DNA from: Candidatus Thalassarchaeum sp.
GTDB taxonomy: Archaea; Thermoplasmatota; Poseidoniia; Poseidoniales; Thalassarchaeaceae
Assembly: GCA_022449945.1 (NCBI GenBank)
Contig: JAKURM010000003.1
Coordinates: 1-61,473 of the forward strand
Direction: 5' to 3'
Length of the DNA stretch: 61,473 nt
Positions 1-61,473 of the stretch are shown piece by piece. The notes beneath the pieces are model-generated. The model searched no databases and was not told the DNA's origin. It worked only from the letters and a program-made list of their open reading frames with translations. The translations under genes and the position numbers were made by a program. How positions within the stretch are numbered: the first letter of the stretch is position 1; every line of letters starts with the position of its first letter.

Positions 1-332
1 CCACCGGCCCCAACCCTCCTCCGCCCCCCGCCCCACCCCCGGCACACCGCGCAGCGGTCGGCGCCTACCGCCAGACGGGCGCCCCAGTTGGGTTCCCTCC
101 AGCAGTATGTGCATCCGAGATTGCAAGTATCCACATTAGGCGCCATTTGCATGCAGCCGTGGCTCTCGATACCGTAGAAGGTACCCTTGTAGCAAGACCT
201 GTCGGCAATCAATGACTGCTTTGTCCAGTGGCAAACCTTGCCCCCTCCATGCTCACCTACCAGCTGATACCTCTGCTTGGATAGCCTGCTGGCTATGCGA
301 GGTTCGATCTTCGTTATCGGGCCCTGGACCAT
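1..332 (-). CDS. taw1: tRNA 4-demethylwyosine synthase (Taw1/TYW1-like radical SAM enzyme), N-terminal part; runs off the left edge
   Basis: Not in the ORF track because there is no stop in the window. Manual minus-strand translation from ATG at 332 gives MVQGPITKIEPRIASRLSKQRYQLVGEHGGGKVCHWTKQSLIADRSCYKGTFYGIESHGCMQMAPNVDTCNLGCTYCWR. It has the CxxxCxxC radical-SAM box in the CYK..FYGI.SH.C.QM.P context typical of Taw1/TYW1. Downstream of CWR (bases 1-95) the sequence becomes very GC-rich and no longer resembles the family. Confidence 0.6.
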   Translation of the reverse strand, partial: MVQGPITKIEPRIASRLSKQRYQLVGEHGGGKVCHWTKQSLIADRSCYKGTFYGIESHGCMQMAPNVDTCNLGCTYCWREPNWGARLAVGADRCAVCRGWGGGRRRVGAG

Positions 333-403
333 TTTCCCCAATGGCTCAGGGAAGACTATTCGCCTTGAATGATTCCTTAAACTGGAGGCCGTATTCCACG
401 TCG

Positions 404-1897
404 ATGCAGCGCGTTGCGGCAGTGTGCTTAGCCCTGATTCTTCTATCGGCTCAATCCTCAGGGTGCTTCTCGGATGATGGAGAGGTTGAACTGGTGCCGG
501 CCGGAGACCTCACGGTCTCACCCTCACAGCTGGTTGGTGCCCAACTGCAGTCAGTTGAGTTCGCTGCTTCTAGCCCGATGATGGTCCACGTGCCCTACTT
601 GGTATTGGACCGGGAAACTGGCCTGTTCACCAATGGGACCAATATCCACTTTGGTGGTTCTGGCTCGCAGACCATAGAGATGATTGCACCGCCAAACATC
701 CAGAGTGCTTTCTTCCTTCTTGCAGGGGGCGGGGCCTTCCCTAATGACGGAGATTGGCCCATTAGATCCTCCAACCAGTCTTGGCAGGAGTGGTTCGACT
801 CCGAGGAATTCCTGGACGAGCCGTACTCCTGGGTGGAGCATCCCGTGCTGCGTGAGAATCGATCTGGCTTCTCGCCCGAAGAGGGTTCTCTGCACGGGAC
901 TGGGATTATCGATGGCCTGAGCGCATACGAGTGGTTGGAGGCATTCGCAGACCCGGACTCCGGTTACAACGAGAGATGGGGGCCATTCACCCTCAACGAC
1001 CCGACGTACATGAGGGCCGTTGAGTACATGCAGGGATATCTCCAGGGGATTGGTTTCGACGCCCAGGTTCACAGGTACTGGATCTCTGACTTCTCCTACG
1101 CCGTCAATGTGTGCGGCTACAAGACTGGGACGTTGTACCCTGACGAGTGGCTTGTCCTCGGGGCGCACTTGGACATTGCAGAGCCGGGTAGCCCACCAGG
1201 AGGTGGGTCCCATATCGGTGCTCACGACAACGGTGCAGGAGTTGCCCTGGTTCTAGAAGCCAGCAGGGGATTGGTTGAGTTCGATCATAGGAGGACGATA
1301 GCTGTCTGCTTCTGGAGCAACGAGGAAAACGGATACGACGGGGTTGACAGTTGGATAGCAAACATCCCCCAAGGGGTAACTGTGACCAACTACCTGAACG
1401 CCGATGCGGTTGGCACTAACTGGCCGGGATACTACACGCTGGTGGTAGACTGCATCCCCAACTACGACAACGAGAACATCGGAGACCAATGGGAGATGAT
1501 TCGGATGCTGGAGTGGGTCGGCTCCCAGAACAACGACATATCTGGTGCGCTTCAGCTAGGGAGGGAGATCTTCCACGATGAGGGGTACGCCTCGATGAAG
1601 GACGTGGACTCCTCTGACCAGAAGAGGCAGTCCATCTCAGTCCACGACAGCGACCGCGGGAGGTCCGACTACGAGAGGTTCGCAGACCAACTTGGAGTGG
1701 TCAGCGTGGACTGGGGGAGCCTGACTGGAGGTTCTGACTGCTATCACGCTCCGTGCGACACCCTCGACACCATGATTGACATGATGGTCACGGACAACGG
1801 AACAGGGCAGCAGAACCTGGTGGAGTCGTTCGACCTGATATCATGGTGGATGTTCACGGCCGCGATGGTTCTCGACGAGTCGCCGATATACGACTAG
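404..1897 (+). CDS. M28-family zinc aminopeptidase, probable secreted lipoprotein
   Basis: Contains the M28 metal-ligand blocks GAHLDIAEPG, GAHDNGAGVALVLE and FWSNEENGYDG. The track start at 212 is rejected because 212-332 is the opposite-strand Taw1 N-terminus. ATG at 404 gives MQRVAAVCLALILLSAQSSGC, a signal peptide plus lipobox-like Cys. Confidence 0.75.
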   Translation: MQRVAAVCLALILLSAQSSGCFSDDGEVELVPAGDLTVSPSQLVGAQLQSVEFAASSPMMVHVPYLVLDRETGLFTNGTNIHFGGSGSQTIEMIAPPNIQSAFFLLAGGGAFPNDGDWPIRSSNQSWQEWFDSEEFLDEPYSWVEHPVLRENRSGFSPEEGSLHGTGIIDGLSAYEWLEAFADPDSGYNERWGPFTLNDPTYMRAVEYMQGYLQGIGFDAQVHRYWISDFSYAVNVCGYKTGTLYPDEWLVLGAHLDIAEPGSPPGGGSHIGAHDNGAGVALVLEASRGLVEFDHRRTIAVCFWSNEENGYDGVDSWIANIPQGVTVTNYLNADAVGTNWPGYYTLVVDCIPNYDNENIGDQWEMIRMLEWVGSQNNDISGALQLGREIFHDEGYASMKDVDSSDQKRQSISVHDSDRGRSDYERFADQLGVVSVDWGSLTGGSDCYHAPCDTLDTMIDMMVTDNGTGQQNLVESFDLISWWMFTAAMVLDESPIYD

Positions 1898-2535
1898 CCG
1901 TACTTCACTCCAGTTCCGTATGCAAATATCTCTACGGCCCGAGGTCCATTCTTCGCTGAGGCTGGTGTCATCTCCGCAGTATCTATCCTGACATTCAGAA
2001 CCTCGTCCCATCCCTCTTCCATTGCCCTTTCCCTCAGCAGCTGCTTAGCCTCGGACCTAGCAGCAGCTATGACTTTCTGAAGAATGTTGATCCTTCCGCC
2101 GATTAGGTTGTTGAACCATACGATCAGCAGCATCCAGTGACTGGGCGCGTAAACGATGCTCGAGTAGACTAGTCCGGAGTTATTCACGCCTCCAACTATG
2201 TGGGAGCCCTTGAGGGTCGAGAGTGGATCCTTCCCGAAGTGCTCTATCGAGGCTTGTTCCCTGAGCACTACTGCGTTGACCCTCCTCTCGAGGTTTCGCC
2301 CGCTGAATAAGGCACCAAATAGGAACATGAACGGATAAGCTGCACCGAAAACAACCCAAGCAAGAGCAAACAGAATCCAGGGGAGTACGCAGCATCCCAC
2401 TACAAACAGAACCAATGGGGGGTCTTCTTTTTGCGGTTCTTCTACCACGCCCTGGGCTGAGACTACCACGGAGAATGCTAACACTGATAGCAGCGCTATA
2501 GTTAGCGTCCTCACCCTATTCGAACGGTAGTCCAT
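1894..2535 (-). CDS. Membrane-anchored YbjQ/UPF0145-like protein
   Basis: The N-terminal ~80 aa hold a hydrophobic signal/TM segment and two TM helices. The C-terminal half (GGRINILQKVIAAARSEAKQLLRERAMEEGWDEVLNVRID...AVEIFAYGTGVKY) mirrors the UPF0145 core of the downstream paralog. Confidence 0.55.
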   Translation of the reverse strand: MDYRSNRVRTLTIALLSVLAFSVVVSAQGVVEEPQKEDPPLVLFVVGCCVLPWILFALAWVVFGAAYPFMFLFGALFSGRNLERRVNAVVLREQASIEHFGKDPLSTLKGSHIVGGVNNSGLVYSSIVYAPSHWMLLIVWFNNLIGGRINILQKVIAAARSEAKQLLRERAMEEGWDEVLNVRIDTAEMTPASAKNGPRAVEIFAYGTGVKYG

Positions 2536-2547
2536 GAGACCACCTCG

Positions 2548-2883
2548 CTACTCGACCTTTACTGCGGTCCCATATGCGAACAGTTCGGCGGCACCAGAGG
2601 TAACAGCGCTCGTAGCAAAGCGGACATTGACTATCGCATTTGCTCCACGAGCCGCTGCGTCGGCGACCATCCGTGCGATAGCCTCGCTCCTGGACTCCTC
2701 GAGAAGCTCGGTGTACTTCACTAGCTCACCGCCCATGATGTTTCTCAGGGCCTGGGTGATGTCTCTGCCGACGTTCTTCGCCCTGACTGTGGAGCCTCCT
2801 ACGACTCCTAGGTTCTGAGTTATTACCTTCCCTGCAATTGTCTCGGTGTTGACAACCATTATTCCGTCTCTTATGTGCTGCAT
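2548..2883 (-). CDS. YbjQ/UPF0145 family protein
   Basis: 111 aa. The sequence IAGKVITQNLGVVGGSTVRAKNVGRDI...GGELVKYTELLEESRSEAIARMVADAAARGANAIVNVRF...AELFAYGTAVKV fits the canonical UPF0145 pattern. Confidence 0.8.
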   Translation of the reverse strand: MQHIRDGIMVVNTETIAGKVITQNLGVVGGSTVRAKNVGRDITQALRNIMGGELVKYTELLEESRSEAIARMVADAAARGANAIVNVRFATSAVTSGAAELFAYGTAVKVE

Positions 2884-2918
2884 GCTAACTGGTGGGCAAA
2901 GTAGTTATTCAATTCTCG

Positions 2919-3581
2919 CTATTCTTCCTGGCTCGTTGAACTCATGTGGAAAGCGGAGGGCAGCTCTACCTTAGTGGGCGGCCTGGTCTGGTACGCAATC
3001 ATGGCAAGTCCTGCCGCCATAGTGAGCTCGCACATCAGTACCCCCCCATATGAGGCGATTTGGTTGAACGTGGAAATGAACCCCATGTCTAGTCCATCAG
3101 AGGGCATCTCGGTGTAGAATCTAGTAGACCATGAAACCAATTCATGGGTAACGTACAGCTGGGAGGCAGCGTGCACACCCAACCACCCCCAGGCGAGTTT
3201 GAGCGCGGTACTCCTGTCTTCGGCGTTCCACATCACTAAAGCAGTTGGAATGGACATCAGGAAGAGCAGTGCCGAGGCAGCGGCAGCTACATCCCAGATT
3301 CTCGATTCACCAAGCAGAATCAGTTCTTCGATCAGGGACACGCATTCTTCAAATTCAACCCCATCTAATTCCCCCGATTCATCGTCGGATGCGCATATCT
3401 CTTCTGGGACCATTCCAGAAACCGCCTCGGCCATCAGAAGACCTGCAACACCCATGGCAATTGCATTGATTAGTGATAAGAGTCCTAGAATTACGATGAA
3501 AATAGATCCTCCCTTCAGCCACCAAGGGGAGGGTCCGCTTGGATCCGTCTGGGGGACGTAGAGTGAATCGGCCACGGCCAC
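2919..3581 (-). CDS. Polytopic membrane protein, unknown function
   Basis: 220-aa ORF with about 4 hydrophobic helices and an acidic loop (CASDDESGELDGVEFEEC). No recognisable motif. Confidence 0.45.
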   Translation of the reverse strand: MAVADSLYVPQTDPSGPSPWWLKGGSIFIVILGLLSLINAIAMGVAGLLMAEAVSGMVPEEICASDDESGELDGVEFEECVSLIEELILLGESRIWDVAAAASALLFLMSIPTALVMWNAEDRSTALKLAWGWLGVHAASQLYVTHELVSWSTRFYTEMPSDGLDMGFISTFNQIASYGGVLMCELTMAAGLAMIAYQTRPPTKVELPSAFHMSSTSQEE

Positions 3582-3608
3582 CGGAAGAGGTCGGACGCCA
3601 AAGATGTG

Positions 3609-4058
3609 TCAGTCGATATAACGCATCTCTAGCCTTTCGTCCGAACGCATCATCGTGTGTATGCACTGCCTGGATGGGTTGACGATGAAGCCTTGTCTGA
3701 GGAAGTTCCTGCCGAGGATCATCCTGTGCTTGAGCTTAGCCCTATCTGCCAGGCAGACCTCGACGTCGAAGTCTCGGGATGCTATCTCCAGCGAGGTCCT
3801 AATCACGGGCCTCAGCGACTCGTGACCACCGGTGTCACGGATTCGTCTCCAATTGAACAGCGGCCTCTCCACCCAGTCACCACCCTCATCGAGCCTGAAT
3901 CTGACCCGAGTCTCGGGCTGCCCCTCGATAATCTCAATCTCGGATGCGTGCAGGGTGTTCGACCAGGCGCCAGTGTCGACCTTTGCCAGCAAGGGCGGTT
4001 TCTGAAGTTCAGGGAGGCCCACCCACTCCCTCCATCCAATAATAGCTGGCCTAATCAT
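3609..4058 (-). CDS. Retropepsin-like aspartic protease family protein (DUF785 / so-called ATP-dependent zinc protease, RimB-like)
   Basis: IIGWREWVGLPEL...AKVDTGAWSNTLHA...RPVI...ADRAKLKHRMILGRNFL shows the DTGA aspartyl signature and family-typical N- and C-terminal blocks. Start chosen at the internal ATG at 4058 (MIRPAIIGW); the track start is 4106. Confidence 0.6.
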   Translation of the reverse strand: MIRPAIIGWREWVGLPELQKPPLLAKVDTGAWSNTLHASEIEIIEGQPETRVRFRLDEGGDWVERPLFNWRRIRDTGGHESLRPVIRTSLEIASRDFDVEVCLADRAKLKHRMILGRNFLRQGFIVNPSRQCIHTMMRSDERLEMRYID

Positions 4059-4190
4059 GCGTGCACCGGCTTCTCGGGATAACGGACATTCTTGAATCCA
4101 ACGCAATTATTGTGTTTTTGGGGGAGTCGGATTGGGAAACAATATACTCACATGGAATCGTTGAAGTACGAGTCTCCACGCGTATCCCTA

Positions 4191-5648
4191 ATGGCGCAGA
4201 TTGAGACTGCTCTGAGTTACGACGATGTTCTACTGCTACCTGCTGAATCGGCAGTTCTTCCTGCAGAAGTTGATCTGACAACCCGGCTTACCACTGGGAT
4301 CACTCTGAATGCACCAATAGTTTCGGCAGCTATGGATACGGTTACAGAGGCCGAGATGGCCATTGCAATGGCCCAATGCGGAGGTATCGGGGTAATTCAC
4401 CGGAACATGGGAATTGAGGATCAGGCCGAGGAAGTTGACAAAGTCAAGAGGTTCGAGTCTGGTCTGGTCCTCGAGCCGATAACAGTAGAACCAAGCATGA
4501 CAGTTGGCGAGCTTAGAGATCTCAAGGAACATTACGGATTCTCCGGCTTCCCGGTCATTAATGGCAAAGGAGGGATTGTCGGGATGGTTACGAACCGCGA
4601 CATCCGCTTCGTAGAGGAAGAGTCCACTACTGTCTCGGATGTGATGACCACTGACCTAGTCACTGTTCCAGAGCACGTTGATCTCGATGACGCCAAGCGA
4701 CTCCTCCACCAGCATCGCATAGAGAAGTTGGTAGTTGTCGACTCCGAGGGAGGTTTCTCAGGACTTATCACTGTCAGGGATATCAATCGCTCGAAGGACA
4801 ACCCACTGTCTTGCAAGGACGACAGGGGGAGGCTGCGAGTTGTGGCAGGAACCGGGACGGGAGAAAAGGGAGTGCTTCGGGCTCTGGCGATGTTCGAAGC
4901 CGGTGCAGATGCGGTTGCGGTTGACACGGCCCATGGGCACTCGCGGGGAGTTCTCCAGACGGTGGGTGCAATTAGAGATCAAGCCGGTCCCGATGCCCAG
5001 ATTATCGCTGGTAACGTAGGTACTCCGGAAGCGGCTGAAGCTCTGATAGAATGTGGTGCAAATGCTATCAAAGTCGGGATAGGTCCCGGCTCGATTTGCA
5101 CAACTAGGATAGTGACCGGTGTCGGAGTTCCGCAGTTCACCGCCGTAATGGGGGCAGTCGAGGCCTGCTCAAAGCACGGTGTCCCGGTAATTGCCGATGG
5201 CGGGATAAAGTACAGCGGTGACATCGCCAAGGCAATAGCATCGGGAGCAGACTGTGTAATGGTCGGCTCTCTTCTTGCAGGTACGGACGAATCTCCAGGG
5301 GAGACCATCCTATACCAAGGCAGGTCATACAAGCAATACAGGGGGATGGGGTCACTAGGAGCCATGAGCAAGGGATCATCCGACCGGTATTTCCAATCCG
5401 AGCAGGGCGACACAAGTAAGTACGTCCCAGAAGGGATAGAGGGTAGGGTCCCGGCCAGGGGACCAGTTGACAACGTCCTTTACCAGCTGATGGGGGGGCT
5501 AAGGAGCTCAATGGGTTACACCGGAAATAGCAGTATAAATCATATGAAGAAGAACTGCAAGTTCGTCAGAATCACCAATGCAGGACTTTCCGAGAGTCAC
5601 GTACACAACGTCGAAATCACGCGAGAGGCTCCAAACTACAGGAGGTAG
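4191..5648 (+). CDS. guaB: IMP dehydrogenase with CBS pair
   Basis: Motifs [28 protein letters not shown], the CBS region, [14 protein letters not shown] (catalytic Cys loop), [10 protein letters not shown] and YRGMGS. Start set at ATG 4191 ([13 protein letters not shown]). Confidence 0.95.
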
Positions 5649-5653
5649 TTGCT

Positions 5654-6181
5654 ATGGAGCAAATACACCTTGGAGGAGGCTGCTTCTGGTGCATAGAAGG
5701 TGGATTGCTTGGGCTCATAGGAGTCTCGGAGGTTGTTCCAGGATACTCCGGTGGGCACGTCGAAAACCCCACTTACGAGCAAGTATGCGGGAAGATGACG
5801 GGTCATGCAGAGGTCGTCAGGGTAACCTTCGACCCGGAGGTGATTTCCAGGATTACTCTGCTTAGGGTTTTCCACACTCTCTTCGACCCAACTCAGTTGA
5901 ATAGGCAAGGCAACGACGTGGGGCCGCAGTACAGGAGCATAGTGCTATATTCGGACGAGAGTCAGAAGAAAGATGCCCTTGCAGTCATAGAGCAGGTTTC
6001 GGAGTACTACGAAGGCCCTGTGGTGACGGAAGTCGTTCCGCTGGAAGTATTCTGGGAGGCAGAGGAGTACCATCATGACTACTTCTCCAGGAATGGAAGC
6101 ACGAATCCGTACTGTATCGCTGTAGTGGCACCGAAAATCGCTAAGGCTAGGGACAGTTACGCAGAGCTGTATGAGAGATGA
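5654..6181 (+). CDS. msrA: Peptide methionine-S-sulfoxide reductase
   Basis: GGGCFWCIEG...GYSGGHVENPTYEQVCGKMTGHAEVVRVTFDP...YHHDYF are classic MsrA blocks. Confidence 0.9.
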   Translation: MEQIHLGGGCFWCIEGGLLGLIGVSEVVPGYSGGHVENPTYEQVCGKMTGHAEVVRVTFDPEVISRITLLRVFHTLFDPTQLNRQGNDVGPQYRSIVLYSDESQKKDALAVIEQVSEYYEGPVVTEVVPLEVFWEAEEYHHDYFSRNGSTNPYCIAVVAPKIAKARDSYAELYER

Positions 6182-7217
6182 AGTCGCGCTTGGCCCAGAG
6201 CCGTGGCCGGTTCACCTGCTGGGACTCATCACCCCAATTCTCGTAATCTTGGGGAATCTCCTTGGCATAGAGGAACCGATGTTCGTAGCCATGGGGGTGG
6301 TTTTCGTATGGGGAGTTTGTCCCATTCTTGACTTCATAATGGGTGAGACCAAGGTGCCAAGGCCCCCTAGGGAGTCTGGTACTCCATTCGAAGTCCTTCT
6401 CTGGGTTCATGGGATTCTTCATCTTGTGGTTCTTGGATCATTCTTCGTCTTCGCATTCTACGAAGGGATGACAGTGTGGCTAGTGGTGGCTGCATTGTCG
6501 ACCGGACTCAGTGCCGCAGCATCGGCAATCGTCACTGCACACGAATTGGGGCACAAGAGGCCAAAGAGTCCTGGATGGAGGCTAGCAAGAGTTCTTCTGT
6601 TTTCGATTCACTACACCCACTTCACTACGGAGCACAACGTGAACCATCACAAGAACGTCGGGCTAAACAGTGATCCAGCAAGTGCAACAGCAGAGCAGGG
6701 GCTCTGGTCTTTCTGGATAAGCACGATTCCTGGACAGTTCGCGTCCTCGGTGAGAATTCACAACAAGAAAGGAAGGACTGGTTTCAGGAACCCTTCCTAT
6801 AGGGGACTTTTCCTCCAGATAGTTGCGATCTCTTCCCTAGCGCTAGTCCCCGGTAGCATGGATTGGTTCGACGGAGCACCATTGGCCATAGGCTGGATAA
6901 TTCTTTCAACAATAGCGATTCTTACACTCGAGTATGTCAACTACATAAGGCACTGGGGACTTAGGAGGGGAGAAAGTGGAAGGTTCGAAGCAGGTCAAGC
7001 ATGGAACACCGAGGCTCGCTGGTCGAGGTGGAGTCTGATAGAGCTCACACGCCACTCTGATCATCACCTTCGTGCCAGCGTTCCATTCTGGAAGCTCAGG
7101 CCGCATGAGGGAACTCCTGAGCTTAGATGGGGTTACTACGGCTCATGGTGGCCCTGCCTAGTTCCTCCGATTTGGAAGCGAGCGATGAGCAGTAGACTGC
7201 CCGATAACGAGCCTTGA
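6171..7217 (+). CDS. AlkB-like integral-membrane di-iron hydroxylase (fatty-acid desaturase superfamily)
   Basis: Three His boxes (HELGH, EHNVNHH, HSDHH) plus NYIRHWGL, in a polytopic membrane protein. The start overlaps the msrA stop by 11 nt. Confidence 0.65.
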   Translation: MRDEVALGPEPWPVHLLGLITPILVILGNLLGIEEPMFVAMGVVFVWGVCPILDFIMGETKVPRPPRESGTPFEVLLWVHGILHLVVLGSFFVFAFYEGMTVWLVVAALSTGLSAAASAIVTAHELGHKRPKSPGWRLARVLLFSIHYTHFTTEHNVNHHKNVGLNSDPASATAEQGLWSFWISTIPGQFASSVRIHNKKGRTGFRNPSYRGLFLQIVAISSLALVPGSMDWFDGAPLAIGWIILSTIAILTLEYVNYIRHWGLRRGESGRFEAGQAWNTEARWSRWSLIELTRHSDHHLRASVPFWKLRPHEGTPELRWGYYGSWWPCLVPPIWKRAMSSRLPDNEP

Positions 7218-7254
7218 GTGATGCCTGAGTAGCGCAATTCTCAATAGTGTCACG

Positions 7255-7701
7255 ATGGCGAAATCGGGCATGGTACCTGACCCGGGAGAAGTGAGTGCGG
7301 GCAATACCACCTCGGCCCTGATCCATACTGGCCTACTCAGCGTAGGCCTTAGCAACCTATTCTGGAAGGGAACTGAGCTGAATCCAGACGACCCGGACAA
7401 GATGCTTCTGGTCGCTCTGGGGCTGTTCTGCTTGGCTCTTCCGTTCCAAGGACTGTACATCCTTCTTGCGAGGATGGTGAGGGAGTACTCAGACTCTGTC
7501 CTGGTACCCCAACCAATAATGAGTCTGGCTTCCCGATGCGAAATTGTTAGCTACTCTTGCGGCATTACTGGTTTCTGCCTGATGCTGATGAGAACCTCAT
7601 ACGTATTGGGGGGCACTCTTCTGATTTCAGCAGTACTAGTGATTCTGCTTGCTCGTTCTGCAATGATGAGAGTGGATGCGGCCAATCAGTCCGCCTACTA
7701 A
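7255..7701 (+). CDS. Small polytopic membrane protein, unknown function
   Basis: 148-aa ORF with about 4 hydrophobic helices and no motif. Coding status inferred from length and hydrophobic periodicity only. Confidence 0.4.
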   Translation: MAKSGMVPDPGEVSAGNTTSALIHTGLLSVGLSNLFWKGTELNPDDPDKMLLVALGLFCLALPFQGLYILLARMVREYSDSVLVPQPIMSLASRCEIVSYSCGITGFCLMLMRTSYVLGGTLLISAVLVILLARSAMMRVDAANQSAY

Positions 7702-7732
7702 GGATAATCAAGGGCTTACACTTCCTTGTGCC

Positions 7733-8653
7733 ATGCTGGACAGGTTGATGGATTATGGTGAAAGGGACAAGGGGCCGGACACGGCCCTAATCACGTCCAT
7801 TTTCCTGTTCTCATCCCTAGCATTCATCTCTCTTTCCGGAGTAATCGGGGACCATCAAAGCCAGGAACAGGTGGCAGAGTCTACACTGGTCAGTGACGAA
7901 GCCTTACTTTTCTTCAGATTCTTCTGCGCGGGCCTGAGTCTGGTTACGCTTGCCTGGGTGGCAATTGACCCCAAGGGCTCCCATGACTATCCTCTTTACT
8001 TCGAGGAAAGGGTAGTCAGAAGAAGAGATGTCTCGGGCCCGACTAGACTCGCACCCTATACGATGTGGCACTTCGCACTTTTCGGGTTCAGCTTTGCGGT
8101 TTCTGCTTTCGCGTCCTGGATCAACATCTCTGGAGGAGTGGTGCCAGAATGGGCGTTAGTTGCCTCTCCAGTGTTGTTCGCATCTAGCTACACATGCGCT
8201 TTACTGGTCACATGCGTAATCTCGTTCCACATAATCTGGGACGAGATTGGGAAGGGGCATTCAGTCAATCACCTATTCAAGTGGTATGAGTTGGTGATGC
8301 ACAATGCCAATGTAGCTCTACTGGGAATAGCACTGGTGATCAATGGGATGGATGTCGACTGGCGATACTTTGCCTTCCCGATTGTTTTCGGGGTGGCATA
8401 CGTGGCCTGGGCAGCCGTATATGCCAATTTCATCTCTGGAGTCTTCATTTACGACTTTATGGACTACAGGAAGAGGGGGGCACCCCTGATCTACCTCGCT
8501 CTACTGGTAGTCCAGACCTCGTTCTTCGGATTGGTAATATTTCTTGACCGTCTTTCTGAATGGAGTCCTGCAGCTGGAGCGACAGCAATTCTTCTAATCA
8601 CGGCCATCATTACAACACTGAGCGAACCGGAACAGCCGGATGGTAATGATTGA
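7733..8653 (+). CDS. Polytopic membrane protein, unknown function
   Basis: About 8 hydrophobic helices. Start moved to ATG 7733 (MLDRLMDYGE) to avoid overlap with the preceding ORF. Confidence 0.5.
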   Translation: MLDRLMDYGERDKGPDTALITSIFLFSSLAFISLSGVIGDHQSQEQVAESTLVSDEALLFFRFFCAGLSLVTLAWVAIDPKGSHDYPLYFEERVVRRRDVSGPTRLAPYTMWHFALFGFSFAVSAFASWINISGGVVPEWALVASPVLFASSYTCALLVTCVISFHIIWDEIGKGHSVNHLFKWYELVMHNANVALLGIALVINGMDVDWRYFAFPIVFGVAYVAWAAVYANFISGVFIYDFMDYRKRGAPLIYLALLVVQTSFFGLVIFLDRLSEWSPAAGATAILLITAIITTLSEPEQPDGND

Positions 8654-8677
8654 GAGTAGCCGCCTGCTCGCAATGCC

Positions 8678-9037
8678 ATGGCCTGGGCAATAGATGTAGG
8701 TAAGATTCTGCTTACAGCACTGATAATCTTCTCAGTTGCACAGGTTTCAGAGAGGAGCACCATAATGGCTGCAGTTCTAGCCTCAATTCCCATAGTCAGC
8801 GTACTTTCGATGATGCTGATGTTCCACGAGGGTCAGACCGCATTGGAGATTTCCGCATTCGCTCGGGACATAGTATGGCTCCTAATTCCATCTCTGCTGA
8901 TTTTCATAGTCATGCCCTGGCTGATAGAGAGCAAGGGCTGGGAATTCTACCCTGCTCTGGCCGCTGGTCTTTCATCTACAATCGTCGGATATTTCGTAAT
9001 GGTCCAACTAATGGAGCGTTTAGGATTGTCATCCTGA
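8678..9037 (+). CDS. Small membrane protein (4 TM), unknown function
   Basis: 119 aa and strongly hydrophobic (ILLTALIIFSVAQV, AAVLASIPIVSVLSMMLMF, IVWLLIPSLLIFIVMPWL, LAAGLSSTIVGYFVMV). Confidence 0.5.
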   Translation: MAWAIDVGKILLTALIIFSVAQVSERSTIMAAVLASIPIVSVLSMMLMFHEGQTALEISAFARDIVWLLIPSLLIFIVMPWLIESKGWEFYPALAAGLSSTIVGYFVMVQLMERLGLSS

Positions 9038-9107
9038 GAAGTGGTTCGATGTCAGTACTGAACGTTGCTGCCATGAGAATTATGGGAGTAGCCAAGGGAA
9101 TCTCAAA

Positions 9108-9332
9108 CTAGTATTTCTTCGACCGGCATTTGGTGCACTGGAAGAACCAAATATCATCTGGATTGGGGCCATACTCCATTCCACATTTTATCTTCCCATA
9201 CTTTGCTGCCCTCTCCTCGTGATTCTCGGGATATGGGATGACGATGCCACAGGTCCGCCCCTCATGACGAGTGATGTGAAATTCACTACTCTCCGATACA
9301 ACCTGACGGACTGGGACTTGCCCCTCAGGCAT
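9108..9332 (-). CDS. Small 4-Cys protein, unknown function, divergent from the Ubl operon
   Basis: 74 aa with Cys at RTCG, KCG and CTKC, so possibly zinc-binding. A TATA-like AAAATATTA (9350-9358) lies about 20 nt upstream of its ATG, so the transcript may be leaderless. Confidence 0.4.
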   Translation of the reverse strand: MPEGQVPVRQVVSESSEFHITRHEGRTCGIVIPYPENHEERAAKYGKIKCGMEYGPNPDDIWFFQCTKCRSKKY

Positions 9333-9467
9333 GAAATCACGATGCTCGTAAAATATTAGACCCTTTCCTAGAGCGTTTCTGGTCCGACATGATTCGAGCG
9401 GGCCAGAGAATTGCTCGTCCCTTCATATAGGTTGGAAGGCAATCAATCAGGAAAGGAGGTTTAGGCA
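9333..9467. promoter_or_regulatory. Divergent intergenic control region (TATA-like boxes and an SD for the Ubl gene)
   Basis: AAAATATTA at 9350-9358 is near the minus-strand gene. ATATAGG at 9425-9431 lies about 37 nt upstream of the Ubl ATG. AGGAGGT at 9454-9460 lies 7 nt upstream of ATG 9468. Confidence 0.35.
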
Positions 9468-9686
9468 ATGACAGATATCAAGACACTAGTCCAGATCGCT
9501 GATCAGAATGGTCACACCTCCGCGATGATGACGAGAGAAGAAACTCTCGAAGCCGTAGCGGAGAACAATGGCGCCTGGGTTTTCAATGGTGAGGGACAGA
9601 TGGTCCAGCCGGCTCAGCTGGCTGAAGCAGACTTCAGCACCATTGGGACCGTGCGCATCGTGCCAGGTCTGGTAGGCGGACTGTGA
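9468..9686 (+). CDS. Ubiquitin-like / ThiS-MoaD-like beta-grasp protein with masked C-terminal diglycine (…VGGL)
   Basis: 72 aa. The C-terminus TVRIVPGLVGGL-stop resembles ThiS/MoaD/SAMP tails (…GG) but has one extra residue. It has a strong SD and lies immediately upstream of the E1-like and JAB genes. Confidence 0.6.
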   Translation: MTDIKTLVQIADQNGHTSAMMTREETLEAVAENNGAWVFNGEGQMVQPAQLAEADFSTIGTVRIVPGLVGGL

Positions 9687-9719
9687 CACAGAGAAAAACC
9701 ACCATCGGAACTACGTAAA

Positions 9720-9746
9720 CCCCCGCTGGGGACTCTCCAGCGGGGG
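9720..9746 (+). promoter_or_regulatory. GC-rich intercistronic stem-loop between the Ubl and E1-like genes
   Basis: Perfect 10-bp inverted repeat CCCCCGCTGG (9720-9729) / CCAGCGGGGG (9737-9746) with a 7-nt loop. No T-tract follows. Confidence 0.5.
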
Positions 9747-9781
9747 CCAACAATTAACAGAGAAATGAAAGAGATGAGAAA

Positions 9782-10441
9782 ATGGACATATCAGTAATCG
9801 GGGCGGGCGGCATAGGCTCGAACTTTGTTCGAAGCGTAGCACCTGCAATTTCTACTGGCTCCCTTGTCGAATCACTGGGAGGGGCTAATCTAATGATTTT
9901 CGACTCTGACTCGGTTGAGGAGAAAAACCTGAGACTAGGGCAGAGGTTCGGACATGGCGACCTTGGCCTATCCAAAGTCGAAGCGATAAAGAGGTCGATT
10001 CTTGCGTTCGAAGGAGACCTGTTGAGCGTAGTGGCATACGAGCATGACATCAGGGGGGCTGGCGATATCCAGAAGTCCGACGTTGTGGTAGTTTGCGTGG
10101 ACAACATGCATGCAAGGAGGATTGTGCACTCTCTCGATGTCCCATGGCTAGACCTTCGGTGCTCTGGTGACGGTTACGTCGCAATAGACCACAGAGTGGA
10201 GGCATCAGTAGTTTCGAGCCTGTCAAATGACTCGGTTCATTCCCACTCTTGCCAATTGGAAGGATGGGAATCGGGCTTCCTGCAGGCAGGATTCTTAGCA
10301 GCTGCTGCACATGGATACCAGTGGCTTATCGCTATTATGAGGCAGTTAAGCGGTTTCGAAAGGGCGGTTCTTCCGGAGCCCAGATCCACAAGCGTGACGT
10401 TCGGGACCCTTGGGAAACTGCCTATGTCGGAGGAAATGTGA
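9782..10441 (+). CDS. Minimal ThiF/MoeB/E1-like adenylyltransferase
   Basis: Starts directly with the Rossmann loop VIGAGGIGS. Then come FDSDSVEEKNLRLGQRF (the DxDxVexsNLnRQ block), LSKVEA and CVDNMHARR (the DN..aR block). Only 219 aa, with no CxxC zinc motifs and no rhodanese or E2 fusion. Confidence 0.75.
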   Translation: MDISVIGAGGIGSNFVRSVAPAISTGSLVESLGGANLMIFDSDSVEEKNLRLGQRFGHGDLGLSKVEAIKRSILAFEGDLLSVVAYEHDIRGAGDIQKSDVVVVCVDNMHARRIVHSLDVPWLDLRCSGDGYVAIDHRVEASVVSSLSNDSVHSHSCQLEGWESGFLQAGFLAAAAHGYQWLIAIMRQLSGFERAVLPEPRSTSVTFGTLGKLPMSEEM

Positions 10442-10972
10442 ATGGCGGATAGACCCTTATTACCAAGCCCTCCAGTAGAAGAAATTCTGCATGATCGAGA
10501 GGCAGTTAATATTGCCATAGAAGAGGGCAGGCACTCGTCTCTCATCATATGTGAGACCATAGCCGCCCTAACCAAACTAGGGAGGTTCGAGGAGCTCTGG
10601 AAAATAGCCGATAGCATGTCTAAAGAGGTCAGTGTACTAGTTGACGCAGAAGGAAGGGTCTGGGTAGACATAGGAACGAAGAGCAGCGTGAGATTATCTC
10701 CTGCCCAGGGTTCAGTAATCCCATACAGGCTCTGGCTTCACACACATCCCCACGAGGCCTATGCGAGTCAGACGGATAGAGGCACCCTAGCGGGGTGTTC
10801 CATGATTCTTCATGAGGCCATAGTTCTTGGACATGATCACATGGTCAGGCTTCAGAGAAAGCCGGCAGGAATTGGCAGGTCCCTGGAAGACTATGGACCC
10901 TTGTCTACTTGGACCTCAGATGAAGACATTGTGCTCTACTCCAGCCTCAAGGAGGACTACTATGACAGATAA
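10442..10972 (+). CDS. JAB/MPN+ (JAMM-like) metallopeptidase with N-terminal helical extension
   Basis: LWLHTHPHEAYASQTD (10739-10777) gives HxH-x6-S-xx-D, with an upstream Glu (KEVSVLVDAEG). The ATG directly abuts the E1 stop (TGAATG). Confidence 0.6.
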   Translation: MADRPLLPSPPVEEILHDREAVNIAIEEGRHSSLIICETIAALTKLGRFEELWKIADSMSKEVSVLVDAEGRVWVDIGTKSSVRLSPAQGSVIPYRLWLHTHPHEAYASQTDRGTLAGCSMILHEAIVLGHDHMVRLQRKPAGIGRSLEDYGPLSTWTSDEDIVLYSSLKEDYYDR

Positions 10973-11201
10973 GCTAGAGCAAGCCACCAAGAGGCTAAGG
11001 AGGCTAGCAGAAGGAACCGAAGAAGGAACAAGTGGACTATCTATTTCCTCAATGATCGAGGCAGTGGTCGGGCCCGGCTACGATGACGAGCTTGCGGGCC
11101 TTGTATCCATGGCACTCAGGGCCAGTGAAAGCGGGATGAGCCTTGACGAGATAGCAAAGGGGATTCTGTCATTGGAAGACTGGAGATACAGTCATTCCTG
11201 A
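10962..11201 (+). CDS. 79-aa helical protein, possibly an HTH, translationally coupled to the JAB gene
   Basis: ATG at 10962 overlaps the JAB 3' end by 11 nt and follows GGAGGA (10951-10956). The product is MTDKLEQATKRLRRLAEG...SGMSLDEIAKGILSLED, and the last part resembles a helix-turn-helix. The track ORF 10827-11201 is trimmed to this start. Confidence 0.5.
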   Translation: MTDKLEQATKRLRRLAEGTEEGTSGLSISSMIEAVVGPGYDDELAGLVSMALRASESGMSLDEIAKGILSLEDWRYSHS

Positions 11202-11450
11202 TTGAGCAAAGCCTCACGCTTGTGACTGGAAAACACATGATTAAATACCCGCCATGCCAAACCTAAGACGGCCGGAACCGGGCAATAACTAGAGCCTAGC
11301 GAAAGGGGCCCTTGTTGGCAAAAGGACATGCTGAATCTACATGATTCGGCAATGTTCAATAGCCGCATGGATGCCAGGTCGTTTCCCCGATGATATAGGG
11401 GAATTATGGAAATTTATTTTGTAGCAAGGGAAAGAGAAAAGGTGGGAGAA

Positions 11451-12455
11451 ATGACATCAGAAGAAGAGAGTAATAGTCGTCAAGATGACGATAGAAAATG
11501 TAGCTCATGTGGCTATCATGATCTAATAGAAGATTCAAGGCGTGGCGAGATATTATGCCCCAAATGTGGATCCGTGGAACTAGACCGAATCACCGCCGAG
11601 GATGGCGTGGAGATATCCAGGGGGGAAGAATCCCAAAACACGCCATCTAGGAAACTAGGTTCTGCGGCAATCAGAGGAAAGGACCGTGATGCCAGGAAAC
11701 TTGAGAGGACTAGGAAGAGGGAGGACCGGGAGAGGTCGACATTCCTTAGAGAGATAGAGGAGCTAGCCGAGAACACGATAGAAGGGGAACGGACAAAGCA
11801 AGACGTGATGCGCCTTCTAAGGGACCTAGGAGAAGACGAAGATGAGTCTTCTCTTGCAGATAACCGAAAGAAGAGACAGGGCCTTAGAGACCTCGAAGGA
11901 GGAGAAAGAAGGGCATACAGACAGAGACTGTATCTATCTGGGGCCATGAAGGCTCTGAACGACTCGGGTAGGCCCAATCAGGCACCACAGGTTGCCGAAA
12001 GATGGGGTATAAATCACTCAGACCTAATGGACGTCGCTAAGATGTTCAAGAAGATACTGTCAAGGAGAGGCTGTAGAGAAGACGTAGATGAAGACGAATG
12101 GATGAGGCAGAGGTCGGCAATGCTGCTGTACAATCTGGAAAAGATCAGGGAGTTCTTCGCCCAAACGGAAGGATGGGAAGTTGCAAACGAAGTTTATGCC
12201 AGAGCAATCGAGATTCTGAAGAGCCAGAATGAGCCTTTGCCTCCTGACAACTCCTGCGACAAGAAGGTAGTGGGGAACTTCTGCAACATGGTGGAACATC
12301 GGGCGGCCTGGGAGGCGTTTGTCGCTGGAATGAAGGAGATGGGTTTCTCCGATTCCAAGGTTAGAGGTCTGAGGAAGGAACTACCACTCTCTTCGACAAA
12401 GAACTTCACGGAGAGGCGTTCTGGTGCGCTTTCCGAAGGCGGCGAAGAAGAGTGA
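11451..12455 (+). CDS. Divergent TFB/TFIIB-like transcription factor (Zn ribbon plus one recognisable cyclin-like repeat)
   Basis: CSSCGYHDLIEDSRRGEILCPKCGSVEL (11499-11567) matches the TFB N-terminal Zn ribbon. RLYLSGAMKALNDSGRPNQAPQVAERWGINHSDLMDVAKMFKKIL resembles a TFB cyclin-repeat HTH. The linker is long and highly charged (K/R/E). The start is ambiguous: 11406 from the track, or 11451 preceded by GGTGGGAG. Confidence 0.55.
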   Translation: MTSEEESNSRQDDDRKCSSCGYHDLIEDSRRGEILCPKCGSVELDRITAEDGVEISRGEESQNTPSRKLGSAAIRGKDRDARKLERTRKREDRERSTFLREIEELAENTIEGERTKQDVMRLLRDLGEDEDESSLADNRKKRQGLRDLEGGERRAYRQRLYLSGAMKALNDSGRPNQAPQVAERWGINHSDLMDVAKMFKKILSRRGCREDVDEDEWMRQRSAMLLYNLEKIREFFAQTEGWEVANEVYARAIEILKSQNEPLPPDNSCDKKVVGNFCNMVEHRAAWEAFVAGMKEMGFSDSKVRGLRKELPLSSTKNFTERRSGALSEGGEEE

Positions 12456-14381
12456 TCAAGGGATGTGCTGATCGGATCCTGGCAATAGAGCAGCAGTTCC
12501 GGGGTTTACTCGTTCGAACATACTCCAAAGTGGTGCTGCAATGACTCGGATTCGGCCATTGACAACCAGCCTGTGCTCAAGCATCCCGGCGATTTCCTCC
12601 ACATCGTTCCCCAGATCTGCCTCACCGGTTCCGGTCCTGATGTAGATTCTCAGAGACCCTCTGACTCCCTCTTCAACCTTGTCTCTGATCCAACCAGATG
12701 CCTGTAGCATGCGATACAAGACCTGCCTGTCCTCCATGTTGTATGTCCTGAAAGTGGTCTCGCAGTCGTCGAATGAGACGTTTGGTGGCCCATTCCTGTT
12801 CATTGCAGTGAACGTCATCCTAGAACCGAGGGGCATTCGAAGAAGGACCCCCCATAGACGAGGGAATGATTCTGTGCACCTAGTCTGGGTCCGTGCTATT
12901 CGGTTCCTTGCAAGTTGGTACCGAAGCTCTTCGGCTCGATTGTGGGCTGTAACATCTGGGTTCTGGGCCTGTCTCGGCCTATGCCTTCTGATGTGAGACC
13001 TCAGAGTGTCGATGTGATTCTGACTAGACAGGTCATCTAGCAATGAAAGTACGATCGTACCGATCGCATCGCCAAGTACAAGCCTCCTAAGTTCCGGTCT
13101 CTCGACTATGCAGATTGCCCGATCTCGGAATGCAATCCTCTGACGGAATTGGGGCCATCCATGCTGATGGCCTCTTGCTGGTTCAGCATCGCCCGTAATT
13201 GGACTAACTACGAACCTGGTTGAGTGGCCTCCCCTTCCAGGTCTAACTGCGTATCTCAGTCCGCTAGTTCCACGTACATGTATCTCGGTAGAGTCTTCAG
13301 TTATCTCCGCCCTCTGGTTTGCCTCCAGAACGTTTCTGAGGAAGTTTATCCCATTGACGTCCTTGCCTTCCACTACCCTCATTGGGGTGTCGGCAAAGAT
13401 GTGCTGCTGCAGAGTGCGAACCCGTCGGTGGTCAAAGTGGTCGGGCGGGCTCATAACCCAAGTTACTATTCTAGACCAGACCCTGGGGCAACTGTCGAGT
13501 TCGAGTCTCTTCCATCCGCTATTTCTCCTGACCCTTAGTTGGAGCCTTCCTCGATGAATTCTCAGTGTCGGTGGGACCTTTAGGTCTTCATCTGGAGGAT
13601 CAGTTGTCCAATCCATGCTGATTTGGGAATTGTCCCATCTCCTCAGCCACTCAGTTCCCTTGAACATCCATCTCTGTGCCCTGGGTGTTCTGCTACCAGG
13701 GATCCTGTGCCTCTGGAGCATTTCCATTATCCTGTACTCTCGCATCGAGTTAGTGGTGATAATCAGAGATGCGGGGTGGAATAGAGGGGATGTCTCCGGG
13801 GACATGCCCACGTCTGTAGGCAACTTCGAGCAAGCCAGGTCTATCGATCTGAGCAATAGCTTCCAATTCACCCCTTTGGAAACCCCTGGATGCCTGGAAA
13901 GTACCTTCATCAGACCTCTGTAGGGGATCTTGCAAGGCCGCCCATCTAGGAACCAGTACCCGTGTGCATGGCAAAGGTGACTCCCATCGGGGAGTAGTCC
14001 TCCGCGTGCAAGCTTTCGTAGTATTGCTTCGTGCTGCGAACCAATAGACCTGTTCGATATTACACTGGTTATATCGTCCTCAGAAATACTCCAATCAGGC
14101 GGAGGGACAGAAATTCTGTCCTGGGAACTCTCTCCCAACTGAAATGCCCAATCGTACTCATCATCCTGAATCGATCTTATCCTCGACCAAATCTGAGCTG
14201 GCCTCAATCCTGGTTTTCCAAGTTGGCTCCTCACTCTCAGTATCGTCTCTTTGTCCTGGACAAGGCCTACGTTCTGACCAGTTATGTGAGGAGAGAGGAG
14301 AGTACAAACCTGACATTTCTCCTGGTTTCCTTCAACTTCGCCTTTGCAACATTCGCACTTACGAAGATTGGGGTCATTCAT
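12456..14381 (-). CDS. Large Arg-rich protein of unknown function with N-terminal Zn ribbon (paralog 1)
   Basis: 641-aa uninterrupted ORF with N-terminal CECCKGEVEGNQEKCQVC. It shares several collinear blocks with the upstream gene product. The ATG overlaps the upstream stop (ATGAATGA). Confidence 0.6.
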   Translation of the reverse strand: MNDPNLRKCECCKGEVEGNQEKCQVCTLLSPHITGQNVGLVQDKETILRVRSQLGKPGLRPAQIWSRIRSIQDDEYDWAFQLGESSQDRISVPPPDWSISEDDITSVISNRSIGSQHEAILRKLARGGLLPDGSHLCHAHGYWFLDGRPCKIPYRGLMKVLSRHPGVSKGVNWKLLLRSIDLACSKLPTDVGMSPETSPLFHPASLIITTNSMREYRIMEMLQRHRIPGSRTPRAQRWMFKGTEWLRRWDNSQISMDWTTDPPDEDLKVPPTLRIHRGRLQLRVRRNSGWKRLELDSCPRVWSRIVTWVMSPPDHFDHRRVRTLQQHIFADTPMRVVEGKDVNGINFLRNVLEANQRAEITEDSTEIHVRGTSGLRYAVRPGRGGHSTRFVVSPITGDAEPARGHQHGWPQFRQRIAFRDRAICIVERPELRRLVLGDAIGTIVLSLLDDLSSQNHIDTLRSHIRRHRPRQAQNPDVTAHNRAEELRYQLARNRIARTQTRCTESFPRLWGVLLRMPLGSRMTFTAMNRNGPPNVSFDDCETTFRTYNMEDRQVLYRMLQASGWIRDKVEEGVRGSLRIYIRTGTGEADLGNDVEEIAGMLEHRLVVNGRIRVIAAPLWSMFERVNPGTAALLPGSDQHIP

Positions 14382-16083
14382 CGTTATCCCTCGGCCCCGA
14401 TTGAGGCATTCGCCGAATGCTCTCTAGCATTTCTTCTATTGCTTCTATCCTCCATCCATTCCCGTTGTCGATCGAGAATTCTGGGTCTGATTCGGCAAAT
14501 GGATCGGGCTCCGGCTCGGGCTCCGGCTCGGGCTCCGGCTCTGGTTCGTAGTCTGGTTCGTAGTCTGGATCGTATCCCGGATCATGGAATTCCCCATCCT
14601 CCCACATCTCATAGTGCCCCTCAACAGCTGACCACCAACTGTCCAGATCCCCACCTAGGTCGTATTTCTCATTTACATGTTCACAAGCAGAGAGAAGAAT
14701 GTTGAGAGTGAAAATCTGATTCCTTGAAGATATGTCGTTCCGGAGAGCAAGTACGTATGAGGCGCAGATGTCGCCAGCGCACAGGTTCTTGTTTGCAGAT
14801 ATCTGGTTAGGATCGATGCAAAGTTGGATGTGGACATGTGGTTTTCCTATGTGAGTTGAATTTGGAAGCGCGAAAACCATGAACTTTCCAGAATGTTCAG
14901 ACGGGTTGATTACGTATACTATTCCAGATTCCCCCACTACAAGTATACCCGTACTCTCGTCGGGCATGTGCTTTACTGGAAGGGTGGTCGAGTAGATGCC
15001 CAGCGAGTCAATAGTCTCTCGAAGGAAGCGGGAAGACCTCTCCTGCTGGATTGTTGGCCTCCATTCTGAATCTCGCGAGTCCCAAACCCAAAAGATGTTC
15101 TTCGAGAGCTCTGCTCCGTCTTCCTCTGGAGGGTAAAGAATGGAGTTCACCAGGACTCTCCATACCTTCGCATCGACAACCACCGGAGTCGTAGTCGGTG
15201 TTCCCGACTTTAGAACAATTAGACTGAGTCTTCCCCTTTCCACTACTAGCCTGGGATGTATCCTTATGGAAAACAGCCTGCAGAATTCCTCTTCTTTCCC
15301 TTTGCGGATAATCCCGCTCCAAGCCTCCGAGGCTTCTCCTCCGAATTCCGAAATTAATGATAAGGAGTCTCTTGCAATGCTACCCATCGACTTCTCGGCT
15401 GTTGCTCTTCTTCCCGAAATGAGGGCAATCAGTGAAAGGAAAGGGTGAAGATTTACACCTCGGAACTCCATATCTATCGATGGGTCGGGAACGTCGATTC
15501 CCTGCCACCCATTTTGCCTTAGCCATGGTGACCATTCACGGTCTTCCAAACTGGATATGCTTCTACAGCAGCAACTGAGGGCGAGTAGGAAGTGTTTCCA
15601 AGACCTGATGGCGGTAACTCTGTCCGGATTTGCCAGCCACTCGCAAATGTCCAGCATAGGCAATGGCCCTTCCAACCGTATCCCATCGATGGAAATCCTG
15701 TCTTGATGATCTATCTCTAGAAGGCAGTCTGGAAGGGAGTATAATCCCCTAGGAAGGTACCCATAAATCCTGAATGACTCAAGTGCGGACTTCCAGATTC
15801 CGGAGAATCCTTGCGAACTTACCCCATTGGGGCCCCTAGACGATCTGAATCCTGGTGGAAGATTGCTCTCGGGAAATGCCCCAGCAAGACTTAGCATCTT
15901 CTGCTCCGGGCTTAGCCCCCTGGCAGGGTCAAAGATTGAACTAGAGTGTTCTCGCTGCTTAGAATCCGGCCTCTGCGAATGATGGAGGCCGAAGAATGGC
16001 TCTTGGAGAGACTGACACCCAGCGCATCTCTCGTGTCCATCGGGTGCGCTAGAACCACACCACCCATTGCATGAAGACGGCAT
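14374..16083 (-). CDS. Large protein of unknown function with N-terminal Zn ribbon and acidic EP-repeat tail (paralog 2)
   Basis: 569-aa ORF with N-terminal CNGWCGSSAPDGHERCAGC and a C-terminal YDPDYEPDYEPEPEPEPEPEPEPDP. It begins 41 nt downstream of the dus stop on the same strand. Confidence 0.6.
   Translation of the reverse strand: MPSSCNGWCGSSAPDGHERCAGCQSLQEPFFGLHHSQRPDSKQREHSSSIFDPARGLSPEQKMLSLAGAFPESNLPPGFRSSRGPNGVSSQGFSGIWKSALESFRIYGYLPRGLYSLPDCLLEIDHQDRISIDGIRLEGPLPMLDICEWLANPDRVTAIRSWKHFLLALSCCCRSISSLEDREWSPWLRQNGWQGIDVPDPSIDMEFRGVNLHPFLSLIALISGRRATAEKSMGSIARDSLSLISEFGGEASEAWSGIIRKGKEEEFCRLFSIRIHPRLVVERGRLSLIVLKSGTPTTTPVVVDAKVWRVLVNSILYPPEEDGAELSKNIFWVWDSRDSEWRPTIQQERSSRFLRETIDSLGIYSTTLPVKHMPDESTGILVVGESGIVYVINPSEHSGKFMVFALPNSTHIGKPHVHIQLCIDPNQISANKNLCAGDICASYVLALRNDISSRNQIFTLNILLSACEHVNEKYDLGGDLDSWWSAVEGHYEMWEDGEFHDPGYDPDYEPDYEPEPEPEPEPEPEPDPFAESDPEFSIDNGNGWRIEAIEEMLESIRRMPQSGPRDNDE
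14504..14580 (-). repeat. Short in-frame tandem repeat encoding (DYEP)2(EP)n
   Basis: The plus strand reads GGGCTCCGGCTC GGGCTCCGGCTC GGGCTCCGGCTC TGGTTCGTAGTC TGGTTCGTAGTC TGGATCGTA, that is 12-nt units x3 then x2. Confidence 0.8.
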
Positions 16084-16124
16084 GACCGAATGATTGTGAT
16101 TGGGAGTATTTGAAGGGACTAATT

Positions 16125-17189
16125 TCAGGCATGATTTTTCGGTGTCGACAGGTCTGCCAGATAATCGGATACCATTTGCCCGAGTATTGCCTGATCTGCC
16201 TCGCGGTGCAGCTCGACCCTCATAGAAGAAGCCCCAGAAAGGCCCTTTGTGAACGAGACAGCATGACGTTTGAGATTCTTGTTCCTAATCCCGCCGTAGA
16301 GTTCCTCACACAGTTCTAGGTACCTATTCCAGCACCAATGCCTGGCTACAGAGTCGTCATCTATCCCCCAAGGAGGCTCTCCGGTTTCCCAACCGAGATC
16401 TCTCTTGATTTCGTAGAAAATCGTAGGCCGCCCTATTGCCCCCCGTCCAATCATTAGTCCATCCGCTCCCGTCGCTTCCAGACATGCCTCTGCTGTTTTC
16501 GCATCTACCACATCCCCGTTTGCTATCACGGGAATCTGGACAGAATGTGCAATTTCTCGTATCTGTGACCAATCGGCTATCCCAGAGTAGCGCTGCTTCA
16601 GGGTCCTGCCGTGTACGCAAATCCTCTCTACGCCCTCTGACTCCAACCTCTTGCATATCTCCAAGGCAGTGTTGGGGCCCGAACCGGTGCCGAGCCTCAT
16701 CTTCACGGTGATGGGGACTCTGGCGACCGCGATACACTTCCTGACCATGTCGACAACTCTGTCGGGATCCCTTAGCAAGGCCGCTCCCGCATCATTTCGA
16801 CAGACCTTCGGAGCAGGACATCCGAAGTTGATGTCAATGACATCGGCCCGGTCCTGCAGCATCTCAACCGTCTGAACCATCTCTTCGGTAATTCCCCCGA
16901 ATATCTGTGGGATGAACGGTTCTTCTCTAGGATCCGTCTCGACTTTTAGCCATGAGTATGTGTTTCTCCTGGTTAGTCCCGAGGCTGCGGTGAACTCGGT
17001 GACTGTTACGTCTGCTCCGCACTCCCTCGCTAAAATTCTGTATGCGAGATCGGTAACCCCTGCCATTGGCGCTAGGAATATTGGCTTAGCCTCGCCATCC
17101 ACGATTATCGCCCTAGGTGCTCTCCTTTGAGTGCGTCGTGAACTCAGAAGGTAGATTCCCAGTCTGCGACTTCCTCGGCCAATTCCCAC
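16125..17189 (-). CDS. dus: tRNA-dihydrouridine synthase
   Basis: FLAPMAGVTDLAYR, IDINFGCPAPKV, VKMRLG, VHGRT and IANGD are Dus TIM-barrel blocks. The true start is uncertain, because the first ~46 nt of the ORF overlap rps2. Confidence 0.85.
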   Translation of the reverse strand: MGIGRGSRRLGIYLLSSRRTQRRAPRAIIVDGEAKPIFLAPMAGVTDLAYRILARECGADVTVTEFTAASGLTRRNTYSWLKVETDPREEPFIPQIFGGITEEMVQTVEMLQDRADVIDINFGCPAPKVCRNDAGAALLRDPDRVVDMVRKCIAVARVPITVKMRLGTGSGPNTALEICKRLESEGVERICVHGRTLKQRYSGIADWSQIREIAHSVQIPVIANGDVVDAKTAEACLEATGADGLMIGRGAIGRPTIFYEIKRDLGWETGEPPWGIDDDSVARHWCWNRYLELCEELYGGIRNKNLKRHAVSFTKGLSGASSMRVELHREADQAILGQMVSDYLADLSTPKNHA

Positions 17190-17761
17190 TCCATGTCATT
17201 CTTCACGGTGCCGTCGGCCTTCAGCATCTCCCGGGCGAGCAACCAGTAAACCAGTGCCAGAGACCTTCTTCCCTTGTTGTTTGCCGGGAGGGCAAGATCA
17301 ACGTTCCTCAGCCTATTGTTGGCATCGCATATAGCGACCACGGGGAGTCCCGATTTGACAGCTTCAGAAAGTGCCTGGGAGTCTGCAGCCGGATCTGTAA
17401 CCAAGATTACTTCGGGCTCTATGTAAGTCCTGAGCCGTGGGTTTGTCAGAGTCCCTGGGATGAAGCGGCCGACGATGTGTCTGGCTCCGATTGCCCGGGC
17501 GAACTTCCTAGCTGGCCTCTGTCCGTACTGGCGGGCACTGACTATCAGAATTCGTTCTGACTCGTAATTAGAGAGGAAGTTTGCGACAACCCGGATCCTA
17601 GCATCGGTCTGGTTTACATCGATTAGGTGAAGGCCACTGCTGTCTTGCTGAATGAGATCCAGGAAACCTCGCATGTCCGCAGACTTCTGGTTGGTTCCGA
17701 TGTGAACGGCGTGACGCTCGTACACGTCGTACGGGACAAGTGGTGACATGCTCTCCGCCAT
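17144..17761 (-). CDS. rps2: 30S ribosomal protein uS2 (archaeal/eukaryotic type)
   Basis: HIGTNQKSADMRGF...LIDVNQTDARIRVVANFL...ILIVSARQYGQRPARKFA...GRFIPGTLTNP...ILVTDPAADSQALSEA...LPVVAICDANN...VDLALPANNKGRRSLALVYWLLAREML. Confidence 0.9.
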   Translation of the reverse strand: MAESMSPLVPYDVYERHAVHIGTNQKSADMRGFLDLIQQDSSGLHLIDVNQTDARIRVVANFLSNYESERILIVSARQYGQRPARKFARAIGARHIVGRFIPGTLTNPRLRTYIEPEVILVTDPAADSQALSEAVKSGLPVVAICDANNRLRNVDLALPANNKGRRSLALVYWLLAREMLKADGTVKNDMEWELAEEVADWESTF

Positions 17762-17834
17762 TCGGTTTCCTCAGCAGCGCGGCGACCTACCAGTGATTGA
17801 TAAGCGCTACGCAGGTGAGTATTCGACCAAAACC

Positions 17835-18458
17835 TCAGTCTTCAAGCTCCGAAAGGAAGGTACACTCGCCGTCGTCATGTGCCTGGGGGAAGTGAACGCA
17901 GGGCTTTGTAACGGTGGCATATAGGTCAAAGTGGTCATGGAATGAGAGCTGTTCGATGGGAGTAGTCATTCCATATCCCCTGGCCTCTACCTCTAGGGTC
18001 CAGGTTCCTTCGATGAAGTCCAATGTTGAGTCCGTCCACTCCTTACGATGTTCTGCACCCTGGGTGGCCCTTACCTCCCAGAAAGGGTCACCTCCGGACG
18101 ACTGGGTGCCAGGGGCCCAGAGTCGCGCCTCGATGTACCGTAACTCGTTCGTCTCGTTCCCAATGATATCCTCGATAGTACTTGAGTAGGGGATCTGCGC
18201 CGTGAAGGTGATTACCAGTTTTGATACGGTCTCATCGAAAACTAGGTCAGTCTCGTTCTCGTAGAGTACTGAGTTCAGTTCAGCCCCGGTGTCAAAGGTC
18301 ACGGACCACCCCACTGTGATGGTCTCCGATGTGTGCTCGGGAGCATCCCGCCAACTCTCCATTATCTCTCTCTGGATGGTGAGTGCCAGACACCCACTGG
18401 ATAGGGAAGAGAGCATCATTATGGATGCCAGGCATAGTGCCCTACGGGTACGGCTCAT
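17835..18458 (-). CDS. Secreted lipoprotein-like protein, unknown function
   Basis: The track ORF (to 18701) overlaps the groEL 3' end. The internal ATG at 18458 gives MSRTRRALCLASIMMLSSLSSGC, a signal peptide plus lipobox-like Cys. Confidence 0.5.
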   Translation of the reverse strand: MSRTRRALCLASIMMLSSLSSGCLALTIQREIMESWRDAPEHTSETITVGWSVTFDTGAELNSVLYENETDLVFDETVSKLVITFTAQIPYSSTIEDIIGNETNELRYIEARLWAPGTQSSGGDPFWEVRATQGAEHRKEWTDSTLDFIEGTWTLEVEARGYGMTTPIEQLSFHDHFDLYATVTKPCVHFPQAHDDGECTFLSELED

Positions 18459-18612
18459 GGACTCCGGAGTCAATAGGACATCTTCAACTCGTTTGCTAAT
18501 TGGTGCCTCTCGGTACTCATAGGGAACGTCAGCGCAAATGCTCAGTAGCCCTTCGTCGTCATTGAGGCAATCCGGTGAAAGAGTGTTTGAGAGATGAATG
18601 TTCTGCGATTTC

Positions 18613-20268
18613 CTAGAATCCCATTCCGCCCATTCCACCCATGCCTCCGCCCATGTCGGGCATCGCAGGGGTGTTTTCCTTCTGTTCCGGGTCATCAGCA
18701 ATCAGGGTCTCTGTTGTTAGTACCAGCCCTGCGATAGACCCTGCCGATTGTAGAGCGTTCCTGGTCACCTTGGCAGGATCCAGTATTCCTGCCTCCATCA
18801 TGTCCACATACTCGCCGGTTCTTGCATTGTATCCGTAGTTGTCATCATCGCTCGACAGAATGTTCGCGATTACGTCATCGCCGTCGGCGCCTGCGTTCTC
18901 GGAAATCTGCCAGGTAGGTGCTGACAGTGCCGCGTGGACCAGGTTGATCCCTACAGCTCTATCTCCGTCAGCGGATTTCGCGAGGTCTTTCAGGCAATCG
19001 CGGGCCCTGAGAAGTGTCACTCCCCCTCCGGCTACGACGCCTTCCGCCATAGCCGCCCTGGTTGCATTCAGCGCGTCGTCTACGCGTGCCTTTGTTTCCT
19101 TGACCTCAGTCTCTGTGGCCGCACCTATCTTGAGAACCGCTACTCCTCCCGTGAGTTTGCCAACTCTCTTCTCAATCTTCTCTCGGTCCCACTTGCTCGT
19201 GGCGAGCTTCGCCTGCCCACGCAGTAACTCTGCGCGCTCCTCTGTCGCCTTAGCATCTCCACCCCCTCCAACAATGGTTGTCTTGCTCTTTCCTACTATC
19301 ACCCGGTCAGCGCTTCCTAAGCTTGTTGGACCCTGGGCCTTTAGGTCTGCCCCCTGGTCCTTGAACAATGGATTTGCACCCGTCAATACTGCGATATCTT
19401 CCAGTTGTTCGGCTATCTCGTCTCCGAATCCTGGTGCCTTTACCGCGACTGCCTTTACGACCTTACTAACCACGTTCAGGACAAGTGTAGCTAGAGCCTC
19501 TCCCTCAATGTCTTTTGCGACTATCAGCAGGGGCCTCTTCTGCTGGACGCTTGCCTCCAATGAGGGAAGCAGGTCCTGAGCTGAGTTGATTGTGTGATCG
19601 GTGAGTAAAACTAAGGGGCTCTCGTGGACGGCTTCCCTCTTCTCACGGTCAGTAATCATGTAAGGGCTAACGTAGCCCTTGTTGAATTCCATACCCTCTA
19701 CGACGTTCAGAGAAGTCTCGATTGACTTTGCTTCCTCGACAGTGATAACTCCCTCTCTTCCAACGGCATCTACTGCTTCCGCAATAAGGGACCCTATCTC
19801 TTCGTCATTGTTAGAAGCAATTGTCGCTACTTGTTTGATCGTCTCTCCGGTCTCGACGGGGACCGCTCGTTCCTTCAGAGACTCTACGACCGCTTCGATG
19901 GCCGCGTCAAATCCAGCCTTGAGTTCGACAGGACTCGAGCCCGACTCCATGTTCTCTAGTCCATGGTGGCACAGGCTCTGGGCTAGTATAGACGCGGTAG
20001 ATGTCCCATCTCCAGCGTTGTCCTGTGTTTTTGAGGCTACTTCCTTCACAAGTTTGGCACCCATGTCAGCAAAGGGATCTCCCAATTCGATGTCCTTTGC
20101 AATGGTTACGCCGTCGTTGATTATCGAAGGGCTTCCCCAGGACTTCTCCAGTACTACTGTTCTCGCGGCAGGCCCAAGGGTAACTTTGATCGCATTAGCA
20201 ACTGTGTCTATTCCCTCAAGCAGCTTTTCTCGCGCCTCTGCGCCGTAAATGATCTTCTTTGCTCCCAC
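18613..20268 (-). CDS. groEL: Group I chaperonin GroEL (Cpn60)
   Basis: AKKIIYGAEAREKLLEGIDTVANAIKVTLGP, AGDGTSTASILAQ and the C-terminal GGM repeat (MGGGMGGMGGMGF). Confidence 0.95.
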   Translation of the reverse strand: MGAKKIIYGAEAREKLLEGIDTVANAIKVTLGPAARTVVLEKSWGSPSIINDGVTIAKDIELGDPFADMGAKLVKEVASKTQDNAGDGTSTASILAQSLCHHGLENMESGSSPVELKAGFDAAIEAVVESLKERAVPVETGETIKQVATIASNNDEEIGSLIAEAVDAVGREGVITVEEAKSIETSLNVVEGMEFNKGYVSPYMITDREKREAVHESPLVLLTDHTINSAQDLLPSLEASVQQKRPLLIVAKDIEGEALATLVLNVVSKVVKAVAVKAPGFGDEIAEQLEDIAVLTGANPLFKDQGADLKAQGPTSLGSADRVIVGKSKTTIVGGGGDAKATEERAELLRGQAKLATSKWDREKIEKRVGKLTGGVAVLKIGAATETEVKETKARVDDALNATRAAMAEGVVAGGGVTLLRARDCLKDLAKSADGDRAVGINLVHAALSAPTWQISENAGADGDDVIANILSSDDDNYGYNARTGEYVDMMEAGILDPAKVTRNALQSAGSIAGLVLTTETLIADDPEQKENTPAMPDMGGGMGGMGGMGF

Positions 20269-20272
20269 TTGA

Positions 20273-20542
20273 TCACCCCATTACCCTAGCCTGGATGTCC
20301 TCTTCCTGAATTAGCAGGTAATCCATTCCCATCCATTCAATCTTCGTTCCGCTGTACTGCCTGTATATCACGCGGTCTCCTACTGAGATGCTTTTTGCGT
20401 CTGGGCCGACTGCCTCGACCAGTCCCACATTCATCTTCTCGCGTGCCTCCTCGGGTAGAAGAAGGCCTGAATCGGTCTTCTCAGGGGCGTTCTCCATTGC
20501 TATCAGCACCATTTCTCCAATCGGTTCTATTCCTATTCCCAT
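20273..20542 (-). CDS. groES: Co-chaperonin GroES (Cpn10)
   Basis: IEPIGEMVLIAMENAPEKTDSGLLLPEEAREKMNVGLVEAVGP...GDRVIYRQYSGTKI...YLLIQEEDI. Start set at ATG 20542 (MGIGIEPIG), preceded by AAGGAG. Confidence 0.85.
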   Translation of the reverse strand: MGIGIEPIGEMVLIAMENAPEKTDSGLLLPEEAREKMNVGLVEAVGPDAKSISVGDRVIYRQYSGTKIEWMGMDYLLIQEEDIQARVMG

Positions 20543-20584
20543 GAAAGAGCAACTCCTTGTTTGCAAGGCTCGCAATTTCAAGTC

Positions 20585-20593
20585 TATTTTAAA
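20585..20593 (-). promoter_or_regulatory. Archaeal TATA-box-like element upstream of groES
   Basis: The minus strand reads TTTAAAATA about 45 nt upstream of the groES ATG, leaving room for a ~20-nt leader that carries AAGGAG. Confidence 0.4.
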
Positions 20594-20638
20594 CCAAACG
20601 AAAGGAGCTCATCCTTACGAACGTGAAGTTTAGGCGAG

Positions 20639-21499
20639 TTACTCTTCTTCTTCGGAGCGATTTTGCGGGTTTGAGAAGTAATCGATGATTAGCGGTGATG
20701 CTAGAATTAGTAGAATTGTCAATGATAGGTAGTTCCATGAGCTGCTTGTTACAGAACCATGGTTTCCAGAAGTTAGGAGCTTTATCGCCCCAATCCATGG
20801 TATCTCGGAGGAAGCGACCCCAACAACCCATTCGTCCTCAACAGGGAGGACTGGGTTCCCTTCTGGAAATGTGAAAAGACCACTTTTTCCCTGTGAGTTT
20901 GCTGATGGCTGATCGATCATGCAGTCGTTATTGTCCCCAGCGGTCAGGTATCCCTCGTTTGGTGGCGTCCACTGTTCGACTTGCATCTGATAGGTCCCAC
21001 CATGGTATGAGGAGCATTCGATATCCAAAGTCCAGGTTACATTCTCAACATTCACTAGAGTTGTCCCTGGGACGTCCCAACCTCCAGATTCGTTCAACCT
21101 AACCTCGAGGAGTGCTCGGTGAATCACCGGAGTCTCGGAGCCCCCATTCTTCTTGTAGATAATCACGTCACCGGGCATTCCATGGGACTCGTACCCGTAG
21201 TTTTCGTTTCCCTCCTGGGTGGCTTCGACAAGTGTAACAATATTCGTCCTCTCCATACTCATCACAAGAACCAGGTCACCTGGATCTATGGCTCCGACTG
21301 ATCCATCCTCTTCGTCGTGCATCATTGACTTTGACTCGACTACCACCATAGGGGGAAATGTCCCTGTGGCCAGCCACATCGAGCTAAGAATCAGGACTAC
21401 TAAACCACCGGCTAGTATCGCCTCACGGACCAGCCAACCTGCACCTGTGTCTCTCGGTCCGGGGGTGCTAGTGAGTAGGATGGGGGCCTCTTCAGACAC
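20639..21499 (-). CDS. Signal peptidase I, archaeal/Sec11-like (S26B), with a large insertion
   Basis: An N-terminal TM, then VVVESKSMMH...IDPGDLVLVM (SxSM..-GDL box) and GDVIIYKKNGG..TPVIHRAL. There is also a C-terminal TM. Confidence 0.65.
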   Translation of the reverse strand: MSEEAPILLTSTPGPRDTGAGWLVREAILAGGLVVLILSSMWLATGTFPPMVVVESKSMMHDEEDGSVGAIDPGDLVLVMSMERTNIVTLVEATQEGNENYGYESHGMPGDVIIYKKNGGSETPVIHRALLEVRLNESGGWDVPGTTLVNVENVTWTLDIECSSYHGGTYQMQVEQWTPPNEGYLTAGDNNDCMIDQPSANSQGKSGLFTFPEGNPVLPVEDEWVVGVASSEIPWIGAIKLLTSGNHGSVTSSSWNYLSLTILLILASPLIIDYFSNPQNRSEEEE

Positions 21500-21500
21500 C

Positions 21501-22025
21501 TCATTCCTCCTCTCCGGAGTTCGAGTCGGTCACGTCTTCTTGTTCACTTGGCTTAGAAGACAGTGACGAGTACCTCTTAGGGACATTGATGCCAAGTTCC
21601 TCGTATCGACCCTTCAGCATTGCTTGGTAAGATGGCCCCAAAAGATCTGCAGCGGTCTCTGCCTCCTTTCTTAGTCTCATTACCTCGGCCCTGGAGTCCA
21701 ATTGAATAATCTCGCTGAGTTGGTCCTTCTTTCTATAGAAGTAGAAGAACTCAGGTGCCACGATAAACAGTGCGATGGACCCTCCAACCAACCCAATCCA
21801 AACAAGAGGTATCAGGTTCTCATTCCCGTCTTCTGTAAGGGTTGCTACGCCATCCATGAAGAAAAGAAGGAGGAAGCAGTAGAGTAGTACTGCGAAAGAG
21901 ACTGCGGTCATTACAGTGTATGCCTGGAAGTGTATTTCACTCTTCGAGCGCCACCATGCCTTCAACGGGTTGGGCTTTCTCCTTGCCGCTCGCGCCATCT
22001 CTACCGGCTCCCGCGCCGCACTCAT
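21501..22025 (-). CDS. Membrane protein, unknown function
   Basis: Two TM helices followed by a coiled/charged tail ending in an acidic SGEEE. Start trimmed to ATG 22025 (MSAAREPVEM) to remove the overlap with the divergent kinase gene. Confidence 0.4.
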   Translation of the reverse strand: MSAAREPVEMARAARRKPNPLKAWWRSKSEIHFQAYTVMTAVSFAVLLYCFLLLFFMDGVATLTEDGNENLIPLVWIGLVGGSIALFIVAPEFFYFYRKKDQLSEIIQLDSRAEVMRLRKEAETAADLLGPSYQAMLKGRYEELGINVPKRYSSLSSKPSEQEDVTDSNSGEEE

Positions 22026-22135
22026 ACGGTTAGTGCCTTTCGTTCGATGGGTCCCCCGATTAAAGCCAATTATTGGCATATTATTCTGGCCGCAACCGGC
22101 GCAACCAATATTCACGGCCTCTCGTAGGAGGCATC

Positions 22136-22678
22136 GTGCTGGTTGGACTCACGGGAAGGAACGCTTCGGGAAAGTCGACACTAGTTGAGTGGTTCTCATC
22201 GAAGGGACTCAGGAGCGTTTCCTGCTCCGATTCGATTCGAAAATGGCTGCATGACCAAGGGGTTGACTCGACCAGAGAGGCCTTGATTGAAGGGGGAAGG
22301 GAGCTTCGGAGACGTGGAGGTCCCGGGATTCTTGCTGAGATGCTGTTGGAAACCCTTGACGGTGAAGATGCCGTGGTGGATTCCATTAGGACCCCTGCAG
22401 AAGTTGAGGCACTTCGTTCAAGGGGCGACTTCATCCTAATCGAAGTCAGTGCATCTGAGGATTCTAGGTGGGAAAGAATGGTTGGGAGGGGCAGAACAGG
22501 CGATCCAGGTGAAAAGAGCGTCTTCCTTGAACAGGAGGCAGCAGAATCCCATGCCGAGGACGAGGCTGGGCAGGCACTAGTCGCCACTGGCAATATGGCA
22601 GACGTTAAGATAGGAAATGACGGATCAATAGAGGATCTGGAGATGAAACTAGAGAGTTTCTGGAAGGGACTGTCCTAG
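22136..22678 (+). CDS. P-loop nucleotide kinase (dephospho-CoA kinase / NMP-kinase-like)
   Basis: Walker A GLTGRNASGKST near the N-terminus. Start proposed at GTG 22136, 4 nt after AGGAGG; the track start is TTG 22073. Confidence 0.55.
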   Translation: MLVGLTGRNASGKSTLVEWFSSKGLRSVSCSDSIRKWLHDQGVDSTREALIEGGRELRRRGGPGILAEMLLETLDGEDAVVDSIRTPAEVEALRSRGDFILIEVSASEDSRWERMVGRGRTGDPGEKSVFLEQEAAESHAEDEAGQALVATGNMADVKIGNDGSIEDLEMKLESFWKGLS

Positions 22679-23142
22679 GCCTCTCTAACGTTGATTCCGG
22701 CTTCCTTCATCATTCCCATTGCGATGTCAAAATCTTCCTTCCATCGTTCTGGAATGTCTAGATCCTTCGGATAGACCACCTCATTCACACCAGCCTGAAT
22801 TAGCGACCGTGAACATCGTGAGCATGGGGGCCAGGTTACGTAGGCAGAGTTTCCCTTCAGCGAGACTCCGATCCTAGCTGCATGCATTATTGCATTCTCT
22901 TCTGCATGGCAAATCAATGGGTACTTCTGCTCGCGGTCCTCTAGTCTACCTGAGTCGTCCTCGATTCCCCTAGGGAATCCATTGAATCCAGTAGACCTGA
23001 TCTCCCTGTCCTCGCCAACAACCACGCAACCTACCTTGGTCGAAGGGTCCTTGCTCCAGCCCGAAATGTGTTTGGCGAGTTCCAGAAAACGCCGATCCCA
23101 CTTATCGCTCACGTTCCCCGTGTCAGGTGACTGGGTAATCAT
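22675..23142 (-). CDS. dCMP deaminase (cytidine/deoxycytidylate deaminase fold)
   Basis: Zinc motifs HAEENAI and PCSRCSRSLIQAGV. ATG 23142 forms an ATGA overlap with the folC stop. Confidence 0.85.
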   Translation of the reverse strand: MITQSPDTGNVSDKWDRRFLELAKHISGWSKDPSTKVGCVVVGEDREIRSTGFNGFPRGIEDDSGRLEDREQKYPLICHAEENAIMHAARIGVSLKGNSAYVTWPPCSRCSRSLIQAGVNEVVYPKDLDIPERWKEDFDIAMGMMKEAGINVREA

Positions 23143-24368
23143 CCTTCGGTTTGATATCTTGGAGGATGGATTTCGAGATAGTCCCAAAGGTTGGAGTCAC
23201 TCATCCTCAGGTACTCAGAAAACAGACTTCCAACGAGATACACACTTCCCGTGACATAGACGATGCAGCCATTCTCAGATGCAATCCTAACTGCTCTTTC
23301 CATGGCCTTGGAATTGTCGGAAATTACCTCAATCTCTCCCCCCACGTCTAACAGGTCTGCTACTTCGCCAATGGGGGCTGATGGTTTTCGCCCGCCCTCG
23401 ACCATGGTCACAATCGTGTGAATCGTACTTGCAGAACCCCGAAGGGGCTCGATTGAGGAGGCTAGTTCTTCCTTCTGGGTCATCCCAATTACCATGACGT
23501 GCTCGTCGTCCGAGATTTGCACGAAGTCGTGTACAATGCTCTCTTCGTTATGTGCAGCGCTCAGTCTGCATTCCACTCCATTCCAATTGATTGTGTCATC
23601 CGTTCGACCGGGCCAGCTAACCTCGGCCTCCAATTCACTCCAACCAAGTCTTCTCCCTATCTCTTGTGAAATCGCCCTTGCCGTGGACTGGGCATCTAGT
23701 CCCAAATCATCCATCCACTCTACATCAACGCCGCCGACTGACTCGATGGCTTCTCTGACATCGCTATCCTCGTGGTATAGGCAAAACAGAGGGACGCCCT
23801 GTCTGTGAATTCCCGCCTTCTCTGAGGCTATCTCCCTCAGGGTTTCCCCCAGAACCTCAGTATGATCCATCGATATGGTGGTAATCGCGCATATGTCAGC
23901 TTCGACTAGCCTGGTTGAGTCTAAGCGTCCGCCTAGACCGGTCTCCACAATGGCCCGATCCACCCCTGCTTCGGAGAAGGCCAACATCGAGGCCAGGAAG
24001 GTTATCTCGAAGTAGGTTGGTCTGATCTCAGGCTCAATTTCACTGGCTGCTCTGACTTCCTGGAGAATACGGTCGAAATCGCTGGGCAGAACTGGTGTCC
24101 CATCGACCCTAGCCCTCTCTTCAACTGTTACCAAATGAGGAGAGGTGAACAAGCCGATGAGTCGGCCGTTCTTAGCCCCCAATGCCGACAAGTGGGCGCA
24201 CAAGGAGCCCTTGCCGTTGGTCCCAGCAACGTGGACGCTTGGGAAGTCCCTCTCAGGATTGCCAAGCCTCTCCAGCATCTGCGCGCAGGTAGAGAGGCCA
24301 AGCCTCATCCCTGAGCCAATCCTGCTATCCAACCAGTCCCTGATATTGGCTTCGCCGGGGAGGGGCAT
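23139..24368 (-). CDS. folC: Folylpolyglutamate synthase / dihydrofolate synthase
   Basis: VHVAGTNGKGS P-loop, FTSPHL and the Mur-ligase-like layout. Confidence 0.85.
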   Translation of the reverse strand: MPLPGEANIRDWLDSRIGSGMRLGLSTCAQMLERLGNPERDFPSVHVAGTNGKGSLCAHLSALGAKNGRLIGLFTSPHLVTVEERARVDGTPVLPSDFDRILQEVRAASEIEPEIRPTYFEITFLASMLAFSEAGVDRAIVETGLGGRLDSTRLVEADICAITTISMDHTEVLGETLREIASEKAGIHRQGVPLFCLYHEDSDVREAIESVGGVDVEWMDDLGLDAQSTARAISQEIGRRLGWSELEAEVSWPGRTDDTINWNGVECRLSAAHNEESIVHDFVQISDDEHVMVIGMTQKEELASSIEPLRGSASTIHTIVTMVEGGRKPSAPIGEVADLLDVGGEIEVISDNSKAMERAVRIASENGCIVYVTGSVYLVGSLFSEYLRMSDSNLWDYLEIHPPRYQTEG

Positions 24369-24385
24369 GGCTGGGTCAAGGTGAA

Positions 24386-25483
24386 ATGCGTCTTGAAGGT
24401 CGTGGGAGCATGGCGGATACGGAACTTGCTCGGGTTCTATCGGCGATTAGGGACCAGTGGGTCTCGATGACGGGAATGGCAGCCATGTTCATCGCATCGA
24501 TTGGTTTTGGGATTTTCATCCAACCCTTCTACAATTTCGAGGAGCTGAGGGCTTTCGGAGAAGAGGGGACAACAGAGGCTGGAAACATCATTCTTGAGTT
24601 GGTTATGATTTTCGTGTTCACGATTGCGATAATTTGGCTTGCAAGGAAGGGTCTTGAAGTAGTGATCAAGGGAGTTGTTTTCCTTGCTCTCGGGTACAGC
24701 CTGATGATGGCGATTTTGCCTATTCTCGCAATATTGCTTTGGATATTCGGAGTAGAAATTGACGATTTAGTAGTATTTGCAATTACTATCGGAGTCACCT
24801 GCGCTATGATGTACACCCTACACAAGTTCCCAGAATGGTACGTAGTCAATACTGTTGGATTGCTGGTTGGTTCGGGAGTGATTGTGATGCTGGGAATTGC
24901 CTTCGTACCGGTACTGATTATCCTCTTCATGGTTCTAGCAGCCATCTATGACCACTGGGCTGTAAATGGCAGTAAGCACATGCTCGAGCTGGCTGACACT
25001 ATGATTGACCTGAAGCTGCCAGTCCTACTAGTAGCACCAAAGGATGCCAGTTACTCCTTCCTAGATCAGGAATCGAATACGATGAGGAAGGATAAGGGAG
25101 AAAATATCGACTGGGAGAGGCCACTGGAAGGTGGACCAACCCAGAAAAAGAGCAGGGATGCTCTTTTCATGGGATTGGGGGACGTAATCTTCCCTGGCAT
25201 GCTCGTAATTTCTTCTATCACGTTCCTACCGGAAATGGGCCCCGTTGTCTTCGACTTCTGGGGAGGGGCGACTGCTCCTATCTACCTTGGACCGATGCTA
25301 GTGGGACTAGGGACTCTAGGAGGGGGCCTTCTGGGCTACTTGGCCCTAATGACCCAGGTCGCAAGAGGTAAGCCCCAGGCAGGACTACCACTGCTGAACG
25401 GTGGCAGCATTCTAGGATACATCATCTCTGGAACTATAGCCCTCGGTCCCAGCAATCTATGGCAGGACATCTCGTTCCTGTGA
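24386..25483 (+). CDS. Presenilin / signal-peptide-peptidase-like intramembrane aspartyl protease (A22 family)
   Basis: Polytopic, with AAIYDHWAV (YD), FMGLGDVIFPG (GxGD) and LPLLNGG (PAL-like). Confidence 0.7.
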   Translation: MRLEGRGSMADTELARVLSAIRDQWVSMTGMAAMFIASIGFGIFIQPFYNFEELRAFGEEGTTEAGNIILELVMIFVFTIAIIWLARKGLEVVIKGVVFLALGYSLMMAILPILAILLWIFGVEIDDLVVFAITIGVTCAMMYTLHKFPEWYVVNTVGLLVGSGVIVMLGIAFVPVLIILFMVLAAIYDHWAVNGSKHMLELADTMIDLKLPVLLVAPKDASYSFLDQESNTMRKDKGENIDWERPLEGGPTQKKSRDALFMGLGDVIFPGMLVISSITFLPEMGPVVFDFWGGATAPIYLGPMLVGLGTLGGGLLGYLALMTQVARGKPQAGLPLLNGGSILGYIISGTIALGPSNLWQDISFL

Positions 25484-25534
25484 GTTCTGCCCAATGAGTT
25501 GAAGGTCGGAAGCGGGGCCACAAGGTCGGTCGCG

Positions 25535-26809
25535 ATGCTTGACATGTCCATGTTCAGGGACCATGCGGACGTTATTCGAGCCGACCACGACCGTAGAGGG
25601 CTATCCCATGACTCGATTGACGAGGTCATCCGACTGGACGACGAATGGCGTAGATCACGATACGATGCAGACCAGTTACGGAAGCAGCGTAACGAAGCGG
25701 CTAGGGGCATTGCAGAGGCCAAGAAGTCTGGAGATGAGTCTGCTGCGAATGAAATACTGGAGCGGGTTACGGACATAGGGGCGAAGATCGACGAGCTTTC
25801 CTTGTACTCCGATGAGTGTCTATCGAAGAGGGATTCCCTAAGAATGGGGATTCCCAACATCCTACATGATGACGTACCAGTGGGTGAAGACGACCAGAAG
25901 AACACGTTGCTCAGCCTTCATGGTGAGAAGTCAGAGATGAAATTCGAGCCACGAAACCACAATGACCTGATCGAGTTGAATGGTTGGGTAGACCTTTCAA
26001 GGGGAGCAAAGGTTGCCGGTAGTCGGTTCTACTTCATGCAAGGAGACCTTGCTAGGTTGGATATGGCCTTGCAGCAATATGGCTCAGACTTCCTGATAGA
26101 GAGAGGATACACTCTGGTTCAACCACCGCTGATGATGAATCGAGAGGCGTACGAGGGAGTCACGGACCTGAGTGATTTCGAGACTGTGATGTATGGGATA
26201 AAGCCGGACGAATACTACCTGATAGCAACCAGCGAGCATCCTCTAACGGCCATGCGGATGGACGAGATTATCGAGCCATCCGAGTTGCCAATCAAGCTCG
26301 TCGGAGTCTCTCCCTGCTTCAGGAGAGAGGTTGGTGCACACGGCCTATCGGACAGGGGGATATGGAGGGTGCATCAGTTCACCAAGGTGGAGCAGATCGT
26401 AATCTGCAACCCGGATGAATCATGGGATCATCACGAGGATCTTCTGACCAATGCAATCGACCTATGGGACAGTCTTGGACTGCACTATAGGGTAGTCAAT
26501 ATTTGCACTGGCGATATGGGTACTGTAGCCTCTAGGAAGTACGACCTAGAGGCTTGGCTGCCAGGTGCAGGGTCATACAAGGAAGTCGTCTCCTGCTCAA
26601 ACTGCACGGACTACCAAGCCAATCGACTTAGGATGAGGTACAGGACGTCTGAAGGAAACTCGGCTGTCCACACCCTCAACTCCACTGCGATTGCAACAAG
26701 CAGGGCCCTGGTTGCTATCATGGAGCAGTACCAGAACGAAGACGGGACAGTGGCCGTGCCTGAAGTACTGAGGCCCTATATGGGGAAGGAAATCCTCGAA
26801 TCGCTCTAG
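25535..26809 (+). CDS. serS: Seryl-tRNA synthetase
   Basis: An N-terminal coiled coil, then class II motifs FRRE (SPCFRREVGAHG), TSEHPL and the NSTAIATSRALVAIMEQYQ tail. Start at ATG 25535 (MLDMSMFRD). Confidence 0.95.
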   Translation: MLDMSMFRDHADVIRADHDRRGLSHDSIDEVIRLDDEWRRSRYDADQLRKQRNEAARGIAEAKKSGDESAANEILERVTDIGAKIDELSLYSDECLSKRDSLRMGIPNILHDDVPVGEDDQKNTLLSLHGEKSEMKFEPRNHNDLIELNGWVDLSRGAKVAGSRFYFMQGDLARLDMALQQYGSDFLIERGYTLVQPPLMMNREAYEGVTDLSDFETVMYGIKPDEYYLIATSEHPLTAMRMDEIIEPSELPIKLVGVSPCFRREVGAHGLSDRGIWRVHQFTKVEQIVICNPDESWDHHEDLLTNAIDLWDSLGLHYRVVNICTGDMGTVASRKYDLEAWLPGAGSYKEVVSCSNCTDYQANRLRMRYRTSEGNSAVHTLNSTAIATSRALVAIMEQYQNEDGTVAVPEVLRPYMGKEILESL

Positions 26810-26823
26810 ATTTCCCAGTTTTG

Positions 26824-27324
26824 CTAGTCCCCTATCTCGACCAGTACGCTTCCCATGTCGACTCGATCACCCTTTCCATAGTGAAGTCTGGTTATCTCGC
26901 CAGACTTGGGAGAGGTAATCCTGTGTTCCATCTTCATCGCCTCCAGGACCATGAGGGCTTGTCCCTCGCGTACCCTCTGTCCCTCCTTGACCATCAAATC
27001 CAGTATCGTTCCAGGCATAGGGGCAGTCAGCGCCCCCTCGTCTTTCGAAGCGCTTCCGCTGCCTTGCTCGAGTAAGTTGACGACATGGGCCCTGCCATCG
27101 ATGTGAATCCACCAAGAGTCGCCATCACGGGCAACGTGAGCGATCATCTGGTTGCCATCGACCTCAACGGACAGTCGACCTTGTTGCGAGTCTGCAGAAA
27201 TTGCTGCGTCGGGAGGATGCACTTCCATGCCGTCCCTGGACATTGAGGAAACATGGATGCTGCCGTCCCTATCCTCAAGGGTGGGTTTGTACCTAGAGTT
27301 TCCAGATGAGACGCTCCACTCCAT
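26824..27324 (-). CDS. Biotin carboxyl carrier domain protein with N-terminal BT-like beta region
   Basis: Biotinylation motif EAMKME. The N-terminal ~90 aa (RLSVEVDGNQMIAHVARDGDSWWIHIDGRAHVV) resemble the BT domain of MCC/PCC alpha subunits. A strong SD, GAGGTGAT, overlaps the upstream TGA. Confidence 0.85.
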   Translation of the reverse strand: MEWSVSSGNSRYKPTLEDRDGSIHVSSMSRDGMEVHPPDAAISADSQQGRLSVEVDGNQMIAHVARDGDSWWIHIDGRAHVVNLLEQGSGSASKDEGALTAPMPGTILDLMVKEGQRVREGQALMVLEAMKMEHRITSPKSGEITRLHYGKGDRVDMGSVLVEIGD

Positions 27325-27333
27325 AATATCACC

Positions 27334-28884
27334 TCAGGGGAACGTCCTCCTAAGTGTCCTGAATGGGTCTCCCTGGTGGCCAGTGTGTTCGTCCACTGCC
27401 TCGCCTGAATCATTTCTAGCGCTCCCAAGTCCCAGCCTCTGGGCCGCAGCGGCGATAGCGACTAGCGTGCCCTCGTCATATTCTTCTCCATCTAACTCTC
27501 TGGGGTCGGAGTTGTCGAGGAAGTCAGTGTCGATGCTACCGTCACGGAACGAGGCATGGTTGAGGGCATTTCGAAGGAATTCTATGTTGGTTGTGACCCC
27601 AAGGGCTACAAATTCGCTCAGTGCAGCGTCCATCCTCCGTATCGCTGCCCCTCTGTTAGGGGCATGAACTATCAGCTTAGCTAGCATTGGGTCGAAGTCA
27701 ATCGTGACCTCGTCTCCCTCCCTCACTCCTGAGTCGACTCTGATTCCTGGTCCCGATGGCTGGCGCCACATAGATAGCTTCCCAGTGGAAGGAAGGAAGC
27801 CGCTTCTGGGGTCCTCTGCGTATATCCTCGCCTCGATTGAGTGTCCGTTCTGGCTCACCTCATGTTGCTCGAATCCTATGCCTAGACCAGCGGCAACCTC
27901 GAACTGCTTCTGAACAAGATCCACCCCTGTTGTCATCTCCGTCACGGGGTGCTCGACCTGTAGTCGGGTGTTCATCTCCAGGAAGTAGAAATCCCCATTG
28001 CTAGCGAGAAGGAACTCGACGGTTCCGGCTCCGACGTATCCGACGGACATAGCAGCGGTTACTGCAGCTTGCCCCATCTCCTCCCTCTTGCTGCCAGAGA
28101 CCGCAGGCGAGGGAGCCTCCTCTATCACCTTCTGGTACCTCCTCTGAAGTGAGCAGTCCCTCTCATTGAGGTGGACTGCCTTTCCATGGCTGTCGCAGAG
28201 TACCTGAATCTCAACGTGTTTCGCGTTTCGTAACAACCTCTCGACGTACACCGTTCCATCGCCGAATGCCGCGGAGGCCTCTCTCGCTGCCGCCTCGTAC
28301 TCTGAGCGTAGCGACTTAGGCTCGCTGACTGCTCGCATCCCCTTTCCTCCGCCTCCTGCGCTTGCTTTGAGGAGAAGGGGGTAGCCAACCCTGGCTGCCG
28401 AGATGGCCAGGTTGCCGAGGTGGTCAGCACCATCCTCCACCGGTACTTCCTCTCCGGGGATAACGGGTACTCCCGAGTCGATCATTAGCCTTCGAGCGGA
28501 AATCTTGTCTCCCATTGTCTCTATCGCCTCTGCAGGAGGCCCAATCCACACGATTCCCGAGGATTCGACCTCCCTGGCGAAGCCGGCCCTCTCAGACAGG
28601 AAACCATAGCCAGGGTGTATCGCGTCCGCCTCACATGACTTGGCGGCCTCGATAATCGCACTCCCGTTCAGGTATGTCTGGTCGAGGGTGTCTCCAACAA
28701 TTCGAACGGCCTCATCTGCTACCTCGACGTGGAGCGAGGATGCATCTGAATCGCTATACATGGCAACGCCGACTAAACCAGACTCTCGGGCTGCCCTGAG
28801 GATTCTAACTGCTATCTCTCCCCTGTTTGCCACTAGGACCTTGGAAAACGGCCTGGGCGAGCCCTCCATCCATTCTGGAGGCAT
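27334..28884 (-). CDS. Biotin carboxylase subunit of an acyl-CoA carboxylase (MCC/PCC alpha-like, lacking BCCP)
   Basis: KVLVANRGEIAVRI, the ATP-grasp GGGGKGMR, EMNTRLQVEHPVTE and IEARIYAED. Confidence 0.9.
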   Translation of the reverse strand: MPPEWMEGSPRPFSKVLVANRGEIAVRILRAARESGLVGVAMYSDSDASSLHVEVADEAVRIVGDTLDQTYLNGSAIIEAAKSCEADAIHPGYGFLSERAGFAREVESSGIVWIGPPAEAIETMGDKISARRLMIDSGVPVIPGEEVPVEDGADHLGNLAISAARVGYPLLLKASAGGGGKGMRAVSEPKSLRSEYEAAAREASAAFGDGTVYVERLLRNAKHVEIQVLCDSHGKAVHLNERDCSLQRRYQKVIEEAPSPAVSGSKREEMGQAAVTAAMSVGYVGAGTVEFLLASNGDFYFLEMNTRLQVEHPVTEMTTGVDLVQKQFEVAAGLGIGFEQHEVSQNGHSIEARIYAEDPRSGFLPSTGKLSMWRQPSGPGIRVDSGVREGDEVTIDFDPMLAKLIVHAPNRGAAIRRMDAALSEFVALGVTTNIEFLRNALNHASFRDGSIDTDFLDNSDPRELDGEEYDEGTLVAIAAAAQRLGLGSARNDSGEAVDEHTGHQGDPFRTLRRTFP

Positions 28885-28886
28885 GC

Positions 28887-29756
28887 TCAGACTTCCCCGT
28901 CCTCAGGGGACCATGCGGGCTTCCTTCCCTCGAGGAACGCAGATAGTCCCTCCTGGCCCTCTGAAGAGCCTCGCATCCTGCTTGTTAGATCGAGTGTCCA
29001 TAGTCTGAGGGACTCATCGTCCCCTTCCCACCGGTCTAGTTCTGCAACCATTCTCTTGGCTGAAGTAACAGACATTGGGCCCGAAGTCAGAACGTCTGCA
29101 GCTACTGAGTCAGCTGAATTGTGCATCGACTCTGTCGAATCAGCAATCTCGTCGATGAATCCAACCCTGAGAGCCTCCTCTGCGTCTATCCTGGAAGCGA
29201 GCATCGCTAGCCTTCGGAACTGGGCGCTACCCAGCCTTCGATGAACGTAGGGGCCGATTACGGCTGCCGAGATTCCAAGCTTGGCCTCGGAGAGGGCTAT
29301 CTGGGTTCGGGGTTCCCCGATGACGTGGTCTACGCACGCCACTAATCCAGCCCCTCCTCCGAGGGCAACTCCCTGGACACAGGCAATGGTGAAGCACGGG
29401 TGAGACCAAAGGCCGTGGAAGAGGCTGTCAAGTCTCTCTGCGTCGGCCCGATTCTCCTCTGGGCTCTTACTGCCCCCTTCCCTCATCATGTTGATGTCGG
29501 CACCAGCGCAGAAGTGCCTCCCATCAGACCTCAATAGTAGGGTTCTGAGGTACTTTGAGCCGTTCTTGTCGACCAATTCTGATCTCTCGCCTACTGACCT
29601 AAGGGATGTCCACTCCAGAAGGTAGGTGAGTTCTCTTATCAGTTGCACATTAAGGGCGTTGTGAACGTCCGTTCTCGTAAGTGAAATTGTGGCCATGGGG
29701 CCATCGATCTCTAGGGAGCAAAGCTCTGTTTCTGGGGTATCGTCGGTCATCAGCAA
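28887..29756 (-). CDS. Enoyl-CoA hydratase/crotonase family protein (methylglutaconyl-CoA hydratase-like by context)
   Basis: HFCAGADINMM and ACVQGVALGGGAGLVACVDH are crotonase oxyanion-hole blocks. The gene sits between the carboxylase subunits. Confidence 0.8.
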   Translation of the reverse strand: MLMTDDTPETELCSLEIDGPMATISLTRTDVHNALNVQLIRELTYLLEWTSLRSVGERSELVDKNGSKYLRTLLLRSDGRHFCAGADINMMREGGSKSPEENRADAERLDSLFHGLWSHPCFTIACVQGVALGGGAGLVACVDHVIGEPRTQIALSEAKLGISAAVIGPYVHRRLGSAQFRRLAMLASRIDAEEALRVGFIDEIADSTESMHNSADSVAADVLTSGPMSVTSAKRMVAELDRWEGDDESLRLWTLDLTSRMRGSSEGQEGLSAFLEGRKPAWSPEDGEV

Positions 29757-29760
29757 TCAA

Positions 29761-31320
29761 TCACATCCTGAACACGCCGTATCCCGTGTCCGGCATCGGG
29801 GAGTTGAGGCTCGCGGAAATACATAGCCCAAGCACGTCTCTTGTGTCCCTTGGGTCTATGACCCCGTCGTCCCAGAGACGTGCTGTAGAGTAGTACGGGT
29901 TGCTCTCGCTCTCGTACTTCTCCCGGATATCGTCTGGATTTGCGTTACCGACTGCTGAGAGCACGCTTGCAGCCTGCTCGCCGCCCATCACGCTGATTCT
30001 TGCGTTGGGCCACATGAACAGGAACCGCGGGTCGTAGGCACGGCCGCACATGCCGTAGTTTCCGGCCCCATGGGATCCTCCTATGATCACTGTGAACTTG
30101 GGAACAGGTACACATGATACTGCAGTGACTAGCTTGGCGCCGTCCTTGGCTATTCCTCCCGCTTCGGCGTCCCTTCCGACCATGAAGCCAGTAATGTTCT
30201 GCAGGAAGACTAGGGGGACTCCTCGCTGACCGCATAGTTCAACGAAGTGTGCTCCCTTTAGGGAAGACTCGGAGAAAAGGATTCCATTGTTCGCGACTAT
30301 TCCCACGGGGTAGCCGTGAATCCTCGCAAACCCACAGACCAAGGTGTTCCCGTACCTTTGCTTGAACTCGTGGAACCTGGAACCGTCGGTGATTCGAGAG
30401 ATTACCTCTCGAACGTCGTAGGGCGTCCGGTTGTCGACAGGGATGATTCCCATTAGGTCCTCGACGTCGTGGTGGGGTTCCTCTGGCTCAGAGGAGTCCA
30501 ATCTGTGCTTTGGTGAGACGTTCAGATTCTCGACGATGTTGCGCACCATGCGGAGAGCCTCGGCCTCGTCCTCTGCGTAGTGATCAGCGACTCCGGACTC
30601 GGTGGTATGCAACTCGGCCCCTCCGAGTTCCTGTGAAGTAACCTCTTCTCCCGTTGCTGCCTTCACCAGAGGAGGTCCGGCAAGGAAAATAGTCCCGTTA
30701 CCCTTGACGATTATCGACTCGTCGGACATAGCAGGGATGTAGGCGCCGCCTGCGGTACAAGAACCGAGAACGGCGGCTACCTGTGGGATTCCCTTGCTGG
30801 ACAGGATGGCCTGGTTCCTGAAAATTCGTCCGAAGTGCAGCTTGTCTGGGAAGACCTCGTCCTGCATTGGAAGAAACGCTCCTCCGGAGTCGACTAGGTA
30901 GATGCAAGGTAGGTTGTTCTGCTCGGCTATCTCCTGTGCGCGAATGTGCTTCTTGACGGTCATCGGATAGTAGGAGCCTCCCTTTATTGTGGCGTCGTTG
31001 GCTACGAACATACACTCCTTTCCATGTACGACTCCCACTCCAGTAACGATTCCCGCTGAGTGGGCCCTCCCGTCGTACAGTCCGTGTGCGGCTAGCGAGG
31101 ATGCCTCCAAGAAGGGAGTTCCGGGATCGCAGACGTCTTGTATCCTCTCCCTCGGTAGGCTCTTTCCCCTTTCCCTGTGCCTCTGAACGTGCCTATCTTC
31201 TCCACCACGCCTAACTGCGTCCAGTTTCTCCCTCAACTCATCTACTAGAGCTAGGTTCTTGTCCCTGCCTGACTCGAAATCGCTACTAGCTCGGTCGACC
31301 CTAGTTGGCAGCCTGTCCAT
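29761..31320 (-). CDS. Acyl-CoA carboxylase carboxyltransferase (beta) subunit, methylcrotonyl-/propionyl-CoA type
   Basis: [43 protein letters not shown] and [18 protein letters not shown] are typical carboxyltransferase blocks. Confidence 0.9.
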
Positions 31321-31388
31321 GTCGCTCGACGCATCCGTGAGGCAGACTAGCCTTCAATTGAGTGGATTGGCAGTTAACCATAGGCGGG

Positions 31389-32720
31389 TTAGACGCCCAG
31401 AGTCAGACGGCCGACGTCCCGGAGTCCCGGGGCCATCCCTACCACAAGCATCGCCACACCTACCAACAAGCGGAGGTGCCTCTCTCTGTACTCGAAATTC
31501 AGAATTGAGAAGAGGTAGTAGATCAGTCCTGCCAGCCCGGCTTTTACAAGAGCGAATAACCAGACTCCTTCGTCCAATATCCAGTGGTCAATACCGAGCT
31601 CTCCGTTGAGCCATAGTCCTGCGTCAATCACCTTCTGAGAGACGACATGCTTCTCGGAAAGTCCTGGGAACCCATCGATGCCGATCCATGTCGCGATTCC
31701 GTCCATCAGCTGCCCGGCAACAGCGAGGAAAACGAGTGGTTGTGCCATTGTCGCTCTAGCTCTAAGGCTCTCGATCATATCCTTGTCCTCGGAATCTGTG
31801 AGTTTCGTGTATTCCTCGTCTGTCATCCCAGGTGGGAGAATACCTGCCACCAGGCCATGGCTCGATAGTTCATCTGATGCTTCCTTTCCGTAGGAGTACA
31901 TGTTGTATGCGAACCAGGTAGGTATGACTATCACAGCGAACAGAGGCCAAATCCTCTCTGGCTCGGGAGGTCTTTCGAAGGCATAAGAGGCGAGTGCACC
32001 AAGGAAAATCATCGAGCCTCCGATTCCAACGAGGTAGACCATCCTCTGCACTGGGGTGAAGTCCATAGTTGAGTCTCTAGAAATCCTGATGAAGACTATC
32101 CCTAGAGCTGTTGAGAGGAACATGGGGGCCATGTCTATGTCGAAAAGTGCAACCTTGCCACTAGCCGAAATCGATGTTCCGTATAGGGCGAACTGAGCGA
32201 AAACAAGGATTAGAGCCATGGACTCTAGATTCTCTCTCGACTGGTCGTCATCCCCTCTCAATCGCTCGTTTGTCATGGCAATTGCTCCTGCCAAGATTAC
32301 CCAAAATGCCGCTTGGAAGTGGATTCCGGGGCTGACGAAGTAGGGAGAAAGAGCGGGTCCGAACATCTCTGCGTCCTCTACCACCTCTCCGAAGGCGGCC
32401 CAAGTCACGAAGGGAAGCAGGGCGACTACACTCGCATCGCTGGGGTCTACACCAAGGCCCCTCAGCCAGGCGGACATCGCGAGGACGAAGAGTCCCAGTA
32501 CCAGGGCATAGGTCATCGTGTTGTAGTTGTTGTAGCCCGAATCTCCCGTAGACTCCCCTCTGATCGGGTCAACGAAATATTGGAAGAGCGCTTCGGAAAG
32601 TGGGTTTGAGATTCCTAGAAAATGCAGGCTGAGGCCGGCGAAAATTAGCGCGAAGACCGTCACAAGGGCGTTAATGGCCCATTTCTCATATGGGTGCAGT
32701 TCTTCTAGCGGATTGTACAC
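31389..32720 (-). CDS. Polytopic membrane protein, unknown function (possibly DUF63-like)
   Basis: 443 aa with about 10 hydrophobic helices. The family assignment is only an impression. Confidence 0.45.
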
Positions 32721-32763
32721 GATTCGGCGAAGGGCGTGCCTCGCTTATGCATGACGGTATGAC

Positions 32764-33447
32764 CTACTCCTCGCCGTAGGAAACACTCTCGCCATCTTCC
32801 AGCTCCAGGGGTTCGCTCTTCATCCTCCTCTCGCGTGCCTCTGAGAAACCTGGAACCATCGCTTCGAAGGAGCCTGGTCGTTCAGAAGTCCGATCTTGGA
32901 ATGAGTCAAGGTTTTTCGATCTTAGTCGTTGCTTCTTCCTGTCCTGCTCGAGACCGTATAGGACAGTGCCGTGTTCCGAACCTCCCAATATCCCCTCTAT
33001 CGCAGGTGTGGCCAGAGCAAGTCCTTCGTTGTCCCCAATCACAGCGACTGTTGATCCATATATCGATATCTCACAACTAGTCAGTTCCTCGATCAGAGTC
33101 CTTATTCGGCCATTTGTGCCAATGAGCCTGCTTCTCATCCTGCGAGTCTGGTTGGGTTGCTTTCCGACCCATTCTCTTATGTCGTAAAGCCGCAAAAATA
33201 CCTCGTCCTCGAGAAGTTGGACGGCCCTGGATGGTGCTATTCCCCTTCCAATCGCCGTGATGACGTCCGGGGCTTTCATCCTCCTTACTGGGTCGGGCTC
33301 GTCATTCCAATCTATGGAAACGTCCCCTGTCTGCGAGTCGATGGATATCTCTCCTCCGCAGGCTTCGCCAATCAGTCTCCTCGTCTCGCCTGACTTGCCT
33401 ATCAGAACGGCAATCCTGTCCCTTGGGACCCTACACAGGTGCTCCAT
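32764..33447 (-). CDS. KH-domain RNA-binding protein (archaeal Dim2/Pno1-like)
   Basis: Two KH-like GxxG cores (IGKSGETRRLI and IGTNGRIRTLI). It sits in the conserved archaeal aIF1A-Rio-KH neighbourhood. Confidence 0.75.
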   Translation of the reverse strand: MEHLCRVPRDRIAVLIGKSGETRRLIGEACGGEISIDSQTGDVSIDWNDEPDPVRRMKAPDVITAIGRGIAPSRAVQLLEDEVFLRLYDIREWVGKQPNQTRRMRSRLIGTNGRIRTLIEELTSCEISIYGSTVAVIGDNEGLALATPAIEGILGGSEHGTVLYGLEQDRKKQRLRSKNLDSFQDRTSERPGSFEAMVPGFSEARERRMKSEPLELEDGESVSYGEE

Positions 33448-33473
33448 GTCTGCGGCCGGCCCGCCGTCCCGCT

Positions 33474-34355
33474 TTAATCCACTCTTGGTGGGAGTTTTGG
33501 CACTGGGCCGTCAAGAACCCTGACTAGGCTATCGGCTACATTCGCCTCGAGCCCTTGTCGTCTTAGCCACTCTGTAAGCCTCGTGACGTCTCTGACCAGG
33601 AACTCGTTCGCACTGGGGTGCCTTGTTGTTACTGCCTGTCCCACATCTATCACCCATGGCTTCCCTTCACGCCAGAGGATGTTGTACTCGCTGAAATCGG
33701 CATGTACCAGATCGCAGGTCTGCCAGATAATTGCTAATGTCTCCAGAAGCTCGTTGAATACTTCTTGGGGTTCCTCTATCTTAATGTCCTTCAGCCTCGG
33801 ACTCGCTGACTCTTCGTCGCCGATGAATTCCATCACTAGCACATTCTTCAGGCTGAACATTGGCTGGGGGACCCTGATTCCGTGCTTCCGCAACCTCTTG
33901 AGGTTCCTGAACTCCTTCCTTACCCAGATGTTGACCAGTTCTCTGTGCCTCCTGGAAAGGCCAGAGAACCTGGGGTCCCCGTCGATGTACTTCGCTAGTC
34001 CCTTGAAAACCGCGTTTGTGGTGTGGAAGATCTTTACTGCCAGAGGTCCACTCTTCGAAGTGGCCCGGAAGACGTGTGCCTCCTTTCCCCTGGCTATGGG
34101 ATAGTCGATCGTTTCTATGTCTCCCTGCTGCATTAGCTTGTGGAGTGCAAGCAGGGTGGATCTATCGAAGACCTGGTCGAAGACCCGCCTGTCGACCCAT
34201 TCGAAGCGTCCCTTCCCCATAACTCCCTGGAGGGAGTCTTCGATGTCGTCGAACATTCGCTTGTACTTGGGCTCTGATATCCATTCGTGCTTCCTCTCCG
34301 ACTTCAGAAGCCTGTCCATATCGGGCTCCTCGTCCCATTCCCCTTCCCGAGGCAT
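33474..34355 (-). CDS. rio1: RIO-type serine/threonine protein kinase
   Basis: GKEAHVF...AVKIFHT, LVHADFSEYNIL and VIDVGQAV are RIO kinase blocks. Start moved to ATG 34355, where GGTGA lies 4 nt upstream and the ATG is just after the aIF1A stop. Confidence 0.85.
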   Translation of the reverse strand: MPREGEWDEEPDMDRLLKSERKHEWISEPKYKRMFDDIEDSLQGVMGKGRFEWVDRRVFDQVFDRSTLLALHKLMQQGDIETIDYPIARGKEAHVFRATSKSGPLAVKIFHTTNAVFKGLAKYIDGDPRFSGLSRRHRELVNIWVRKEFRNLKRLRKHGIRVPQPMFSLKNVLVMEFIGDEESASPRLKDIKIEEPQEVFNELLETLAIIWQTCDLVHADFSEYNILWREGKPWVIDVGQAVTTRHPSANEFLVRDVTRLTEWLRRQGLEANVADSLVRVLDGPVPKLPPRVD

Positions 34356-34359
34356 CTTC

Positions 34360-34866
34360 TCACCCGAAGAAGGAGTCAATGTCGTCCCCATCGTCCTCGA
34401 CGACCGTTTCCGGAGCTTCTGACTCCTCTGTGTCCTCTTCCCCCACTGGAGACTCCTCCTCTGTGGGTTCCTGTTCTTCCGTCTCGGTAATGTCTTCGTC
34501 CTGGCTCATTCCAAACAGGTCGACAATCTCTGGAAGGACGCCCTTTCTAGACAGGTATAGAGACTGGGTCTTGGTGTAGCGCATCACTACGTTGGCCTTC
34601 TCGTCTTGGAACTCCCACGGCTGGATGACAATAAGATCGCCCTCCCTGACCCACTGCCTGCGCCTCATCTTTCCTGGAATTCTGGAGAGTCTAGTCTCTC
34701 CGTCCTCGCAGACTGCGCGGACCCTACGACCACCTAGAATCTGGTCTGCTATGGCGAACATCTCGTTCACCTTACGTTTCGGCAGGGGAACTCTGATCCT
34801 GTCTCCGCCGCCTGACTCCATCTGAGCTAGGAGTTCGGTGTCTACGGATTCTTCCCTTCGGGCCAC
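34360..34866 (-). CDS. eif1a: Translation initiation factor aIF-1A with acidic C-terminal tail
   Basis: RVPLPKRKVNEMFAIADQILGGRRVRAVCEDGETRLSRIPGKMRRRQWVREGDLIVIQPWEFQDEKANVVMRY forms an S1-like OB fold of the eIF1A type. Confidence 0.85.
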   Translation of the reverse strand: MARREESVDTELLAQMESGGGDRIRVPLPKRKVNEMFAIADQILGGRRVRAVCEDGETRLSRIPGKMRRRQWVREGDLIVIQPWEFQDEKANVVMRYTKTQSLYLSRKGVLPEIVDLFGMSQDEDITETEEQEPTEEESPVGEEDTEESEAPETVVEDDGDDIDSFFG

Positions 34867-34909
34867 GCGTTGCGGTCAAGGGGCACCTATGTGAAGTTGA
34901 GCCTGTCCC

Positions 34910-36607
34910 TCATGGAAGCAGGGCTTCTGCAGCGTCATGGGCGAGGTCCACAAGGAACTCGCTTCCGGGTCCAATCCCGAAGGCTAGAGAGAGGGCGGCA
35001 AGGGCTATGATGAAGACTCGTAGGGGGGTTTTGCATGCCAGTGCCTCTTCCTCGGGTGAATCAAAGAACATGACCAACCCGATCCGAAGGTAGTAGAATA
35101 GGGAGAGGGCGCTGTTAAGGACAATCGCCACAGCTAGCCAGAATACTGGTTCCACACTGGCCGCCCACGAGACGATGCTCGAGGCTCCCCCGGTCCCAGC
35201 TGAGACGGTGACGATACCGTTGATCATCAGGAGCTTTGAGAGGAATCCGGAGAACGGGGGGACTCCGGCCAGCGAGAGCATGAACACGAACATTGATCCG
35301 GCTATCAAGGGGTCTCTGCGAGCTAGGCCATTCAAGCCCTCCATCCGGTGGCTGCCGCCTTCGTTTTCGATGGTCGAGAGAACTAGGAATGCACCTAGCT
35401 TGAACACCACCAGGACGCTGAGGTGGAAGAGCACTGCTGTGACTATCAGGGACTTGACCTCGCCATCTGCCAGACCGGAGCCGATTGCGGCTACGGCAGC
35501 GAGCATGTAGCCAGCATGGGCGACGCTAGAGTATGCTAGGACCCTCTTCGGATTGTCGCTGGAAAGGGCTGCTAGATTCCCCCATGTCATGGTGATCAGG
35601 GCTATTGCGGCCATTGCAACGAACCAGAATGCCTCGCCAGAGGCCGGCATGGAGACAAGCAGCATGACCCTGAACAGGGCCACGAATCCCATTGCCTTCG
35701 AGGCAGTTGCCAGCATTCCAGCCACTATCGAGGAGGCCCCGGAATAGGCGTCTGGGATGGCAAGGTGGAAGGGTGCGGCGCCGACCTTGAAGCCGAAAGC
35801 GACTAGCATCATCCCGATCCCTGCAGTGGCTAGGGGGTCCAGACCGTCCATGGACTGCCATGATTCGGATAGTCCGGAAACGCTGAGATCGCCGTTCCAA
35901 AGATACAGCAGGGACATCCCATATATTCCGACCGCGGAAGCCACGGAGCCCACCACGAAGTACTTGGTTCCAGCCTCCCCCCCTTCCACGGTCTCCTTGT
36001 GGAATCCAACCAGTACGTAGGACGAGAGCGAGGCTAACTCCATGCAGACGAACAGCATGAACAGGTGGGTGGACTTGGCCATCAGGGACATTCCGATGCC
36101 AGTCGTAAGGAGAAGAATGTGGAAGTCTACCTGTCTCCTGTTGTCGTAGAGAGCGTCGGTCTTGCGTGCAAGCCAAGCTGCCGAAGGTTCAGCAGAGATA
36201 GGCTGAGGCGCAGTTGCCCTTGGATCTGCTGGGATCCTATGTGTGGTGGCAACCGTGCAAAGGAAAAGGACTGAGACGAAGATGTTCGTCAATAGTATGG
36301 AGAACTCGTCAACGAGCAGGACATTTCCCACCTCGCCGGACCAGTCACCAGGACTGAGGAGGCCCTGCTGGGCGGCAACTAGGGATGCGAGGAGTGTTGC
36401 TATGGTAATCCTGTTGGGTATCCTGGGGTCCCTAGAGAACTCGAACCTCTTCCCTCCGAGGAGGGTTGGGATCCTCAGAGATGTGAGTGGGATTCTGAAT
36501 CTGGCGTCTCCAATATTTGGAACTATGATGAGCGCGACCAGGCCCGCTAGCATAATTAGCTCGGGGAGGAGGAGCTCGGGCGAGATTCCGGAAACCTCTG
36601 AGCTCAT
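34910..36607 (-). CDS. nuoN: NADH-quinone oxidoreductase subunit N
   Basis: Antiporter-like polytopic protein. Contains LASLSSYVLVGF, APFHLAIPDAY and VLAYSSVAHAGYM. ATG 36607 makes an ATGA overlap with the nuoM stop. Confidence 0.85.
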   Translation of the reverse strand: MSSEVSGISPELLLPELIMLAGLVALIIVPNIGDARFRIPLTSLRIPTLLGGKRFEFSRDPRIPNRITIATLLASLVAAQQGLLSPGDWSGEVGNVLLVDEFSILLTNIFVSVLFLCTVATTHRIPADPRATAPQPISAEPSAAWLARKTDALYDNRRQVDFHILLLTTGIGMSLMAKSTHLFMLFVCMELASLSSYVLVGFHKETVEGGEAGTKYFVVGSVASAVGIYGMSLLYLWNGDLSVSGLSESWQSMDGLDPLATAGIGMMLVAFGFKVGAAPFHLAIPDAYSGASSIVAGMLATASKAMGFVALFRVMLLVSMPASGEAFWFVAMAAIALITMTWGNLAALSSDNPKRVLAYSSVAHAGYMLAAVAAIGSGLADGEVKSLIVTAVLFHLSVLVVFKLGAFLVLSTIENEGGSHRMEGLNGLARRDPLIAGSMFVFMLSLAGVPPFSGFLSKLLMINGIVTVSAGTGGASSIVSWAASVEPVFWLAVAIVLNSALSLFYYLRIGLVMFFDSPEEEALACKTPLRVFIIALAALSLAFGIGPGSEFLVDLAHDAAEALLP

Positions 36608-38190
36608 GGCTTGGCCCCCTCTGATTCCATGGCTACTGCTAGAGTGGTCTCGATCAGTTCGCTGCTCCAGAACGACATCATGTCCCAGAAGAAGAAGGGG
36701 AGAATCCCAAAGAGGATAGTCAGGGCGCCAAGGACCGTCATGCCAGCATTCTCGTGCCATGTGATATCGCGCGGCTCGCCATGAAGGGTATCTGGAAGAA
36801 TCCCGTTGTGGGGGTCGTTGGATTCAAAGATGGTGCGCTGCATAGAAGTCAGGTAGTACACTGCAGTAATGATGAGAGTCAGTGCGGGTAGGATAACAAG
36901 CCATCCGAAAGTCATCCAGAACGCGATCAGGACTGCCACTTCGGCTACGAATCCAGCCATCATTGGAAGGCCCAGGCTGGCCATCCAGCCAAGCATCATG
37001 TGCCCGGACAGCCACGGACTGTGATGGGCTATCCCTCGCATAGATCCTATCTCAAGGGTGTGATAGTGGTGCTTGAAGGCCCCAGCGACGGCGAAGAGGA
37101 GCGGGCTGATTATTCCATGAGCGAACATCATGAACAGTGCCCCTGCTATGCCCAGTGGCTGCATAGTAGCGATTCCCAGGAAGATAAGGCCCATGTGGGA
37201 CACGGATGAGTACGCGACCATCCTCTTGAGGTTGGTCTGCCCCATGCATACCCATGCACCGTAGACCAGGCTAGCCATTCCGAGTGCGACGAGGAGGGGG
37301 GTGAATACTACCGTGGATCCGGGGAAGGCGGTGACTGCGACCCTGAGGAATCCGTATGCGCCCATCTTCAGCATCACCCCTGCCAGTATCATCGAACCGG
37401 CCGTCGGTGCTTGCACGTGTGCATCTGGGAGCCATGTGTGAACGGGTACGCTGGGCATCTTTGTGGCGAATCCAATGAGCAGCAGGAGCCAGACTATGTG
37501 TCTCAGCCCCTCACTCATTAGACTCCCGCTGGCCAGAATTACTTCGAGGTCGAATGACCTTTCAGAGACCGTGGTTCCGGTGTTGAAATACATCACTAGG
37601 ATTCCGATCAGCATGACCACGCTTGCTGTGAATGTGTAGATGAAGAACTTCATCGCGGCGTATCTCCTGTCTGCCCCGCCCCACATCAAAATGAGGAAGA
37701 ACATAGGAATCAGTGTCAATTCCCAGAAGACGTAGAAGACCAACAGATCGAGTCATTCGTAAACCCCTACCATGGCCCCCTGCATCAGTAGCAGAAGAGG
37801 GTGGAAGAGGTGGCCCCTCTTCGCGTCCCATTCAACTAGCATCGAGATCGGAACGACTAGTGCCGTGAGCCATATCATAGGGAGAGACAGTGCGTCCGCA
37901 CCCACATGCCACGAGACACCGATGTACGGAATCAGGTCCAATGGCGTGTTCTCTAGCTCGTAGCTCCCGAATCCTATAGCCATCCAGTCAAGTTCGCTTA
38001 GGGAGGTCGCTGCAGCCCATGTTGAGATAGCAAGGAGTGCCAGAGAGACTCCCATGCAGATGTTCCTACTGAACCTCCTGATATGTTTCCCCGCCTGTGA
38101 TGGCAGCAGGCTCGGCAGTACCAGAAGAAGCGCGCCCACGGCAATTGGCGATAGGGCCAGGATAGTCAGAATCATCAGCTCACCCCCCAA
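36604..38190 (-). pseudogene. nuoM: NADH-quinone oxidoreductase subunit M interrupted by a single in-frame TGA (37753-37755)
   Basis: The two track ORFs (37753-38190 and 36604-37743) are in the same frame. The junction reads ...LMQGAMVGVYE-TGA-LDLLVFYVFWELTLIPMFF. It aligns without a gap to the conserved NuoM block G-V-F-L-A-I-D-x-F-L-F-x-x-F-W-E. Confidence 0.8.
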
Positions 38191-40439
38191 GCTAGAGCGA
38201 AAATAGAGAGCATTCCGACCGCTGTCATCATGATGTAGTCTCGTGCCCTTCCGGTGGTAATCCTCCTAATCTGAAAGGAGCCTAGGACCGAGTTCGACTC
38301 GACCTGCTTTACTGCACCGTCAATGACATTCCTGTCGAACCAGGCTGCGAATGCAGCGAGGGGAATGACCGTCAAACCCAATGCCTTCTCGTAGTAGTGG
38401 TCGAAGTATAGGCGGTTCCTTAGGGCCTCGGCAAGGCTTGACTCGGACATCTCTTTCACGTCCTGGGTGCCGAAGCGCCCGGAAATCCAGACCAGCCAGG
38501 AAACCAGGGGGTTGGCACCTTGGCCCTCTCGGAGAGGTCCTCCGTGGACCCTTGCTGCGATGATAGGCCCGACTACCAGGGAGAGGAAAATCGTGGTCCA
38601 ACCGACTATCCGAAGATTCTGGTCGTCTGGGAGGAATGCGTGCTCCACCGTTTCCATGACTCCGTGCATCGCCAAGTGGTCAGTCTCTGCGGAGAGGTAG
38701 TCTATCATTCCGAAAACGGATAGTAGAAATCCACCCAGTGCGCTGATTATGGTTAGGATGATCAAGGGCTCCTTGATCCAGGGCGTCGACTCGTGTACGT
38801 GCTCCACGGCCTCGTTCCTTGGCTCTCCTGCAAAGGTCATGAGCCACATCCTCGACATGTAGAAGCCAGTCATCCCAGCGGTGAGTAGGACCAGTATTGC
38901 CGGCCCGAACATCAGAGGCTCTTCATCCAAGCAGGCCTTCCACGTCTCGGCAATAATCCCCTCCTTGGACCAGAAGCCGCCGATGAGCGGAATTCCGATG
39001 ATTGACATCGAACCAATCATCATTGCCGTTGATGTCACTGGCATCTTGGAGGCCAGGCCTCCCATGTTTCGCATGTCCTGTGGATCGAAATCGTGGTGCC
39101 CGTGATCTGAGCCGTGATGGAGGTGGTCGTGTGCGTGATGAACTTCGTGTATCACCGAGCCGCTGGCCATGAACAGCATTCCCTTGGCCATCGCGTGGTT
39201 GAACAGATGGAACATGGATGCCCCGAACACGAATGCGGCTGCGTGGTGGTCACCGTGGTTGTAGAACCACAGAGCTGCTCCGAGACCCGTGAAGATGTAG
39301 GCCAGTTGACTCATTGTGGAGTATGCGAGTACTTTCTTGATGTCATTCTGGACGAATGCAATTGACGCAGCCATGAAAGCGGTGATTCCACCGATATAGG
39401 CCACAATTAGGCCCAGCTCCTCAAGTCCCGGTACTCCATGGTGCCCGATGTCGACGAATGGCACCATCCTAGCCACGAGGTACAGGCCCGCGTTCACCAT
39501 TGTGGCCGCGTGAATTAGCGCGGAGACTGGCGTGGGACCCTCCATGGCATCCGGAAGCCAAACGTGAAGGGGAAACTGGGCGGATTTGCCTACAGCCCCG
39601 ATGAAAAGCATCAGAAGGGCCCAGAACAGTTCGTCAGAGTCAACTGAGCCGTGCATTGAGGGGTCAGCGAAAATAACCGAGAACTCCAGCGACCCGTATA
39701 TATCGTAGAGCATCAGCAGGCCGATCATCAGGAAGACGTCTCCCACTCTGGTGGTTAGGAAGGCCTTCTTGGCTGCATATGCGGCGCTGTCCTTCCAGAA
39801 GTAGAATCCTATAAGCAGGTAGGAGCAGAGTCCCATTATCTCCCAGAAGATGAAGAGCGAAAGGAAGTTGTCAGCCAGGACCATTCCAAACATGCCCATT
39901 GCGAATAGAACGAACTCTGCGTAGAATCGATGGTTGCGGTCCTCGTTTATCGGGTCGGTGTTCATGTATCCGAGGCTGAACCAGCAAATCAGGAAGCAGA
40001 GGAAGGTGGCTACGAAAAGTAGCATCAGTGTGACAGAGTCTATCCATACGCCCACTCCAATTGTCCTCTCTGATGTCAACGAGTAGTCCGGTTGTAGTAC
40101 CTGGAATGAAATCCAATCCATCCAGCCATCGACCGATTGGCTCTCGAAGTGGTGAGTCTGATTCAGGTAGTCGACAATTATCCAGATTGCCACAGAGAGT
40201 GAGACTAAGAGCGCGGCAAGGCCGATGGTTCCGCCCTCTTTCAGAGTGTGCTTCCATGTCTTGTTTCCGTTGTATATCTGTCCTGATATCAGGATGATTG
40301 GGGATGCCACGAAGGGGGCTAGTACGATCAGATAGGCGGCCTCGTAAGACTCCATTCCGGAGACCCAGAGAATTGGAACGACAAGCAGGGCTGGGATGAG
40401 CGGGAGTAGCAGGTTGTACTCGTTTCCTGAATTTACCAT
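38175..40439 (-). CDS. nuoL: NADH-quinone oxidoreductase subunit L (extended, with a His-rich loop)
   Basis: FIFWEIMGLCSYLLIGF, GKSAQFPLHVWLPDAMEGPTPVSALIHAATMV, VLAYSTMSQLAYIF and the long C-terminal lateral-helix region. Start at ATG 40439. Confidence 0.9.
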   Translation of the reverse strand: MVNSGNEYNLLLPLIPALLVVPILWVSGMESYEAAYLIVLAPFVASPIILISGQIYNGNKTWKHTLKEGGTIGLAALLVSLSVAIWIIVDYLNQTHHFESQSVDGWMDWISFQVLQPDYSLTSERTIGVGVWIDSVTLMLLFVATFLCFLICWFSLGYMNTDPINEDRNHRFYAEFVLFAMGMFGMVLADNFLSLFIFWEIMGLCSYLLIGFYFWKDSAAYAAKKAFLTTRVGDVFLMIGLLMLYDIYGSLEFSVIFADPSMHGSVDSDELFWALLMLFIGAVGKSAQFPLHVWLPDAMEGPTPVSALIHAATMVNAGLYLVARMVPFVDIGHHGVPGLEELGLIVAYIGGITAFMAASIAFVQNDIKKVLAYSTMSQLAYIFTGLGAALWFYNHGDHHAAAFVFGASMFHLFNHAMAKGMLFMASGSVIHEVHHAHDHLHHGSDHGHHDFDPQDMRNMGGLASKMPVTSTAMMIGSMSIIGIPLIGGFWSKEGIIAETWKACLDEEPLMFGPAILVLLTAGMTGFYMSRMWLMTFAGEPRNEAVEHVHESTPWIKEPLIILTIISALGGFLLSVFGMIDYLSAETDHLAMHGVMETVEHAFLPDDQNLRIVGWTTIFLSLVVGPIIAARVHGGPLREGQGANPLVSWLVWISGRFGTQDVKEMSESSLAEALRNRLYFDHYYEKALGLTVIPLAAFAAWFDRNVIDGAVKQVESNSVLGSFQIRRITTGRARDYIMMTAVGMLSIFALAWGVS

Positions 40440-40446
40440 TTTATCA

Positions 40447-40749
40447 CTAGTTCCTAAGCTTGCTCGCTGCATCCAGTGATATCGTTTGCTGGGTCGAGTA
40501 CATCGAGAGCAGTATGGCCAGTCCTATCGCAACCTCGGCTGCGGCGATGGCTATGGCTATGGCAGTGAAAACCCAGCCGCTAACGTCCCCGTAGTGTGAA
40601 GCGGCTGCGACGAAGTTGAGGTTTGCCGCATTTAGCATGAGCTCTATGCACATTAGCACGACTATCGCGTTCTTGTGGTAGAATGTCCCAAGTAGGCCAA
40701 TTCCGAAAAGAATGACGCCCAGGGCTGCAATCCAGCTTGGATCGATCAT
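40447..40749 (-). CDS. nuoK: NADH-quinone oxidoreductase subunit K
   Basis: 100 aa with 3 TM, including MCIELMLNAANLNFVA and AIAAAEVAIGLAILL. Confidence 0.9.
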   Translation of the reverse strand: MIDPSWIAALGVILFGIGLLGTFYHKNAIVVLMCIELMLNAANLNFVAAASHYGDVSGWVFTAIAIAIAAAEVAIGLAILLSMYSTQQTISLDAASKLRN

Positions 40750-41372
40750 TCCTCCTCGCCCCCATCCTGTTCACCTGTAGATGCATCGGGAAAGGTCCTC
40801 CTGGTCGGCATCCCAACTCCTGGGGAGGCAGTCACCGTTTCTTGTCCGGTGTCCCACACGAGGTTGATCAGGCGCTCGTCTCGGACCAGATATGATGCCC
40901 CTATCATAGCCATCGCTAGGAGGGCTCCCAGAACTATGGTAGCAATGGTCCATTCATTGAAGAGTGCGTCTGCGAATTCTAGCGTAGTCGGAGCCCCAGC
41001 GACCTCAGAGTCCCACATCGGATGTTCCATCACCTCTCTTAGCAATGCCAGCATTAGGGCGAAGAGGCCAACACCTGTCACTGCGGAAATGAAGTTCAGT
41101 GTCGGTAGGGACTCCGCCCCCTGAATCCTCCTCCTAGTCAGCATTACCCCGAATTGGACGACCAGCATAACCGAACCAAGGTAGACTAGAATCTGAATTG
41201 CGCCTAGCATCTCCGCACTGGCCATCAGGAAGACGGCAGCAACGGCGAAGAACGTCAACATGAGCCATAGGAGTGAATGGGCAACCCTACTGGCGAAAAC
41301 GCATCCAATCGCTCCCGCGACGGCAGCTCCCGAAACGATAACGAATACTAGCGTTTCGAAGTCGATGGCCAA
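40746..41372 (-). CDS. nuoJ: NADH-quinone oxidoreductase subunit J
   Basis: Position between nuoI and nuoK. The N-terminal TMs carry AEMLGAIQILVYLGSVMLVVQFGVML. Confidence 0.8.
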   Translation of the reverse strand: MAIDFETLVFVIVSGAAVAGAIGCVFASRVAHSLLWLMLTFFAVAAVFLMASAEMLGAIQILVYLGSVMLVVQFGVMLTRRRIQGAESLPTLNFISAVTGVGLFALMLALLREVMEHPMWDSEVAGAPTTLEFADALFNEWTIATIVLGALLAMAMIGASYLVRDERLINLVWDTGQETVTASPGVGMPTRRTFPDASTGEQDGGEEE

Positions 41373-41376
41373 TTGA

Positions 41377-42330
41377 TCAGGCCTCCGCCCTTGCAGCCTT
41401 TCTGGCTATCTTTTCCTTCTCCTTCTTGGCCCTCTTGGCGAGTTCCATGTCGACCCTCTCCTGGTGGACCGCCGGTAGGACTCTGGTTCGTCCTGCGTCC
41501 ATCCAAAGGTCTTCCCTGGAGAATCCCGACATGCCGTCGTACTCGTTGGTCATGAAGAATGACTCGAATGGGCACGCCTCCATGCAAAGACCGCAGAACA
41601 TGCACCTACCGAGGTCGATGCGCCCAGATACTATGTCCTGCTCGGCTGGCTTCAGCGTTCCTAGCTCGACATCCTCAATTCCTGAGCCGTCTGACCATCG
41701 AACAGTGGCGATTTCTCCGGTGATATCGATTACTTCCGCGAAGTCGTATTGTTGCGGGGCGTCGAAGTGGTCGTTCACCAGATCGAAGCCGGTGGGTATG
41801 TCGTCGAAATCCTGCTTAGGCCTGGCAGCCAGTCCTCCAGATTCGACCTCGCTTCCGTATCCATGCCAGTGGTGCTCATCGTCGACGGTGTCTAGGACGT
41901 TGACGCGTACCTCTGAGGTCATATGCAGGCAGTCGTTGGGGCACGCTCTCACGCAAGCCTTGCACGCCGTGCAAGTCTCCCATATCACTCCGATTCTTCC
42001 ATTGTAGTTGCCAGGAACGAATAGCCATGGCTCTAGGTCCTCTAGCCTCTCGTAGGGGTACATCACAGTCACGGGCCTTTCCACGAAAGGCATGATCTGG
42101 CTTGTCTCCCTATCAGCAGAGAACTTCTGGCGGTTGCTAGGGTGATCCTTCCCCACTCTTCTCGCAGTCTCGGGGTCGACCATGTCAGCGGCCTGACCGT
42201 GGTAGTCGTTCTTCAGGAAGCGGAGCTTTCCTAGGAATGGTACTGTCCTGAGTGCGGTCTTCAGCGTAATCCACATCGGTCTGACTACGAGGTTACGGAA
42301 ACTTGGTGTCCCGTGTGGGTGGTAACTCAT
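41377..42330 (-). CDS. nuoI: NADH-quinone oxidoreductase subunit I (2x[4Fe-4S]), unusually long
   Basis: Motifs CTACKACVRACPNDC and CMFCGLCMEACPFE. 317 aa, against roughly 160-180 aa in typical NuoI. Confidence 0.85.
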   Translation of the reverse strand: MSYHPHGTPSFRNLVVRPMWITLKTALRTVPFLGKLRFLKNDYHGQAADMVDPETARRVGKDHPSNRQKFSADRETSQIMPFVERPVTVMYPYERLEDLEPWLFVPGNYNGRIGVIWETCTACKACVRACPNDCLHMTSEVRVNVLDTVDDEHHWHGYGSEVESGGLAARPKQDFDDIPTGFDLVNDHFDAPQQYDFAEVIDITGEIATVRWSDGSGIEDVELGTLKPAEQDIVSGRIDLGRCMFCGLCMEACPFESFFMTNEYDGMSGFSREDLWMDAGRTRVLPAVHQERVDMELAKRAKKEKEKIARKAARAEA

Positions 42331-43913
42331 GAGCGGGCCTCCATGTCTGCACGGCTCCCTGGAGAGGCCTTGACGACGGCGTAGGTGCTGTATGGCCTAC
42401 GCATTGTCTCAATCGCCTCCTTGTCCTCGTCCATTGCCAAGATGGCCAGTCCAAGCACTCCCAGCAGAATCATTGAGACTGGAGCCACTATGCCCCAACC
42501 GTCGTCCCACACCCACATCCTGAGTATGATTGCGATTGCAAGGTTGACTATCGAGAGAGGCAGAAGCCATTGCCAGCCGAACTCAAGGATCTGGTCTGTT
42601 CGAACCCTGTGGAGAGAAGCACGAATCCATACGAAGACCCCGAATATTAGCCACGCCTTGAACAGTACCCAGGCAATTCCTGGAATGAGTGAGAATACGA
42701 ACTCAAGGATTCCTCCCACCACCGGGGCAGCCTCGAGGGTGCCCTGGAATGGAGCCTCCCACCCGCCCAAGAAGAAAAGCGCGAATAGGAGGCAGGCGGC
42801 ATAGCAGCGCATGTACTCGGCCATGAACATGAATCCCCACCTCAAGCCGCCATACTCTGTCCACCACCCTTCCACGAGCTCTGCCTCGGCCTCGGGCATA
42901 TCGAATGGGATCCTCTCAACCTCGGCAATCATTGTGACAAAGAAGAGGGCTGCCCCCAGGGGCATCATGAATAGGTTCCAAATGTTCGATTCAATCATCT
43001 GGAAGTCGACTATCTCGATGATGTTGAATGATCCGCTCATCACGCATACCCCTAGGACTGTGATGAGAAGAGGTATCTCGTAGGCGGTCAGCTGTGCGGC
43101 CGATCGCATGCCTCCAATCAGGGTGTACTTGTTGTTCGAGGCCCAACCTGCGAAGAATACCCCGAGGGGAGCCACGCCGAAAATAGCCATCATGAATATT
43201 GCTGAGAGCTCCGGGCTCGAGATGTAGAAGTGAGGGCCAAAGGGGACGAACGCGAAAACGAGGACAGTCGTTGAGATGATAATCACGGGTGCTACCTCGT
43301 AGACCGCCTTGTCTGCGTTCTTTGGAACGATGTGTTCCTTTCCGGCGAACTTGGTGAAGTCCGCGAAGGCCTGGAAGAAACCTGGAAGGAGGAACCAGTA
43401 TCCGTGGTAACCCCTGTTGTTAACCCGGGATACGGACTCTAGGGGGTGATCATTGCCCCAAATTGAGTTCAGTGTACGATTGAGGAATCCTATAGGCGCA
43501 CCCATTCCAAATGGAAGTTGGTTCCACCACTCTCCAGCGGTGACGCCGCTCTCGCCTATCCATAGGCTCCTCAGGGTCGTAGTGGCACCAAGCCTGTCCA
43601 TGAGGCGTCCGATGAACTTGCGCTCGATGTACGGGATTGGCAGGATTGTTAGCATCAATGTTGTGAAAACGATGGTGCAGACCATTGTTGCTACGAAGAA
43701 TGATTCCAAGGCCGGCTGAATTGCGGCGAACTCCTCCTGTGGGCTGAAAATTGGGCCTATGTTGATGTCCTCGGGCCAGATTCCAGTTGGTAGGGTGATG
43801 GTGGCCTGAAGATCTACATCCCCTGATGGGAGAAAGTCGTGGAAATTGTCCATCGACCAGCCTACACCACTCTCTATCCAGCCCCTTAGGTCTAGCCAGT
43901 CGCTGCTAGGCAT
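42327..43913 (-). CDS. nuoH: NADH-quinone oxidoreductase subunit H, unusually long
   Basis: ERKFIGRLMDR...FADFTKFAGKEHIVP, YEIPLLITVLGV and IPFDMPEAEAELVEGWWTEYGG are NuoH/ND1 blocks. 528 aa. Confidence 0.85.
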   Translation of the reverse strand: MPSSDWLDLRGWIESGVGWSMDNFHDFLPSGDVDLQATITLPTGIWPEDINIGPIFSPQEEFAAIQPALESFFVATMVCTIVFTTLMLTILPIPYIERKFIGRLMDRLGATTTLRSLWIGESGVTAGEWWNQLPFGMGAPIGFLNRTLNSIWGNDHPLESVSRVNNRGYHGYWFLLPGFFQAFADFTKFAGKEHIVPKNADKAVYEVAPVIIISTTVLVFAFVPFGPHFYISSPELSAIFMMAIFGVAPLGVFFAGWASNNKYTLIGGMRSAAQLTAYEIPLLITVLGVCVMSGSFNIIEIVDFQMIESNIWNLFMMPLGAALFFVTMIAEVERIPFDMPEAEAELVEGWWTEYGGLRWGFMFMAEYMRCYAACLLFALFFLGGWEAPFQGTLEAAPVVGGILEFVFSLIPGIAWVLFKAWLIFGVFVWIRASLHRVRTDQILEFGWQWLLPLSIVNLAIAIILRMWVWDDGWGIVAPVSMILLGVLGLAILAMDEDKEAIETMRRPYSTYAVVKASPGSRADMEARS

Positions 43914-43917
43914 GATT

Positions 43918-45054
43918 TCACCTGTCCGTCTCCCCGATGCAAGGATCGAATGAGCCCATTATGGCTGGAATGTCTGCGACCTTGTACCCGACCATGCACT
44001 TCGAGGCATAAGGTATGGTGATGAACATTGGAGACCGGATCGAGACTCTGTATGGCTGCTTTCCTCGGCTCTCTCCGCCACCAGCAATGTAGAACATCGA
44101 TTCACCTCTGCTGTCTTCGAAGTGATGGAATCCTGATGTCCCCTCGGGAGCCCTGCTTGGAGCCTTGGCAAGAATTGCTGGATCTCCCGGTTCGTGGTAT
44201 GTGTCAGCGCCTCCTGGAATCTTGTCCAACGCCTCCAGAACCATGGTCGCACTGACTCGCATCTCCTCGACCCTGACTCTGTACCTGTCGTAGCAGTCTG
44301 CACCCTTGATCGATGGTCGCTCGACGGGTGGCTCCCAGTCGAGTTCGCTGTACACGGAGTATGGGTGTGCTGTCCTGACATCGTAGTTGACTCCTCCAGC
44401 ACGGAGGTTTGGGCCGGTAACTCCGTGGTTGACCATCTCCTCGGGCTTTGAGTATCCTACTCCCTGCGTCCTGATCAGGAAGATGGTGCTCTCGTCGAAA
44501 AGGGCCTCGTACTCTTGGATTCTGCTTAGGAACAGGCTAACCTTGGCACGTGCGCGTTGGGCGAATCCATGGGGGAGGTCCCTCTTCACCCCACCGACTC
44601 GGGGGAAATTGTAGTGCATCCTAGAACCACCCAACTCCTGGAGTAGATCCATCATCATCTCGCGCTCGCGCAGACACCAAACCATGATTGAGAGGTTCCC
44701 GATATCAGGGCCGTAAGCACCTAGCCACATCAGGTGGGATGCGATTCTCTGAAGCTCTATCGCGATAAGTCGGATGTACTCTGCCCTCTCTGGTACCTCT
44801 ACCTCTAGGAGGTCCTCAACCGCGTAAATGTAGGAGTGGGACCAAGTGTTGGCACTGGCATAGCAGAGTCTGTCGCAGTAGGTGGTGATTTGGGTGAAGT
44901 CCCTCGCCTCGCAAATCTTCTCAACGCCTCGATGGATATACCCTAGGTCGGGCTCTGTGTCGACCACCGTCTCGCCGTCGACCTTCACCTTCAATGTCCA
45001 AAGGCCGTGAGTCATTGGGTGCTGTGGCCCCATTGAAATCCACATTTCTGCCAT
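43918..45054 (-). CDS. nuoD: NADH-quinone oxidoreductase subunit D
   Basis: MGPQHPMTHGLWTL, GYIHRGVEK, DRLCYASA and a C-terminus DIPAIMGSFDPCIGETDR. Confidence 0.95.
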   Translation of the reverse strand: MAEMWISMGPQHPMTHGLWTLKVKVDGETVVDTEPDLGYIHRGVEKICEARDFTQITTYCDRLCYASANTWSHSYIYAVEDLLEVEVPERAEYIRLIAIELQRIASHLMWLGAYGPDIGNLSIMVWCLREREMMMDLLQELGGSRMHYNFPRVGGVKRDLPHGFAQRARAKVSLFLSRIQEYEALFDESTIFLIRTQGVGYSKPEEMVNHGVTGPNLRAGGVNYDVRTAHPYSVYSELDWEPPVERPSIKGADCYDRYRVRVEEMRVSATMVLEALDKIPGGADTYHEPGDPAILAKAPSRAPEGTSGFHHFEDSRGESMFYIAGGGESRGKQPYRVSIRSPMFITIPYASKCMVGYKVADIPAIMGSFDPCIGETDR

Positions 45055-45063
45055 TTTCTCTCC

Positions 45064-45723
45064 TCACTTTATCTTGCCAGAATCTGCTGGCTTCCGCAGG
45101 AATCCTTGAGCATCATCGTACATCTCCTCGAAGTCGTGGTATCGAAGCTTGTGCTGCTTCTGAAGGGGATGGAATCCAGAGGGGGTCTCATGTGGCTGGA
45201 GGACCCTTCTCATTCCGATGTGACCCTCGAAGTCGATCCCGACCAAGTCCCAAGTCTCCTTCTCGTTCCAGTCCGCACCAATCCATATGTCCTGGACGGT
45301 GGGGACTGAGGGTTCCCTAGTTTCCGGGATTGGGACGCTTACCTCGATTTCTAGAGGGACCTGCTTACCGCTAACTGTGGTTGGATCCACTATTATCGGC
45401 TCTATCATTCCATCAGTGACGGGTGGGTCATTTATTGCCATCCTTAGGAAGTGGTATACGACCTCCCAATTCTTCTCTGGGCTTCCATCTGGCCAGTGAA
45501 TTCCTGTAATCATGGAGCAGTAGTCCACGTCATGCTCGTCGCATAGGCACACGGCCAGGTTTCTCCAGCTACCAGGGAGGCACTCGACTGATACAACGCT
45601 TCGAGGACTAGTGCCGCTTTTCCTCTCTGATACCTCCGCAGAGACGCCTTCTATTGAGGAAATGGCTGTTGCCATGTCCTCAGCAGCGGACCTCTGTACG
45701 GACGTGGGTACGACCTTGCCCAT
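45064..45723 (-). CDS. nuoC: NADH-quinone oxidoreductase subunit C
   Basis: Position in the operon, plus ADWNEKETWDLVGIDFEGHIGMRRVL (NuoC/30-kDa signature). Confidence 0.85.
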   Translation of the reverse strand: MGKVVPTSVQRSAAEDMATAISSIEGVSAEVSERKSGTSPRSVVSVECLPGSWRNLAVCLCDEHDVDYCSMITGIHWPDGSPEKNWEVVYHFLRMAINDPPVTDGMIEPIIVDPTTVSGKQVPLEIEVSVPIPETREPSVPTVQDIWIGADWNEKETWDLVGIDFEGHIGMRRVLQPHETPSGFHPLQKQHKLRYHDFEEMYDDAQGFLRKPADSGKIK

Positions 45724-45725
45724 AC

Positions 45726-46331
45726 TCAGTCCTCCTGATCGTCCCCGATGATGATAGGATTGAGTGATTCTGGAGTTCCGTCGTTCGGAAGAGCGCCTAT
45801 TCGGATTATCTTCTGCCTAAGCTTATCGAAGCCGTCAATCAGGGCCTCTGGGCGTGGAGGGCAACCGGGAATGTAGACATCTACGGGAATCACCGTATCT
45901 ACTCCCTCCAATATGTTGTAGGATTGGAAGTAGGGGCCTCCAGAGATTGCGCATTCCCCCATCGCTATGCACCACTTCGGCTCAGGCAGCTGTTCCCATA
46001 GCCTTACGATGGGGTCGGCGAACTTCTTGCTTATCGGGCCGTTTACTAGTAGAACGTCGCACTGCCGGGGGCTAGACCTGAAGAAGACGCCGAACCTTTC
46101 GGCGTCGAACCTACTTGCCCCGGCAGCGGCCATCTCCAATGCGCAGCACTTTATCCCCAGATGGAGAGGGAATAGGGACTTTCGTTGGCTCCAGTTGAAA
46201 ACTCGTCCTGCTAGGACTCCGATTACGTCCTTTATGCGACTGGCTCTCATGGCCTCATCGGTTATGTCTCCCACCGTATCAATAAGCATCCTGCTGTTGA
46301 AAACCGAGTAGTTCTGCCCTTCATCTGTCAT
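45726..46331 (-). CDS. nuoB: NADH-quinone oxidoreductase subunit B
   Basis: CCALEM, MGECAISGGP and the GCPPRPE cluster-N2 ligand motifs. Confidence 0.95.
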   Translation of the reverse strand: MTDEGQNYSVFNSRMLIDTVGDITDEAMRASRIKDVIGVLAGRVFNWSQRKSLFPLHLGIKCCALEMAAAGASRFDAERFGVFFRSSPRQCDVLLVNGPISKKFADPIVRLWEQLPEPKWCIAMGECAISGGPYFQSYNILEGVDTVIPVDVYIPGCPPRPEALIDGFDKLRQKIIRIGALPNDGTPESLNPIIIGDDQED

Positions 46332-46341
46332 TTACAGCACC

Positions 46342-46857
46342 TCAGATGTATATTCTTCCCCTCTTCCTGAAAACATGCCAGACTCCCAGCGACATTAGTA
46401 CCATGAAGGCCGTCATCGTTAGCAGAGCAGATGTTATCGCCCCCTCGTCGAGGAAGGATCCTTTGCCCTTCTCTATCGCCATAACCCCCCCGAACGCCAG
46501 GAACATGAATGCAATATCGAAGACTAGGAAAATGATCGCATACCAATAGTATTGGAAATGGAAGTTGATGTCTGCATCGCCCACCGGATCAGCGCCGCAT
46601 TCGTAGGTGCTATCCCTACGGATGTACAGGCTGTGGTCTACCTCATATCCAGGTAGTAGAATTGATCTGGTTTTGTTTACGTCCGAGCCTTTTGTGGTTG
46701 GCCTAAGGAACCTCGTTGCAAAGAAGCTGAAGACGGGGAATCCGATTCCAACGAGCGTCATGACGGCTACGGGCAAGTACATCTCGGTCACAGTAGACAT
46801 GGCATCACCCTCGGTCCCGTAGGGACCGATGAGTACCGCCACGAAAATTCCGGACAT
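46342..46857 (-). CDS. nuoA: NADH-quinone oxidoreductase subunit A (extended)
   Basis: First gene of the nuo block. It has 3 TM and YECG...F.FQYYWYAIIFLVFDIAFMFL (the ND3 signature YECGF...FD.E is partly kept). Confidence 0.75.
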   Translation of the reverse strand: MSGIFVAVLIGPYGTEGDAMSTVTEMYLPVAVMTLVGIGFPVFSFFATRFLRPTTKGSDVNKTRSILLPGYEVDHSLYIRRDSTYECGADPVGDADINFHFQYYWYAIIFLVFDIAFMFLAFGGVMAIEKGKGSFLDEGAITSALLTMTAFMVLMSLGVWHVFRKRGRIYI

Positions 46858-46887
46858 AAGCGTATCCGAGTGGGAGCCTTGGGGAGG

Positions 46888-49569
46888 CTACTCGTCTAAC
46901 TCTACCCTGAGTGTATCTGAAAGCATCCTGTTCTCGACCCTGGTACGGGCGAACAGGTAGGTTACGGATAGCGAGCCAACTAGGATTACTGCAATTGCAA
47001 TGGCCTTCTGGGTATCACTGGAAATTGAGCCGACGCCCACACTGGACTCGACCGTCAGGTCGATTGGTTCGCCTGCAACTGGCATCCCCTTTGGCTGTAC
47101 GGTGACAGTGAACGTGTACTCGTCGTCGGAAATCAGATTGCTCGGTGGGGTAACTCGTACCTTGACTTCCCTGGTCTGTCCAGGATCGAGCTTGAACTCG
47201 TCTCCGATGACATCGACTGTCCAACCACGGAGTGAGTCGCTGGTAAGGACCTCGATTTCCTCCTCGATATTGCCATGGTTTGTCACGAAAATCTCGAACT
47301 CCATGTGTTCCGGGTAATTGGCACTGAGGGACTCGGTGGTCTCCATGTCCAACTGCTGGGTGTGTATTGCTCGGATATCCATTGCGATTTCCACGTAAGA
47401 GGGAAGTTGTCCAGTGTTCTTCTTGGAGGTGACGCGTATCGTTATGACGCCGGAAGCCCCGCTCTCTACCTCCAATACCTCGAACTCCACTACGACCAAT
47501 GTCTGACCCTCGGAGGGAATGGAGACCTCCCCGTCTACGTCGATCCCTCCAACCTTGATGGTTCGGACTACAGAAGAGTCTAGTCCCGTGATTGAGAAAA
47601 CAGCATCGTCTGCTCCTCCGTCTCCGGTATTGGTGACCAAAAGTGAGACTGAGGTAGAGCCCCCGGGTGGTAGTGACATTACCATAGAGTTGGGGTCCTC
47701 CCCAGGGCTCTCGAACGCTACTGACATACTGTAGTTGAAGTTGGAGACGGTGGACGTGAGTACGTGTTTAAGGAGGACCTGGGTACCGACAATTCCGATT
47801 CTAACCTCGAAGGACTCCGACTTGTTGTTGATATTGTCTGAGATCAGTACCTCTAGGAAAATCTGCACCTCCTGATCTGATTCGAGGGCCATCATCGAGA
47901 CTTCGTTGCCCTCAGTGTCCTTGTAGCGAGTGGCCCACTTGGTTTCCCCGCAGTCGTCAGCGATGTCTGGATCACAGGACGTTAGGGCGAATGTGTCCTG
48001 AATGTTACCCGTGTTAGTCAGATGTATCGGGAATGCCACCCACTGACCGAACCTGCCAGTCTGTGAATCCGAGGGGATCTGGATCCTACCATCATGGACT
48101 GGGGTCACGGTGACCGTCGCAATAATCTCGTCATGAGTAGTTCCCTGAGAGGCGACTGTGAAGGTTACCTCGTACTCTATTCCAGCTTTCGCTTCGGCTG
48201 GAACTGTAATTTCGACAACCACGTTTTCCCTGTCGCAGTTTGTGCTTGATGTGCAGTGTCTGCCGTCGATGGTAATGGTCGTCTGAGTAAGCTGAACCTG
48301 CCATCCTGGAGTGAGGTCCTTTACACCCAGTGCGAAGGTGTCCTGCCCATTTCCTGTATTAGTTATCTGGAGAACCGTGTCTCCGGTGCCACCCGGGTCA
48401 ACGTTGTTCATGGAAGGGTTAGAGAGGCTGAGTGAAGCGTCCCTTACTTGGCCCAAGTTGACCCTGAGTAATGACTCGCAACCTATGTTGCTTCCCGCCC
48501 TGCCCTGTATGTAGACATCTACAGAACCGGGCTCTACTGAGTCGTCAGGGGTGATTACAAATTGGAATGTTGTTGAGTCCTGGGAACCTCCGGGCTCTGA
48601 GAGAAGTCGGCTGGTCGGAGTGTCGAAGTCGACCCAGTCGCTCACGTCTATTCCCTCTGACATTGCGAAGGAGCTTACTGTCCAGGCCGTGTTACCGGTG
48701 TTTGTCAGTGAAAACGAATTTGTTGCAGAATCACCAGGTTGTAGGGTGTGCGAGTTGTGCTGTAGTGAAGACTCGCAAGTCTTGACCTCCGGGATGTTCA
48801 ACTTTAGTTCAATGCTGTCATTCGCCTGGTCCAACGTGTTCGGATCGTTGGTGACTGTTGCCTCGAGTATGAAGCAGTGCTCACCCGACTCTGTCGAGCT
48901 TCCATCGGGGAGGTCGACGTTGACAGTCGCGGTCTCAGACTCGTCGGAGTTCAGGTTCATTGTCTGCGGCTCCACCGTTGCCTCGAGCCCATCGGAGTCG
49001 CAGTCACTGGAAGAAGCGATGCTTAGTTGGATGTTCGAGTTGTCCTGCTCTCCTGTGTTTTTTACGTCGACCGTCCACTCCTCGTTGTCGTCATCTCCAT
49101 CGTAGTTGATGTTGCCATTCCCAGGCGTGATGTAACTGAGTTTTACTGCGTACTGCCCTCCTCCTTCGGCCGAGGTGGTGACTTCGATATCCTGCTGGGC
49201 TTGACCTCCAAAATAGGTTCCAGTTGCTCTTACAGTAGTGCGGCAGTCTCCGGAGGCCTGGTCATTGATGCTGACTGTCAGGGTCTTCTCCTCTGTATCT
49301 CCTTCGTTCAATGAGAAAGGCGCAGTGTCTACTGTAGAGGTGAAGCCATTGCATTCATCGGTTTCCTGGGATGTGGAGAGAGTTACGGTAAGGTCCTCAT
49401 CCCCGTCATTTGTGATGAAAATCGTGTACTCCGCAGGGTCATCTGTGGTTGCCTCCTTGGCCAGGGAGTCTGCTGACATGGCTATTGAGGCTGCGGCAGT
49501 GGCACTAGGGGAAATCACCGAGACAAGCAACAGGGCGACGAATAAGTTCGCCAAAACGGACCTTCTCAT
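46888..49569 (-). CDS. Large secreted, C-terminally membrane-anchored surface protein with repeated CARDB/Ig-like beta-sandwich modules
   Basis: Signal peptide MRRSVLANLFVALLLVSVISPSATA. Recurring T/N-rich module motifs (ITNDGDEDLT, LTNTGNTAWT, ITNTGNGQDTF, LTNTGNIQDTF, VTNTGDGG, VTNHGNIEE). C-terminal TM IAIAVILVGSLSVTYLF plus a short tail. Confidence 0.7.
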   Translation of the reverse strand: MRRSVLANLFVALLLVSVISPSATAAASIAMSADSLAKEATTDDPAEYTIFITNDGDEDLTVTLSTSQETDECNGFTSTVDTAPFSLNEGDTEEKTLTVSINDQASGDCRTTVRATGTYFGGQAQQDIEVTTSAEGGGQYAVKLSYITPGNGNINYDGDDDNEEWTVDVKNTGEQDNSNIQLSIASSSDCDSDGLEATVEPQTMNLNSDESETATVNVDLPDGSSTESGEHCFILEATVTNDPNTLDQANDSIELKLNIPEVKTCESSLQHNSHTLQPGDSATNSFSLTNTGNTAWTVSSFAMSEGIDVSDWVDFDTPTSRLLSEPGGSQDSTTFQFVITPDDSVEPGSVDVYIQGRAGSNIGCESLLRVNLGQVRDASLSLSNPSMNNVDPGGTGDTVLQITNTGNGQDTFALGVKDLTPGWQVQLTQTTITIDGRHCTSSTNCDRENVVVEITVPAEAKAGIEYEVTFTVASQGTTHDEIIATVTVTPVHDGRIQIPSDSQTGRFGQWVAFPIHLTNTGNIQDTFALTSCDPDIADDCGETKWATRYKDTEGNEVSMMALESDQEVQIFLEVLISDNINNKSESFEVRIGIVGTQVLLKHVLTSTVSNFNYSMSVAFESPGEDPNSMVMSLPPGGSTSVSLLVTNTGDGGADDAVFSITGLDSSVVRTIKVGGIDVDGEVSIPSEGQTLVVVEFEVLEVESGASGVITIRVTSKKNTGQLPSYVEIAMDIRAIHTQQLDMETTESLSANYPEHMEFEIFVTNHGNIEEEIEVLTSDSLRGWTVDVIGDEFKLDPGQTREVKVRVTPPSNLISDDEYTFTVTVQPKGMPVAGEPIDLTVESSVGVGSISSDTQKAIAIAVILVGSLSVTYLFARTRVENRMLSDTLRVELDE

Positions 49570-49618
49570 CGTCCCACCGAGCCATTCGCCCCTCTAAGGG
49601 CTTCGGGCTCATAGTGCG

Positions 49619-52600
49619 TCAATTATCACGATTAATGAGGTACGAATGAAATGCGAGGCAGGGGGGCCCTTCATCATAATCTGGGTCTGGGACCCATTCC
49701 TCCTTGGATGAGTCCCATAGCCATCCAGGGTAGTCTGAGTAGCTCTCCAGGTTGCCCTGGACATCCTCGTGGGTTGTGTTTCCCACCGGGGGTGAGGCCA
49801 TGGTCCCCCCTGAGTGAGACTCAAGTTCGATTTCGGCACCTGAATTCTCGGATCCGGTAATATCTCCCAACAGCTTACTGATGTCTCCACCCGATCTGGA
49901 GAATGCGAATAGGGCTGCTCCTGCAGCCGAGGAAATCAATAGGAATAGCCCCAGAATGTAAAGGAATGCGGATGAGCCGTCACCCGATGAGTCCGAAATG
50001 ACGTCGATTTGCATCGAGTATTCCATTCCCGAAACGTCATCTGCGTCCGCCAGCATTAGGGAAATCTCGGCATCTGAACCAGTGTTTGGGGTGAATGCAA
50101 CCTGTACCGACCTAGCCTCTCCGGGCTGTAGGGTTACCAGTACACCATCTAGGATCCTGATGCCCCAACCAGATGGCCCATTGGTGACTAGTCTGTTTGA
50201 GATCACTGTGTTTCCTGTGTTTGTCAGAGTGAAATAGAGAGTGGTTGAATATCCTTCGTTTGCCTCGTTGAAGTTGTCCAGCTTCCATTCAACCTCCTTT
50301 ACTGTCTCGACCAGGAGAGAGATGGTCCTCCTGGATTCTATCCCCTCCCCGGACAGAACCATCACCACTTCTGGCTCCGAACCAGCCTCTTCGTGCTCCG
50401 GAATCACGATTGTGCACCAAACCATTGATGTCTCCCCTGGACCTATCCTAGGTGGGTTGACTAAGCAGGATGACGACCAGTCCTGGTCAGGGAGTTCCAT
50501 GCTTGCAGATGGATCCCAGTTTGAAGTGCCCTCGTTCACAACTCTCCATCCCAACTCGAAGCCCGGGCTTCCGACAGGATGGGCCCCTAGTCCGAGTGGG
50601 TTGGAAGATGATTCGAAGCTAGAGCCAAGAGGGAACACTACCTCATGGAATGATACACTTGGAATTGCTCCAGAGACCACATCCAGAGTGGTGTTCCAGT
50701 CGAAGTAGTCACCGTCCTCGACTAAGAATCTGACTTCGAAAAGGCCTCCGGCAGCCAGACCATTGCCCTGAATCGAGAATGTCCATTGTGACGATGTGCC
50801 CCTTGAGACCTGCAGCTCCTGGAGGCCTGCTTCTACCGACCAGCCCCCTGGAAGAGACCTGATAATCGGGGTAATCGTAAGATCTCGGTTTCCTTGGTTG
50901 GAAATCTGGATTGGGATTTGGTGCAGCGAGTCGGCTGGGACTCCGGCATCATTGCCCCCCGATGGTGGGGTGAACTCAATCGAGTCGAATGCGGAGACTA
51001 GCAGAGGAAGGTCGTAAGTCCAAACCTCTGAGCTCACTCTTGACTTGACGAGGAGCTGCGTTGTGAATGTGGAACCGGCTTGGATCATCGTTCCCGGGGG
51101 GGTCACGGAGCCTCCTGCTGAAATTGTGGCATCCTTTGCCATGGTCCCTGTGGATCCTTGGTCAGAGCCTGGGAAAGGCCCGAGTTCGTCGAATCCTACC
51201 TCCCAACCTGCTGGTGAGACAAGTTCGACGTCATATGTCTGTGCGCCATTTCCAAGGTTAGTTATGTCAAGGGAGATGTTCGTGATTTCGAAGGTGTCCA
51301 CGGGTATCGTCTCAGATGGCAGGCTGACCCCTGGCTGGGCCAGGACGGGTACGTCAAAGAATATCTCTAGTTGGGATTCCACATCGTACTCGATGTCTGT
51401 CGATGTCACTACCATTGCATATGTTCCCGGATCTGGTGGACTCGGGTGAACGAGAGTCAGATTCACAGTTGTTGATGCTGCCGGGCCCAGGTTAACCTCG
51501 TACTTGTCGAATGATTTGAACCAGTCAAAGGATGTCCCATCGATCGTCCGTATCGGACTCGAGACGTCGATAGTCGCATTCGTCTCGAAAAGGGCCAGGT
51601 TGGTCATCGTAATCTCCCAAGAAGTAGTGGCATCAGAAGCGTCCTCTAGTGTTCTCCAGGGATTCTCGGTTGAAGCCTGGATCCCAGGTGCGCTTACCAG
51701 GATGTTCTGAGTCAACACGTTGTTGTCTTCGTATAGCTCCTCTAGCTGGTCATTTGGATCTATCTCGATCCTAATCTCAGTGTCCACGGCGAATTGGGGC
51801 GTCCAATCCCACTCTAGTTGGATGTCCTCGCCTGGGGACATTCCGAGGCTCTGGGTTCCCAGCAAGTTACTGTTGATGTATGCTGAAACGAAAACCTCTG
51901 GGAATGATCCAGAACCTTGGTTGACTACGGTTACTGAGAACTGGGTCAATTCTCCTACCTGTGGGATAGGTGTAGAAATCTCGAATGATTCTGGTAGGAT
52001 TGCCGGGTCGGGGGTTAGGTCGTTCACGTTGACGCCCCTTACGGCTATAGCGAACGGCTGTTGTGAACGGCTTCCTCCGTGGGAGAAATCCTTTACCTTG
52101 ACGTTCCAGATTCCCAGTGATGCGGAGTCTATCAGTACCACTTCGACATTGTTCTTGTTATCCTTAGATCCACCAGTAGTAGACTTCCCGTTGGCGAAGT
52201 CATTGCCGAGGTATGTTACCATTCCATTAGGGGAAGTGACTTCGAGATTCAGGTCGTTTCTGAGTTGGGTCCCTGAGAATGTCGACCCTGGGTAATCTGA
52301 CCATGCCAGGACTACCTTCAGAGGCTCTCCCGCCCTAGTAATTTCGAAGTTGTAAGAGGCCTCTTGACCGCTTGATAGGCGAGATCGGTCGTCGACGAAA
52401 ATCCCAACGTCGTTATCGGGAATGAGGGTGTTGACTAGATTTAGCCTGCCCCAACCCTCGTCATTGTTGGGGATGTCCCGCGTACCCATGTCCTCGGCCC
52501 CTAGGATTAGTAGGGCCTTGACAAGGGCGCCCTGGGGGGCCGGTCTCTCGGCTATTTCCATCAGGTACTCTCGAACAAGTGCAGATGCTCCCGCGGCTGC

Positions 52601-54142
52601 CGGAGTGGCCATTGAAGTGCCACTGTACTCGACGTACCAAGGGTCGTTGATGTTGTTTGGAGCCTCGGTTGCCTCCTGGGCCCTGCAAGATCTGATGTAG
52701 TCCCCCGGGGCAACAATGTCGGGCTTTATCCTGCCGTCGTCAGTTGGCCCCCTGCTGCTCCAATAGTACATCTCGTCGGCTGCGTTGTTGCTGTATCTGT
52801 TTACATGTGCCCCGACTGTGATTACGTTCTTTGCAGTACCAGGAGGTGATACCCCGTCATCCCTCTCGTTCCCGGCAGCAAAAAGAACTGCCATTCCGTC
52901 ATACAACCAGTACTGATCCCAGGTGGATGTTCTGTCGTCCGCGTCCTCGGACTGGGTGGTGTAGTCCCCTCCCGAATCAAATGAGCCCCAGCTGTTCGTG
53001 TGGATTCTGGCGCTACCAGAACTGTAAGCAGAGTTCAGCAGTGAGTAGACTCCGGGACCGGAAAGCTGCCCGGTGTTGTCATTCTCCATCGCCTGCATGT
53101 AGAGCTGGGCCTCCGGTGCAACTCCCTCATAGCTGCTAGTTCTCGAACCAGAGCCCAGAACTGTACATGACACGTGGGTTCCGTGGCCATCGTTTGTGTC
53201 AGCTGTCGAGCCGTCATTTGCCACATCCACCCTCTGGACGATTCTGTTGCCGAAATCTCCGTGATCGTGGTCAATGCCAGTGTCTGCGACGCCTACGGTC
53301 TGGCCGCTTCCATTCAGACCAGTGAAGAAGAATGTCTCTACAGTGTTAATCTCCATATGGCTCCTAGCAAGGTTGTTCGAAGTGGATAGAACGGGAGTCA
53401 GTGAAATGTACGAAACCTGTGGATTCATCGCGATCTCAAAGATTTGATTTTGGCCAATGGTCCCGACGTGAATCCCAGTTCCTGGAGACCAGTGCCCCCC
53501 CAACGACTCAATCGCCAGTTCCGAGAGTTTCCCCCCGATTCCTACACCAGTGGTGTCGAGCCTGTTGAGTTCCGTGTCCTTCCATCCGGTTCGTTCGCCC
53601 TCCTTTTGTGAGTGTGGCTCGGCGAGCCAAAGCTGCTTGTCGACCAATAGGGCCAGGGGAACGACGTGGCTTGATTCGATAACGGGCAGGGAGGCGACCT
53701 TCTGTAGTTCTCCTTCGGAACCTTGTATTAGAAATCCGGAAGGCGGAATTGTGGATCTTATGGTGGCACCGGTTGATTCAATGATTTCGTTCCTGGCCTC
53801 CCAGAGACCTGTTTCACCATCTACAACAACAATTCGCAAATCTGAGCGGGCTTCCTGTAGTTCATCCGGAATTTCATCGGAGAGGATAAGGCCACCGTTT
53901 GTGAAAACGCCTATCGAAGAGTCGGCCCATGGATCCCTAGAGCCTTCTTCTCCAGTGGAAATTACGGGCTTTCCCAAATCACGAATGCTGTCTGGATCGG
54001 GAGAAATCTCGAATCTGCTTGTTGACGCACCCATATCGTGGATTTCCTCGCCCACCCCTTCCTCTTGCATCGCTATTGGCGATAGAGAAGACAGCATGAG
54101 AACTAGGATAAGTAGAGGTACGTTCTTTCCCATCTGCCTCAA
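49619..54142 (-). CDS. Giant membrane-anchored subtilisin-like serine protease (S8) with CARDB-like repeats and a cytoplasmic tail
   Basis: Signal peptide. Catalytic triad blocks VGVADTGIDHDH, DGHGTHVSCT and SGTSMATPAAAGASALV. A P-domain-like segment (LKVVLAWSDYPGS...NDLNLEV), many VxNxG(S/N) beta-sandwich modules, a C-terminal TM (LYILGLFLLISSAAGAALFAF) and a 93-aa tail. Confidence 0.9.
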   Translation of the reverse strand: MRQMGKNVPLLILVLMLSSLSPIAMQEEGVGEEIHDMGASTSRFEISPDPDSIRDLGKPVISTGEEGSRDPWADSSIGVFTNGGLILSDEIPDELQEARSDLRIVVVDGETGLWEARNEIIESTGATIRSTIPPSGFLIQGSEGELQKVASLPVIESSHVVPLALLVDKQLWLAEPHSQKEGERTGWKDTELNRLDTTGVGIGGKLSELAIESLGGHWSPGTGIHVGTIGQNQIFEIAMNPQVSYISLTPVLSTSNNLARSHMEINTVETFFFTGLNGSGQTVGVADTGIDHDHGDFGNRIVQRVDVANDGSTADTNDGHGTHVSCTVLGSGSRTSSYEGVAPEAQLYMQAMENDNTGQLSGPGVYSLLNSAYSSGSARIHTNSWGSFDSGGDYTTQSEDADDRTSTWDQYWLYDGMAVLFAAGNERDDGVSPPGTAKNVITVGAHVNRYSNNAADEMYYWSSRGPTDDGRIKPDIVAPGDYIRSCRAQEATEAPNNINDPWYVEYSGTSMATPAAAGASALVREYLMEIAERPAPQGALVKALLILGAEDMGTRDIPNNDEGWGRLNLVNTLIPDNDVGIFVDDRSRLSSGQEASYNFEITRAGEPLKVVLAWSDYPGSTFSGTQLRNDLNLEVTSPNGMVTYLGNDFANGKSTTGGSKDNKNNVEVVLIDSASLGIWNVKVKDFSHGGSRSQQPFAIAVRGVNVNDLTPDPAILPESFEISTPIPQVGELTQFSVTVVNQGSGSFPEVFVSAYINSNLLGTQSLGMSPGEDIQLEWDWTPQFAVDTEIRIEIDPNDQLEELYEDNNVLTQNILVSAPGIQASTENPWRTLEDASDATTSWEITMTNLALFETNATIDVSSPIRTIDGTSFDWFKSFDKYEVNLGPAASTTVNLTLVHPSPPDPGTYAMVVTSTDIEYDVESQLEIFFDVPVLAQPGVSLPSETIPVDTFEITNISLDITNLGNGAQTYDVELVSPAGWEVGFDELGPFPGSDQGSTGTMAKDATISAGGSVTPPGTMIQAGSTFTTQLLVKSRVSSEVWTYDLPLLVSAFDSIEFTPPSGGNDAGVPADSLHQIPIQISNQGNRDLTITPIIRSLPGGWSVEAGLQELQVSRGTSSQWTFSIQGNGLAAGGLFEVRFLVEDGDYFDWNTTLDVVSGAIPSVSFHEVVFPLGSSFESSSNPLGLGAHPVGSPGFELGWRVVNEGTSNWDPSASMELPDQDWSSSCLVNPPRIGPGETSMVWCTIVIPEHEEAGSEPEVVMVLSGEGIESRRTISLLVETVKEVEWKLDNFNEANEGYSTTLYFTLTNTGNTVISNRLVTNGPSGWGIRILDGVLVTLQPGEARSVQVAFTPNTGSDAEISLMLADADDVSGMEYSMQIDVISDSSGDGSSAFLYILGLFLLISSAAGAALFAFSRSGGDISKLLGDITGSENSGAEIELESHSGGTMASPPVGNTTHEDVQGNLESYSDYPGWLWDSSKEEWVPDPDYDEGPPCLAFHSYLINRDN

Positions 54143-54202
54143 TCCCTTTTCGAATTCGATTTGATTCTATGGGTTTGTCGTCATTCAATCTAGTCATGTT
54201 TC

Positions 54203-54766
54203 CTAGAACATTTTGAATTGGGCTTCATCAACGAAAACCTCCCTCGTCCACTCTCCAACGTCATGATTCCAAACCTCCGAGTTTCTACCTCCATAGAAGC
54301 GGTAATCCAGAGAAATCTCGACAGTGTAGTGTTCCCAGACAGACTGACCAAGGACAACCATCTCCAAATCGTCATTTGGAGTATTCGAGATAGAGCTGTG
54401 TGCTGGTAATTCTTCCATGTAGAAGTCGTGGCGGCCAACTTCGATCCCATCGGAGTCAAGGAGCCTCATGGTTACTGTGACGTCCTCGATTGCGCGGCTG
54501 CCCTTATTGTCTAGTTCGGCCAAAACAACATGTCCGGATGCCGATTGCATGTATGCCACGTCCATATCCACATTGTCATACGGTACAATCCAAATCAGGA
54601 CGAAAATTGAGGAGGATGCTATCAAGAATGCGATAATGGACGCAATTACGACTCGTGCGGGAGTCACGACATCAATAGCCCTGTCTCCTAACTTCTCGAG
54701 GATGACATGCGCGGTATCCACATCTTGCTCGCTCGCTTCTGTACGAAGCCTTCCCAGGAAACCCAT
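54203..54766 (-). CDS. Single-pass membrane protein with a beta-rich ectodomain, unknown function
   Basis: 187 aa with TM VVIASIIAFLIASSSIFVLIWIV. The ATG overlaps the stop of the upstream giant gene by 1 nt. Confidence 0.5.
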   Translation of the reverse strand: MGFLGRLRTEASEQDVDTAHVILEKLGDRAIDVVTPARVVIASIIAFLIASSSIFVLIWIVPYDNVDMDVAYMQSASGHVVLAELDNKGSRAIEDVTVTMRLLDSDGIEVGRHDFYMEELPAHSSISNTPNDDLEMVVLGQSVWEHYTVEISLDYRFYGGRNSEVWNHDVGEWTREVFVDEAQFKMF

Positions 54767-57700
54767 CAGCTTCCACCCCCGAATGTAGCAATCAGAGTGA
54801 GTATTCCCGAGGATACTGGCTCTGGCGCCATAATGTGACTGGTCGAGCCAGAGAATCCGGGTATCATATTCAACAGAGATAGGTCAGAAGCGAGTCCGTT
54901 TACACCGAGTGTTGTTCCTGTGGGCACCCCCCCAGTTGCCTGTGCATCCAACATTACCCCTCTGAGGTCGAAGTTTGTGCCACCGACATCTGCAGAAGCC
55001 CTTGCAGAGGCGATGATTCTGCCACTCTGGACATCCCTCACTTGGATGATGCTGTAGGGGCCGACTATCTCCTTAACGTGGATTGTGGCGCTCTTCAAGT
55101 TCTCACCAAGTGCCTCCATCTCTTCCAGGACCACTGGTGGAACCATCGGAATGTCTGTTGCTCGGATGTACAGCTTACTTACTCCGTCCCCACCTGATCT
55201 AATGTTAAGGCCATATGATTCGGTAGGCTTTACAGAGAGCCTGTCCGAGAGGCCCTCTGCCAACAGTACGATGTCACCCCTGCTGTTAATCGCCCGCCCT
55301 TGGGCCTCGATGTATAGCGACATTCCCTCCTTAGATGCTGAGAAGTCCAGAATTGGCAATCCTTGGAATGCGAGATTCTGAGTAATGTCGAAGTCCATGT
55401 CCGACTCGGTAGTTAGGTTCATCGAACCTGGGACCTGGGTAAGGAACATTGTTGCGGGCCACCAAGCTCCTTCCATCCATTGCATCTGTTGGAGCATAAT
55501 CGAGCCGACTCCAATGCCATCGGTCCTGAACTCCTCGGGAACCGTCATATCCATCGAAATCGCAGTTCCGATGCTGGCTTGGATTGCAACCGACTCCGGA
55601 ATGTCCTGCACCATGATCTCGGTCCTGCTTCCGGCCCCTCTGTCGAGAAGTAGCGCATGGAACCAATCGAGTCGGTTTGACATCCCATACAATGTAGATG
55701 TGGAGGTCTGGGTTACTCCTCCGATTGTCTGTATCCTGAATTCAGAATCGAGGACTACAGAGGTGTTTTCTCCTACATCTAGGCCTTCAAGGGTTAGGAA
55801 AAGATCCTGGCCATTCACTCCCTTGTATGATATGACCAGTTCGGAATTGAATGGTTTCCAGCCAACAAGACCAAGGCTAACATCCCACAGTTGTCCTTCC
55901 TCTATTGCAGTCCGAGAAACCGAGAGATCTACCTGTGCAGGGAGATTTGGAATCCACGTCTTTAGGTGGAATCCGTCAGAAATTCCCGAAGGCGCAGAAT
56001 TCAGGGCTACTCCATGGACCCATTCTGGCTCATCTACTGAAGGTTCTCCCATTGAAGACTGGACCGTTAGATCGAACTCTGAGTCAGAATCCAGTCCTAA
56101 TCCGAAAGAGAAGTCCTCCCCCCCAGAAGCAGAGCCAGTGGAGATGTCTGTGGTTATTCCCGCTAAAACTCCGTTCACTGATCTGCCCAAGTCTGCAAAG
56201 CCCCCGATGAAGAATGCCAATCCTGAAATCCCATTTGACGTATTCAACTCGGGAATATCCAGAGATGGGCCTGAACCCGAACCCGTCGGGATCTTCAATG
56301 ACAACCTGGGAGGCATTGGGTCTATCTCTGCTAAGACGGAAAGAGGCAGAAGCTCCGAAGTCGGTGCATTTCCTACATTGATCAAGAAGGGGTCCCGCCC
56401 TTCGAATGTTGCAAATGCCGTTCCCATCCCTGAAGGCCCTTGCGCCCCCTCTTCCAAGGGAGGTATCCAACCGACCTCGCTGATCCCAGAAATCGATGCG
56501 GATAGTGACGAAGTCTGGTTGCTTGGATCATGGTGGAACAAGAAGTGGTCACCGTTCATGGAAAGGGGGCTATTCGAATCGCTTAGTTGGGCCTCTATCT
56601 TACCTATTGGCAATGAAGACGAAAATGAAAGTACGGCGTCAGAAGTGGTGGAGAATGAGTCAGGAAGTCCCGTAATCCTAGCGGCCTGCCTCTGGAAACC
56701 CTCGGAGCCGGTGTATACGATTGATTCGATTGGAGACGATGCAGAGTACTCTTGTCCTTCAGGAGTGACGATTACTGAGATGCTATTGGGAAGGTCAGAT
56801 AGCCATAGCGACTGATGGTATGCACCACTAAGATTCCCAGTGTCGTGGTTTACGAAAGTAAACGCTATTGGCTCTGAGGAAAATGTGTCGAGGGACATAG
56901 TCTGCTGCTGGGATTCATTGGAGTCTGCGAATGAGAAGGCCTGTAGGCCGCTGAAGTTTATACTGGCAGCCACAGGAACTAGTGGATCCTTCAGACCATC
57001 ATCAGTCTGAATTTGCCCTAAACCACGGTCCTGTGCAAGCATTAGGTGATTACCCGGTACGGTCGGATGATTCGATGATCCTATCTGCATTGTTACGGAC
57101 TCTAATGACGAAGGGCTTCTAGACTCCAGCCAATTGTCTGTCATCAGGAGATTGATGTCCCGACCGGCAATCCCTCCTTCACCGGTTCCTCCGCTAATCA
57201 CGTTGACGACCGTCGAAGGGACGTCGTTCAGTACGTTACCAACATCCAAGAACACGTCGACGATGTTGAGTATTACAGAGTCCATTATCTTGGAAATGAA
57301 GTCAAGATTGTCTCCCGAGTCAAGTGAATTGTTGGCATCCGGAGAGCTACCCAGCCCGAATGAGCCGAATACTGCTACCGCGGTTGGAATAGAAGAGGCA
57401 AGAATGTGAATTCTCCTGTGATCGTCATCGGACCCACCCCTCGAGAACCACGAGGTATAGTCCAACAATTCCAACGGTTGGACTGAACGTAGGACAATGA
57501 GGCTTTCAGGAGGATCGGCTGGGTTAATTGGCAGAGTTGGGTCATCCACGTTCTGGCTACTGTCCCTGGTGAAATTCTTGATCCCTATTATCAAACCTAG
57601 CCTATCGGGTATTGACCCAGGCAGCTCCGGCTCGTCCGCCGAACCAAGCAACCTGAATACTCTCTCGATTTGGTTGTCAGTCAATGAACCCGCTGGCATT

Positions 57701-59136
57701 CCTCTGAACCACCCCATTGAGTCGGTAGTGTTTCCATGGTTTCCATCTGACTCTGACTGGGGGAGGTTTGAGCGGTCCTCGTAGAAATGGATGTGTAAAT
57801 CGGACCTTCTGTCCGCCCAGTACTCTATGGTCGTTAAGCTCCTCTCCCCTTCCATCCCTACTGAGGTGGGGAGTACGCTATCCGTTCTGATTACTACTTC
57901 GGCCTCTCTGGGCAGGAGTTCGGAGTTTCCATTCGGGTGGAACCTGACTTCAATGTAGGCTAGTTCCCACATGTCCCTGTTCCCATTGTCCGTAGGGGGG
58001 GAGAAGTGTACGTAGCCGAAACCGGCAGAAACTCCGCATGAAATATCGATGGACAACTTGGATTTTAGTTCGGTGGAGTTGTACCTGTCTGGGCACTCGT
58101 CCTGGCCCCCGTTGTCAAACCTGAGTGAGTATGGAGAGGATATCGCTGCGAATGTAATCCCTGACTCGGAAGGGGCACCCCCGATACCCAGCGTAAGAAG
58201 GGCAAATAGTGCATCCCCGAATCCAAAGGCCGCTTCTGACAGGTCGAAGTAGAAGCGCTCGATACCCACTTCGAATTTGAAGAATTCAGGAGGGGTAGTG
58301 AATCTCGAGTCTATCACCCAAATGTATGTCTCTCCCTCTCCCAGATTGAGAATGGTCCCCGAGTCTGAGTATGAGAATGCCTTGATCAGGGATACTTGCA
58401 AAGATTCCATATTGTCCCAATCAGGATCTGATGCGCTGTTTTCGATTTCCCTTACGGTGAACTCTATTCCGGGCTCAATCCAGAGAGTATCCCCTTCTAT
58501 CCCCCACCCACCAATAAATTCGACATCGACTCTGAGTCCTACTTGGATGTCATCGTCACCGTCATTGTCAACATCCACTGCATGAAGCAATGCTTCGGTC
58601 TCAGGATTCAGGATTGAAAGCAATGAGGCACTAAATGAGACGACCTCAATCTGTTCTACTACGGCTCCATTGCTGTCAGTGTATTGGGTCCAAATTACGT
58701 AGTCGGTAATGTTGAACAGGGTCTGCCAAATATTCTCAACAAACGCTGGAGGCCTCATTCCGGGGTTCAGAAGCATTTCGTAGGGAGCGGGATGGATAGG
58801 AGAAGGAGGGGAAGTATTTGTCATAGAGGCACCCTCCATCGCCGAGCCGACCAATGAAATTGGGCTCTCCGTGTCGGATTCCTTTACCGAGTCTCTGACC
58901 TGCTGTATTCTTGGTTCCGCCATAGATGAAATTGAGTTTGAATTGAGAATCTCACTCCGCTCTTGGAGCATTTCGTCTAGCTCATCAAGAACCCCGAAAT
59001 CTTTGGATTCGACCCTGGCCTCTCCACTCACAGCGTTCAACGGCGAGAAAAGTGGCATAATTAGCAAGGCTAGGCAGATTATGGCGATTTTTACGGAGGG
59101 TTCGGGATTCCTGCCATCACCAACTGGGTCGTCCAT
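54766..59136 (-). CDS. Giant (about 1457 aa) secreted/surface protein, unknown function
   Basis: Uninterrupted ORF. Start trimmed to ATG 59136 (MDDPVGDGRNPEPSVKIAIICLALLIMPLFSPLNAVSGEA, signal/TM), because the track start overlaps the upstream gene. The protein is acidic and S/T/D/G-rich, with no catalytic motif recognised. Confidence 0.6.
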   Translation of the reverse strand: MDDPVGDGRNPEPSVKIAIICLALLIMPLFSPLNAVSGEARVESKDFGVLDELDEMLQERSEILNSNSISSMAEPRIQQVRDSVKESDTESPISLVGSAMEGASMTNTSPPSPIHPAPYEMLLNPGMRPPAFVENIWQTLFNITDYVIWTQYTDSNGAVVEQIEVVSFSASLLSILNPETEALLHAVDVDNDGDDDIQVGLRVDVEFIGGWGIEGDTLWIEPGIEFTVREIENSASDPDWDNMESLQVSLIKAFSYSDSGTILNLGEGETYIWVIDSRFTTPPEFFKFEVGIERFYFDLSEAAFGFGDALFALLTLGIGGAPSESGITFAAISSPYSLRFDNGGQDECPDRYNSTELKSKLSIDISCGVSAGFGYVHFSPPTDNGNRDMWELAYIEVRFHPNGNSELLPREAEVVIRTDSVLPTSVGMEGERSLTTIEYWADRRSDLHIHFYEDRSNLPQSESDGNHGNTTDSMGWFRGMPAGSLTDNQIERVFRLLGSADEPELPGSIPDRLGLIIGIKNFTRDSSQNVDDPTLPINPADPPESLIVLRSVQPLELLDYTSWFSRGGSDDDHRRIHILASSIPTAVAVFGSFGLGSSPDANNSLDSGDNLDFISKIMDSVILNIVDVFLDVGNVLNDVPSTVVNVISGGTGEGGIAGRDINLLMTDNWLESRSPSSLESVTMQIGSSNHPTVPGNHLMLAQDRGLGQIQTDDGLKDPLVPVAASINFSGLQAFSFADSNESQQQTMSLDTFSSEPIAFTFVNHDTGNLSGAYHQSLWLSDLPNSISVIVTPEGQEYSASSPIESIVYTGSEGFQRQAARITGLPDSFSTTSDAVLSFSSSLPIGKIEAQLSDSNSPLSMNGDHFLFHHDPSNQTSSLSASISGISEVGWIPPLEEGAQGPSGMGTAFATFEGRDPFLINVGNAPTSELLPLSVLAEIDPMPPRLSLKIPTGSGSGPSLDIPELNTSNGISGLAFFIGGFADLGRSVNGVLAGITTDISTGSASGGEDFSFGLGLDSDSEFDLTVQSSMGEPSVDEPEWVHGVALNSAPSGISDGFHLKTWIPNLPAQVDLSVSRTAIEEGQLWDVSLGLVGWKPFNSELVISYKGVNGQDLFLTLEGLDVGENTSVVLDSEFRIQTIGGVTQTSTSTLYGMSNRLDWFHALLLDRGAGSRTEIMVQDIPESVAIQASIGTAISMDMTVPEEFRTDGIGVGSIMLQQMQWMEGAWWPATMFLTQVPGSMNLTTESDMDFDITQNLAFQGLPILDFSASKEGMSLYIEAQGRAINSRGDIVLLAEGLSDRLSVKPTESYGLNIRSGGDGVSKLYIRATDIPMVPPVVLEEMEALGENLKSATIHVKEIVGPYSIIQVRDVQSGRIIASARASADVGGTNFDLRGVMLDAQATGGVPTGTTLGVNGLASDLSLLNMIPGFSGSTSHIMAPEPVSSGILTLIATFGGGS

Positions 59137-59212
59137 ATTGGGCGCACCTCCTAGAGGTGCGCTATATGGTATTGCCCTGCGTGTACCATGCAGTATCGTT
59201 GTTTCAACGTAC

Positions 59213-61423
59213 TCAGAGGCTGACCAACTCTTCAGACCCGCAATGAGGGCAAATTGTGTAAGCTGTATCGATTCCTTCTGGTAATTCAAGTTCGAATGCT
59301 TTCGAACAAGATGAACAGTCCTTTCTGACATTTCTTGAGGAGTCTGCTTCAGTGGTTTGCACTCTTTCTTCAACTTCCAGGTAAGCTATTTCAGATGCTA
59401 ATTCGTCTTCCAGTGGGTTCATCTTCGGTTCCGATTCCGGGTTTACATCAATCAGATCGCTGATGTCAATTTCAACTTCATTCTGTACTTCTTTTTGGTA
59501 GGCTGACTGGAAAGGAGAGTTGGGCCTACTTTCCCACATTCCAATCTGACTCTGCGGTTGTTGAGAAATCTCCTCCTTTTCTTCCACTTCCTCTTGCTCA
59601 TCCTCTACAGTGATTTCGGACATTTTTCTCTTGACCGCGAGATTGAACGCGACGAACCCCCCAACAGCCAGCATTACAGCAGTAAAGGCGGCAATTATCA
59701 CCATGGAAAGGGTACCTAGGCCGCTTCCGCCTCCGTCGCTCTGGACTACCACTAGGAAATCTGCATAAGAGGCGAGGCCAGCATCGTTTTCCACTCGACA
59801 GTAGACGTTCTGTGGACCCTCTCCGCTGAACTCGTGGATTACTTGGGGCCCATTGAATTGAATCTCTTCATCAGTTCCCTGATTAATTATCCATGTGTAA
59901 GAGATTTCTGAGGATTGGTTGTCGATTGCAGAAATCTGGAAAATCACTGGATCTCCAGCTGTGACATCCACTTGGGAATTATAGGGCAATATTTCCGGTG
60001 GGGTGATGTCAACGAAGGAGACTTCCGTGTCACCCTGGGTGCTTCTTCCAGACTTGTCGGTTACAAGAAGCGAGACTATATGGGTCCCAGGAGAGTAGTC
60101 GTTTGTAACTTCAATAGATATGGAAGAAGAGCCTCCATCCACAGAGTAGTTTGACTCCAGAACGTTTCCGTCTATCATCCAATCTATCCTCTCTATTCCC
60201 CAGTTGTCACTGAAGGTTCCGCTGATTTCCAAGGCCTCTCCAAACCCCTTGATAATCGATTCACTGGAGCTCATGGAGACAACTGGATCCGATTTGTCGA
60301 CAACCGAGATTTCTCTTGTTGAGCTGGCACTTCTCGAGTCAATCGATGTAACTGATAGGCGAACTGGGTAGTTTCCAGGGGAGTCCCAGGAATGGGTTAC
60401 CGAGGTTCCCGAGGCATCTGAGACTCCATCGTCGTTGATGTCCCAAGAGAATCCTGGCTCCGGGATCTGATTCGAATTGTTTGGAGTACCCAAGGCAGAA
60501 AGGAGTACGGGTACCCCTACATCTACTGATTCCAAATCTGTCTCGCTGGAGATTGTTGGATCGAGTACTGGCGTAAGTGTAACAGTGACGGTTACTGCTG
60601 CGTGGGAAGTTCCTGCTCCCCCTCCCCCGGGTCCGGCCCTATTGTCCACTACGACATACAGATCCTCTCCCTCCGTGCCGGTGACTTCCCATGGCAGGTA
60701 TCTCTCGTTAGTGACCAGTAACATGTCTGCTGAGACTATTCTGGACGAGGACGACCAGTTGTCATTTGGGGAGTACAGAGAATAGGCTGTCTCGGTCATT
60801 ACGAAGATATCAGGAGACCCTTGCATGGTTCTTGCATAAATCTCCAGAAAGGTACCCTCGTCTACTGAAAATGGTCCTGCGGCTGAAGAGTAGCTTCCTG
60901 CTTCTACACGGTGTATTGAGTCTGCAAGTGTGAATACCTGGGGGGAGATTATCCCTGCTTCTAAAGAAGCCTCCACGACCTGTCCGCCTTGGGACCCTTG
61001 TCCAGCGTCGCTTGGGTGGGCGATGTTGTCTAACACCAAGTACCACCTTGTGGCTTCTCTATCACTTGGCACAGTCCAGTGCCATTCACCAGACCCGGAG
61101 AAGCCCTCGAAGACAGATTCGCGCTGCCAAACGGAGTCGATTCTGTAGGTTTGCTCGCTCTGGTAAATCGAAACGGTGCTTGCCGTGAAGAGGAGGACGT
61201 CGACATCGTGGTCGGCATCGACGTCGAAGAACAGGGTCTCGTCCGGCTGAAGCTCTCCTAGGTCCACTCGAATGCATGACTGGTCAGGAATACTCCAGTT
61301 TGAGGGGAGGGAGTCTAAGCTGGAGTTTGAGCATGAAATTACTCCCTTAGCAGATGGGTTTGCCATCGAGACCGTTGGAGCCACTAAGATGAGTGCAAAT
61401 GCTATCAGAAAGGACCGGTGCAT
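59213..61423 (-). CDS. PKD-domain surface protein with a TM anchor and a cytoplasmic C-terminal Zn-ribbon tail
   Basis: Signal peptide MHRSFLIAFALILVAPTVSMA. PKD-like FSWDINDDGVSDASGTSVTHSWDSPGNYPVRLSVTS. TM LSMVIIAAFTAVMLAVGGFVAFNLAV. A 139-aa acidic tail ending CSSCSKAF...CPHCGSEEL. Confidence 0.7.
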   Translation of the reverse strand: MHRSFLIAFALILVAPTVSMANPSAKGVISCSNSSLDSLPSNWSIPDQSCIRVDLGELQPDETLFFDVDADHDVDVLLFTASTVSIYQSEQTYRIDSVWQRESVFEGFSGSGEWHWTVPSDREATRWYLVLDNIAHPSDAGQGSQGGQVVEASLEAGIISPQVFTLADSIHRVEAGSYSSAAGPFSVDEGTFLEIYARTMQGSPDIFVMTETAYSLYSPNDNWSSSSRIVSADMLLVTNERYLPWEVTGTEGEDLYVVVDNRAGPGGGGAGTSHAAVTVTVTLTPVLDPTISSETDLESVDVGVPVLLSALGTPNNSNQIPEPGFSWDINDDGVSDASGTSVTHSWDSPGNYPVRLSVTSIDSRSASSTREISVVDKSDPVVSMSSSESIIKGFGEALEISGTFSDNWGIERIDWMIDGNVLESNYSVDGGSSSISIEVTNDYSPGTHIVSLLVTDKSGRSTQGDTEVSFVDITPPEILPYNSQVDVTAGDPVIFQISAIDNQSSEISYTWIINQGTDEEIQFNGPQVIHEFSGEGPQNVYCRVENDAGLASYADFLVVVQSDGGGSGLGTLSMVIIAAFTAVMLAVGGFVAFNLAVKRKMSEITVEDEQEEVEEKEEISQQPQSQIGMWESRPNSPFQSAYQKEVQNEVEIDISDLIDVNPESEPKMNPLEDELASEIAYLEVEERVQTTEADSSRNVRKDCSSCSKAFELELPEGIDTAYTICPHCGSEELVSL

Positions 61424-61473
61424 CGGGCGGCCGTCCGCCCGCTCCTTTTGAACGATATCGCAGTCGCGTTCAT

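Follow-up and report, generated by a model that had tools for sequence, protein, structure and literature searches.

Eight genes lying between positions 9108 and 16083 of a contig from a Poseidoniales archaeon (Marine Group II, Thalassarchaeaceae) travel as a unit through this order of Archaea. Here, we propose that they form a vertically inherited, Poseidoniales-specific (mainly Thalassarchaeaceae) cassette encoding a ubiquitin-like protein conjugation system with E2-like paralogs, a reading to which we assign a probability of roughly 45%. The window referred to below is the entire stretch of 61,473 nucleotides that was analyzed. Its relevant features are:

9108 to 9332, minus strand: 4-Cys protein, 74 aa (Cys28, 50, 66, 69), probably zinc-binding
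9468 to 9686, plus strand: ubiquitin-like (Ubl) candidate, 72 aa, C-terminus ...VPGLVGGL
9706 to 9746, plus strand: motif CGGAnnnACGTAA and hairpin, between the Ubl and E1 genes
9782 to 10441, plus strand: E1-like adenylating enzyme, ThiF family, 219 aa (Pfam ThiF, 3.2e-14)
10442 to 10972, plus strand: JAB/JAMM metallopeptidase, 176 aa, with HTHPHEAYASQTD
10962 to 11201, plus strand: conserved acidic helical 79-mer, overlapping the JAB gene by 11 nt
11406 to 12455, plus strand: TFIIB-type zinc-ribbon protein, 349 aa (PF08271)
12456 to 14381, minus strand: 641-aa large zinc-ribbon protein, of a Poseidoniales-only superfamily
14374 to 16083, minus strand: 569-aa large zinc-ribbon paralog, overlapping the 641-aa gene by 8 nt

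One flank holds guaB, msrA, a desaturase and membrane proteins; the opposite flank holds dus, rps2 and groEL/ES. An initial annotation, made from the DNA letters, had described these eight genes and both housekeeping flanks, and every one of the open reading frames was recovered at the same positions. So were the convergence of the two halves with 0 intergenic bases (12455/12456) and the 41-nt spacing to dus (16083/16125). Pfam and NCBIfam find no metabolic enzyme encoded in the cassette.

The assignments of the E1 and JAB proteins, which the initial annotation had also proposed, are secure. The E1 has no rhodanese domain, and its family keeps the adenylation motifs and two cysteines invariant (GxGGIG, DxD..N..Q, K, D..R, RCxGDG, SCQ). 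Among NCBIfam models it most resembles ThiF/MoeB-type adenylyltransferases, and it falls under the cut-off of all NCBIfam equivalogs, including ThiF, MoeB, UbaA and PRTRC. The JAB gene begins directly after the stop codon of the E1 gene and in the same frame; in most relatives the two are fused into a protein of ~400 aa. The JAB protein has no Pfam match. Its family keeps the JAMM motif invariant (E...W-x-H-x-H-P-x2-A-Y-x-S-x-T-D), and when its profile was compared with the PDB, all 16 of the 16 best matches were JAMM deubiquitinases aligned at that motif (best E 2e-3). These include AMSH-LP, STAMBP, Sst2 and the Rpn11-like protein of Caldiarchaeum (E 0.015); yeast Rpn11 and BilC come next, at E about 1.

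The Ubl call likewise stands. The gene adjoins E1-JAB in every case and is the most conserved of the cassette (94% identity in contig L017, versus 75% for the 641-aa protein). The C-terminal diglycine is masked by one or two extra residues: of 12 aligned sequences, 10 end in VPGLVGG followed by L, N, A or LC, and the other two in AAG. Searches by sequence, including Pfam, detect no relatives, and no ThiS/MoaD model is matched; a β-grasp fold is what we infer for it. Downstream, the CGGAnnnACGTAA motif, present once in the window, precedes a 12-bp GC-rich hairpin (ΔG -26 kcal/mol, z -4.7) that is the most stable 40-nt hairpin of the window. It has no Rfam family. Motif and hairpin recur, with different stem sequences, in seven related contigs (L017, L019, L020, L013, L034, L014, L011).

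The order [569-aa][641-aa]> <[TFIIB-ribbon protein][79-mer][E1-JAB][Ubl] is found in all related contigs with enough flank (L011, L013, L014, L016, L017, L019, L021, L023, L026, L028, L030, L032, L034 and L051). Comparison of syntenic contigs, which the initial annotation had suggested as a check, thus reveals a genuine functional module, its genes kept together and in order across some 15 further Poseidoniales contigs at identities down to 30%. For the individual proteins, the lowest identities to the window are 56% (Ubl), 43% (E1), 42% (JAB), 29% (79-mer), 25% (TFIIB-ribbon protein), 30% (641-aa) and 34% (569-aa). The 569-aa gene is absent from some relatives (L027, L030). In the L030 clade the Ubl gene is also duplicated, and the cassette adjoins a GHKL-type ATPase (HATPase_c_3) and a ResIII/SNF2-type helicase.

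Relatives of the cassette occur in three distinct genomic contexts. The commonest and most widespread of these, LysE…methylmalonyl-CoA mutase, is kept across deeply diverged genomes, which indicates long vertical inheritance; it is probably ancestral, and the clade of the window has moved the cassette, in a single event, to its place beside dus. The block was earlier presented as a candidate accessory module wedged between housekeeping genes. Besides the conserved context, its tetranucleotide composition (host-like, z at most 1.6) and the absence of homologs from 50,697 phage records, IMG/VR contigs and 72,556 plasmids speak against that view. No integrase lies at the block, and the 61-kb window contains no tRNA gene and no Rfam match. 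The sole flanking repeat is a 25-nt inverted pair of 76% identity, of which we estimate that about 4-5 are expected by chance per 8.2 kb. Together, host-like composition and the lack of tRNA genes, significant repeats and viral or plasmid homologs imply a lineage-specific chromosomal system passed on vertically, not an accessory island. Such a system was the fallback of the initial annotation, which had itself seen no integrase, tRNA gene or obvious flanking direct repeat and had considered mobility unsupported; the cassette is indeed not mobile.

As to how the Ubl is transferred, what might act as an E2 and what the cassette does in the cell, we infer the following. The JAB/JAMM peptidase would trim the residues that mask the Gly-Gly, and probably would also reverse conjugation. 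The ThiF-type E1 would adenylate the exposed glycine, and may hold the Ubl on the cysteine of its invariant SCQ. The Ubl would then pass to an invariant cysteine in the core domain of the two large zinc-ribbon paralogs, which would thus serve as carriers of an E2-like or E2/E3-like kind, though very divergent ones. Obligate partners would be the TFIIB-ribbon protein, the 79-mer and the 4-Cys protein, whether as targets, adaptors or regulators, a set that may point to a connection with the transcription apparatus.

Much of this has counterparts in the bacterial E1-like/JAB/Ubl(/E2-like) operons (types 6a-6e) of Iyer et al. 2006 (PMC1779556), some now known as CBASS Cap2/Cap3, Bil and Bub (PMC11601596). 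There, too, a ThiF-type E1 without rhodanese is fused to or followed by a JAB protein, an arrangement that is a hallmark of conjugation-type operons (PMC1779556). Those operons share with the cassette a small neighboring protein with a glycine at its end, the lack of metabolic enzymes, additional zinc-binding proteins, which Iyer et al. regarded as possible E3-like adaptors (PMC1779556), and a peptidase that probably processes the Ubl precursor, as the Bub peptidase-E1 fusion does (PMC11601596). The cassette differs in being archaeal and vertically inherited within one order, whereas the bacterial operons are sporadic. It has no recognizable UBC/Prok-E2 sequence family, contains instead two zinc-ribbon proteins of ~600 aa from a superfamily confined to the order, and adds the TFIIB-ribbon protein and the 79-mer. 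Unlike type 6a, its domain order is E1 then JAB, with no N-terminal E2.

Among Archaea, Caldiarchaeum subterraneum has a eukaryote-like Ub/E1/E2/RING-E3/Rpn11 operon (PMC5654768, PMC6043591). It shares with the cassette the combination of modifier, E1 and JAMM protease; the Caldiarchaeum protease processes the C-terminus of the modifier, and the operon's Rpn11-like protein is the one weakly matched by the JAB profile. However, Pfam finds no canonical ubiquitin, UQ_con E2 or RING protein in the cassette, whose E1 is a minimal ThiF-type domain.

The place of the E2 falls, in the conjugation reading, to the two large proteins. Their paralogy is genuine, as seen by BLASTP (E 8e-10) and by profile-profile comparison (probability 98.8%, E 1e-16). 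Both begin with a CxxC...CxxC ribbon, and since this N-terminal ribbon is kept in orthologs, the 569-aa reading of the second gene is the correct one; gene callers have truncated it on public contigs. The core domain of the 641-aa protein spans residues ~339-491 and contains the invariant Cys424; the 569-aa protein shares this Cys-containing core (…LCID…GD…) and has an acidic tail of PE repeats. Homologs of the 641-aa protein form 126 clusters, and an exhaustive search of the superfamily yields 180 clusters at 50% identity, whose named members are all Poseidoniales. Across 26 diverse members, only one Leu, one Cys and two Asp are invariant in the core.

The AF2 model of the 641-aa protein is of high confidence (pLDDT 83.9). 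In the domain model, α1, β1-β4, the Cys, a short helix and α2, twelve residues past the Cys, follow one another in the order of the UBC fold, and it is this order of helix, four strands, Cys-loop and helices that leads us to view the paralogs as E2-like carriers. E2/UEV/RWD folds were the top match, and heavily over-represented, in three Foldseek searches: 17 of the top 50 PDB matches with the full model, 12 E2/UEV plus 2 RWD among the top 50 with the domain model, and ranks 1, 4, 10, 17 and 37 in BFVD. Thus, the large proteins may be very divergent E2 enzymes. Against this, no Foldseek match reached E<0.001 (best E 0.3-0.9), and the best matches have target-normalized TM-scores of 0.29-0.44 with rmsd of 8-10 Å. 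Nor does sequence provide a link: Pfam finds no UQ_con or Prok-E2 in 66 superfamily members, PDB profile searches with the core find nothing, hhalign against an approximate, manually entered E2 alignment gives a probability of <1%, and the large proteins contain no HPN-like motif. The 569-aa paralog is, further, dispensable in some lineages.

These shortfalls in statistical significance would be expected if there were no E2 at all, as in the SAMP/UbaA/HvJAMM1 system of Haloferax. There, E2-free Ubl conjugation has its known archaeal precedent, which runs on an E1 and a JAMM protease and lacks a canonical E2. The E1 of the cassette alone would activate the Ubl and attach it to proteins, directly or with help, in the manner of UbaA; the large and TFIIB-ribbon proteins would be substrates or regulated partners rather than cascade enzymes, and the invariant Cys would serve metal binding or unrelated catalysis. 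Ubiquitin-like isopeptide bonds on, and proteasome targeting of, the basal transcription factor TBP2 of Haloferax are documented (PMC4895103), a transcription-factor link like the one suspected for the cassette. Further, within the superfamily, both a 430-aa paralog, which sits among housekeeping genes, and an 811-aa Poseidoniaceae form lie away from Ubl/E1/JAB genes, so the function of the family need not depend on a Ubl. In Poseidoniaceae, a large-family gene lies near that of a ribbon-less homolog of the TFIIB-ribbon protein (hhalign probability 93.8%) with no Ubl genes adjacent; this pair looks like an older unit, to which Ubl genes were added. We nevertheless consider this arrangement rather unlikely. 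The E1 is no UbaA ortholog (28 bits, against an equivalog cut-off of 450), the Ubl is not detectably of the ThiS/MoaD family, and the tight cassette has five further conserved genes. Enrichment of E2/UEV folds in two independent libraries and the single Cys invariant across the superfamily would also go unexplained.

Less probable still is an antiviral role like that of Bil, Bub or CBASS Cap2/Cap3, where the Ubl would, on infection, be attached to proteins of the host or of a virus (a magrovirus, for example) and the large proteins would be sensors or effectors. For bacterial E1/JAB/Ubl(/E2) operons, a part in antiphage immunity has been demonstrated or inferred (PMC11601596, PMC10097602, PMC10557695). 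The expansion of the superfamily into several paralogs and the L030 form of the cassette, with its ATPase and helicase neighbors, would suit such a role, as would weak matches of the E1 to CBASS E1-E2 models in PADLOC (best 5e-5). Apart from this generic E1 domain, however, no PADLOC model is matched by any component, and Pfam detects no nuclease, pore or other effector domain. Known defense systems are patchy in distribution and borne on islands, unlike this host-like, stable chromosomal locus among housekeeping genes of deeply diverged genomes.

It is very improbable that the Ubl is a sulfur carrier of the ThiS/MoaD/CysO/QbsE type, unmasked by the JAB and adenylated by the E1 so that its thiocarboxylate might deliver sulfur to a cofactor, a metabolite or tRNA thiolation. 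The ThiF/MoeB similarities of the E1 would fit, and JAB unmasking of carriers with GG plus an extension is known from cysteine and siderophore pathways (PMC1779556). But the E1 lacks a rhodanese domain and scores far under every equivalog cut-off, no version of the cassette has a sulfurtransferase, synthase or other metabolic enzyme, and what accompanies the E1, JAB and Ubl is a set of zinc-ribbon and TFIIB-ribbon proteins; moreover, a JAB is never found in the sulfur-carrier operons for thiamine and MoCo (PMC1779556). A recently acquired mobile or accessory island, or a chance juxtaposition of unrelated genes, might account for contexts that differ between clades and for the interruption of two housekeeping stretches, but is hardly credible, being already contradicted by the same eight genes staying together over large evolutionary distances, by host-like composition, by the lack of mobility marks and of viral or plasmid homologs, and by strains of the window's species that are 99.8% identical across block and flanks.

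The smaller partners of the conjugation reading deserve comment. The TFIIB-type protein had been called TFB-like, which holds for its N-terminal zinc ribbon (PF08271, 30.1 bits against a cut-off of 29); the family profile matches only the N-terminus of BRF2 (3.3e-5) and the TFB ribbon of P. furiosus (3.7e-5). It does not hold for the remainder: unlike TFB, TFIIB and BRF, the protein has no cyclin-fold core detectable by Pfam, NCBIfam or profile search, and its C-terminal ~250 aa are a lineage-specific helical domain, also found without the ribbon. Its gene more likely starts at 11451 (334 aa) than at 11406, given the RBS-like GGTGGGAG upstream and the start called in other strains. The 79-mer follows E1-JAB in all cassettes. 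It had been described as HTH-like, a label that finds no support, as neither a family (Pfam, NCBIfam) nor a structural relative was found. The gene for the 4-Cys protein, which has no Pfam family, diverges in transcription from the Ubl gene. It has orthologs at the matching position in L017 (50% identity), L020 and L023, and small proteins with G-x-CG...CG...CxxC occupy this position in L013 and L014.

The block at 9108-16083 carries eight genes, each at the position that the initial annotation had assigned to it.

Genes of the cassette
9108-9332, minus strand: small protein of 74 aa with four cysteines
9468-9686: Ubl, the modifier candidate, 72 aa, C-terminus ...VPGLVGGL
9782-10441: E1, ThiF family, 219 aa, Pfam ThiF at 3.2e-14
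10442-10972: JAB, a JAMM metallopeptidase, 176 aa, motif HTHPHEAYASQTD
10962-11201: the 79-mer
11406-12455: TFIIB-ribbon protein, 349 aa, N-terminus above the Pfam TFIIB zinc-ribbon threshold
12456-14381, minus strand: large zinc-ribbon protein, 641 aa
14374-16083, minus strand: large zinc-ribbon protein, 569 aa

Tentatively, the best-supported reading of these genes is a Ubl conjugation cassette of the E1-JAB type. In it, the pair of large proteins would be candidate E2-like carriers of very divergent sequence, with the TFIIB-ribbon protein as a partner. The probability of this reading is, in our estimate, roughly 45%.

The surroundings of the cassette are, as had been described, those of housekeeping genes. 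On one side lie guaB, msrA and genes for a fatty-acid desaturase and membrane proteins; on the other lie dus, rps2 and groEL/groES, with 41 nt between dus and the 569-aa gene. The two halves of the cassette converge with no base between them. The entire window is without a tRNA gene, the block has no match in Rfam, and the tetranucleotide composition of the block has a z of at most 1.6, within the normal range of the window. The sole repeat bracketing the block is a 25-nt inverted pair (9084-9108 and 16268-16292), 76% complementary, whose right arm lies within dus. Since several such pairs are, by our estimate, expected by chance in 8 kb, this one is probably meaningless. A mobile island was therefore rejected on the evidence of composition, repeats and tRNA genes. 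No homolog of the 641-aa protein, E1-JAB or JAB turned up in 50,697 phage records, IMG/VR contigs or 72,556 plasmids; phages and plasmids were searched by tblastn, and IMG/VR was scanned with the 641-aa and JAB families. A second copy of the cassette within the window was looked for and rejected.

At least 23 public contigs from marine metagenomes carry the identical E1 sequence, and the gene order is the same in all of them. Three of these were compared with the window, and in 3/3 all eight proteins are 98.7-100% identical; in a DNA alignment, two of them are 99.8% identical to it over block and flanks. Thus, the differing lengths of the 569-aa gene reflect only the start choices of gene callers, and true strain-level variation in its length was rejected. 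The C-terminal part of the 569-aa protein contains a Pro-Glu/Pro-Asp repeat, PEPEPEPEPEPEPDP, from a GC-rich simple repeat (14500-14550), the probable site of 12 gapped positions between strains. An index of RNA runs gave no run with the cassette region, and four metatranscriptome contig sets returned spurious matches to this repeat only.

Homologs of the 641-aa protein fall into 126 clusters at 90% identity. The few source names among these are Candidatus Thalassarchaeaceae or Thermoplasmatota, plus one bacterial label that probably marks a mis-binned contig. A scan of species-representative genomes gave 31 loci, nearly all labelled Poseidoniales, Thalassarchaeaceae or generic archaeal MAGs. 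Synteny was read from the DNA around homologs 30-83% identical to the 641-aa protein. Here, every contig with enough flank (L011, L013, L014, L016, L017, L019, L021, L023, L026, L028, L030, L032, L034 and L051) has the 569-aa and 641-aa genes, in that order, converging on those for the TFIIB-ribbon protein, the 79-mer, E1-JAB and Ubl. The small Cys-rich protein, transcribed divergently from Ubl, keeps its position in relatives, with the pattern G-x-CG...CG...CxxC. The most distant contig, L011, shares with the window 56% identity in Ubl, 43% in E1, 42% in JAB, 29% in the 79-mer, 25% in the TFIIB-ribbon protein, and 30% and 34% in the 641-aa and 569-aa proteins.

What surrounds the cassette differs between clades, and three flank contexts were seen. 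The commonest is found in most genomes, the deepest branches and a 1.12-Mb contig among them: LysE and a small double zinc-ribbon protein flank the cassette on one side, methylmalonyl-CoA mutase on the other. Members of the window's clade (L016, L017, L019) have dus and a membrane protein as the flanks. A third clade (L021, L023, L028, L030) carries additional genes of 216/240-aa families, inserted between E1 and Ubl.

The recurrence of the gene order argues for a self-contained module, as the initial annotation had proposed. Neither of the two outcomes that it had named as refuting was seen: the flank context is not uniform across the lineage, and the genes occur together outside the window too. 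Restriction to Poseidoniales and a stable locus, in turn, point to vertical inheritance, and the fallback proposal of a lineage-specific chromosomal system is the one that survives. The label "accessory" does not, given the host-like composition, the order kept in distant relatives and the lack of viral or plasmid homologs in the searches made. The overall picture is one of long vertical inheritance with occasional relocation, not of accessory or mobile DNA.

Individual contigs depart from these patterns in detail. L030, the third-clade contig with a readable upstream region, has two Ubl genes and no 569-aa gene; a GHKL-type ATPase (HATPase_c_3), a ResIII/SNF2-type helicase and an S51 peptidase are encoded upstream of its cassette (regions 3377-9887 and 14971-18720). 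Several third-clade contigs end directly upstream of the 641-aa gene. Genomes with the common context always encode a small PF13453 zinc-ribbon protein (2.9e-8, two stretches) immediately upstream of the 569-aa gene and transcribed divergently from it (7686-8027 in L011, 7804-8271 in L013, and equivalents), a place where the window has no counterpart. In those genomes, this protein may belong to the cassette as well. In L012, whose context is otherwise identical to that of L013, about ten small unannotated ORFs adjoin the cassette (15059-20908), and the methylmalonyl-CoA mutase gene is cut down to 269 aa. This stretch may be foreign DNA inserted beside the cassette.

When the eight proteins were searched against Pfam, NCBIfam, PHROGs and PADLOC, matches were limited to ThiF for E1 and the TFIIB ribbon. 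The ThiF match covers residues 3-117 of the 219 in E1, which keeps the adenylation motifs (GxGGIG, DxD..N..Q, K and D..R) and has two invariant cysteines, in RCxGDG and SCQ. The latter presumably stands at about the position of the crossover-loop cysteine in MoeB/ThiF numbering. Neither Pfam nor NCBIfam finds a rhodanese domain on E1. Further, E1 scores far under the cut-off of each NCBIfam equivalog (ThiF, MoeB, UbaA and PRTRC-ThiF), which makes it a distinct E1 lineage. Membership in PRTRC was rejected: the score for TIGR03736 is 40.4 bits, where the cut-off is 144.75, and the cassette proteins matched no further PRTRC model.

JAB has no Pfam match, and Pfam searches with 12 JAB members gave no JAB model. 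An alignment of these 12 has the invariant pattern E...W-x-H-x-H-P-x2-A-Y-x-S-x-T-D. In a profile search of the PDB, the best 16 matches are all JAMM deubiquitinases, aligned on the motif, with a best E of 2e-3. They are AMSH-LP, STAMBP, Sst2 and a Caldiarchaeum Rpn11-like protein; after these 16 come yeast Rpn11 and BilC, at E ~1.

In most relatives, E1 and JAB are a single protein of ~400 aa (for example in L011, L013, L014, L026, L034 and L051). Of 216 clusters of E1-JAB homologs found, 120 were listed, and all 120 have this fused length. The window's E1 and JAB ORFs share a frame and are separated solely by a TGA and then an ATG (10439-10444); in the close relatives L017 and L019, the ORFs overlap in different frames. 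Thus, to judge by these reading frames, the window's two ORFs seem to be truly split, and programmed readthrough is the less likely account. The fusion itself gave weak ThiF/MoeB matches only in the PDB.

Ubl is the best-conserved gene of the cassette, with 94% identity where the 641-aa protein has 75%. In 10/12 aligned sequences, its C-terminus reads ...VPGLVGG followed by L, N, A or LC. It has no sequence or profile match, the PDB included, and neither Pfam nor NCBIfam relates it to ThiS or MoaD at E<=1. In a lead-level test with hhalign and approximate comparison sequences, the probability was <1% against ThiS and MoaD, and ubiquitin gave no support.

Precedents for such a combination of genes exist. 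E1-like proteins that lack rhodanese and are fused or adjacent to JAB are a mark of conjugation-type operons (Iyer, Burroughs, Aravind; PMC1779556), and in the Bub system a Ubl precursor is cleaved by a peptidase-E1 fusion (PMC11601596). By analogy with these, JAB would most likely strip the 1-2 masking residues from Ubl and reverse conjugation.

The closest points of comparison are with the class 6 operons of Iyer et al. (2006). A rhodanese-less ThiF-type E1, fused or adjacent to JAB, is common to both. Where those operons have a β-grasp Ubl with a C-terminal glycine, the cassette Ubl shows a conserved GG plus 1-2 residues; where they have a UBC-fold E2 with a catalytic Cys, the cassette offers an invariant Cys and Foldseek matches to E2/UEV folds that are not significant. 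The class 6 operons are, however, sporadic and horizontally scattered, whereas the cassette holds a stable locus in Poseidoniales only.

The candidates for the E2 step are the two large proteins. They are paralogs (BLASTP E 8e-10; profile-profile probability 98.8%, E 1e-16), and a CxxC...CxxC ribbon opens both. An exhaustive profile search gave 180 superfamily clusters at 50% identity. Among their members are a third paralog of ~430 aa, from Thalassarchaeaceae, and Poseidoniaceae forms of ~811-845 aa. All source-named members are Poseidoniales, and the superfamily thus appears, from the sequences collected, to be order-specific. The 430-aa paralog (10001-11293 in the contigs L049/L050) overlaps trm1, has an AIR-synthase-like gene as its other neighbour, and is not beside Ubl genes. 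The 811-aa Poseidoniaceae form (10001-12436 in the contig L048) has no CxxC ribbon at its N-terminus, and AddAB-like genes are nearby. A metagenome scan with the Poseidoniaceae homolog gave one short contig.

Across an alignment of 26 diverse cores (about residues 339-491 of the 641-aa protein), no more than four residues are invariant: a Leu, a Cys and two Asp. The Cys is Cys424 of the 641-aa protein, in h-C-h; the first Asp, usually in LPxGD, follows 6-10 residues past it, and the second is in LLxD. AlphaFold models the 641-aa protein with confidence (pLDDT 83.9). When the full model was compared with the PDB by Foldseek, UBE2S came first, and E2, UEV and RWD folds took 17/50 of the top matches. 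The separately predicted core domain has the VPS37A UEV-like domain and UBE2G1 at ranks 1 and 2, with 12 E2/UEV and 2 RWD folds in its top 50. Against an independent viral library, a Catovirus E2 came first, and E2s stood at ranks 1, 4, 10, 17 and 37. None of these matches is significant, the E2-type ones being weak (E 0.3-0.9, TM-score 0.29-0.44). By our estimate, E2/UEV/RWD folds make up well under 1% of either library, and the enrichment in the predicted structures looks systematic despite the weak individual scores. Further, the predicted order of elements in the core is that of the UBC fold: a helix, four strands, a variable insert, the Cys, a short helix and a long helix, the last lying 12 residues after the Cys.

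Sequence comparison does not support an E2. None of 66 members of the 641-aa family matches UQ_con or Prok-E2 (Pfam, E<=10), the HPN motif is absent from the large-protein alignments, and PDB sequence and profile searches with the 641-aa family and the broad core alignment returned nothing. In a lead-level test with hhalign, the cores matched an approximate human E2 alignment at a probability of <1%. Nor does any Ubl, E1 or JAB lie within 10 kb of the Poseidoniaceae large-family form. Thus, with fold enrichment on one side, and on the other no sequence support, no HPN motif and other paralogs away from Ubl, an E2-like role is the leading reading of the large proteins but is unproven.

The main rival reading is a SAMP-like system that works without an E2 and has the large proteins as its partners or targets; we consider it somewhat unlikely. 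The cassette E1 is not a UbaA ortholog (NF047750 at 28.2 bits against a cut-off of 450), and SAMP/UbaA systems use a modifier of the ThiS/MoaD family, to which the cassette Ubl gives no match. Antiviral defence is less likely than this, indeed improbable. Several of the scattered bacterial E1-JAB-Ubl operons act in antiviral defence; among the anti-phage models of PADLOC-DB, the cassette gives only weak E1-domain matches to CBASS E1-E2 (best 5.2e-5), and nothing for its other seven proteins. A role in sulfur transfer is highly improbable. JAB is never part of thiamine and MoCo sulfur-carrier operons (PMC1779556).

The TFIIB-ribbon protein was previously termed a TFB-like factor. The likeness lies in its N-terminal zinc ribbon of TFIIB type (PF08271 at 30.1 bits, cut-off 29); with a 15-member profile, the matches are to the TFB ribbon of P. 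furiosus (3.7e-5) and the N-terminus of BRF2 (3.3e-5). It goes no further, as the two cyclin-fold TBP/DNA-binding repeats of TFB/TFIIB are undetected by sequence. Pfam finds no TFIIB core, the NCBIfam TFIIB model covers residues 19-69 only (24.5 bits against a cut-off of 384), and PDB profile matches end at the ribbon/linker, with nothing further along. Thus, a TFIIB-type ribbon is present, but the protein is no demonstrable TFB. The helical domain at its C-terminus has a homolog in a Poseidoniaceae protein of 310 aa that lacks the ribbon (hhalign probability 93.8%, E 1.7e-7) and is encoded, on one Poseidoniaceae contig, two genes from a large-family gene. This, in turn, implies that the pairing of large protein and helical domain is older than the Ubl genes and separable from them. 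A precedent for a Ubl-modified basal transcription factor comes from Haloferax, where TBP2 is reported to carry such a modification (PMC4895103).

The 79-mer is conserved and helical-looking; neither sequence families nor a PDB profile search gave relatives, and its former description as HTH-like has no supporting match. The TFIIB-ribbon gene probably starts at its second ATG (11451), preceded by the RBS-like GGTGGGAG, rather than at 11406. GGAGG precedes the Ubl start too.

Poseidoniales are among the most abundant planktonic archaea. To our knowledge, no member is in culture, and the majority of their lineage-specific genes have no assigned role. The cassette provides a testable hypothesis for eight such genes together, and the size of its parts would allow all of them to be reconstituted heterologously. 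To an E1-JAB-Ubl class known otherwise from scattered bacterial operons, it adds a case that is archaeal and inherited vertically. Were the large proteins confirmed as E2-like, the UBC fold would have a wider known range, and Euryarchaeota a second route of protein tagging beside sampylation. Were they not, the cassette would be a compact model of E2-independent tagging tied to a TFIIB-ribbon protein. A more specific proposal, which we consider unlikely, is an MGII Ubl pathway in which giant zinc-ribbon UBC-fold proteins beyond sequence detection perform the E2 step, with the TFIIB-ribbon protein as a dedicated partner. If true, a Ubl would control basal transcription, or some other process associated with RNA polymerase, in one of the most abundant groups of surface-ocean archaea, and E2s would have an independent evolutionary branch outside the Asgard/TACK lineages. 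The cassette is not described in any paper found, and searches for Poseidoniales or Thalassarchaeaceae with ubiquitin gave nothing relevant; the only earlier link found of Marine Group II to ubiquitin components is a single-cell genome with RING and UCH domains (PMC4327156).

Between the Ubl and E1 genes, the motif CGGAnnnACGTAA, which occurs once in the window, is followed by a 12-bp GC hairpin (9706-9746). No other 40-nt hairpin of the 61-kb window is as stable (ΔG -26 kcal/mol, z -4.7). Motif and hairpin stand at the same place in seven other loci (L017, L019, L020, L013, L034, L014 and L011). Their stems are of 11-17 bp, and their sequences differ between clades with pairing kept; within the window's clade, two stem positions have changed on both sides, preserving the pairing. 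The hairpin belongs to no Rfam family, and MAFFT/RNAalifold gave no cross-clade alignment. It may be an attenuator or a transcript-end element, and may set the ratio of Ubl to enzyme transcript.

Outside the cassette, at 18613-20581, this archaeal genome encodes a bacterial-type GroEL, with a GGM-repeat tail, and GroES beside rps2 and dus, an arrangement that is kept in related contigs.

Follow-up and report, generated by a model that had tools for sequence, protein, structure and literature searches.

A predicted ubiquitin-like conjugation pathway of Poseidoniales with homologous gene sets in magrovirus-like contigs

Four adjacent genes in a marine archaeon of the order Poseidoniales may well form the core of a ubiquitin-like protein (Ubl) conjugation pathway specific to this order, a reading to which we assign a probability of roughly 0.55. 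They encode a putative Ubl precursor, a minimal E1-like enzyme, a JAMM metallopeptidase and a small helical protein, h79, and lie in a stretch of 61,473 nucleotides, analysed as a whole and referred to below as the window (Table 1). The Ubl system as such has not been described before. Poseidoniales, also known as Marine Group II, are abundant archaea of the ocean. Judging from sequence comparisons, the system is found only in Poseidoniales and, in a diverged form, in virus contigs resembling the viruses of these archaea.

Table 1. Genes and RNA element of the locus, with positions in the window
Feature	Position	Strand	Remarks
Ubl precursor (putative)	9468..9686	+	72 aa; C-terminus ...RIVPGLVGGL
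RNA hairpin	9720..9746	+	12-bp, GC-rich; in the Ubl-E1 spacer
Minimal E1-like adenylating enzyme (predicted)	9782..10441	+	219 aa; N-terminus MDISVIGAGGIGS
JAMM/MPN+ metallopeptidase	10442..10972	+	176 aa; contains HTHPHEAYASQTD (HxH-x6-S-xx-D)
h79, helical accessory protein	10962..11201	+	79 aa; translationally coupled to JAMM gene
TFB/TFIIB-like zinc-ribbon protein	11406..12455	+	349 aa
Zinc-ribbon and Cys-domain protein, candidate E2-like or E2/E3-like enzyme	12456..14381	-	641 aa
Paralog of the 641-aa protein (zinc ribbon and Cys-domain)	14374..16083	-	569 aa; IQLCIDPN...AGD

When the open reading frames (ORFs) of the window were read again, the four genes of the original prediction were recovered with exactly the claimed coordinates and GG-L tail. 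The two claimed junctions are also present: the E1 stop codon directly adjoins the JAMM start codon (TGAATG), and the h79 gene overlaps the JAMM gene by 11 nt behind a GGAGGA. Homologs form 61 clusters in the case of E1, 209 in the case of Ubl and 126 in the case of the 641-aa neighbour, all from marine or Poseidoniales sources. Conservation of the gene neighbourhood, proposed as a check of the prediction, is borne out in dozens of independent contigs that keep the gene order. Together, the homolog clusters and the conserved order show at sequence level that the four ORFs are real genes, and chance ORFs are ruled out. The claim of an archaeal operon combining Ubl, E1, JAMM and a small helical protein is supported. 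Among eight cassette and neighbour proteins searched against Pfam, NCBIfam, PHROGs and PADLOC, only the ThiF domain and the TFIIB ribbon are recognised, and scanning the window for Rfam families and tRNAs finds none. The hairpin between the Ubl and E1 genes has a folding energy of -26.7 kcal/mol (z = -3.3) and occupies the same place in four loci (L001, L004, L006 and L010), where the stem sequences differ and a conserved ACGGAAnnACGnAA box precedes it. It may serve as an intra-operon attenuator or 3' stabiliser, probably leaving Ubl mRNA in excess over that of E1.

Residues 3-117 of the 219-aa protein match Pfam ThiF (PF00899) with 53.1 bits (cut-off 28.1, E = 3e-14), and by sequence the protein is a solid member of the ThiF/E1 superfamily. 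The PDB matches of its family profile are all E1 adenylation domains, those of MccB, Uba1, UBA5, MoeB, NAE1/UBA3 and Uba4, and hhalign aligns residues 1-123 with MoeB at 96% probability. As predicted, the CxxC pair, a rhodanese domain and an E2 fusion are all missing. Invariant residues of the family are GxGGIG, D41xD43, N49, Q54, K65, C-V-D107, R112, W-x-DLR and S-C157-Q, and include the ATP/Mg2+ ligand positions D41, D43, K65 and D107. Only six residues precede the GxGxxG loop, so that the N-terminal Arg-finger segment is absent, and the NLxRQ motif contains an insertion in the window E1 and has His, Phe or Tyr in place of Arg in its relatives. Given the missing segment and the altered motif, we regard the adenylation chemistry as a prediction. 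The cysteine in S-C157-Q-x-E/G-G is common to host and viral E1 homologs, and C127 is not kept in the viral ones. C157 appears to occupy the position of MoeB C187 and ThiF C184, an equivalence judged by eye from spacing because the HMMER and hhalign alignments end at residue 123. The E1 fits none of the MoeB, ThiF and UbaA subclass models of NCBIfam (ThiF, 41 bits versus a cut-off of 275; MoeB, 22 versus 449; UbaA, 28 versus 450), and its two best names there, ThiF and PRTRC_ThiF (40.4 bits, cut-off 144.75), both lie far below their cut-offs. PADLOC gives partial E1-E2 matches on the Rossmann part of E1 only (E = 5e-5, 20.5 bits) and no match for the other seven cassette and neighbour proteins. 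With NCBIfam scores far below cut-offs and PADLOC matches restricted to part of the Rossmann fold, the cassette is not SAMP/UbaA, PRTRC, Bil or CBASS, as the original prediction had held.

All 209 Ubl clusters are at least 50% identical to the 72-aa window protein, indicating that Ubl is more conserved than its E1. The Gly-Gly pair is near-invariant: only a few of 120 host sequences lack it, and 43 of 45 distinct viral sequences have it. Between zero and two residues come after it, and these vary (L, I, E, Q, S, R, N, C or none, among others). Pfam finds no domain in the 72-aa protein, and hhalign comparisons with ThiS and MoaD (approximate query sequences) are not significant. The best PDB matches of a 30-sequence Ubl profile are to ubiquitin, in register (Ubl 34-70 to Ub 40-76), with a weak and non-significant score against the single ubiquitin domain (E about 0.4-1.3). 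HslV matches of an initial five-sequence profile are spurious and were superseded by the larger one. These features characterise a putative ubiquitin-like modifier with an exposable C-terminal Gly-Gly. The 176-aa protein is a JAMM/MPN+ peptidase at the level of motifs, in agreement with the earlier assignment to JAB, since the glutamate and the HxH...SxxD zinc site are invariant (E62, W98, H100-x-H102-P and S109-x-x-D112). The spacing is x6 in the window protein and the canonical HxHx7SxxD in Poseidoniaceae and viral homologs. For Pfam JAB and Prok-JAB the window protein is below threshold, with one relative reaching Prok-JAB at E = 0.08, but the family profile has 16 PDB matches, each of them a JAMM deubiquitinase, including AMSH-LP (best, E = 0.003), AMSH, Sst2 and the Caldiarchaeum Rpn11-like protein (0.06). 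In both host families, nearly every cellular locus has the h79 gene after the JAMM gene, and h79 was not detected in viral loci. Its family and PDB profile searches returned chance helical matches only, leaving the HTH-like reading of this protein unsupported.

The cassette had been called compact, minimal and E2-less, with no partner components evident. This description lacks support, as conserved partners, the TFB-like gene and the gene for a Cys-domain protein of ~640 aa, lie directly downstream of the four genes. Both are present in every Thalassarchaeaceae-type locus whose contig extends far enough, despite inversions and translocations, and Ubl, E1, JAMM, h79, the TFB-like gene and the ~640-aa protein occur together in all loci of the window's type. 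Since the candidate E2-like family and the TFB-like gene always adjoin it, the cassette is not stand-alone. By contrast, the ~940-aa and 530-aa genes and the Metallophos and 108-aa pair found in L006 and L010 are not conserved elsewhere, and the large genes (~940-aa, 530-aa) are not even homologous between these two loci; they were rejected as parts of the system. The TFB-like 349-aa protein matches Pfam Zn_Ribbon_TF with 30.1 bits (cut-off 29), and its family profile finds the TFB ribbon of Pyrococcus (1pft, 8e-10) and aligns with TFIIB over profile positions 19-147. A cyclin repeat is found only in the viral counterpart (Pfam TFIIB, 9e-6), not in the window protein. The gene is present in 19 loci of the window's type and in loci L071-73.

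The 641-aa protein consists of an N-terminal CxxC...CxxC zinc ribbon, a central Cys-domain (residues about 335-470) and a C-terminal alpha/beta domain, and its gene adjoins the cassette in every window-type locus, on either side and on either strand. The 569-aa paralog, found in about half of these loci, aligns with the 641-aa family over residues 3-466 (hhalign, 98% probability, E = 3e-14) with the cysteine in register. This cysteine, C424, is invariant and sits in ICIVE-PELRRLV-GDA; host, remote and viral members all keep one invariant Cys, a GD and a D. With 179 representatives at 50% identity, 220 to 870 aa long, the Cys-domain family is both expanded and variable. In L008 and L009 a 315-aa Cys-domain gene directly follows h79, and in L071-73 a 220-aa stand-alone Cys-domain gene is located upstream of two Ubl genes. 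In AlphaFold2 models (pLDDT 81 for the 641-aa protein; pLDDT 80 and pTM 0.73 for the Cys-domain alone), the order of elements, alpha1, four beta strands, loop, Cys and further helices, fits the UBC (E2) topology, and the invariant Cys stands where the loop after beta4 would be expected to carry a catalytic Cys. UBC or UEV folds make up about 35 of the top 50 Foldseek matches of the Cys-domain in the PDB, and a Catovirus E2 leads the matches in BFVD, yet none of the E2 matches is significant (E = 0.1-4, best 0.1-0.4; TM 0.2-0.45; rmsd 8-12 Å). With such folds topping both libraries below significance, a UBC-like fold and a role as candidate E2 are suggestive only. The HPN motif is absent from the Cys-domain, Pfam finds no domain in any of the 126 homolog clusters of the 641-aa protein, and none, including UQ_con and Prok-E2, in 58 remote Cys-domain proteins. 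Comparisons of the Cys-domain by hhalign with UbcH5B, Ubc13, Ubc9 and Rad6 (approximate sequences), repeated with 124 diverse Cys-domains as the query set, gave no match, and Cys-domain and full-length profiles retrieved nothing relevant from PDB sequences. As for the canonical E2 that the original prediction had considered missing, no Pfam-recognisable E2 is adjacent, whereas an unproven non-canonical candidate is.

Conjugation could also do without an E2, with Ubl, E1 and JAMM performing all the chemistry as in sampylation and the 641-aa, 569-aa and TFB-like neighbours being targets, regulators or merely linked genes. We consider this, the minimal reading of the original prediction, unlikely. 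The SAMP/UbaA system of Haloferax indeed needs no E2 (PMC11354881), the E2 identity of the Cys-domain is without statistical support, and in 48 Poseidoniaceae loci the E1-JAMM-h79 triad stays together with no Ubl or Cys-domain gene within 8 kb, except in L008. However, a domain with an invariant Cys accompanies the cassette in three different architectures, and does so again in viruses, and the E1, with 28 bits (cut-off 450) and neither CxxC pairs nor an Arg finger, is not UbaA-like. Like SAMP/UbaA/HvJAMM1, the cassette is archaeal and combines a small modifier ending in GG (of beta-grasp type there, putatively so here) with one non-canonical MoeB/ThiF-class E1 and a JAMM enzyme that takes the modifier off there and would do so here. 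It differs from SAMP/UbaA in the E1 features just named, lacking the CxxC zinc site and the N-terminal Arg-finger segment, in the putatively cleavable tail of its Ubl, in the company of h79, TFB-like and Cys-domain genes within a fixed operon, and in having no link to Moco or tRNA thiolation.

In the conjugation pathway that we favour, JAMM would remove the residue or residues after Gly71 (Leu72 in the window) and cut poly-Ubl precursors. This step is suggested by the variable Ubl tails and by a Ubl-Ubl-E1 polyprotein, which locus L043 encodes as a single ORF with each Ubl ending in LVGG. The minimal E1, whose adenylation domain is homologous to those of known E1 enzymes, would adenylate the exposed Gly-Gly carboxylate and may then form a Ubl thioester on Cys157. 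The Ubl would pass to C424 in the UBC-like domain of the 641-aa protein, or the corresponding cysteine of its 569-aa paralog, whose other domains would select targets, giving these proteins an E2 or fused E2/E3 role. The Ubl would be attached to protein targets, an attachment that JAMM could reverse. We propose h79 as an obligate accessory of the E1/JAMM pair, and the TFB-like protein as a dedicated regulator, or else a target or adaptor. Gene fusions, namely Ubl-Ubl-E1 and the E1-JAMM fusion encoded in L071-73, tie the parts of the system together. Against this pathway speak the non-significant E2 matches and absent HPN motif of the Cys-domain, the sub-threshold likeness of the Ubl to ubiquitin, the missing Arg-finger segment and altered NLxRQ motif of the E1, and the Poseidoniaceae loci in which the E1-JAMM-h79 triad has neither Ubl nor Cys-domain genes nearby.

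The original prediction left open a conjugation or a sulfur-carrier module. The conjugation part is the most likely, and the sulfur-carrier alternative finds no supporting genomic context. In a module of the CysO-Mec+ or QbsCDE type, which we regard as quite improbable, JAMM would trim, E1 would adenylate, and the sulfur loaded onto the Ubl would end up in a small molecule or modified tRNA. JAMM trimming of a GG-xx tail has precedent in QbsD/QbsE and Mec+/CysO, the Ubl has a ThiS/MoaD-like size and GG end, and ThiF and PRTRC_ThiF are the nearest, if distant, NCBIfam names for E1. Yet the cassette never lies in a thiamine, molybdopterin or tRNA-thiolation locus, a setting that the prediction itself had named as pointing to an ordinary sulfur carrier: about 70 cellular loci contain no rhodanese, cysteine desulfurase, thiamine, Moco or siderophore genes, and together with 80 viral loci they contain no rhodanese, sulfurtransferase or biosynthetic genes. 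Tandem Ubl-Ubl-E1 polyproteins and duplicated Ubl genes fit modifiers rather than carriers, the partner proteins are of zinc-ribbon, TFB-like and Cys-domain types, and virus genomes carry the whole gene set. CysO-Mec+ and QbsCDE share with the cassette Ubl residues beyond GG, a JAMM enzyme for trimming (predicted here), a ThiF/MoeB-class adenylase and the lack of a canonical E2, but the cassette differs in its E1 without rhodanese fusion, in having no biosynthetic or sulfur-mobilising neighbours, and in its poly-Ubl fusions and viral copies. The likeness to PRTRC lies in the name PRTRC_ThiF; the cassette has no ParB gene or PRTRC A-F proteins and is not in a plasmid or island context.

The ubiquitin operon of Caldiarchaeum subterraneum and Asgard archaea encodes Ub, E1, E2, a RING E3 and an Rpn11-like protein. 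Like this operon, the cassette encodes an archaeal Ubl, E1 and JAMM, to which it adds a Cys-bearing candidate of UBC topology. Its JAMM profile matches the Caldiarchaeum Rpn11-like protein, and the C-terminal half of its Ubl is in register with ubiquitin, below significance. In contrast, it has neither a canonical UBC (HPN motif, Pfam UQ_con) nor a RING domain, its E1 lacks a UFD and a separate catalytic-Cys domain, and Pfam recognises no cassette component except E1. BilABCD, CBASS Cap2/Cap3 and Bub share with the cassette a four-part logic of Ubl, E1, JAB peptidase and E2-like protein (a candidate here), as well as precursor processing after GG (predicted here) and an association with viruses. 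Peptidase-E1 fusions occur in both, as BubCD and as the E1-JAMM of L071. Compared with these bacterial systems, the cassette E1 has partial, Rossmann-level PADLOC E1-E2 matches only (20 bits), the E2 candidate is different and fused to a zinc ribbon, a TFB-like protein is the partner, and the locus is chromosomal and vertically inherited in an archaeal host.

E1 relatives are encoded on 356 IMG/VR stretches, and homologs of the Ubl, E1, JAMM, Cys-domain and TFB-like genes lie on magrovirus-like contigs. Within 80 viral loci, JAMM is present in 77, Ubl in 55, a Cys-domain in 50 and a TFB-like gene in 27. No close relatives are present in the INPHARED phage collection, which offers only crAss-like ThiF with about 30% identity over the Rossmann half. 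Instead of housekeeping regulation, the same biochemistry might serve virus-host conflict, with cells using it for antiviral defence and/or magroviruses for taking over the host, which is possible but on balance doubtful. The viral gene sets and the expanded, variable Cys-domain family speak for it, as do the bacterial Bil, CBASS and Bub Ubl systems, which act against viruses (PMC10557695, PMC11601596). On the other hand, the host cassette is at a fixed, syntenic chromosomal position amid housekeeping genes, and PADLOC matches do not go beyond the Rossmann fold. In the neighbour-joining tree of E1, Poseidoniaceae, Thalassarchaeaceae and viral clades are each monophyletic; the tree tracks host families, and identity is only ~29% for the viral clade, arguing against recent host-virus exchange. 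A recent provirus or island is ruled out by the housekeeping synteny, the E1 tree and the host-like GC content (0.50-0.51, versus 0.31-0.41 in viral contigs). A more specific reading, which we offer only tentatively, takes as the transfer enzyme a new and strongly diverged UBC-like cysteine domain with its fused zinc ribbon. Host and magroviruses would each have their own version of the pathway, contested between virus and host. With a TFB paralog as constant companion, it would tag transcription-initiation components or the rival's machinery.

If the conjugation reading is true, a Ubl pathway conserved across Poseidoniales would be a major regulatory layer missed by current annotation, as Pfam has a name for E1 alone. 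If confirmed, the candidate E2-like family would represent an independent and very divergent branch of the UBC fold outside the line leading from Asgard archaea and Aigarchaeota to eukaryotes. In the homologous genes of magrovirus-like contigs, archaeal viruses would have a Ubl system of which the magrovirus literature that we searched makes no mention, and the use of Ubl tagging between archaeal viruses and their hosts would become directly testable by metatranscriptomes and metaproteomes.

The four plus-strand ORFs of the cassette lie in the window exactly where the original prediction had placed them, and its parts list, a ubiquitin-like protein (Ubl), an E1, a JAB-type peptidase (JAMM) and a 79-aa protein (h79), was right. 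The E1 stop codon directly abuts the following ATG, and the h79 gene overlaps the JAMM gene by 11 nt behind a GGAGGA, both as claimed. Numerous homologs, in a conserved gene order, exist for each of the four ORFs, which are therefore genes rather than chance ORFs. The setting is archaeal: a eukaryotic/archaeal-type uS2 gene adjoins one for a DusB-family dihydrouridine synthase and an ORF of thermosome size, at whose position relatives carry Cpn60_TCP1. The names on homologs include Candidatus Thalassarchaeaceae and Poseidoniales. The genes in the remainder of the window are those of an ordinary chromosome and include SerRS, subunits of acyl-CoA carboxylase and of Mrp/Nuo-type antiporters, and a subtilase. 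Of its two giant ORFs, one (1535 aa) has zero Pfam domains, and the other (1507 aa) is probably a surface protein, given its S8 subtilase, CARDB and NEW3 domains. A 74-aa Cys-rich ORF (C...C, CxxC) runs divergently from the Ubl gene; it is 50% identical to its counterpart in the related locus L001 and may be a further zinc-ribbon partner. At this site the relative L006 has an unlike 67-aa ORF, with a relative in L010. In close relatives, the small Cys-rich ORF is separated from a membrane-protein gene by a 331-aa GTP_EFTU_D2-domain gene, which is absent from the window (~9037-9108).

Coordinates of the cassette, its neighbours and the features of related loci
Feature	Position	Strand	Remarks
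Ubl	9468-9686	+	72 aa, C-terminus ...RIVPGLVGGL
Hairpin, Ubl-E1 spacer	9720-9746	+	12-bp GC stem, CCCCCGCUGGGG-ACU-CUCCAGCGGGGG; -26.7 kcal/mol, z = -3.3
E1	9782-10441	+	219 aa, N-terminus MDISVIGAGGIGS
JAMM	10442-10972	+	176 aa, includes HTHPHEAYASQTD
h79	10962-11201	+	79 aa
TFB-like zinc-ribbon protein	11406-12455	+	Pfam TFIIB ribbon above threshold
~640-aa protein	12456-14381	-	Cys-domain family
569-aa paralog of the ~640-aa protein	14374-16083	-	Present in the window and about half of loci
Cys-rich ORF	9108-9332	-	74 aa
Giant ORF	49619-54142	-	1507 aa
Giant ORF	54766-59373	-	1535 aa
GTP_EFTU_D2-domain gene	L001:8349-9344		331 aa
Ubl-Ubl-E1 fusion	L043:7512-8645	+	One ORF
E1-JAMM fusion	L071-L073:8610-9899	+	429 aa
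Variant genes	L071-L073:590-4609 and 6589-7251
Viral locus	L082:1694-10076		Over ~8 kb

Judged from its sequence, the 219-aa protein is solidly assigned as an E1. It scores 53.1 bits against Pfam ThiF (cut-off 28.1), and a profile of 15 sequences matched only adenylation domains of the E1 superfamily in the PDB (MccB, Uba1, UBA5, MoeB, NAE1/UBA3, PaaA, Uba4, Cap2), with hhalign aligning residues 1-123 to MoeB at 96% probability. No named subfamily accommodates it, the ThiF, MoeB, UbaA and PRTRC_ThiF scores being far under their cut-offs. Invariant in the family are GxGGIG, D41xD43, N49, Q54, K65, C-V-D107, R112, W-x-DLR-C127 and S-C157-Q. As originally predicted, both CxxC pairs are missing; the N-terminal Arg-finger segment is also absent. 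The Arg of the NLxRQ motif (residues 49-54 of the window protein), nearly universal in E1s, is replaced by His in most host relatives and by Tyr in viral ones, and the sub-clade of the window has a one-residue insertion in this motif (NLRLGQ). These changes and the missing Arg-finger segment together suggest an unusual ATP site. C157 is a candidate counterpart of the MoeB C187 type cysteine by spacing, as judged by eye only, since the alignments end at residue 123.

The 176-aa protein, unnamed by the Pfam, NCBIfam, PHROGs and PADLOC libraries, is identified at motif level as a JAMM. Residues E62, H100xH102, S109 and D112 are invariant, and all 16 PDB matches of the family profile are JAMM deubiquitinases, including AMSH-LP (E = 0.003), AMSH, Sst2 and the Caldiarchaeum Rpn11-like protein. 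The x6 spacer of the window protein is a one-residue deletion relative to the canonical x7 of Poseidoniaceae and viral homologs. The Ubl, for which library searches gave no family match, is identified by its tail and context. Its family (209 clusters) is more conserved than its E1, with a near-invariant Gly-Gly followed by a short variable tail (L 50, I 15, E 9, Q 6, none 3; two residues in several). Ubiquitin is the top PDB match of a 30-sequence profile, placing Ubl residues 34-70 in register with ubiquitin 40-76; the likeness is suggestive only, because single ubiquitin gave E ~0.4-1.3. The E-values of ~1e-6 obtained with poly-ubiquitin were discarded as a repeat artefact. In locus L043, a single ORF encodes two Ubls, both ending in LVGG, the second of which continues straight into the GAGGIGS loop of E1; this polyubiquitin-like polyprotein has to be cut behind GG. 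Nearly every cellular locus has the h79 gene after that of the JAMM. The proposed HTH-like character of h79 found no support, as family libraries and a PDB profile search returned no detectable relatives.

The spacer between the Ubl and E1 genes contains a GC hairpin, preceded by a conserved ACGGAAnnACGnAA box. Four other loci (L001, L004, L006, L010) have a hairpin at the same position, although the sequence of the stem differs. As an attenuator or stabiliser within the operon, the element probably sets the Ubl:E1 ratio.

Two further genes accompany the cassette in every window-type contig that reaches far enough (the window, L001-7, L010-22 and L071-73), encoding a TFB-like and a ~640-aa protein. 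The description of the module as minimal and E2-less is thus probably wrong. The TFB-like protein has a bona fide TFIIB ribbon, matching that of Pyrococcus TFB at 8e-10. The ~640-aa gene can occupy either side of the cassette: downstream, on the opposite strand, or, as in L006 and L022, upstream and sharing its strand. None of the 126 clusters of this family has a Pfam domain; its members combine an N-terminal CxxC...CxxC ribbon with a central domain (Cys-domain) containing one invariant Cys within ICIVE-PE-RRLV-GDA...LLDD. In an exhaustive profile search, the Cys-domain family comprised 179 representatives at 50% identity, 220-870 aa long, and all those bearing a name are from Poseidoniales. 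AlphaFold2 modelled the whole ~640-aa protein with a pLDDT of 81 and the Cys-domain alone with 80 (pTM 0.73). The modelled order of elements (helix, four-stranded meander, loop, Cys, short helix, long helix, two helices) is that of UBC. Foldseek returned zero significant matches for the domain model (E = 0.1-4, TM = 0.2-0.45). Below significance, UBC/UEV folds lead the PDB list with ~35 of the top 50 (VPS37A UEV-like, UBE2S, Pex4, UBE2A and UBE2G1 among them), the list from the full-length model is similar, and the best BFVD match, likewise non-significant, is a Catovirus E2. Since Foldseek gave no significant match, sequence methods give no link to E2 and the HPN motif is absent, we take "E2-like" to be only the best available reading. 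One rival is E2-independent conjugation in the manner of SAMP.

A scan that covered every GTDB species with one genome each yielded 59 loci, all in Poseidoniales except four contigs in bacterial bins. The latter, complete Poseidoniales-type cassettes in MAGs of 'Acidiferrobacter sp.' (NZKZ01; L017, L018, L022) and 'Acidimicrobiaceae' (L020), are almost certainly binning contamination in public records. Of the cassette, 48 Poseidoniaceae loci keep only the E1-JAMM-h79 triad in one place, flanked by glycosyltransferase and 3HCDH/ECH genes; no Ubl gene was found within 8 kb of the triad (L008, L023-L070), and Cys-domain proteins of ~795 aa are encoded elsewhere in those genomes. The Cys-domain is also tied to the cassette in two other arrangements. 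In L008 and L009, a 315-aa Cys-domain gene lies immediately 3' of h79. Loci L071-L073 represent a variant in which E1 and JAMM are fused, with two Ubl genes upstream and a 220-aa stand-alone Cys-domain gene upstream of both. A few kb upstream they carry a gene for a 1339-aa single-subunit RNA polymerase (T7-type, PF00940), and L073 has an HNH gene, which hints that the variant lies on or beside a mobile or viral element. A further rival, a sulfur carrier in the manner of CysO/Qbs (the original prediction named a sulfur-carrier module as its alternative), is unlikely, as sulfur-transfer or cofactor-biosynthesis genes occur at none of the loci examined.

Relatives of E1 are also encoded by 356 IMG/VR stretches (28-35% identity). 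An HMM search of 80 of these loci (GC 0.31-0.41; contigs mostly up to ~96 kb) detected JAMM in 77, Ubl in 55, the Cys-domain in 50 and the TFB-like protein in 27; h79 was not detected in them (L075-L154). The tail of viral Ubls is VGG, with 0-2 variable residues behind it; viral Cys-domains retain ICIDN...GDQ...ND, and viral E1s conserve the cysteine of SCQ without C127. Magrovirus-like contigs such as L082 (94.6 kb) encode diverged homologs of Ubl, Cys-domain, TFB-like protein, E1 and JAMM among replication genes. L082, the sole contig checked for hallmarks, has a class II RNR, a cyclin-repeat TFIIB, a GroEL-type chaperonin and an ATP-dependent DNA ligase, the gene set given for group B magroviruses (PMC5434244). 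The magrovirus literature searched, three papers, makes no mention of ubiquitin, ThiF or JAB. In a neighbor-joining tree of 132 E1 domains, Poseidoniaceae, Thalassarchaeaceae and viral sequences form three monophyletic groups. From this topology and the host-virus identity of ~29%, the system is vertically inherited in the hosts and the virus-host split is old. A function in virus-host conflict is a rival that concerns the role of the system, not its chemistry.

The identities of the components and their genomic linkage are observed, and we infer every chemical step of what is most economically read as a Ubl conjugation cascade. JAMM would mature the Ubl, and E1 would adenylate it and might carry it as a thioester on C157. 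In the zinc-ribbon Cys-domain proteins, the invariant Cys would then receive the Ubl, which would be attached to targets, from which JAMM could remove it. For Poseidoniales, no description of this Ubl system was found in the literature searched, the sole related report being a 2015 survey (PMC4327156), according to which one MGII single-cell genome has RING and UCH domains. The cassette and its partners are a real, previously unannotated system. Prokaryotic Ubl-E1-JAB systems are known; the partner families are new here, and the Poseidoniales system further stands apart by its spread throughout the lineage of a major ocean archaeon and by its homologs in virus contigs.

What the first reader, a model, noticed from the sequence alone, without database searches (positions are those of the whole stretch)
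12456..16083. Two translationally coupled, paralogous large proteins of unknown function, each with an N-terminal Zn ribbon
The 569-aa and 641-aa ORFs overlap as ATGAATGA.

Both start with a 4-Cys ribbon:
- Upstream (569-aa) protein: CNGWC…CAGC.
- Downstream (641-aa) protein: CECC…CQVC.

They share collinear blocks:
- ERGRLSLIVLKSG…KVWRVLV versus HRGRLQLRVRRNSG…RVWSRIV.
- FLRETI…DESTGILVVGESGIVYVINP…KFMVFALP versus FLRNVL…EDSTEIHVRGTSGLRYAVRP…TRFVVSPI.
- LCAGDICASYVLALRNDISSRNQIFTLNILL versus LVLGDAIGTIVLSLLDDLSSQNHIDTLRSHI.

I recognise no known catalytic or structural family in either. The downstream paralog is strikingly Arg-rich and basic in an otherwise acidic proteome, which suggests nucleic-acid binding. 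The upstream one ends in an acidic EP-repeat tail.

A diverged pair of this kind suggests a heteromeric machine. Its position next to the Ubl/E1/JAB operon makes it a candidate partner (target, E2/E3-equivalent or effector), but that link is only positional.
Basis: partly seen in the sequence, partly recalled or inferred. Interest (0 to 1): 0.75.

Follow-up and report, generated by a model that had tools for sequence, protein, structure and literature searches.

The report
Paired archaeal proteins, possible Ubl-conjugating enzymes
Two overlapping genes in a marine Group II archaeon encode diverged sister proteins from an undescribed family found only in that order; the family shares a small cysteine-containing domain that may be the missing "E2" enzyme of the ubiquitin-like tagging system next door, but this is not proven.

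Summary
ORF A (569 aa, 14374-16083, minus strand) and ORF B (641 aa, 12456-14381, minus strand) overlap as ATGAATGA. Both are under purifying selection (dN/dS 0.07-0.13). They are paralogues from the N-terminal 4-Cys ribbon to about residue 470 (hhalign E 2.5e-24).

Neither protein matches Pfam, NCBIfam, PADLOC, PHROGs or PDB. Both belong to a superfamily seen only in Poseidoniales (MGII archaea). It is built on a module of about 135 residues with four invariant residues: G371, C424, D438 and D450 (B numbering).

In Thalassarchaeaceae, B lies tail-to-tail with a Ubl(GG+1-2)-E1-JAB-80aa-TFB-like operon in 28 of 30 informative loci. The two exceptions carry a stand-alone module gene inside the operon.

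The AlphaFold model of B has UBC-like secondary-structure order. Its top Foldseek hit is an E2 enzyme in both PDB and BFVD, but no hit is significant, and profile comparison with E2s is null.

B orthologues in Poseidoniaceae have the TFB-like neighbour but no cassette.

Best reading (confidence about 0.4): A and B are divergent E2-like, possibly E2/E3-hybrid, Ubl-conjugating proteins.

The parts
14374..16083 (-). ORF A, 569 aa, acidic paralogue (pI 4.86)
   Evidence: dN/dS is 0.09-0.13.
16015..16071 (-). A N-terminal 4-Cys Zn ribbon (C5, C9, C20, C23)
   Evidence: The four Cys are at least 90% conserved in alignment A2. Codons checked.
14659..15066 (-). A conserved module (about residues 340-475), with invariant C422 (14818-14820), G437-D438 and D450
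14377..14598 (-). A acidic, EP-rich, low-complexity C-terminal tail (residues 496-569). It is predicted disordered except for a short terminal helix.
   Evidence: (pLDDT below 50 for residues 496-545)
14374..14381 (-). ATGAATGA overlap: B's start codon lies inside A's 3' end, indicating translational coupling
   Evidence: An overlap is conserved in 15 of 15 related loci.
12456..14381 (-). ORF B, 641 aa, basic Arg-rich paralogue (pI 9.72). It is the member found throughout Poseidoniales.
   Evidence: dN/dS is 0.07.
14304..14357 (-). B N-terminal 4-Cys Zn ribbon (C9, C12, C23, C26)
   Evidence: The four Cys are invariant in alignment A3. Codons checked.
12966..13379 (-). B conserved module (residues 335-472). 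Predicted order: helix, four-stranded beta-meander, long loop, invariant C424 (13110-13112), short helix, then helices. Invariant G371, D438 and D450. Candidate UBC/E2-like domain.
12459..12965 (-). B-specific C-terminal alpha/beta domain (residues 473-641), also present in MGIIa orthologues
11406..12455 (+). 349-aa protein with a TFB/TFIIB-type N-terminal Zn ribbon. It is the last gene of the Ubl operon and abuts B's stop codon tail-to-tail. It is conserved next to B orthologues even in MGIIa.
10962..11201 (+). Conserved helical protein of about 79 aa ('s80') between JAB and the TFB-like gene
10442..10972 (+). JAMM/JAB-like peptidase, 176 aa (EVSV...HTHPx6Sx2D). Recognised by motif and by its fusion to E1 in relatives; it has no Pfam hit.
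9782..10441 (+). Minimal ThiF-type E1, 219 aa (GAGGIG; invariant Cys in LDLRC and SCQ). It has no rhodanese domain.
9468..9686 (+). 72-aa Ubl candidate ending ...VPGLVGG-L

Best explanation
A and B are two paralogues of a Poseidoniales-specific protein family. Each has an N-terminal Zn ribbon, a family-specific middle region, and a module of about 135 residues.

The module has the secondary-structure order of a UBC (E2) domain: helix, four-stranded beta-meander, loop carrying an absolutely conserved Cys (B C424, A C422), short helix, then helices.

Proposed mechanism, all steps inferred:
1. The JAB peptidase trims the one or two residues after the Ubl's GG.
2. The minimal ThiF-type E1 adenylates the Ubl. 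It probably also thioesters it, since the E1 has invariant Cys residues.
3. The Ubl is passed to the module Cys of A and/or B.
4. A and B, through their Zn ribbon, middle region and (in B) the basic C-terminal domain, select the targets themselves. They would thus act as E2/E3 hybrids, possibly as an A-B heteromer where A exists.

The TFB-like protein encoded in the same operon is a plausible partner or target.

Shown here: paralogy, family limits, invariant residues and gene linkage. Inferred: the fold assignment, the chemistry and the targets.
For: 1. Module definition. The A+B core profile finds 233 proteins among 1.84 billion representatives. Every one that a source names comes from Poseidoniales. 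They include proteins of about 430 aa and stand-alone proteins of 215-340 aa that keep only this module. G371, C424, D438 and D450 are 100% conserved across 149 non-redundant members.

2. Fold. The AlphaFold2 model of B has mean pLDDT 82, and mostly 86-96 in the module outside its long loop. Its element order is a1(339-354), b1-b4(358-395), loop, C424, 3-10 helix, a2(436-448), a3/a4. Foldseek against PDB gives E2 UBE2S as top hit, and 17 of the top 50 hits are UBC/UEV-fold proteins (UBE2G1, UBE2N, UBE2R1, Pex4, Atg10, TSG101/Vps23 UEV, VPS37A UEVL). Against the independent BFVD library the top hit is again an E2 (Catovirus), with E2s also at ranks 9, 11 and 30.

3. Linkage. Of 30 metagenome loci with at least 3.5 kb downstream of the E1-JAB gene, 28 have B. 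The other two (L072, L089) have the stand-alone module gene SL co-directional in the operon. All 10 loci with both flanks visible have at least one module protein. The same gene order is seen in GTDB genomes at 30-90% identity of B.

4. The cassette looks like a conjugation system rather than a sulfur-carrier system. The Ubl ends in GG plus 1-2 variable residues. The E1 has no rhodanese domain and is fused to, or abuts, JAB. Iyer et al. 2006 (PMC1779556) found that this feature marks operons that also encode an E2-like protein. No other gene in the operon is an E2 candidate.

5. In MGIIa B orthologues the Cys is usually followed by His at +2 (C-I/L-H). This parallels the S333/H335 pair of the non-canonical E2 BubB (PMC11601596).
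Against: 1. No Foldseek hit is significant. The best E-values are 0.46-0.47, probabilities are at most 0.35, and target-normalised TM-scores of the E2/UEV hits are 0.17-0.41 in PDB and 0.06-0.36 in BFVD. The output gives no query ranges, so placing the match on the module is my inference.

2. The model of A (pLDDT 77, weaker in the module) gave only noise and no E2 hit.

3. There is no sequence-level signal. Pfam UQ_con and Prok-E2 families never hit. hhalign of the module, SL or SS profiles against 11 canonical E2s gives probability below 1%; for the SL profile the score of 13.0 equals the shuffled null of 12.7 +/- 2.5.

4. A and B have no HPN-like motif upstream of the Cys.

5. B orthologues in Poseidoniaceae and the paralogue of about 430 aa next to Trm1 have no Ubl/E1/JAB cassette within 10 kb. 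All named E1-JAB homologues are from Thalassarchaeaceae. The family therefore has a role that does not need this cassette.

6. B and the operon are convergent, not co-transcribed.
Confidence: 0.4

Rival explanations
1. A and B are nucleic-acid- or transcription-associated factors that work with the neighbouring TFB-like Zn-ribbon protein. The Ubl system either modifies them (they would be substrates or regulated platforms) or simply shares the locus. The invariant Cys/Asp/Asp would serve a different active site or a structural role.
For: - The only neighbour of B conserved across the whole order is the TFB-like gene, including in MGIIa, where no cassette is present.
- B is strongly basic (pI 9.72, 12% Arg), and both proteins start with Zn ribbons.
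- The neighbourhood is rich in transcription-type genes. These are the TFB-like protein (1pft ribbon, E 1.5e-7), small PF13453 Zn-ribbon proteins upstream of A in many loci, and a T7-like RNA polymerase next to the operon in some lineages.
- There is a precedent for Ubl modification of a basal transcription factor in archaea: H. volcanii TBP2 (PMC4895103, listed).
Against: - No DNA- or RNA-binding fold was detected in either model.
- Stand-alone module proteins without a Zn ribbon or basic domain sit inside the Ubl operon and persist when B, A and TFB-like are absent. This ties the module itself, not the DNA-binding-looking parts, to the cassette.
- A single invariant Cys plus two Asp across 149 members suggests catalysis rather than a scaffold.
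Confidence: 0.25
2. The link to the cassette is synteny only. A and B are lineage-specific proteins with an unrelated, still unknown function, and the resemblance to E2 is a chance topological similarity.
For: - All E2 similarity is below significance.
- B is convergent with the operon, and MGII genomes are compact with strongly conserved gene order.
- Family members occur elsewhere without the cassette.
Against: - The module reappears as separate genes (SL, SS) inside the operon in 23 of 80 loci. Among loci with enough flank, the cassette was never seen without a module gene: 30 of 30 downstream-informative loci and 10 of 10 loci with both flanks visible.
- E2 is the top hit in two independent structure libraries in which E2s are rare (my estimate, not measured).
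Confidence: 0.2
3. The Ubl is a sulfur carrier (ThiS/MoaD/Urm1/CysO-type thiocarboxylate). A and B are Cys-dependent sulfur-transfer or RNA-modifying enzymes that use it, with basic B binding tRNA.
For: - Ubl + E1 + JAMM trios are known in sulfur-carrier pathways such as CysO/Mec+ (own knowledge).
- A lies directly downstream of Dus in the window. The third paralogue overlaps the Trm1 gene.
- The module has an invariant Cys, and B is basic.
Against: - No rhodanese, PP-loop, cysteine desulfurase, MoaE or ThiG-type gene appears in any version of the locus.
- The E1 lacks a rhodanese domain and is fused to JAB, a pattern that Iyer et al. associate with E2-containing systems.
- The Dus adjacency is limited to close relatives (L004-L006).
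Confidence: 0.1
4. The locus is an anti-virus defence system of the Bil/Bub/CBASS type, or part of a mobile element.
For: - Ubl/E1/E2/JAB operons in bacteria are often defence systems (PMC11601596).
- The E1 weakly hits PADLOC E1-E2 (Cap2-type) models, E 5e-5.
- A T7-like RNA polymerase lies nearby in some lineages.
Against: - The locus has the same chromosomal context (AMP-binding, LysE, methylmalonyl-CoA mutase neighbours) across relatives down to 30% identity. This marks it as core genome, not a variable island.
- A and B have no PADLOC or PHROGs hits.
- No integrase or transposase was seen in the gene calls of L001-L003 and L041 or in the window ORFs scanned between 4092 and 24368.
Confidence: 0.03

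Closest known systems
UBC/E2 ubiquitin-conjugating enzymes, especially non-canonical prokaryotic E2s (Cap2 E2 domain, Bil E2, BubB)
   Same: - Predicted element order: helix, four-stranded meander, loop with an invariant nucleophile, short helix, helices.
- Best structural neighbours in both PDB and BFVD.
- Encoded beside Ubl + E1 + JAB.
- A polar or His residue two positions after the nucleophile in part of the family, as with S333/H335 in BubB.
   Different: - No significant structural or sequence similarity.
- No HPN motif.
- The module is embedded in proteins of 570-870 aa with an N-terminal Zn ribbon and unique domains.
- Invariant Asp438 and Asp450 have no obvious E2 counterpart.
- Family members exist without a nearby E1 or Ubl.
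Prokaryotic Ubl-E1-JAB-E2 operons of Iyer, Burroughs and Aravind 2006 (class 6a-6e), which include the later Bil and Bub systems
   Same: - A Ubl precursor with residues after GG.
- An E1 without a rhodanese domain that is fused to or adjacent to JAB.
- Extra small helical and metal-binding proteins in the operon.
   Different: - Archaeal, and confined to one family (Thalassarchaeaceae).
- Core-genome context rather than mobile or patchy distribution.
- The E2 candidate is convergent, duplicated and very large.
- The operon ends with a TFB-like gene.
E2/E3 hybrid enzymes such as UBE2O and BIRC6 (own knowledge)
   Same: Large proteins in which a UBC-type domain is combined with substrate-binding regions, so no separate E3 is needed.
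   Different: Eukaryotic, with canonical UBC domains. No homology to A or B was detected.
Archaeal SAMP/UbaA/HvJAMM1 system
   Same: An archaeal Ubl with C-terminal GG, a ThiF-type E1 and a JAMM peptidase. It can modify transcription factors (TBP2).
   Different: Sampylation needs no E2. UbaA is a longer MoeB-type enzyme with dual sulfur-carrier function. The genes are dispersed, and no Zn-ribbon/module protein is involved.
Caldiarchaeum/Asgard eukaryote-like Ub-E1-E2-RING-Rpn11 operons
   Same: An archaeal operon with a full Ubl toolkit.
   Different: Those components are readily recognised by Pfam as eukaryote-type Ub, UBC and RING. Here only the E1 has a Pfam hit.

Membership tests
UBC/E2 superfamily | UBC fold (a1, four-stranded antiparallel meander, a2-a4), shown by significant structural similarity | tested here: inconclusive
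   The AF2 model of B has the right order of elements. E2 is the top Foldseek hit in PDB and BFVD, and 17 of the top 50 PDB hits are UBC/UEV folds. However, E is at least 0.46, and target-normalised TM is 0.17-0.41 for the PDB hits and 0.06-0.36 for the BFVD hits. The model of A gives no E2 hit.
UBC/E2 superfamily | Invariant catalytic Cys in the loop between the meander and helix a2 | tested here: met
   C424 (B) / C422 (A) is 100% conserved in 149 non-redundant family members and sits at that position in the predicted topology.
UBC/E2 superfamily | HPN (or equivalent His) motif about 10 residues upstream of the Cys | tested here: not met
   The loop before the Cys in A and B is variable, with no conserved His/Pro/Asn. 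Only the stand-alone SL relatives have an invariant E-x-H-P 13 residues upstream.
UBC/E2 superfamily | Significant sequence or profile similarity to UQ_con or Prok-E2 families | tested here: not met
   No Pfam hit for 68 B members, 33 short paralogues, or the SL/SS proteins. hhalign against 11 E2s gives probability below 1%; for the SL profile the score equals the shuffled null. The Prok-E2 profiles themselves could be searched only through hmmscan.
UBC/E2 superfamily | Forms a thioester with an E1-activated Ubl | not testable with these tools
   Needs biochemistry.
Prokaryotic Ubl-E1-JAB(-E2) conjugation operons (Iyer 2006 class 6; Bil/Bub) | Small beta-grasp-type modifier ending in GG, often with extra residues to be trimmed | tested here: met
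   The 72-aa protein ends in VPGLVGG-L. Across 80 loci the tail is PGL(V/T)GG plus 1-2 variable residues or a longer extension. The beta-grasp fold itself was not tested, and there is no Pfam hit.
Prokaryotic Ubl-E1-JAB(-E2) conjugation operons (Iyer 2006 class 6; Bil/Bub) | ThiF-type E1 without a rhodanese domain, fused to or adjacent to a JAB peptidase | tested here: met
   PF00899, E 3e-14. E1 and JAB are one protein of 396-422 aa in L001, L002, L013, L021 and L030, and are split by TGA-ATG in the window. The JAMM motif is HxHx6Sx2D.
Prokaryotic Ubl-E1-JAB(-E2) conjugation operons (Iyer 2006 class 6; Bil/Bub) | A recognisable E2-like gene in the operon | tested here: inconclusive
   The only candidates are the module proteins: B and A (convergent), and SL and SS (in the operon). 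Their E2 nature is unproven.
Defence islands (Bil/Bub/CBASS) | Patchy distribution, variable genomic context, hits to defence-system models | tested here: not met
   The chromosomal context is conserved. A and B have no PADLOC hits.
Sulfur-carrier Ubl systems (ThiS/MoaD/CysO/Urm1) | Association with rhodanese, MoaE, ThiG, CysM or PP-loop thiolase genes | tested here: not met
   None were found in any locus version by Pfam.
Zn-ribbon proteins | Two CxxC-type knuckles conserved across homologues | tested here: met
   B C9/C12/C23/C26 are invariant. A C5/C9/C20/C23 are at least 90% conserved. The paralogues of about 430 aa keep the pattern. Metal binding was not tested.

The most novel reading that the evidence does not exclude
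A, B and their relatives (SL, SS, the paralogue of about 430 aa, and the MGIIa orthologues of about 800 aa) define a previously unrecognised class of E2-like enzymes unique to Poseidoniales. Several are giant E2/E3 hybrids with Zn ribbons. Together they would form a lineage-specific ubiquitin-like conjugation network that is wired to transcription machinery: a TFB paralogue and, in some lineages, a T7-like single-subunit RNA polymerase encoded in the same gene string.
Probability: 0.25. Interest if true: 0.8.

Novelty: new variant of a known kind. Interest (0 to 1): 0.62.

Why it matters
Marine Group II archaea are among the most abundant archaea in the surface ocean and remain uncultured, so conserved genes of unknown function are the main gap in understanding them.

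If the module is an E2, Thalassarchaeaceae would have a complete ubiquitin-like conjugation system of their own design. It would comprise a Ubl precursor, a minimal E1, a JAB peptidase and several very large E2-like paralogues. That would add an independent archaeal branch to the history of ubiquitin-type signalling. It would also give a defined set of proteins (Ubl, E1, JAB, A, B) that can be tested in vitro without culturing the organism.

If the module is not an E2, the family is still an order-wide, strongly constrained, multi-paralogue protein family with an invariant Cys/Asp/Asp signature, and its chemistry is unknown.

Tried and rejected
- **Family libraries.** Pfam, NCBIfam, PADLOC and PHROGs scans of A and B; Pfam scans of 68 B homologues, 33 short paralogues and five SL/SS proteins; a PHROGs scan of one SL, one SS and one third-paralogue protein. 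None gave a family hit. The only outputs were low-complexity matches to A's EP tail.
- **PDB sequence searches.** Profiles of B, of the core and of SL found nothing relevant.
- **Foldseek of the A model.** Only RdRp and ribosomal noise, with TM 0.07.
- **hhalign against a hand-typed alignment of 11 eukaryotic E2s.** Null for every region of A and B, for the 149-sequence module profile, and for SL and SS. A 100-shuffle control confirmed that the SL score is background. My visual match of 'ICIVE / LCID / VEVHP...ACIQ' to E2 'HPN...ICLD' therefore has no statistical support, and I do not use it as evidence.
- **TFIIB-like factor (Rrn7/Brf-type) for A and B.** Rejected. The models are mixed alpha/beta, with no cyclin-fold hits.
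- **TOPRIM, PD-(D/E)xK or Cys-protease readings of the Cys/Asp/Asp signature.** Rejected for lack of the required invariant Glu, Lys or His and because the predicted secondary structure does not fit.
- **In-frame TGA between E1 and JAB as selenocysteine or readthrough.** Rejected in favour of an ordinary gene split. The codon order is stop then ATG, and the same split occurs in many lineages with TGA or TAG.
- **Third paralogue in the window.** None found.
- **Alignment-based locus scans.** Two attempts failed because the alignments were too divergent. Both were repeated successfully with narrower alignments.
- **Literature.** Searches found no description of this family or of an MGII Ubl system.

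Full report
**Observation.** The two ORFs are exactly as described. A is 14374-16083 (-), 569 aa. B is 12456-14381 (-), 641 aa. B's ATG lies inside the last codons of A (…G ATG AAT GA C…). Both begin with a 4-Cys ribbon. A ends in an EP-rich acidic tail. B is basic (pI 9.72, 12% Arg) in a window whose long ORFs have a median pI near 5. BLASTP between them gives E 8e-10. Profile against profile gives 99.6% probability, E 2.5e-24, over 426 columns that run from the Zn ribbon to about residue 470. After that point B has its own domain of about 170 residues, and A has its disordered acidic tail. dN/dS against close relatives is 0.07-0.13. The stop/start overlap (1, 4, 8 or 17 nt) is kept in all 15 related loci where I could measure it.

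**Organism and family limits.** The closest homologues are from Candidatus Thalassarchaeaceae MAGs, that is Marine Group II b, order Poseidoniales. B has over 120 clusters of homologues and A only 20; all are 'hypothetical'. No library recognises either protein: Pfam, NCBIfam, PADLOC, PHROGs and PDB sequences all gave nothing.

A profile of the shared core (B 262-472 plus A 268-475, alignment A4) was searched against 1.84 billion representative proteins and found 233 hits. Every hit that a source names is from Poseidoniales. The family has several forms:
- B orthologues in Poseidoniaceae (MGIIa), 750-870 aa. They match the B profile over 1-461 and 473-593, with an insertion of 150-190 residues.
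- A third MGIIb paralogue of about 430 aa. It has the Zn ribbon and ends right after the last about 120 positions of the core.
- Two kinds of stand-alone proteins that contain little more than those about 120 positions: SL, about 300 aa, and SS, about 215 aa.

That stretch is therefore an independent module. Over 149 non-redundant members, four positions never change: G371, C424, D438 and D450 in B numbering.

**Gene neighbourhood.** On the other strand, ending exactly where B ends, lies a five-gene string:
- a 72-aa protein ending VPGLVGG-L;
- a 219-aa ThiF-type E1;
- a 176-aa JAMM-motif protein that starts right after the E1's TGA;
- a helical protein of about 79 aa;
- a 349-aa protein whose N-terminus is a TFB/TFIIB Zn ribbon.

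In other lineages E1 and JAB are one polypeptide of 396-422 aa. The small protein always ends in GG followed by one or two variable residues, or by a longer tail. This is the signature of a Ubl precursor trimmed by its JAB.

The whole arrangement (Ubl, E1-JAB, s80, TFB-like, then convergent B and A) recurs in GTDB genomes where B is only 30-45% identical.

Taking the cassette as the starting point, I fetched 80 metagenome loci with an E1-JAB profile and annotated them with HMMs:
- Of 30 loci with at least 3.5 kb downstream, 28 have B.
- The two that lack B, A and TFB-like (L072, L089) carry SL co-directionally upstream of the Ubl.
- All 10 loci with both flanks visible have at least one module protein.
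- SL or SS is present in 23 of the 80 loci.
- A is absent next to B in some lineages (L014, L017, L057, L086).

So B is the constant partner and A a frequent duplicate.

The link is not symmetrical. Three MGIIa loci show the B orthologue convergent with a TFB-like Zn-ribbon gene, with a secreted protein of about 295 aa between them, but no Ubl/E1/JAB within 10 kb. The paralogue of about 430 aa sits between an AIR-synthase-family gene and Trm1. Every E1-JAB homologue that carries a taxon name is from Thalassarchaeaceae.

**What the module might be.** The AlphaFold2 model of B is good overall (mean pLDDT 82; the module is mostly 86-96 apart from a disordered loop at 398-420). The module reads helix 339-354; strands 358-360, 367-370, 376-381 and 390-395; loop; C424; short helix 429-432; then helices 436-448 and 450-467. 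That is the order of elements in a UBC (E2) domain, with the Cys at the catalytic position.

Foldseek against PDB finds nothing significant (best E 0.47). Still, the top hit is UBE2S, and 17 of the first 50 hits are UBC or UEV domains, including Atg10, Pex4 and TSG101. Against the independent viral library BFVD the top hit is again an E2 (Catovirus; E 0.46, probability 0.30), with three more E2s in the top 30. By my estimate (not measured) E2s are about 1% of PDB chains and far rarer in BFVD, so UBC is the nearest known fold. Target-normalised TM-scores of 0.17-0.41 (PDB hits) and 0.06-0.36 (BFVD hits) do not establish it. The output gives no query ranges, so assigning the match to the module is my inference.

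Everything else I tried was negative:
- The A model (weaker in the module) returned noise.
- No member of any subfamily hits Pfam UQ_con or Prok-E2.
- hhalign of the module, SL and SS profiles against 11 canonical E2s gives background values; the SL score of 13.0 equals the shuffled null of 12.7 ± 2.5.
- A and B lack an HPN-like motif.

**Weighing the readings.** The cassette has the hallmarks that Iyer et al. (PMC1779556) tie to E2-containing conjugation operons rather than sulfur-carrier systems: an E1 without rhodanese that is fused or adjacent to JAB, and a Ubl with a trimmed tail. Yet it has no recognisable E2. The only proteins that always accompany it share one module with an invariant Cys and UBC-like topology. 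That makes 'divergent E2-like, probably self-targeting (E2/E3-hybrid) conjugating proteins' the best single explanation. I hold it at about 0.4, because the fold evidence is sub-threshold and the family clearly also functions where no cassette is nearby.

The main rival (about 0.25) is that A and B are transcription- or nucleic-acid-associated factors partnered with the TFB-like protein, and are substrates or neighbours of the Ubl system. It is supported by the order-wide B/TFB-like pairing, by B's charge, and by the transcription flavour of the region. Pure synteny (about 0.2), a sulfur-relay or tRNA-modification role (about 0.1) and a defence system (about 0.03) are less likely, for the reasons given under each rival.

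**Novelty.** I found no paper describing this family or an MGII Ubl system. If the best explanation holds, it is a new variant of a known kind of system (prokaryotic Ubl-E1-JAB-E2 operons). It would be unusual in being archaeal, core-genomic and multi-paralogue, and in being built on very large Zn-ribbon proteins.

Noticed in passing
window 9782-10972 (+); junction at 10439-10444: The E1 (219 aa) and the JAB-like protein (176 aa) are in the same frame, separated only by TGA followed directly by ATG. In L001, L002, L013, L021 and L030 the two form one fused protein of 396-422 aa. In nine other lineages they are split as here. This is recurrent fusion or fission of an E1-JAB enzyme.
   Followed up: yes
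window 9468-9686 (+); L042-L121: The Ubl candidate ends ...PGL(V/T)GG plus 1-2 variable residues (L, LY, LC, I, HY, F, E...). One lineage ends in ...GPALAAG with no extra residue. Some loci have a second Ubl gene with a long tail after GG (…GGPLPEEEST / …GGTPKEESA).
   Followed up: partly
window 11406-12455 (+); L038 11294-12457, L039 13301-14476, L040 13353-14285: A protein of 310-390 aa with a TFB/TFIIB-type Zn ribbon (PDB 1pft, E 1.5e-7) is the last gene of the Ubl operon. It is also the only neighbour of B orthologues conserved in MGIIa, where the cassette is missing. Whether the rest of the protein is a cyclin-fold TFB core was not established.
   Followed up: partly
L072 98-4159, L089 1405-5505, L068 2703-6845, L053 39-3539 and seven other related loci; not in the window: A T7-like single-subunit RNA polymerase of about 1350 aa (Pfam PF00940, E 3e-45; motifs DASSNGYQH and VHDAFGT intact) lies close to the Ubl cassette in several Thalassarchaeaceae contigs. 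In L072, L089, L068 and L053 it is directly upstream of the SL gene on the same strand. In L008 it is on the opposite strand, and in L057 and L049 it is 2-5 kb away. The contigs otherwise carry cellular genes. I found no literature on such an enzyme in MGII archaea.
   Followed up: partly
L072 4326-5264, L089 5669-6616, L002 15782-16432, L042 2728-3381 and others: Stand-alone module proteins SL (about 300 aa, invariant E-x-H-P...A-C-I-Q) and SS (about 215 aa) are encoded co-directionally upstream of the Ubl, followed by a conserved protein of 240-269 aa with no known domain. L072 and L089 keep SL and the cassette but lack TFB-like, B and A.
   Followed up: partly
L035-L037 8001-9293: A third Thalassarchaeaceae paralogue (about 430 aa: Zn ribbon plus module, 156-member cluster) lies between an AIR-synthase-family gene and Trm1, and overlaps Trm1 by 29 nt. 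It is not present in this 61-kb window.
   Followed up: partly
window 16125-17189 (-): A dihydrouridine synthase gene sits 41 nt upstream of A on the same strand, so Dus-A-B may be one transcript. The adjacency is seen only in close relatives (L004-L006). Elsewhere a small PF13453 Zn-ribbon protein lies upstream of A or B, transcribed divergently from them.
   Followed up: partly
window 9108-9332 (-): A 74-aa Cys-containing ORF (…CGIV…CTKCRSKKY) divergent from the Ubl gene is conserved in L005, L007 and L010 (34-89% identity).
   Followed up: no
L038 10370-11248, L039 12360-13253, L040 12425-13312: In MGIIa, a protein of about 295 aa with a signal peptide, a YTATWCxNCV (thioredoxin-like CxxC) motif and a C-terminal membrane anchor is inserted between the B orthologue and the TFB-like gene.
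   Followed up: no
P0237 (871 aa); P0142 (6161 aa): P0237 carries two copies of the module (residues 83-193 and 513-607). P0142 is a 6161-aa protein that matched the core profile in 59 short stretches, probably a repeat artefact around the G-x-S-G...Y strand motif.
   Followed up: no
L017 12971-14185 and 14310-14920: One lineage has an extra 404-aa gene of unknown family between the E1 and two tandem Ubl genes, and has B without A.
   Followed up: no
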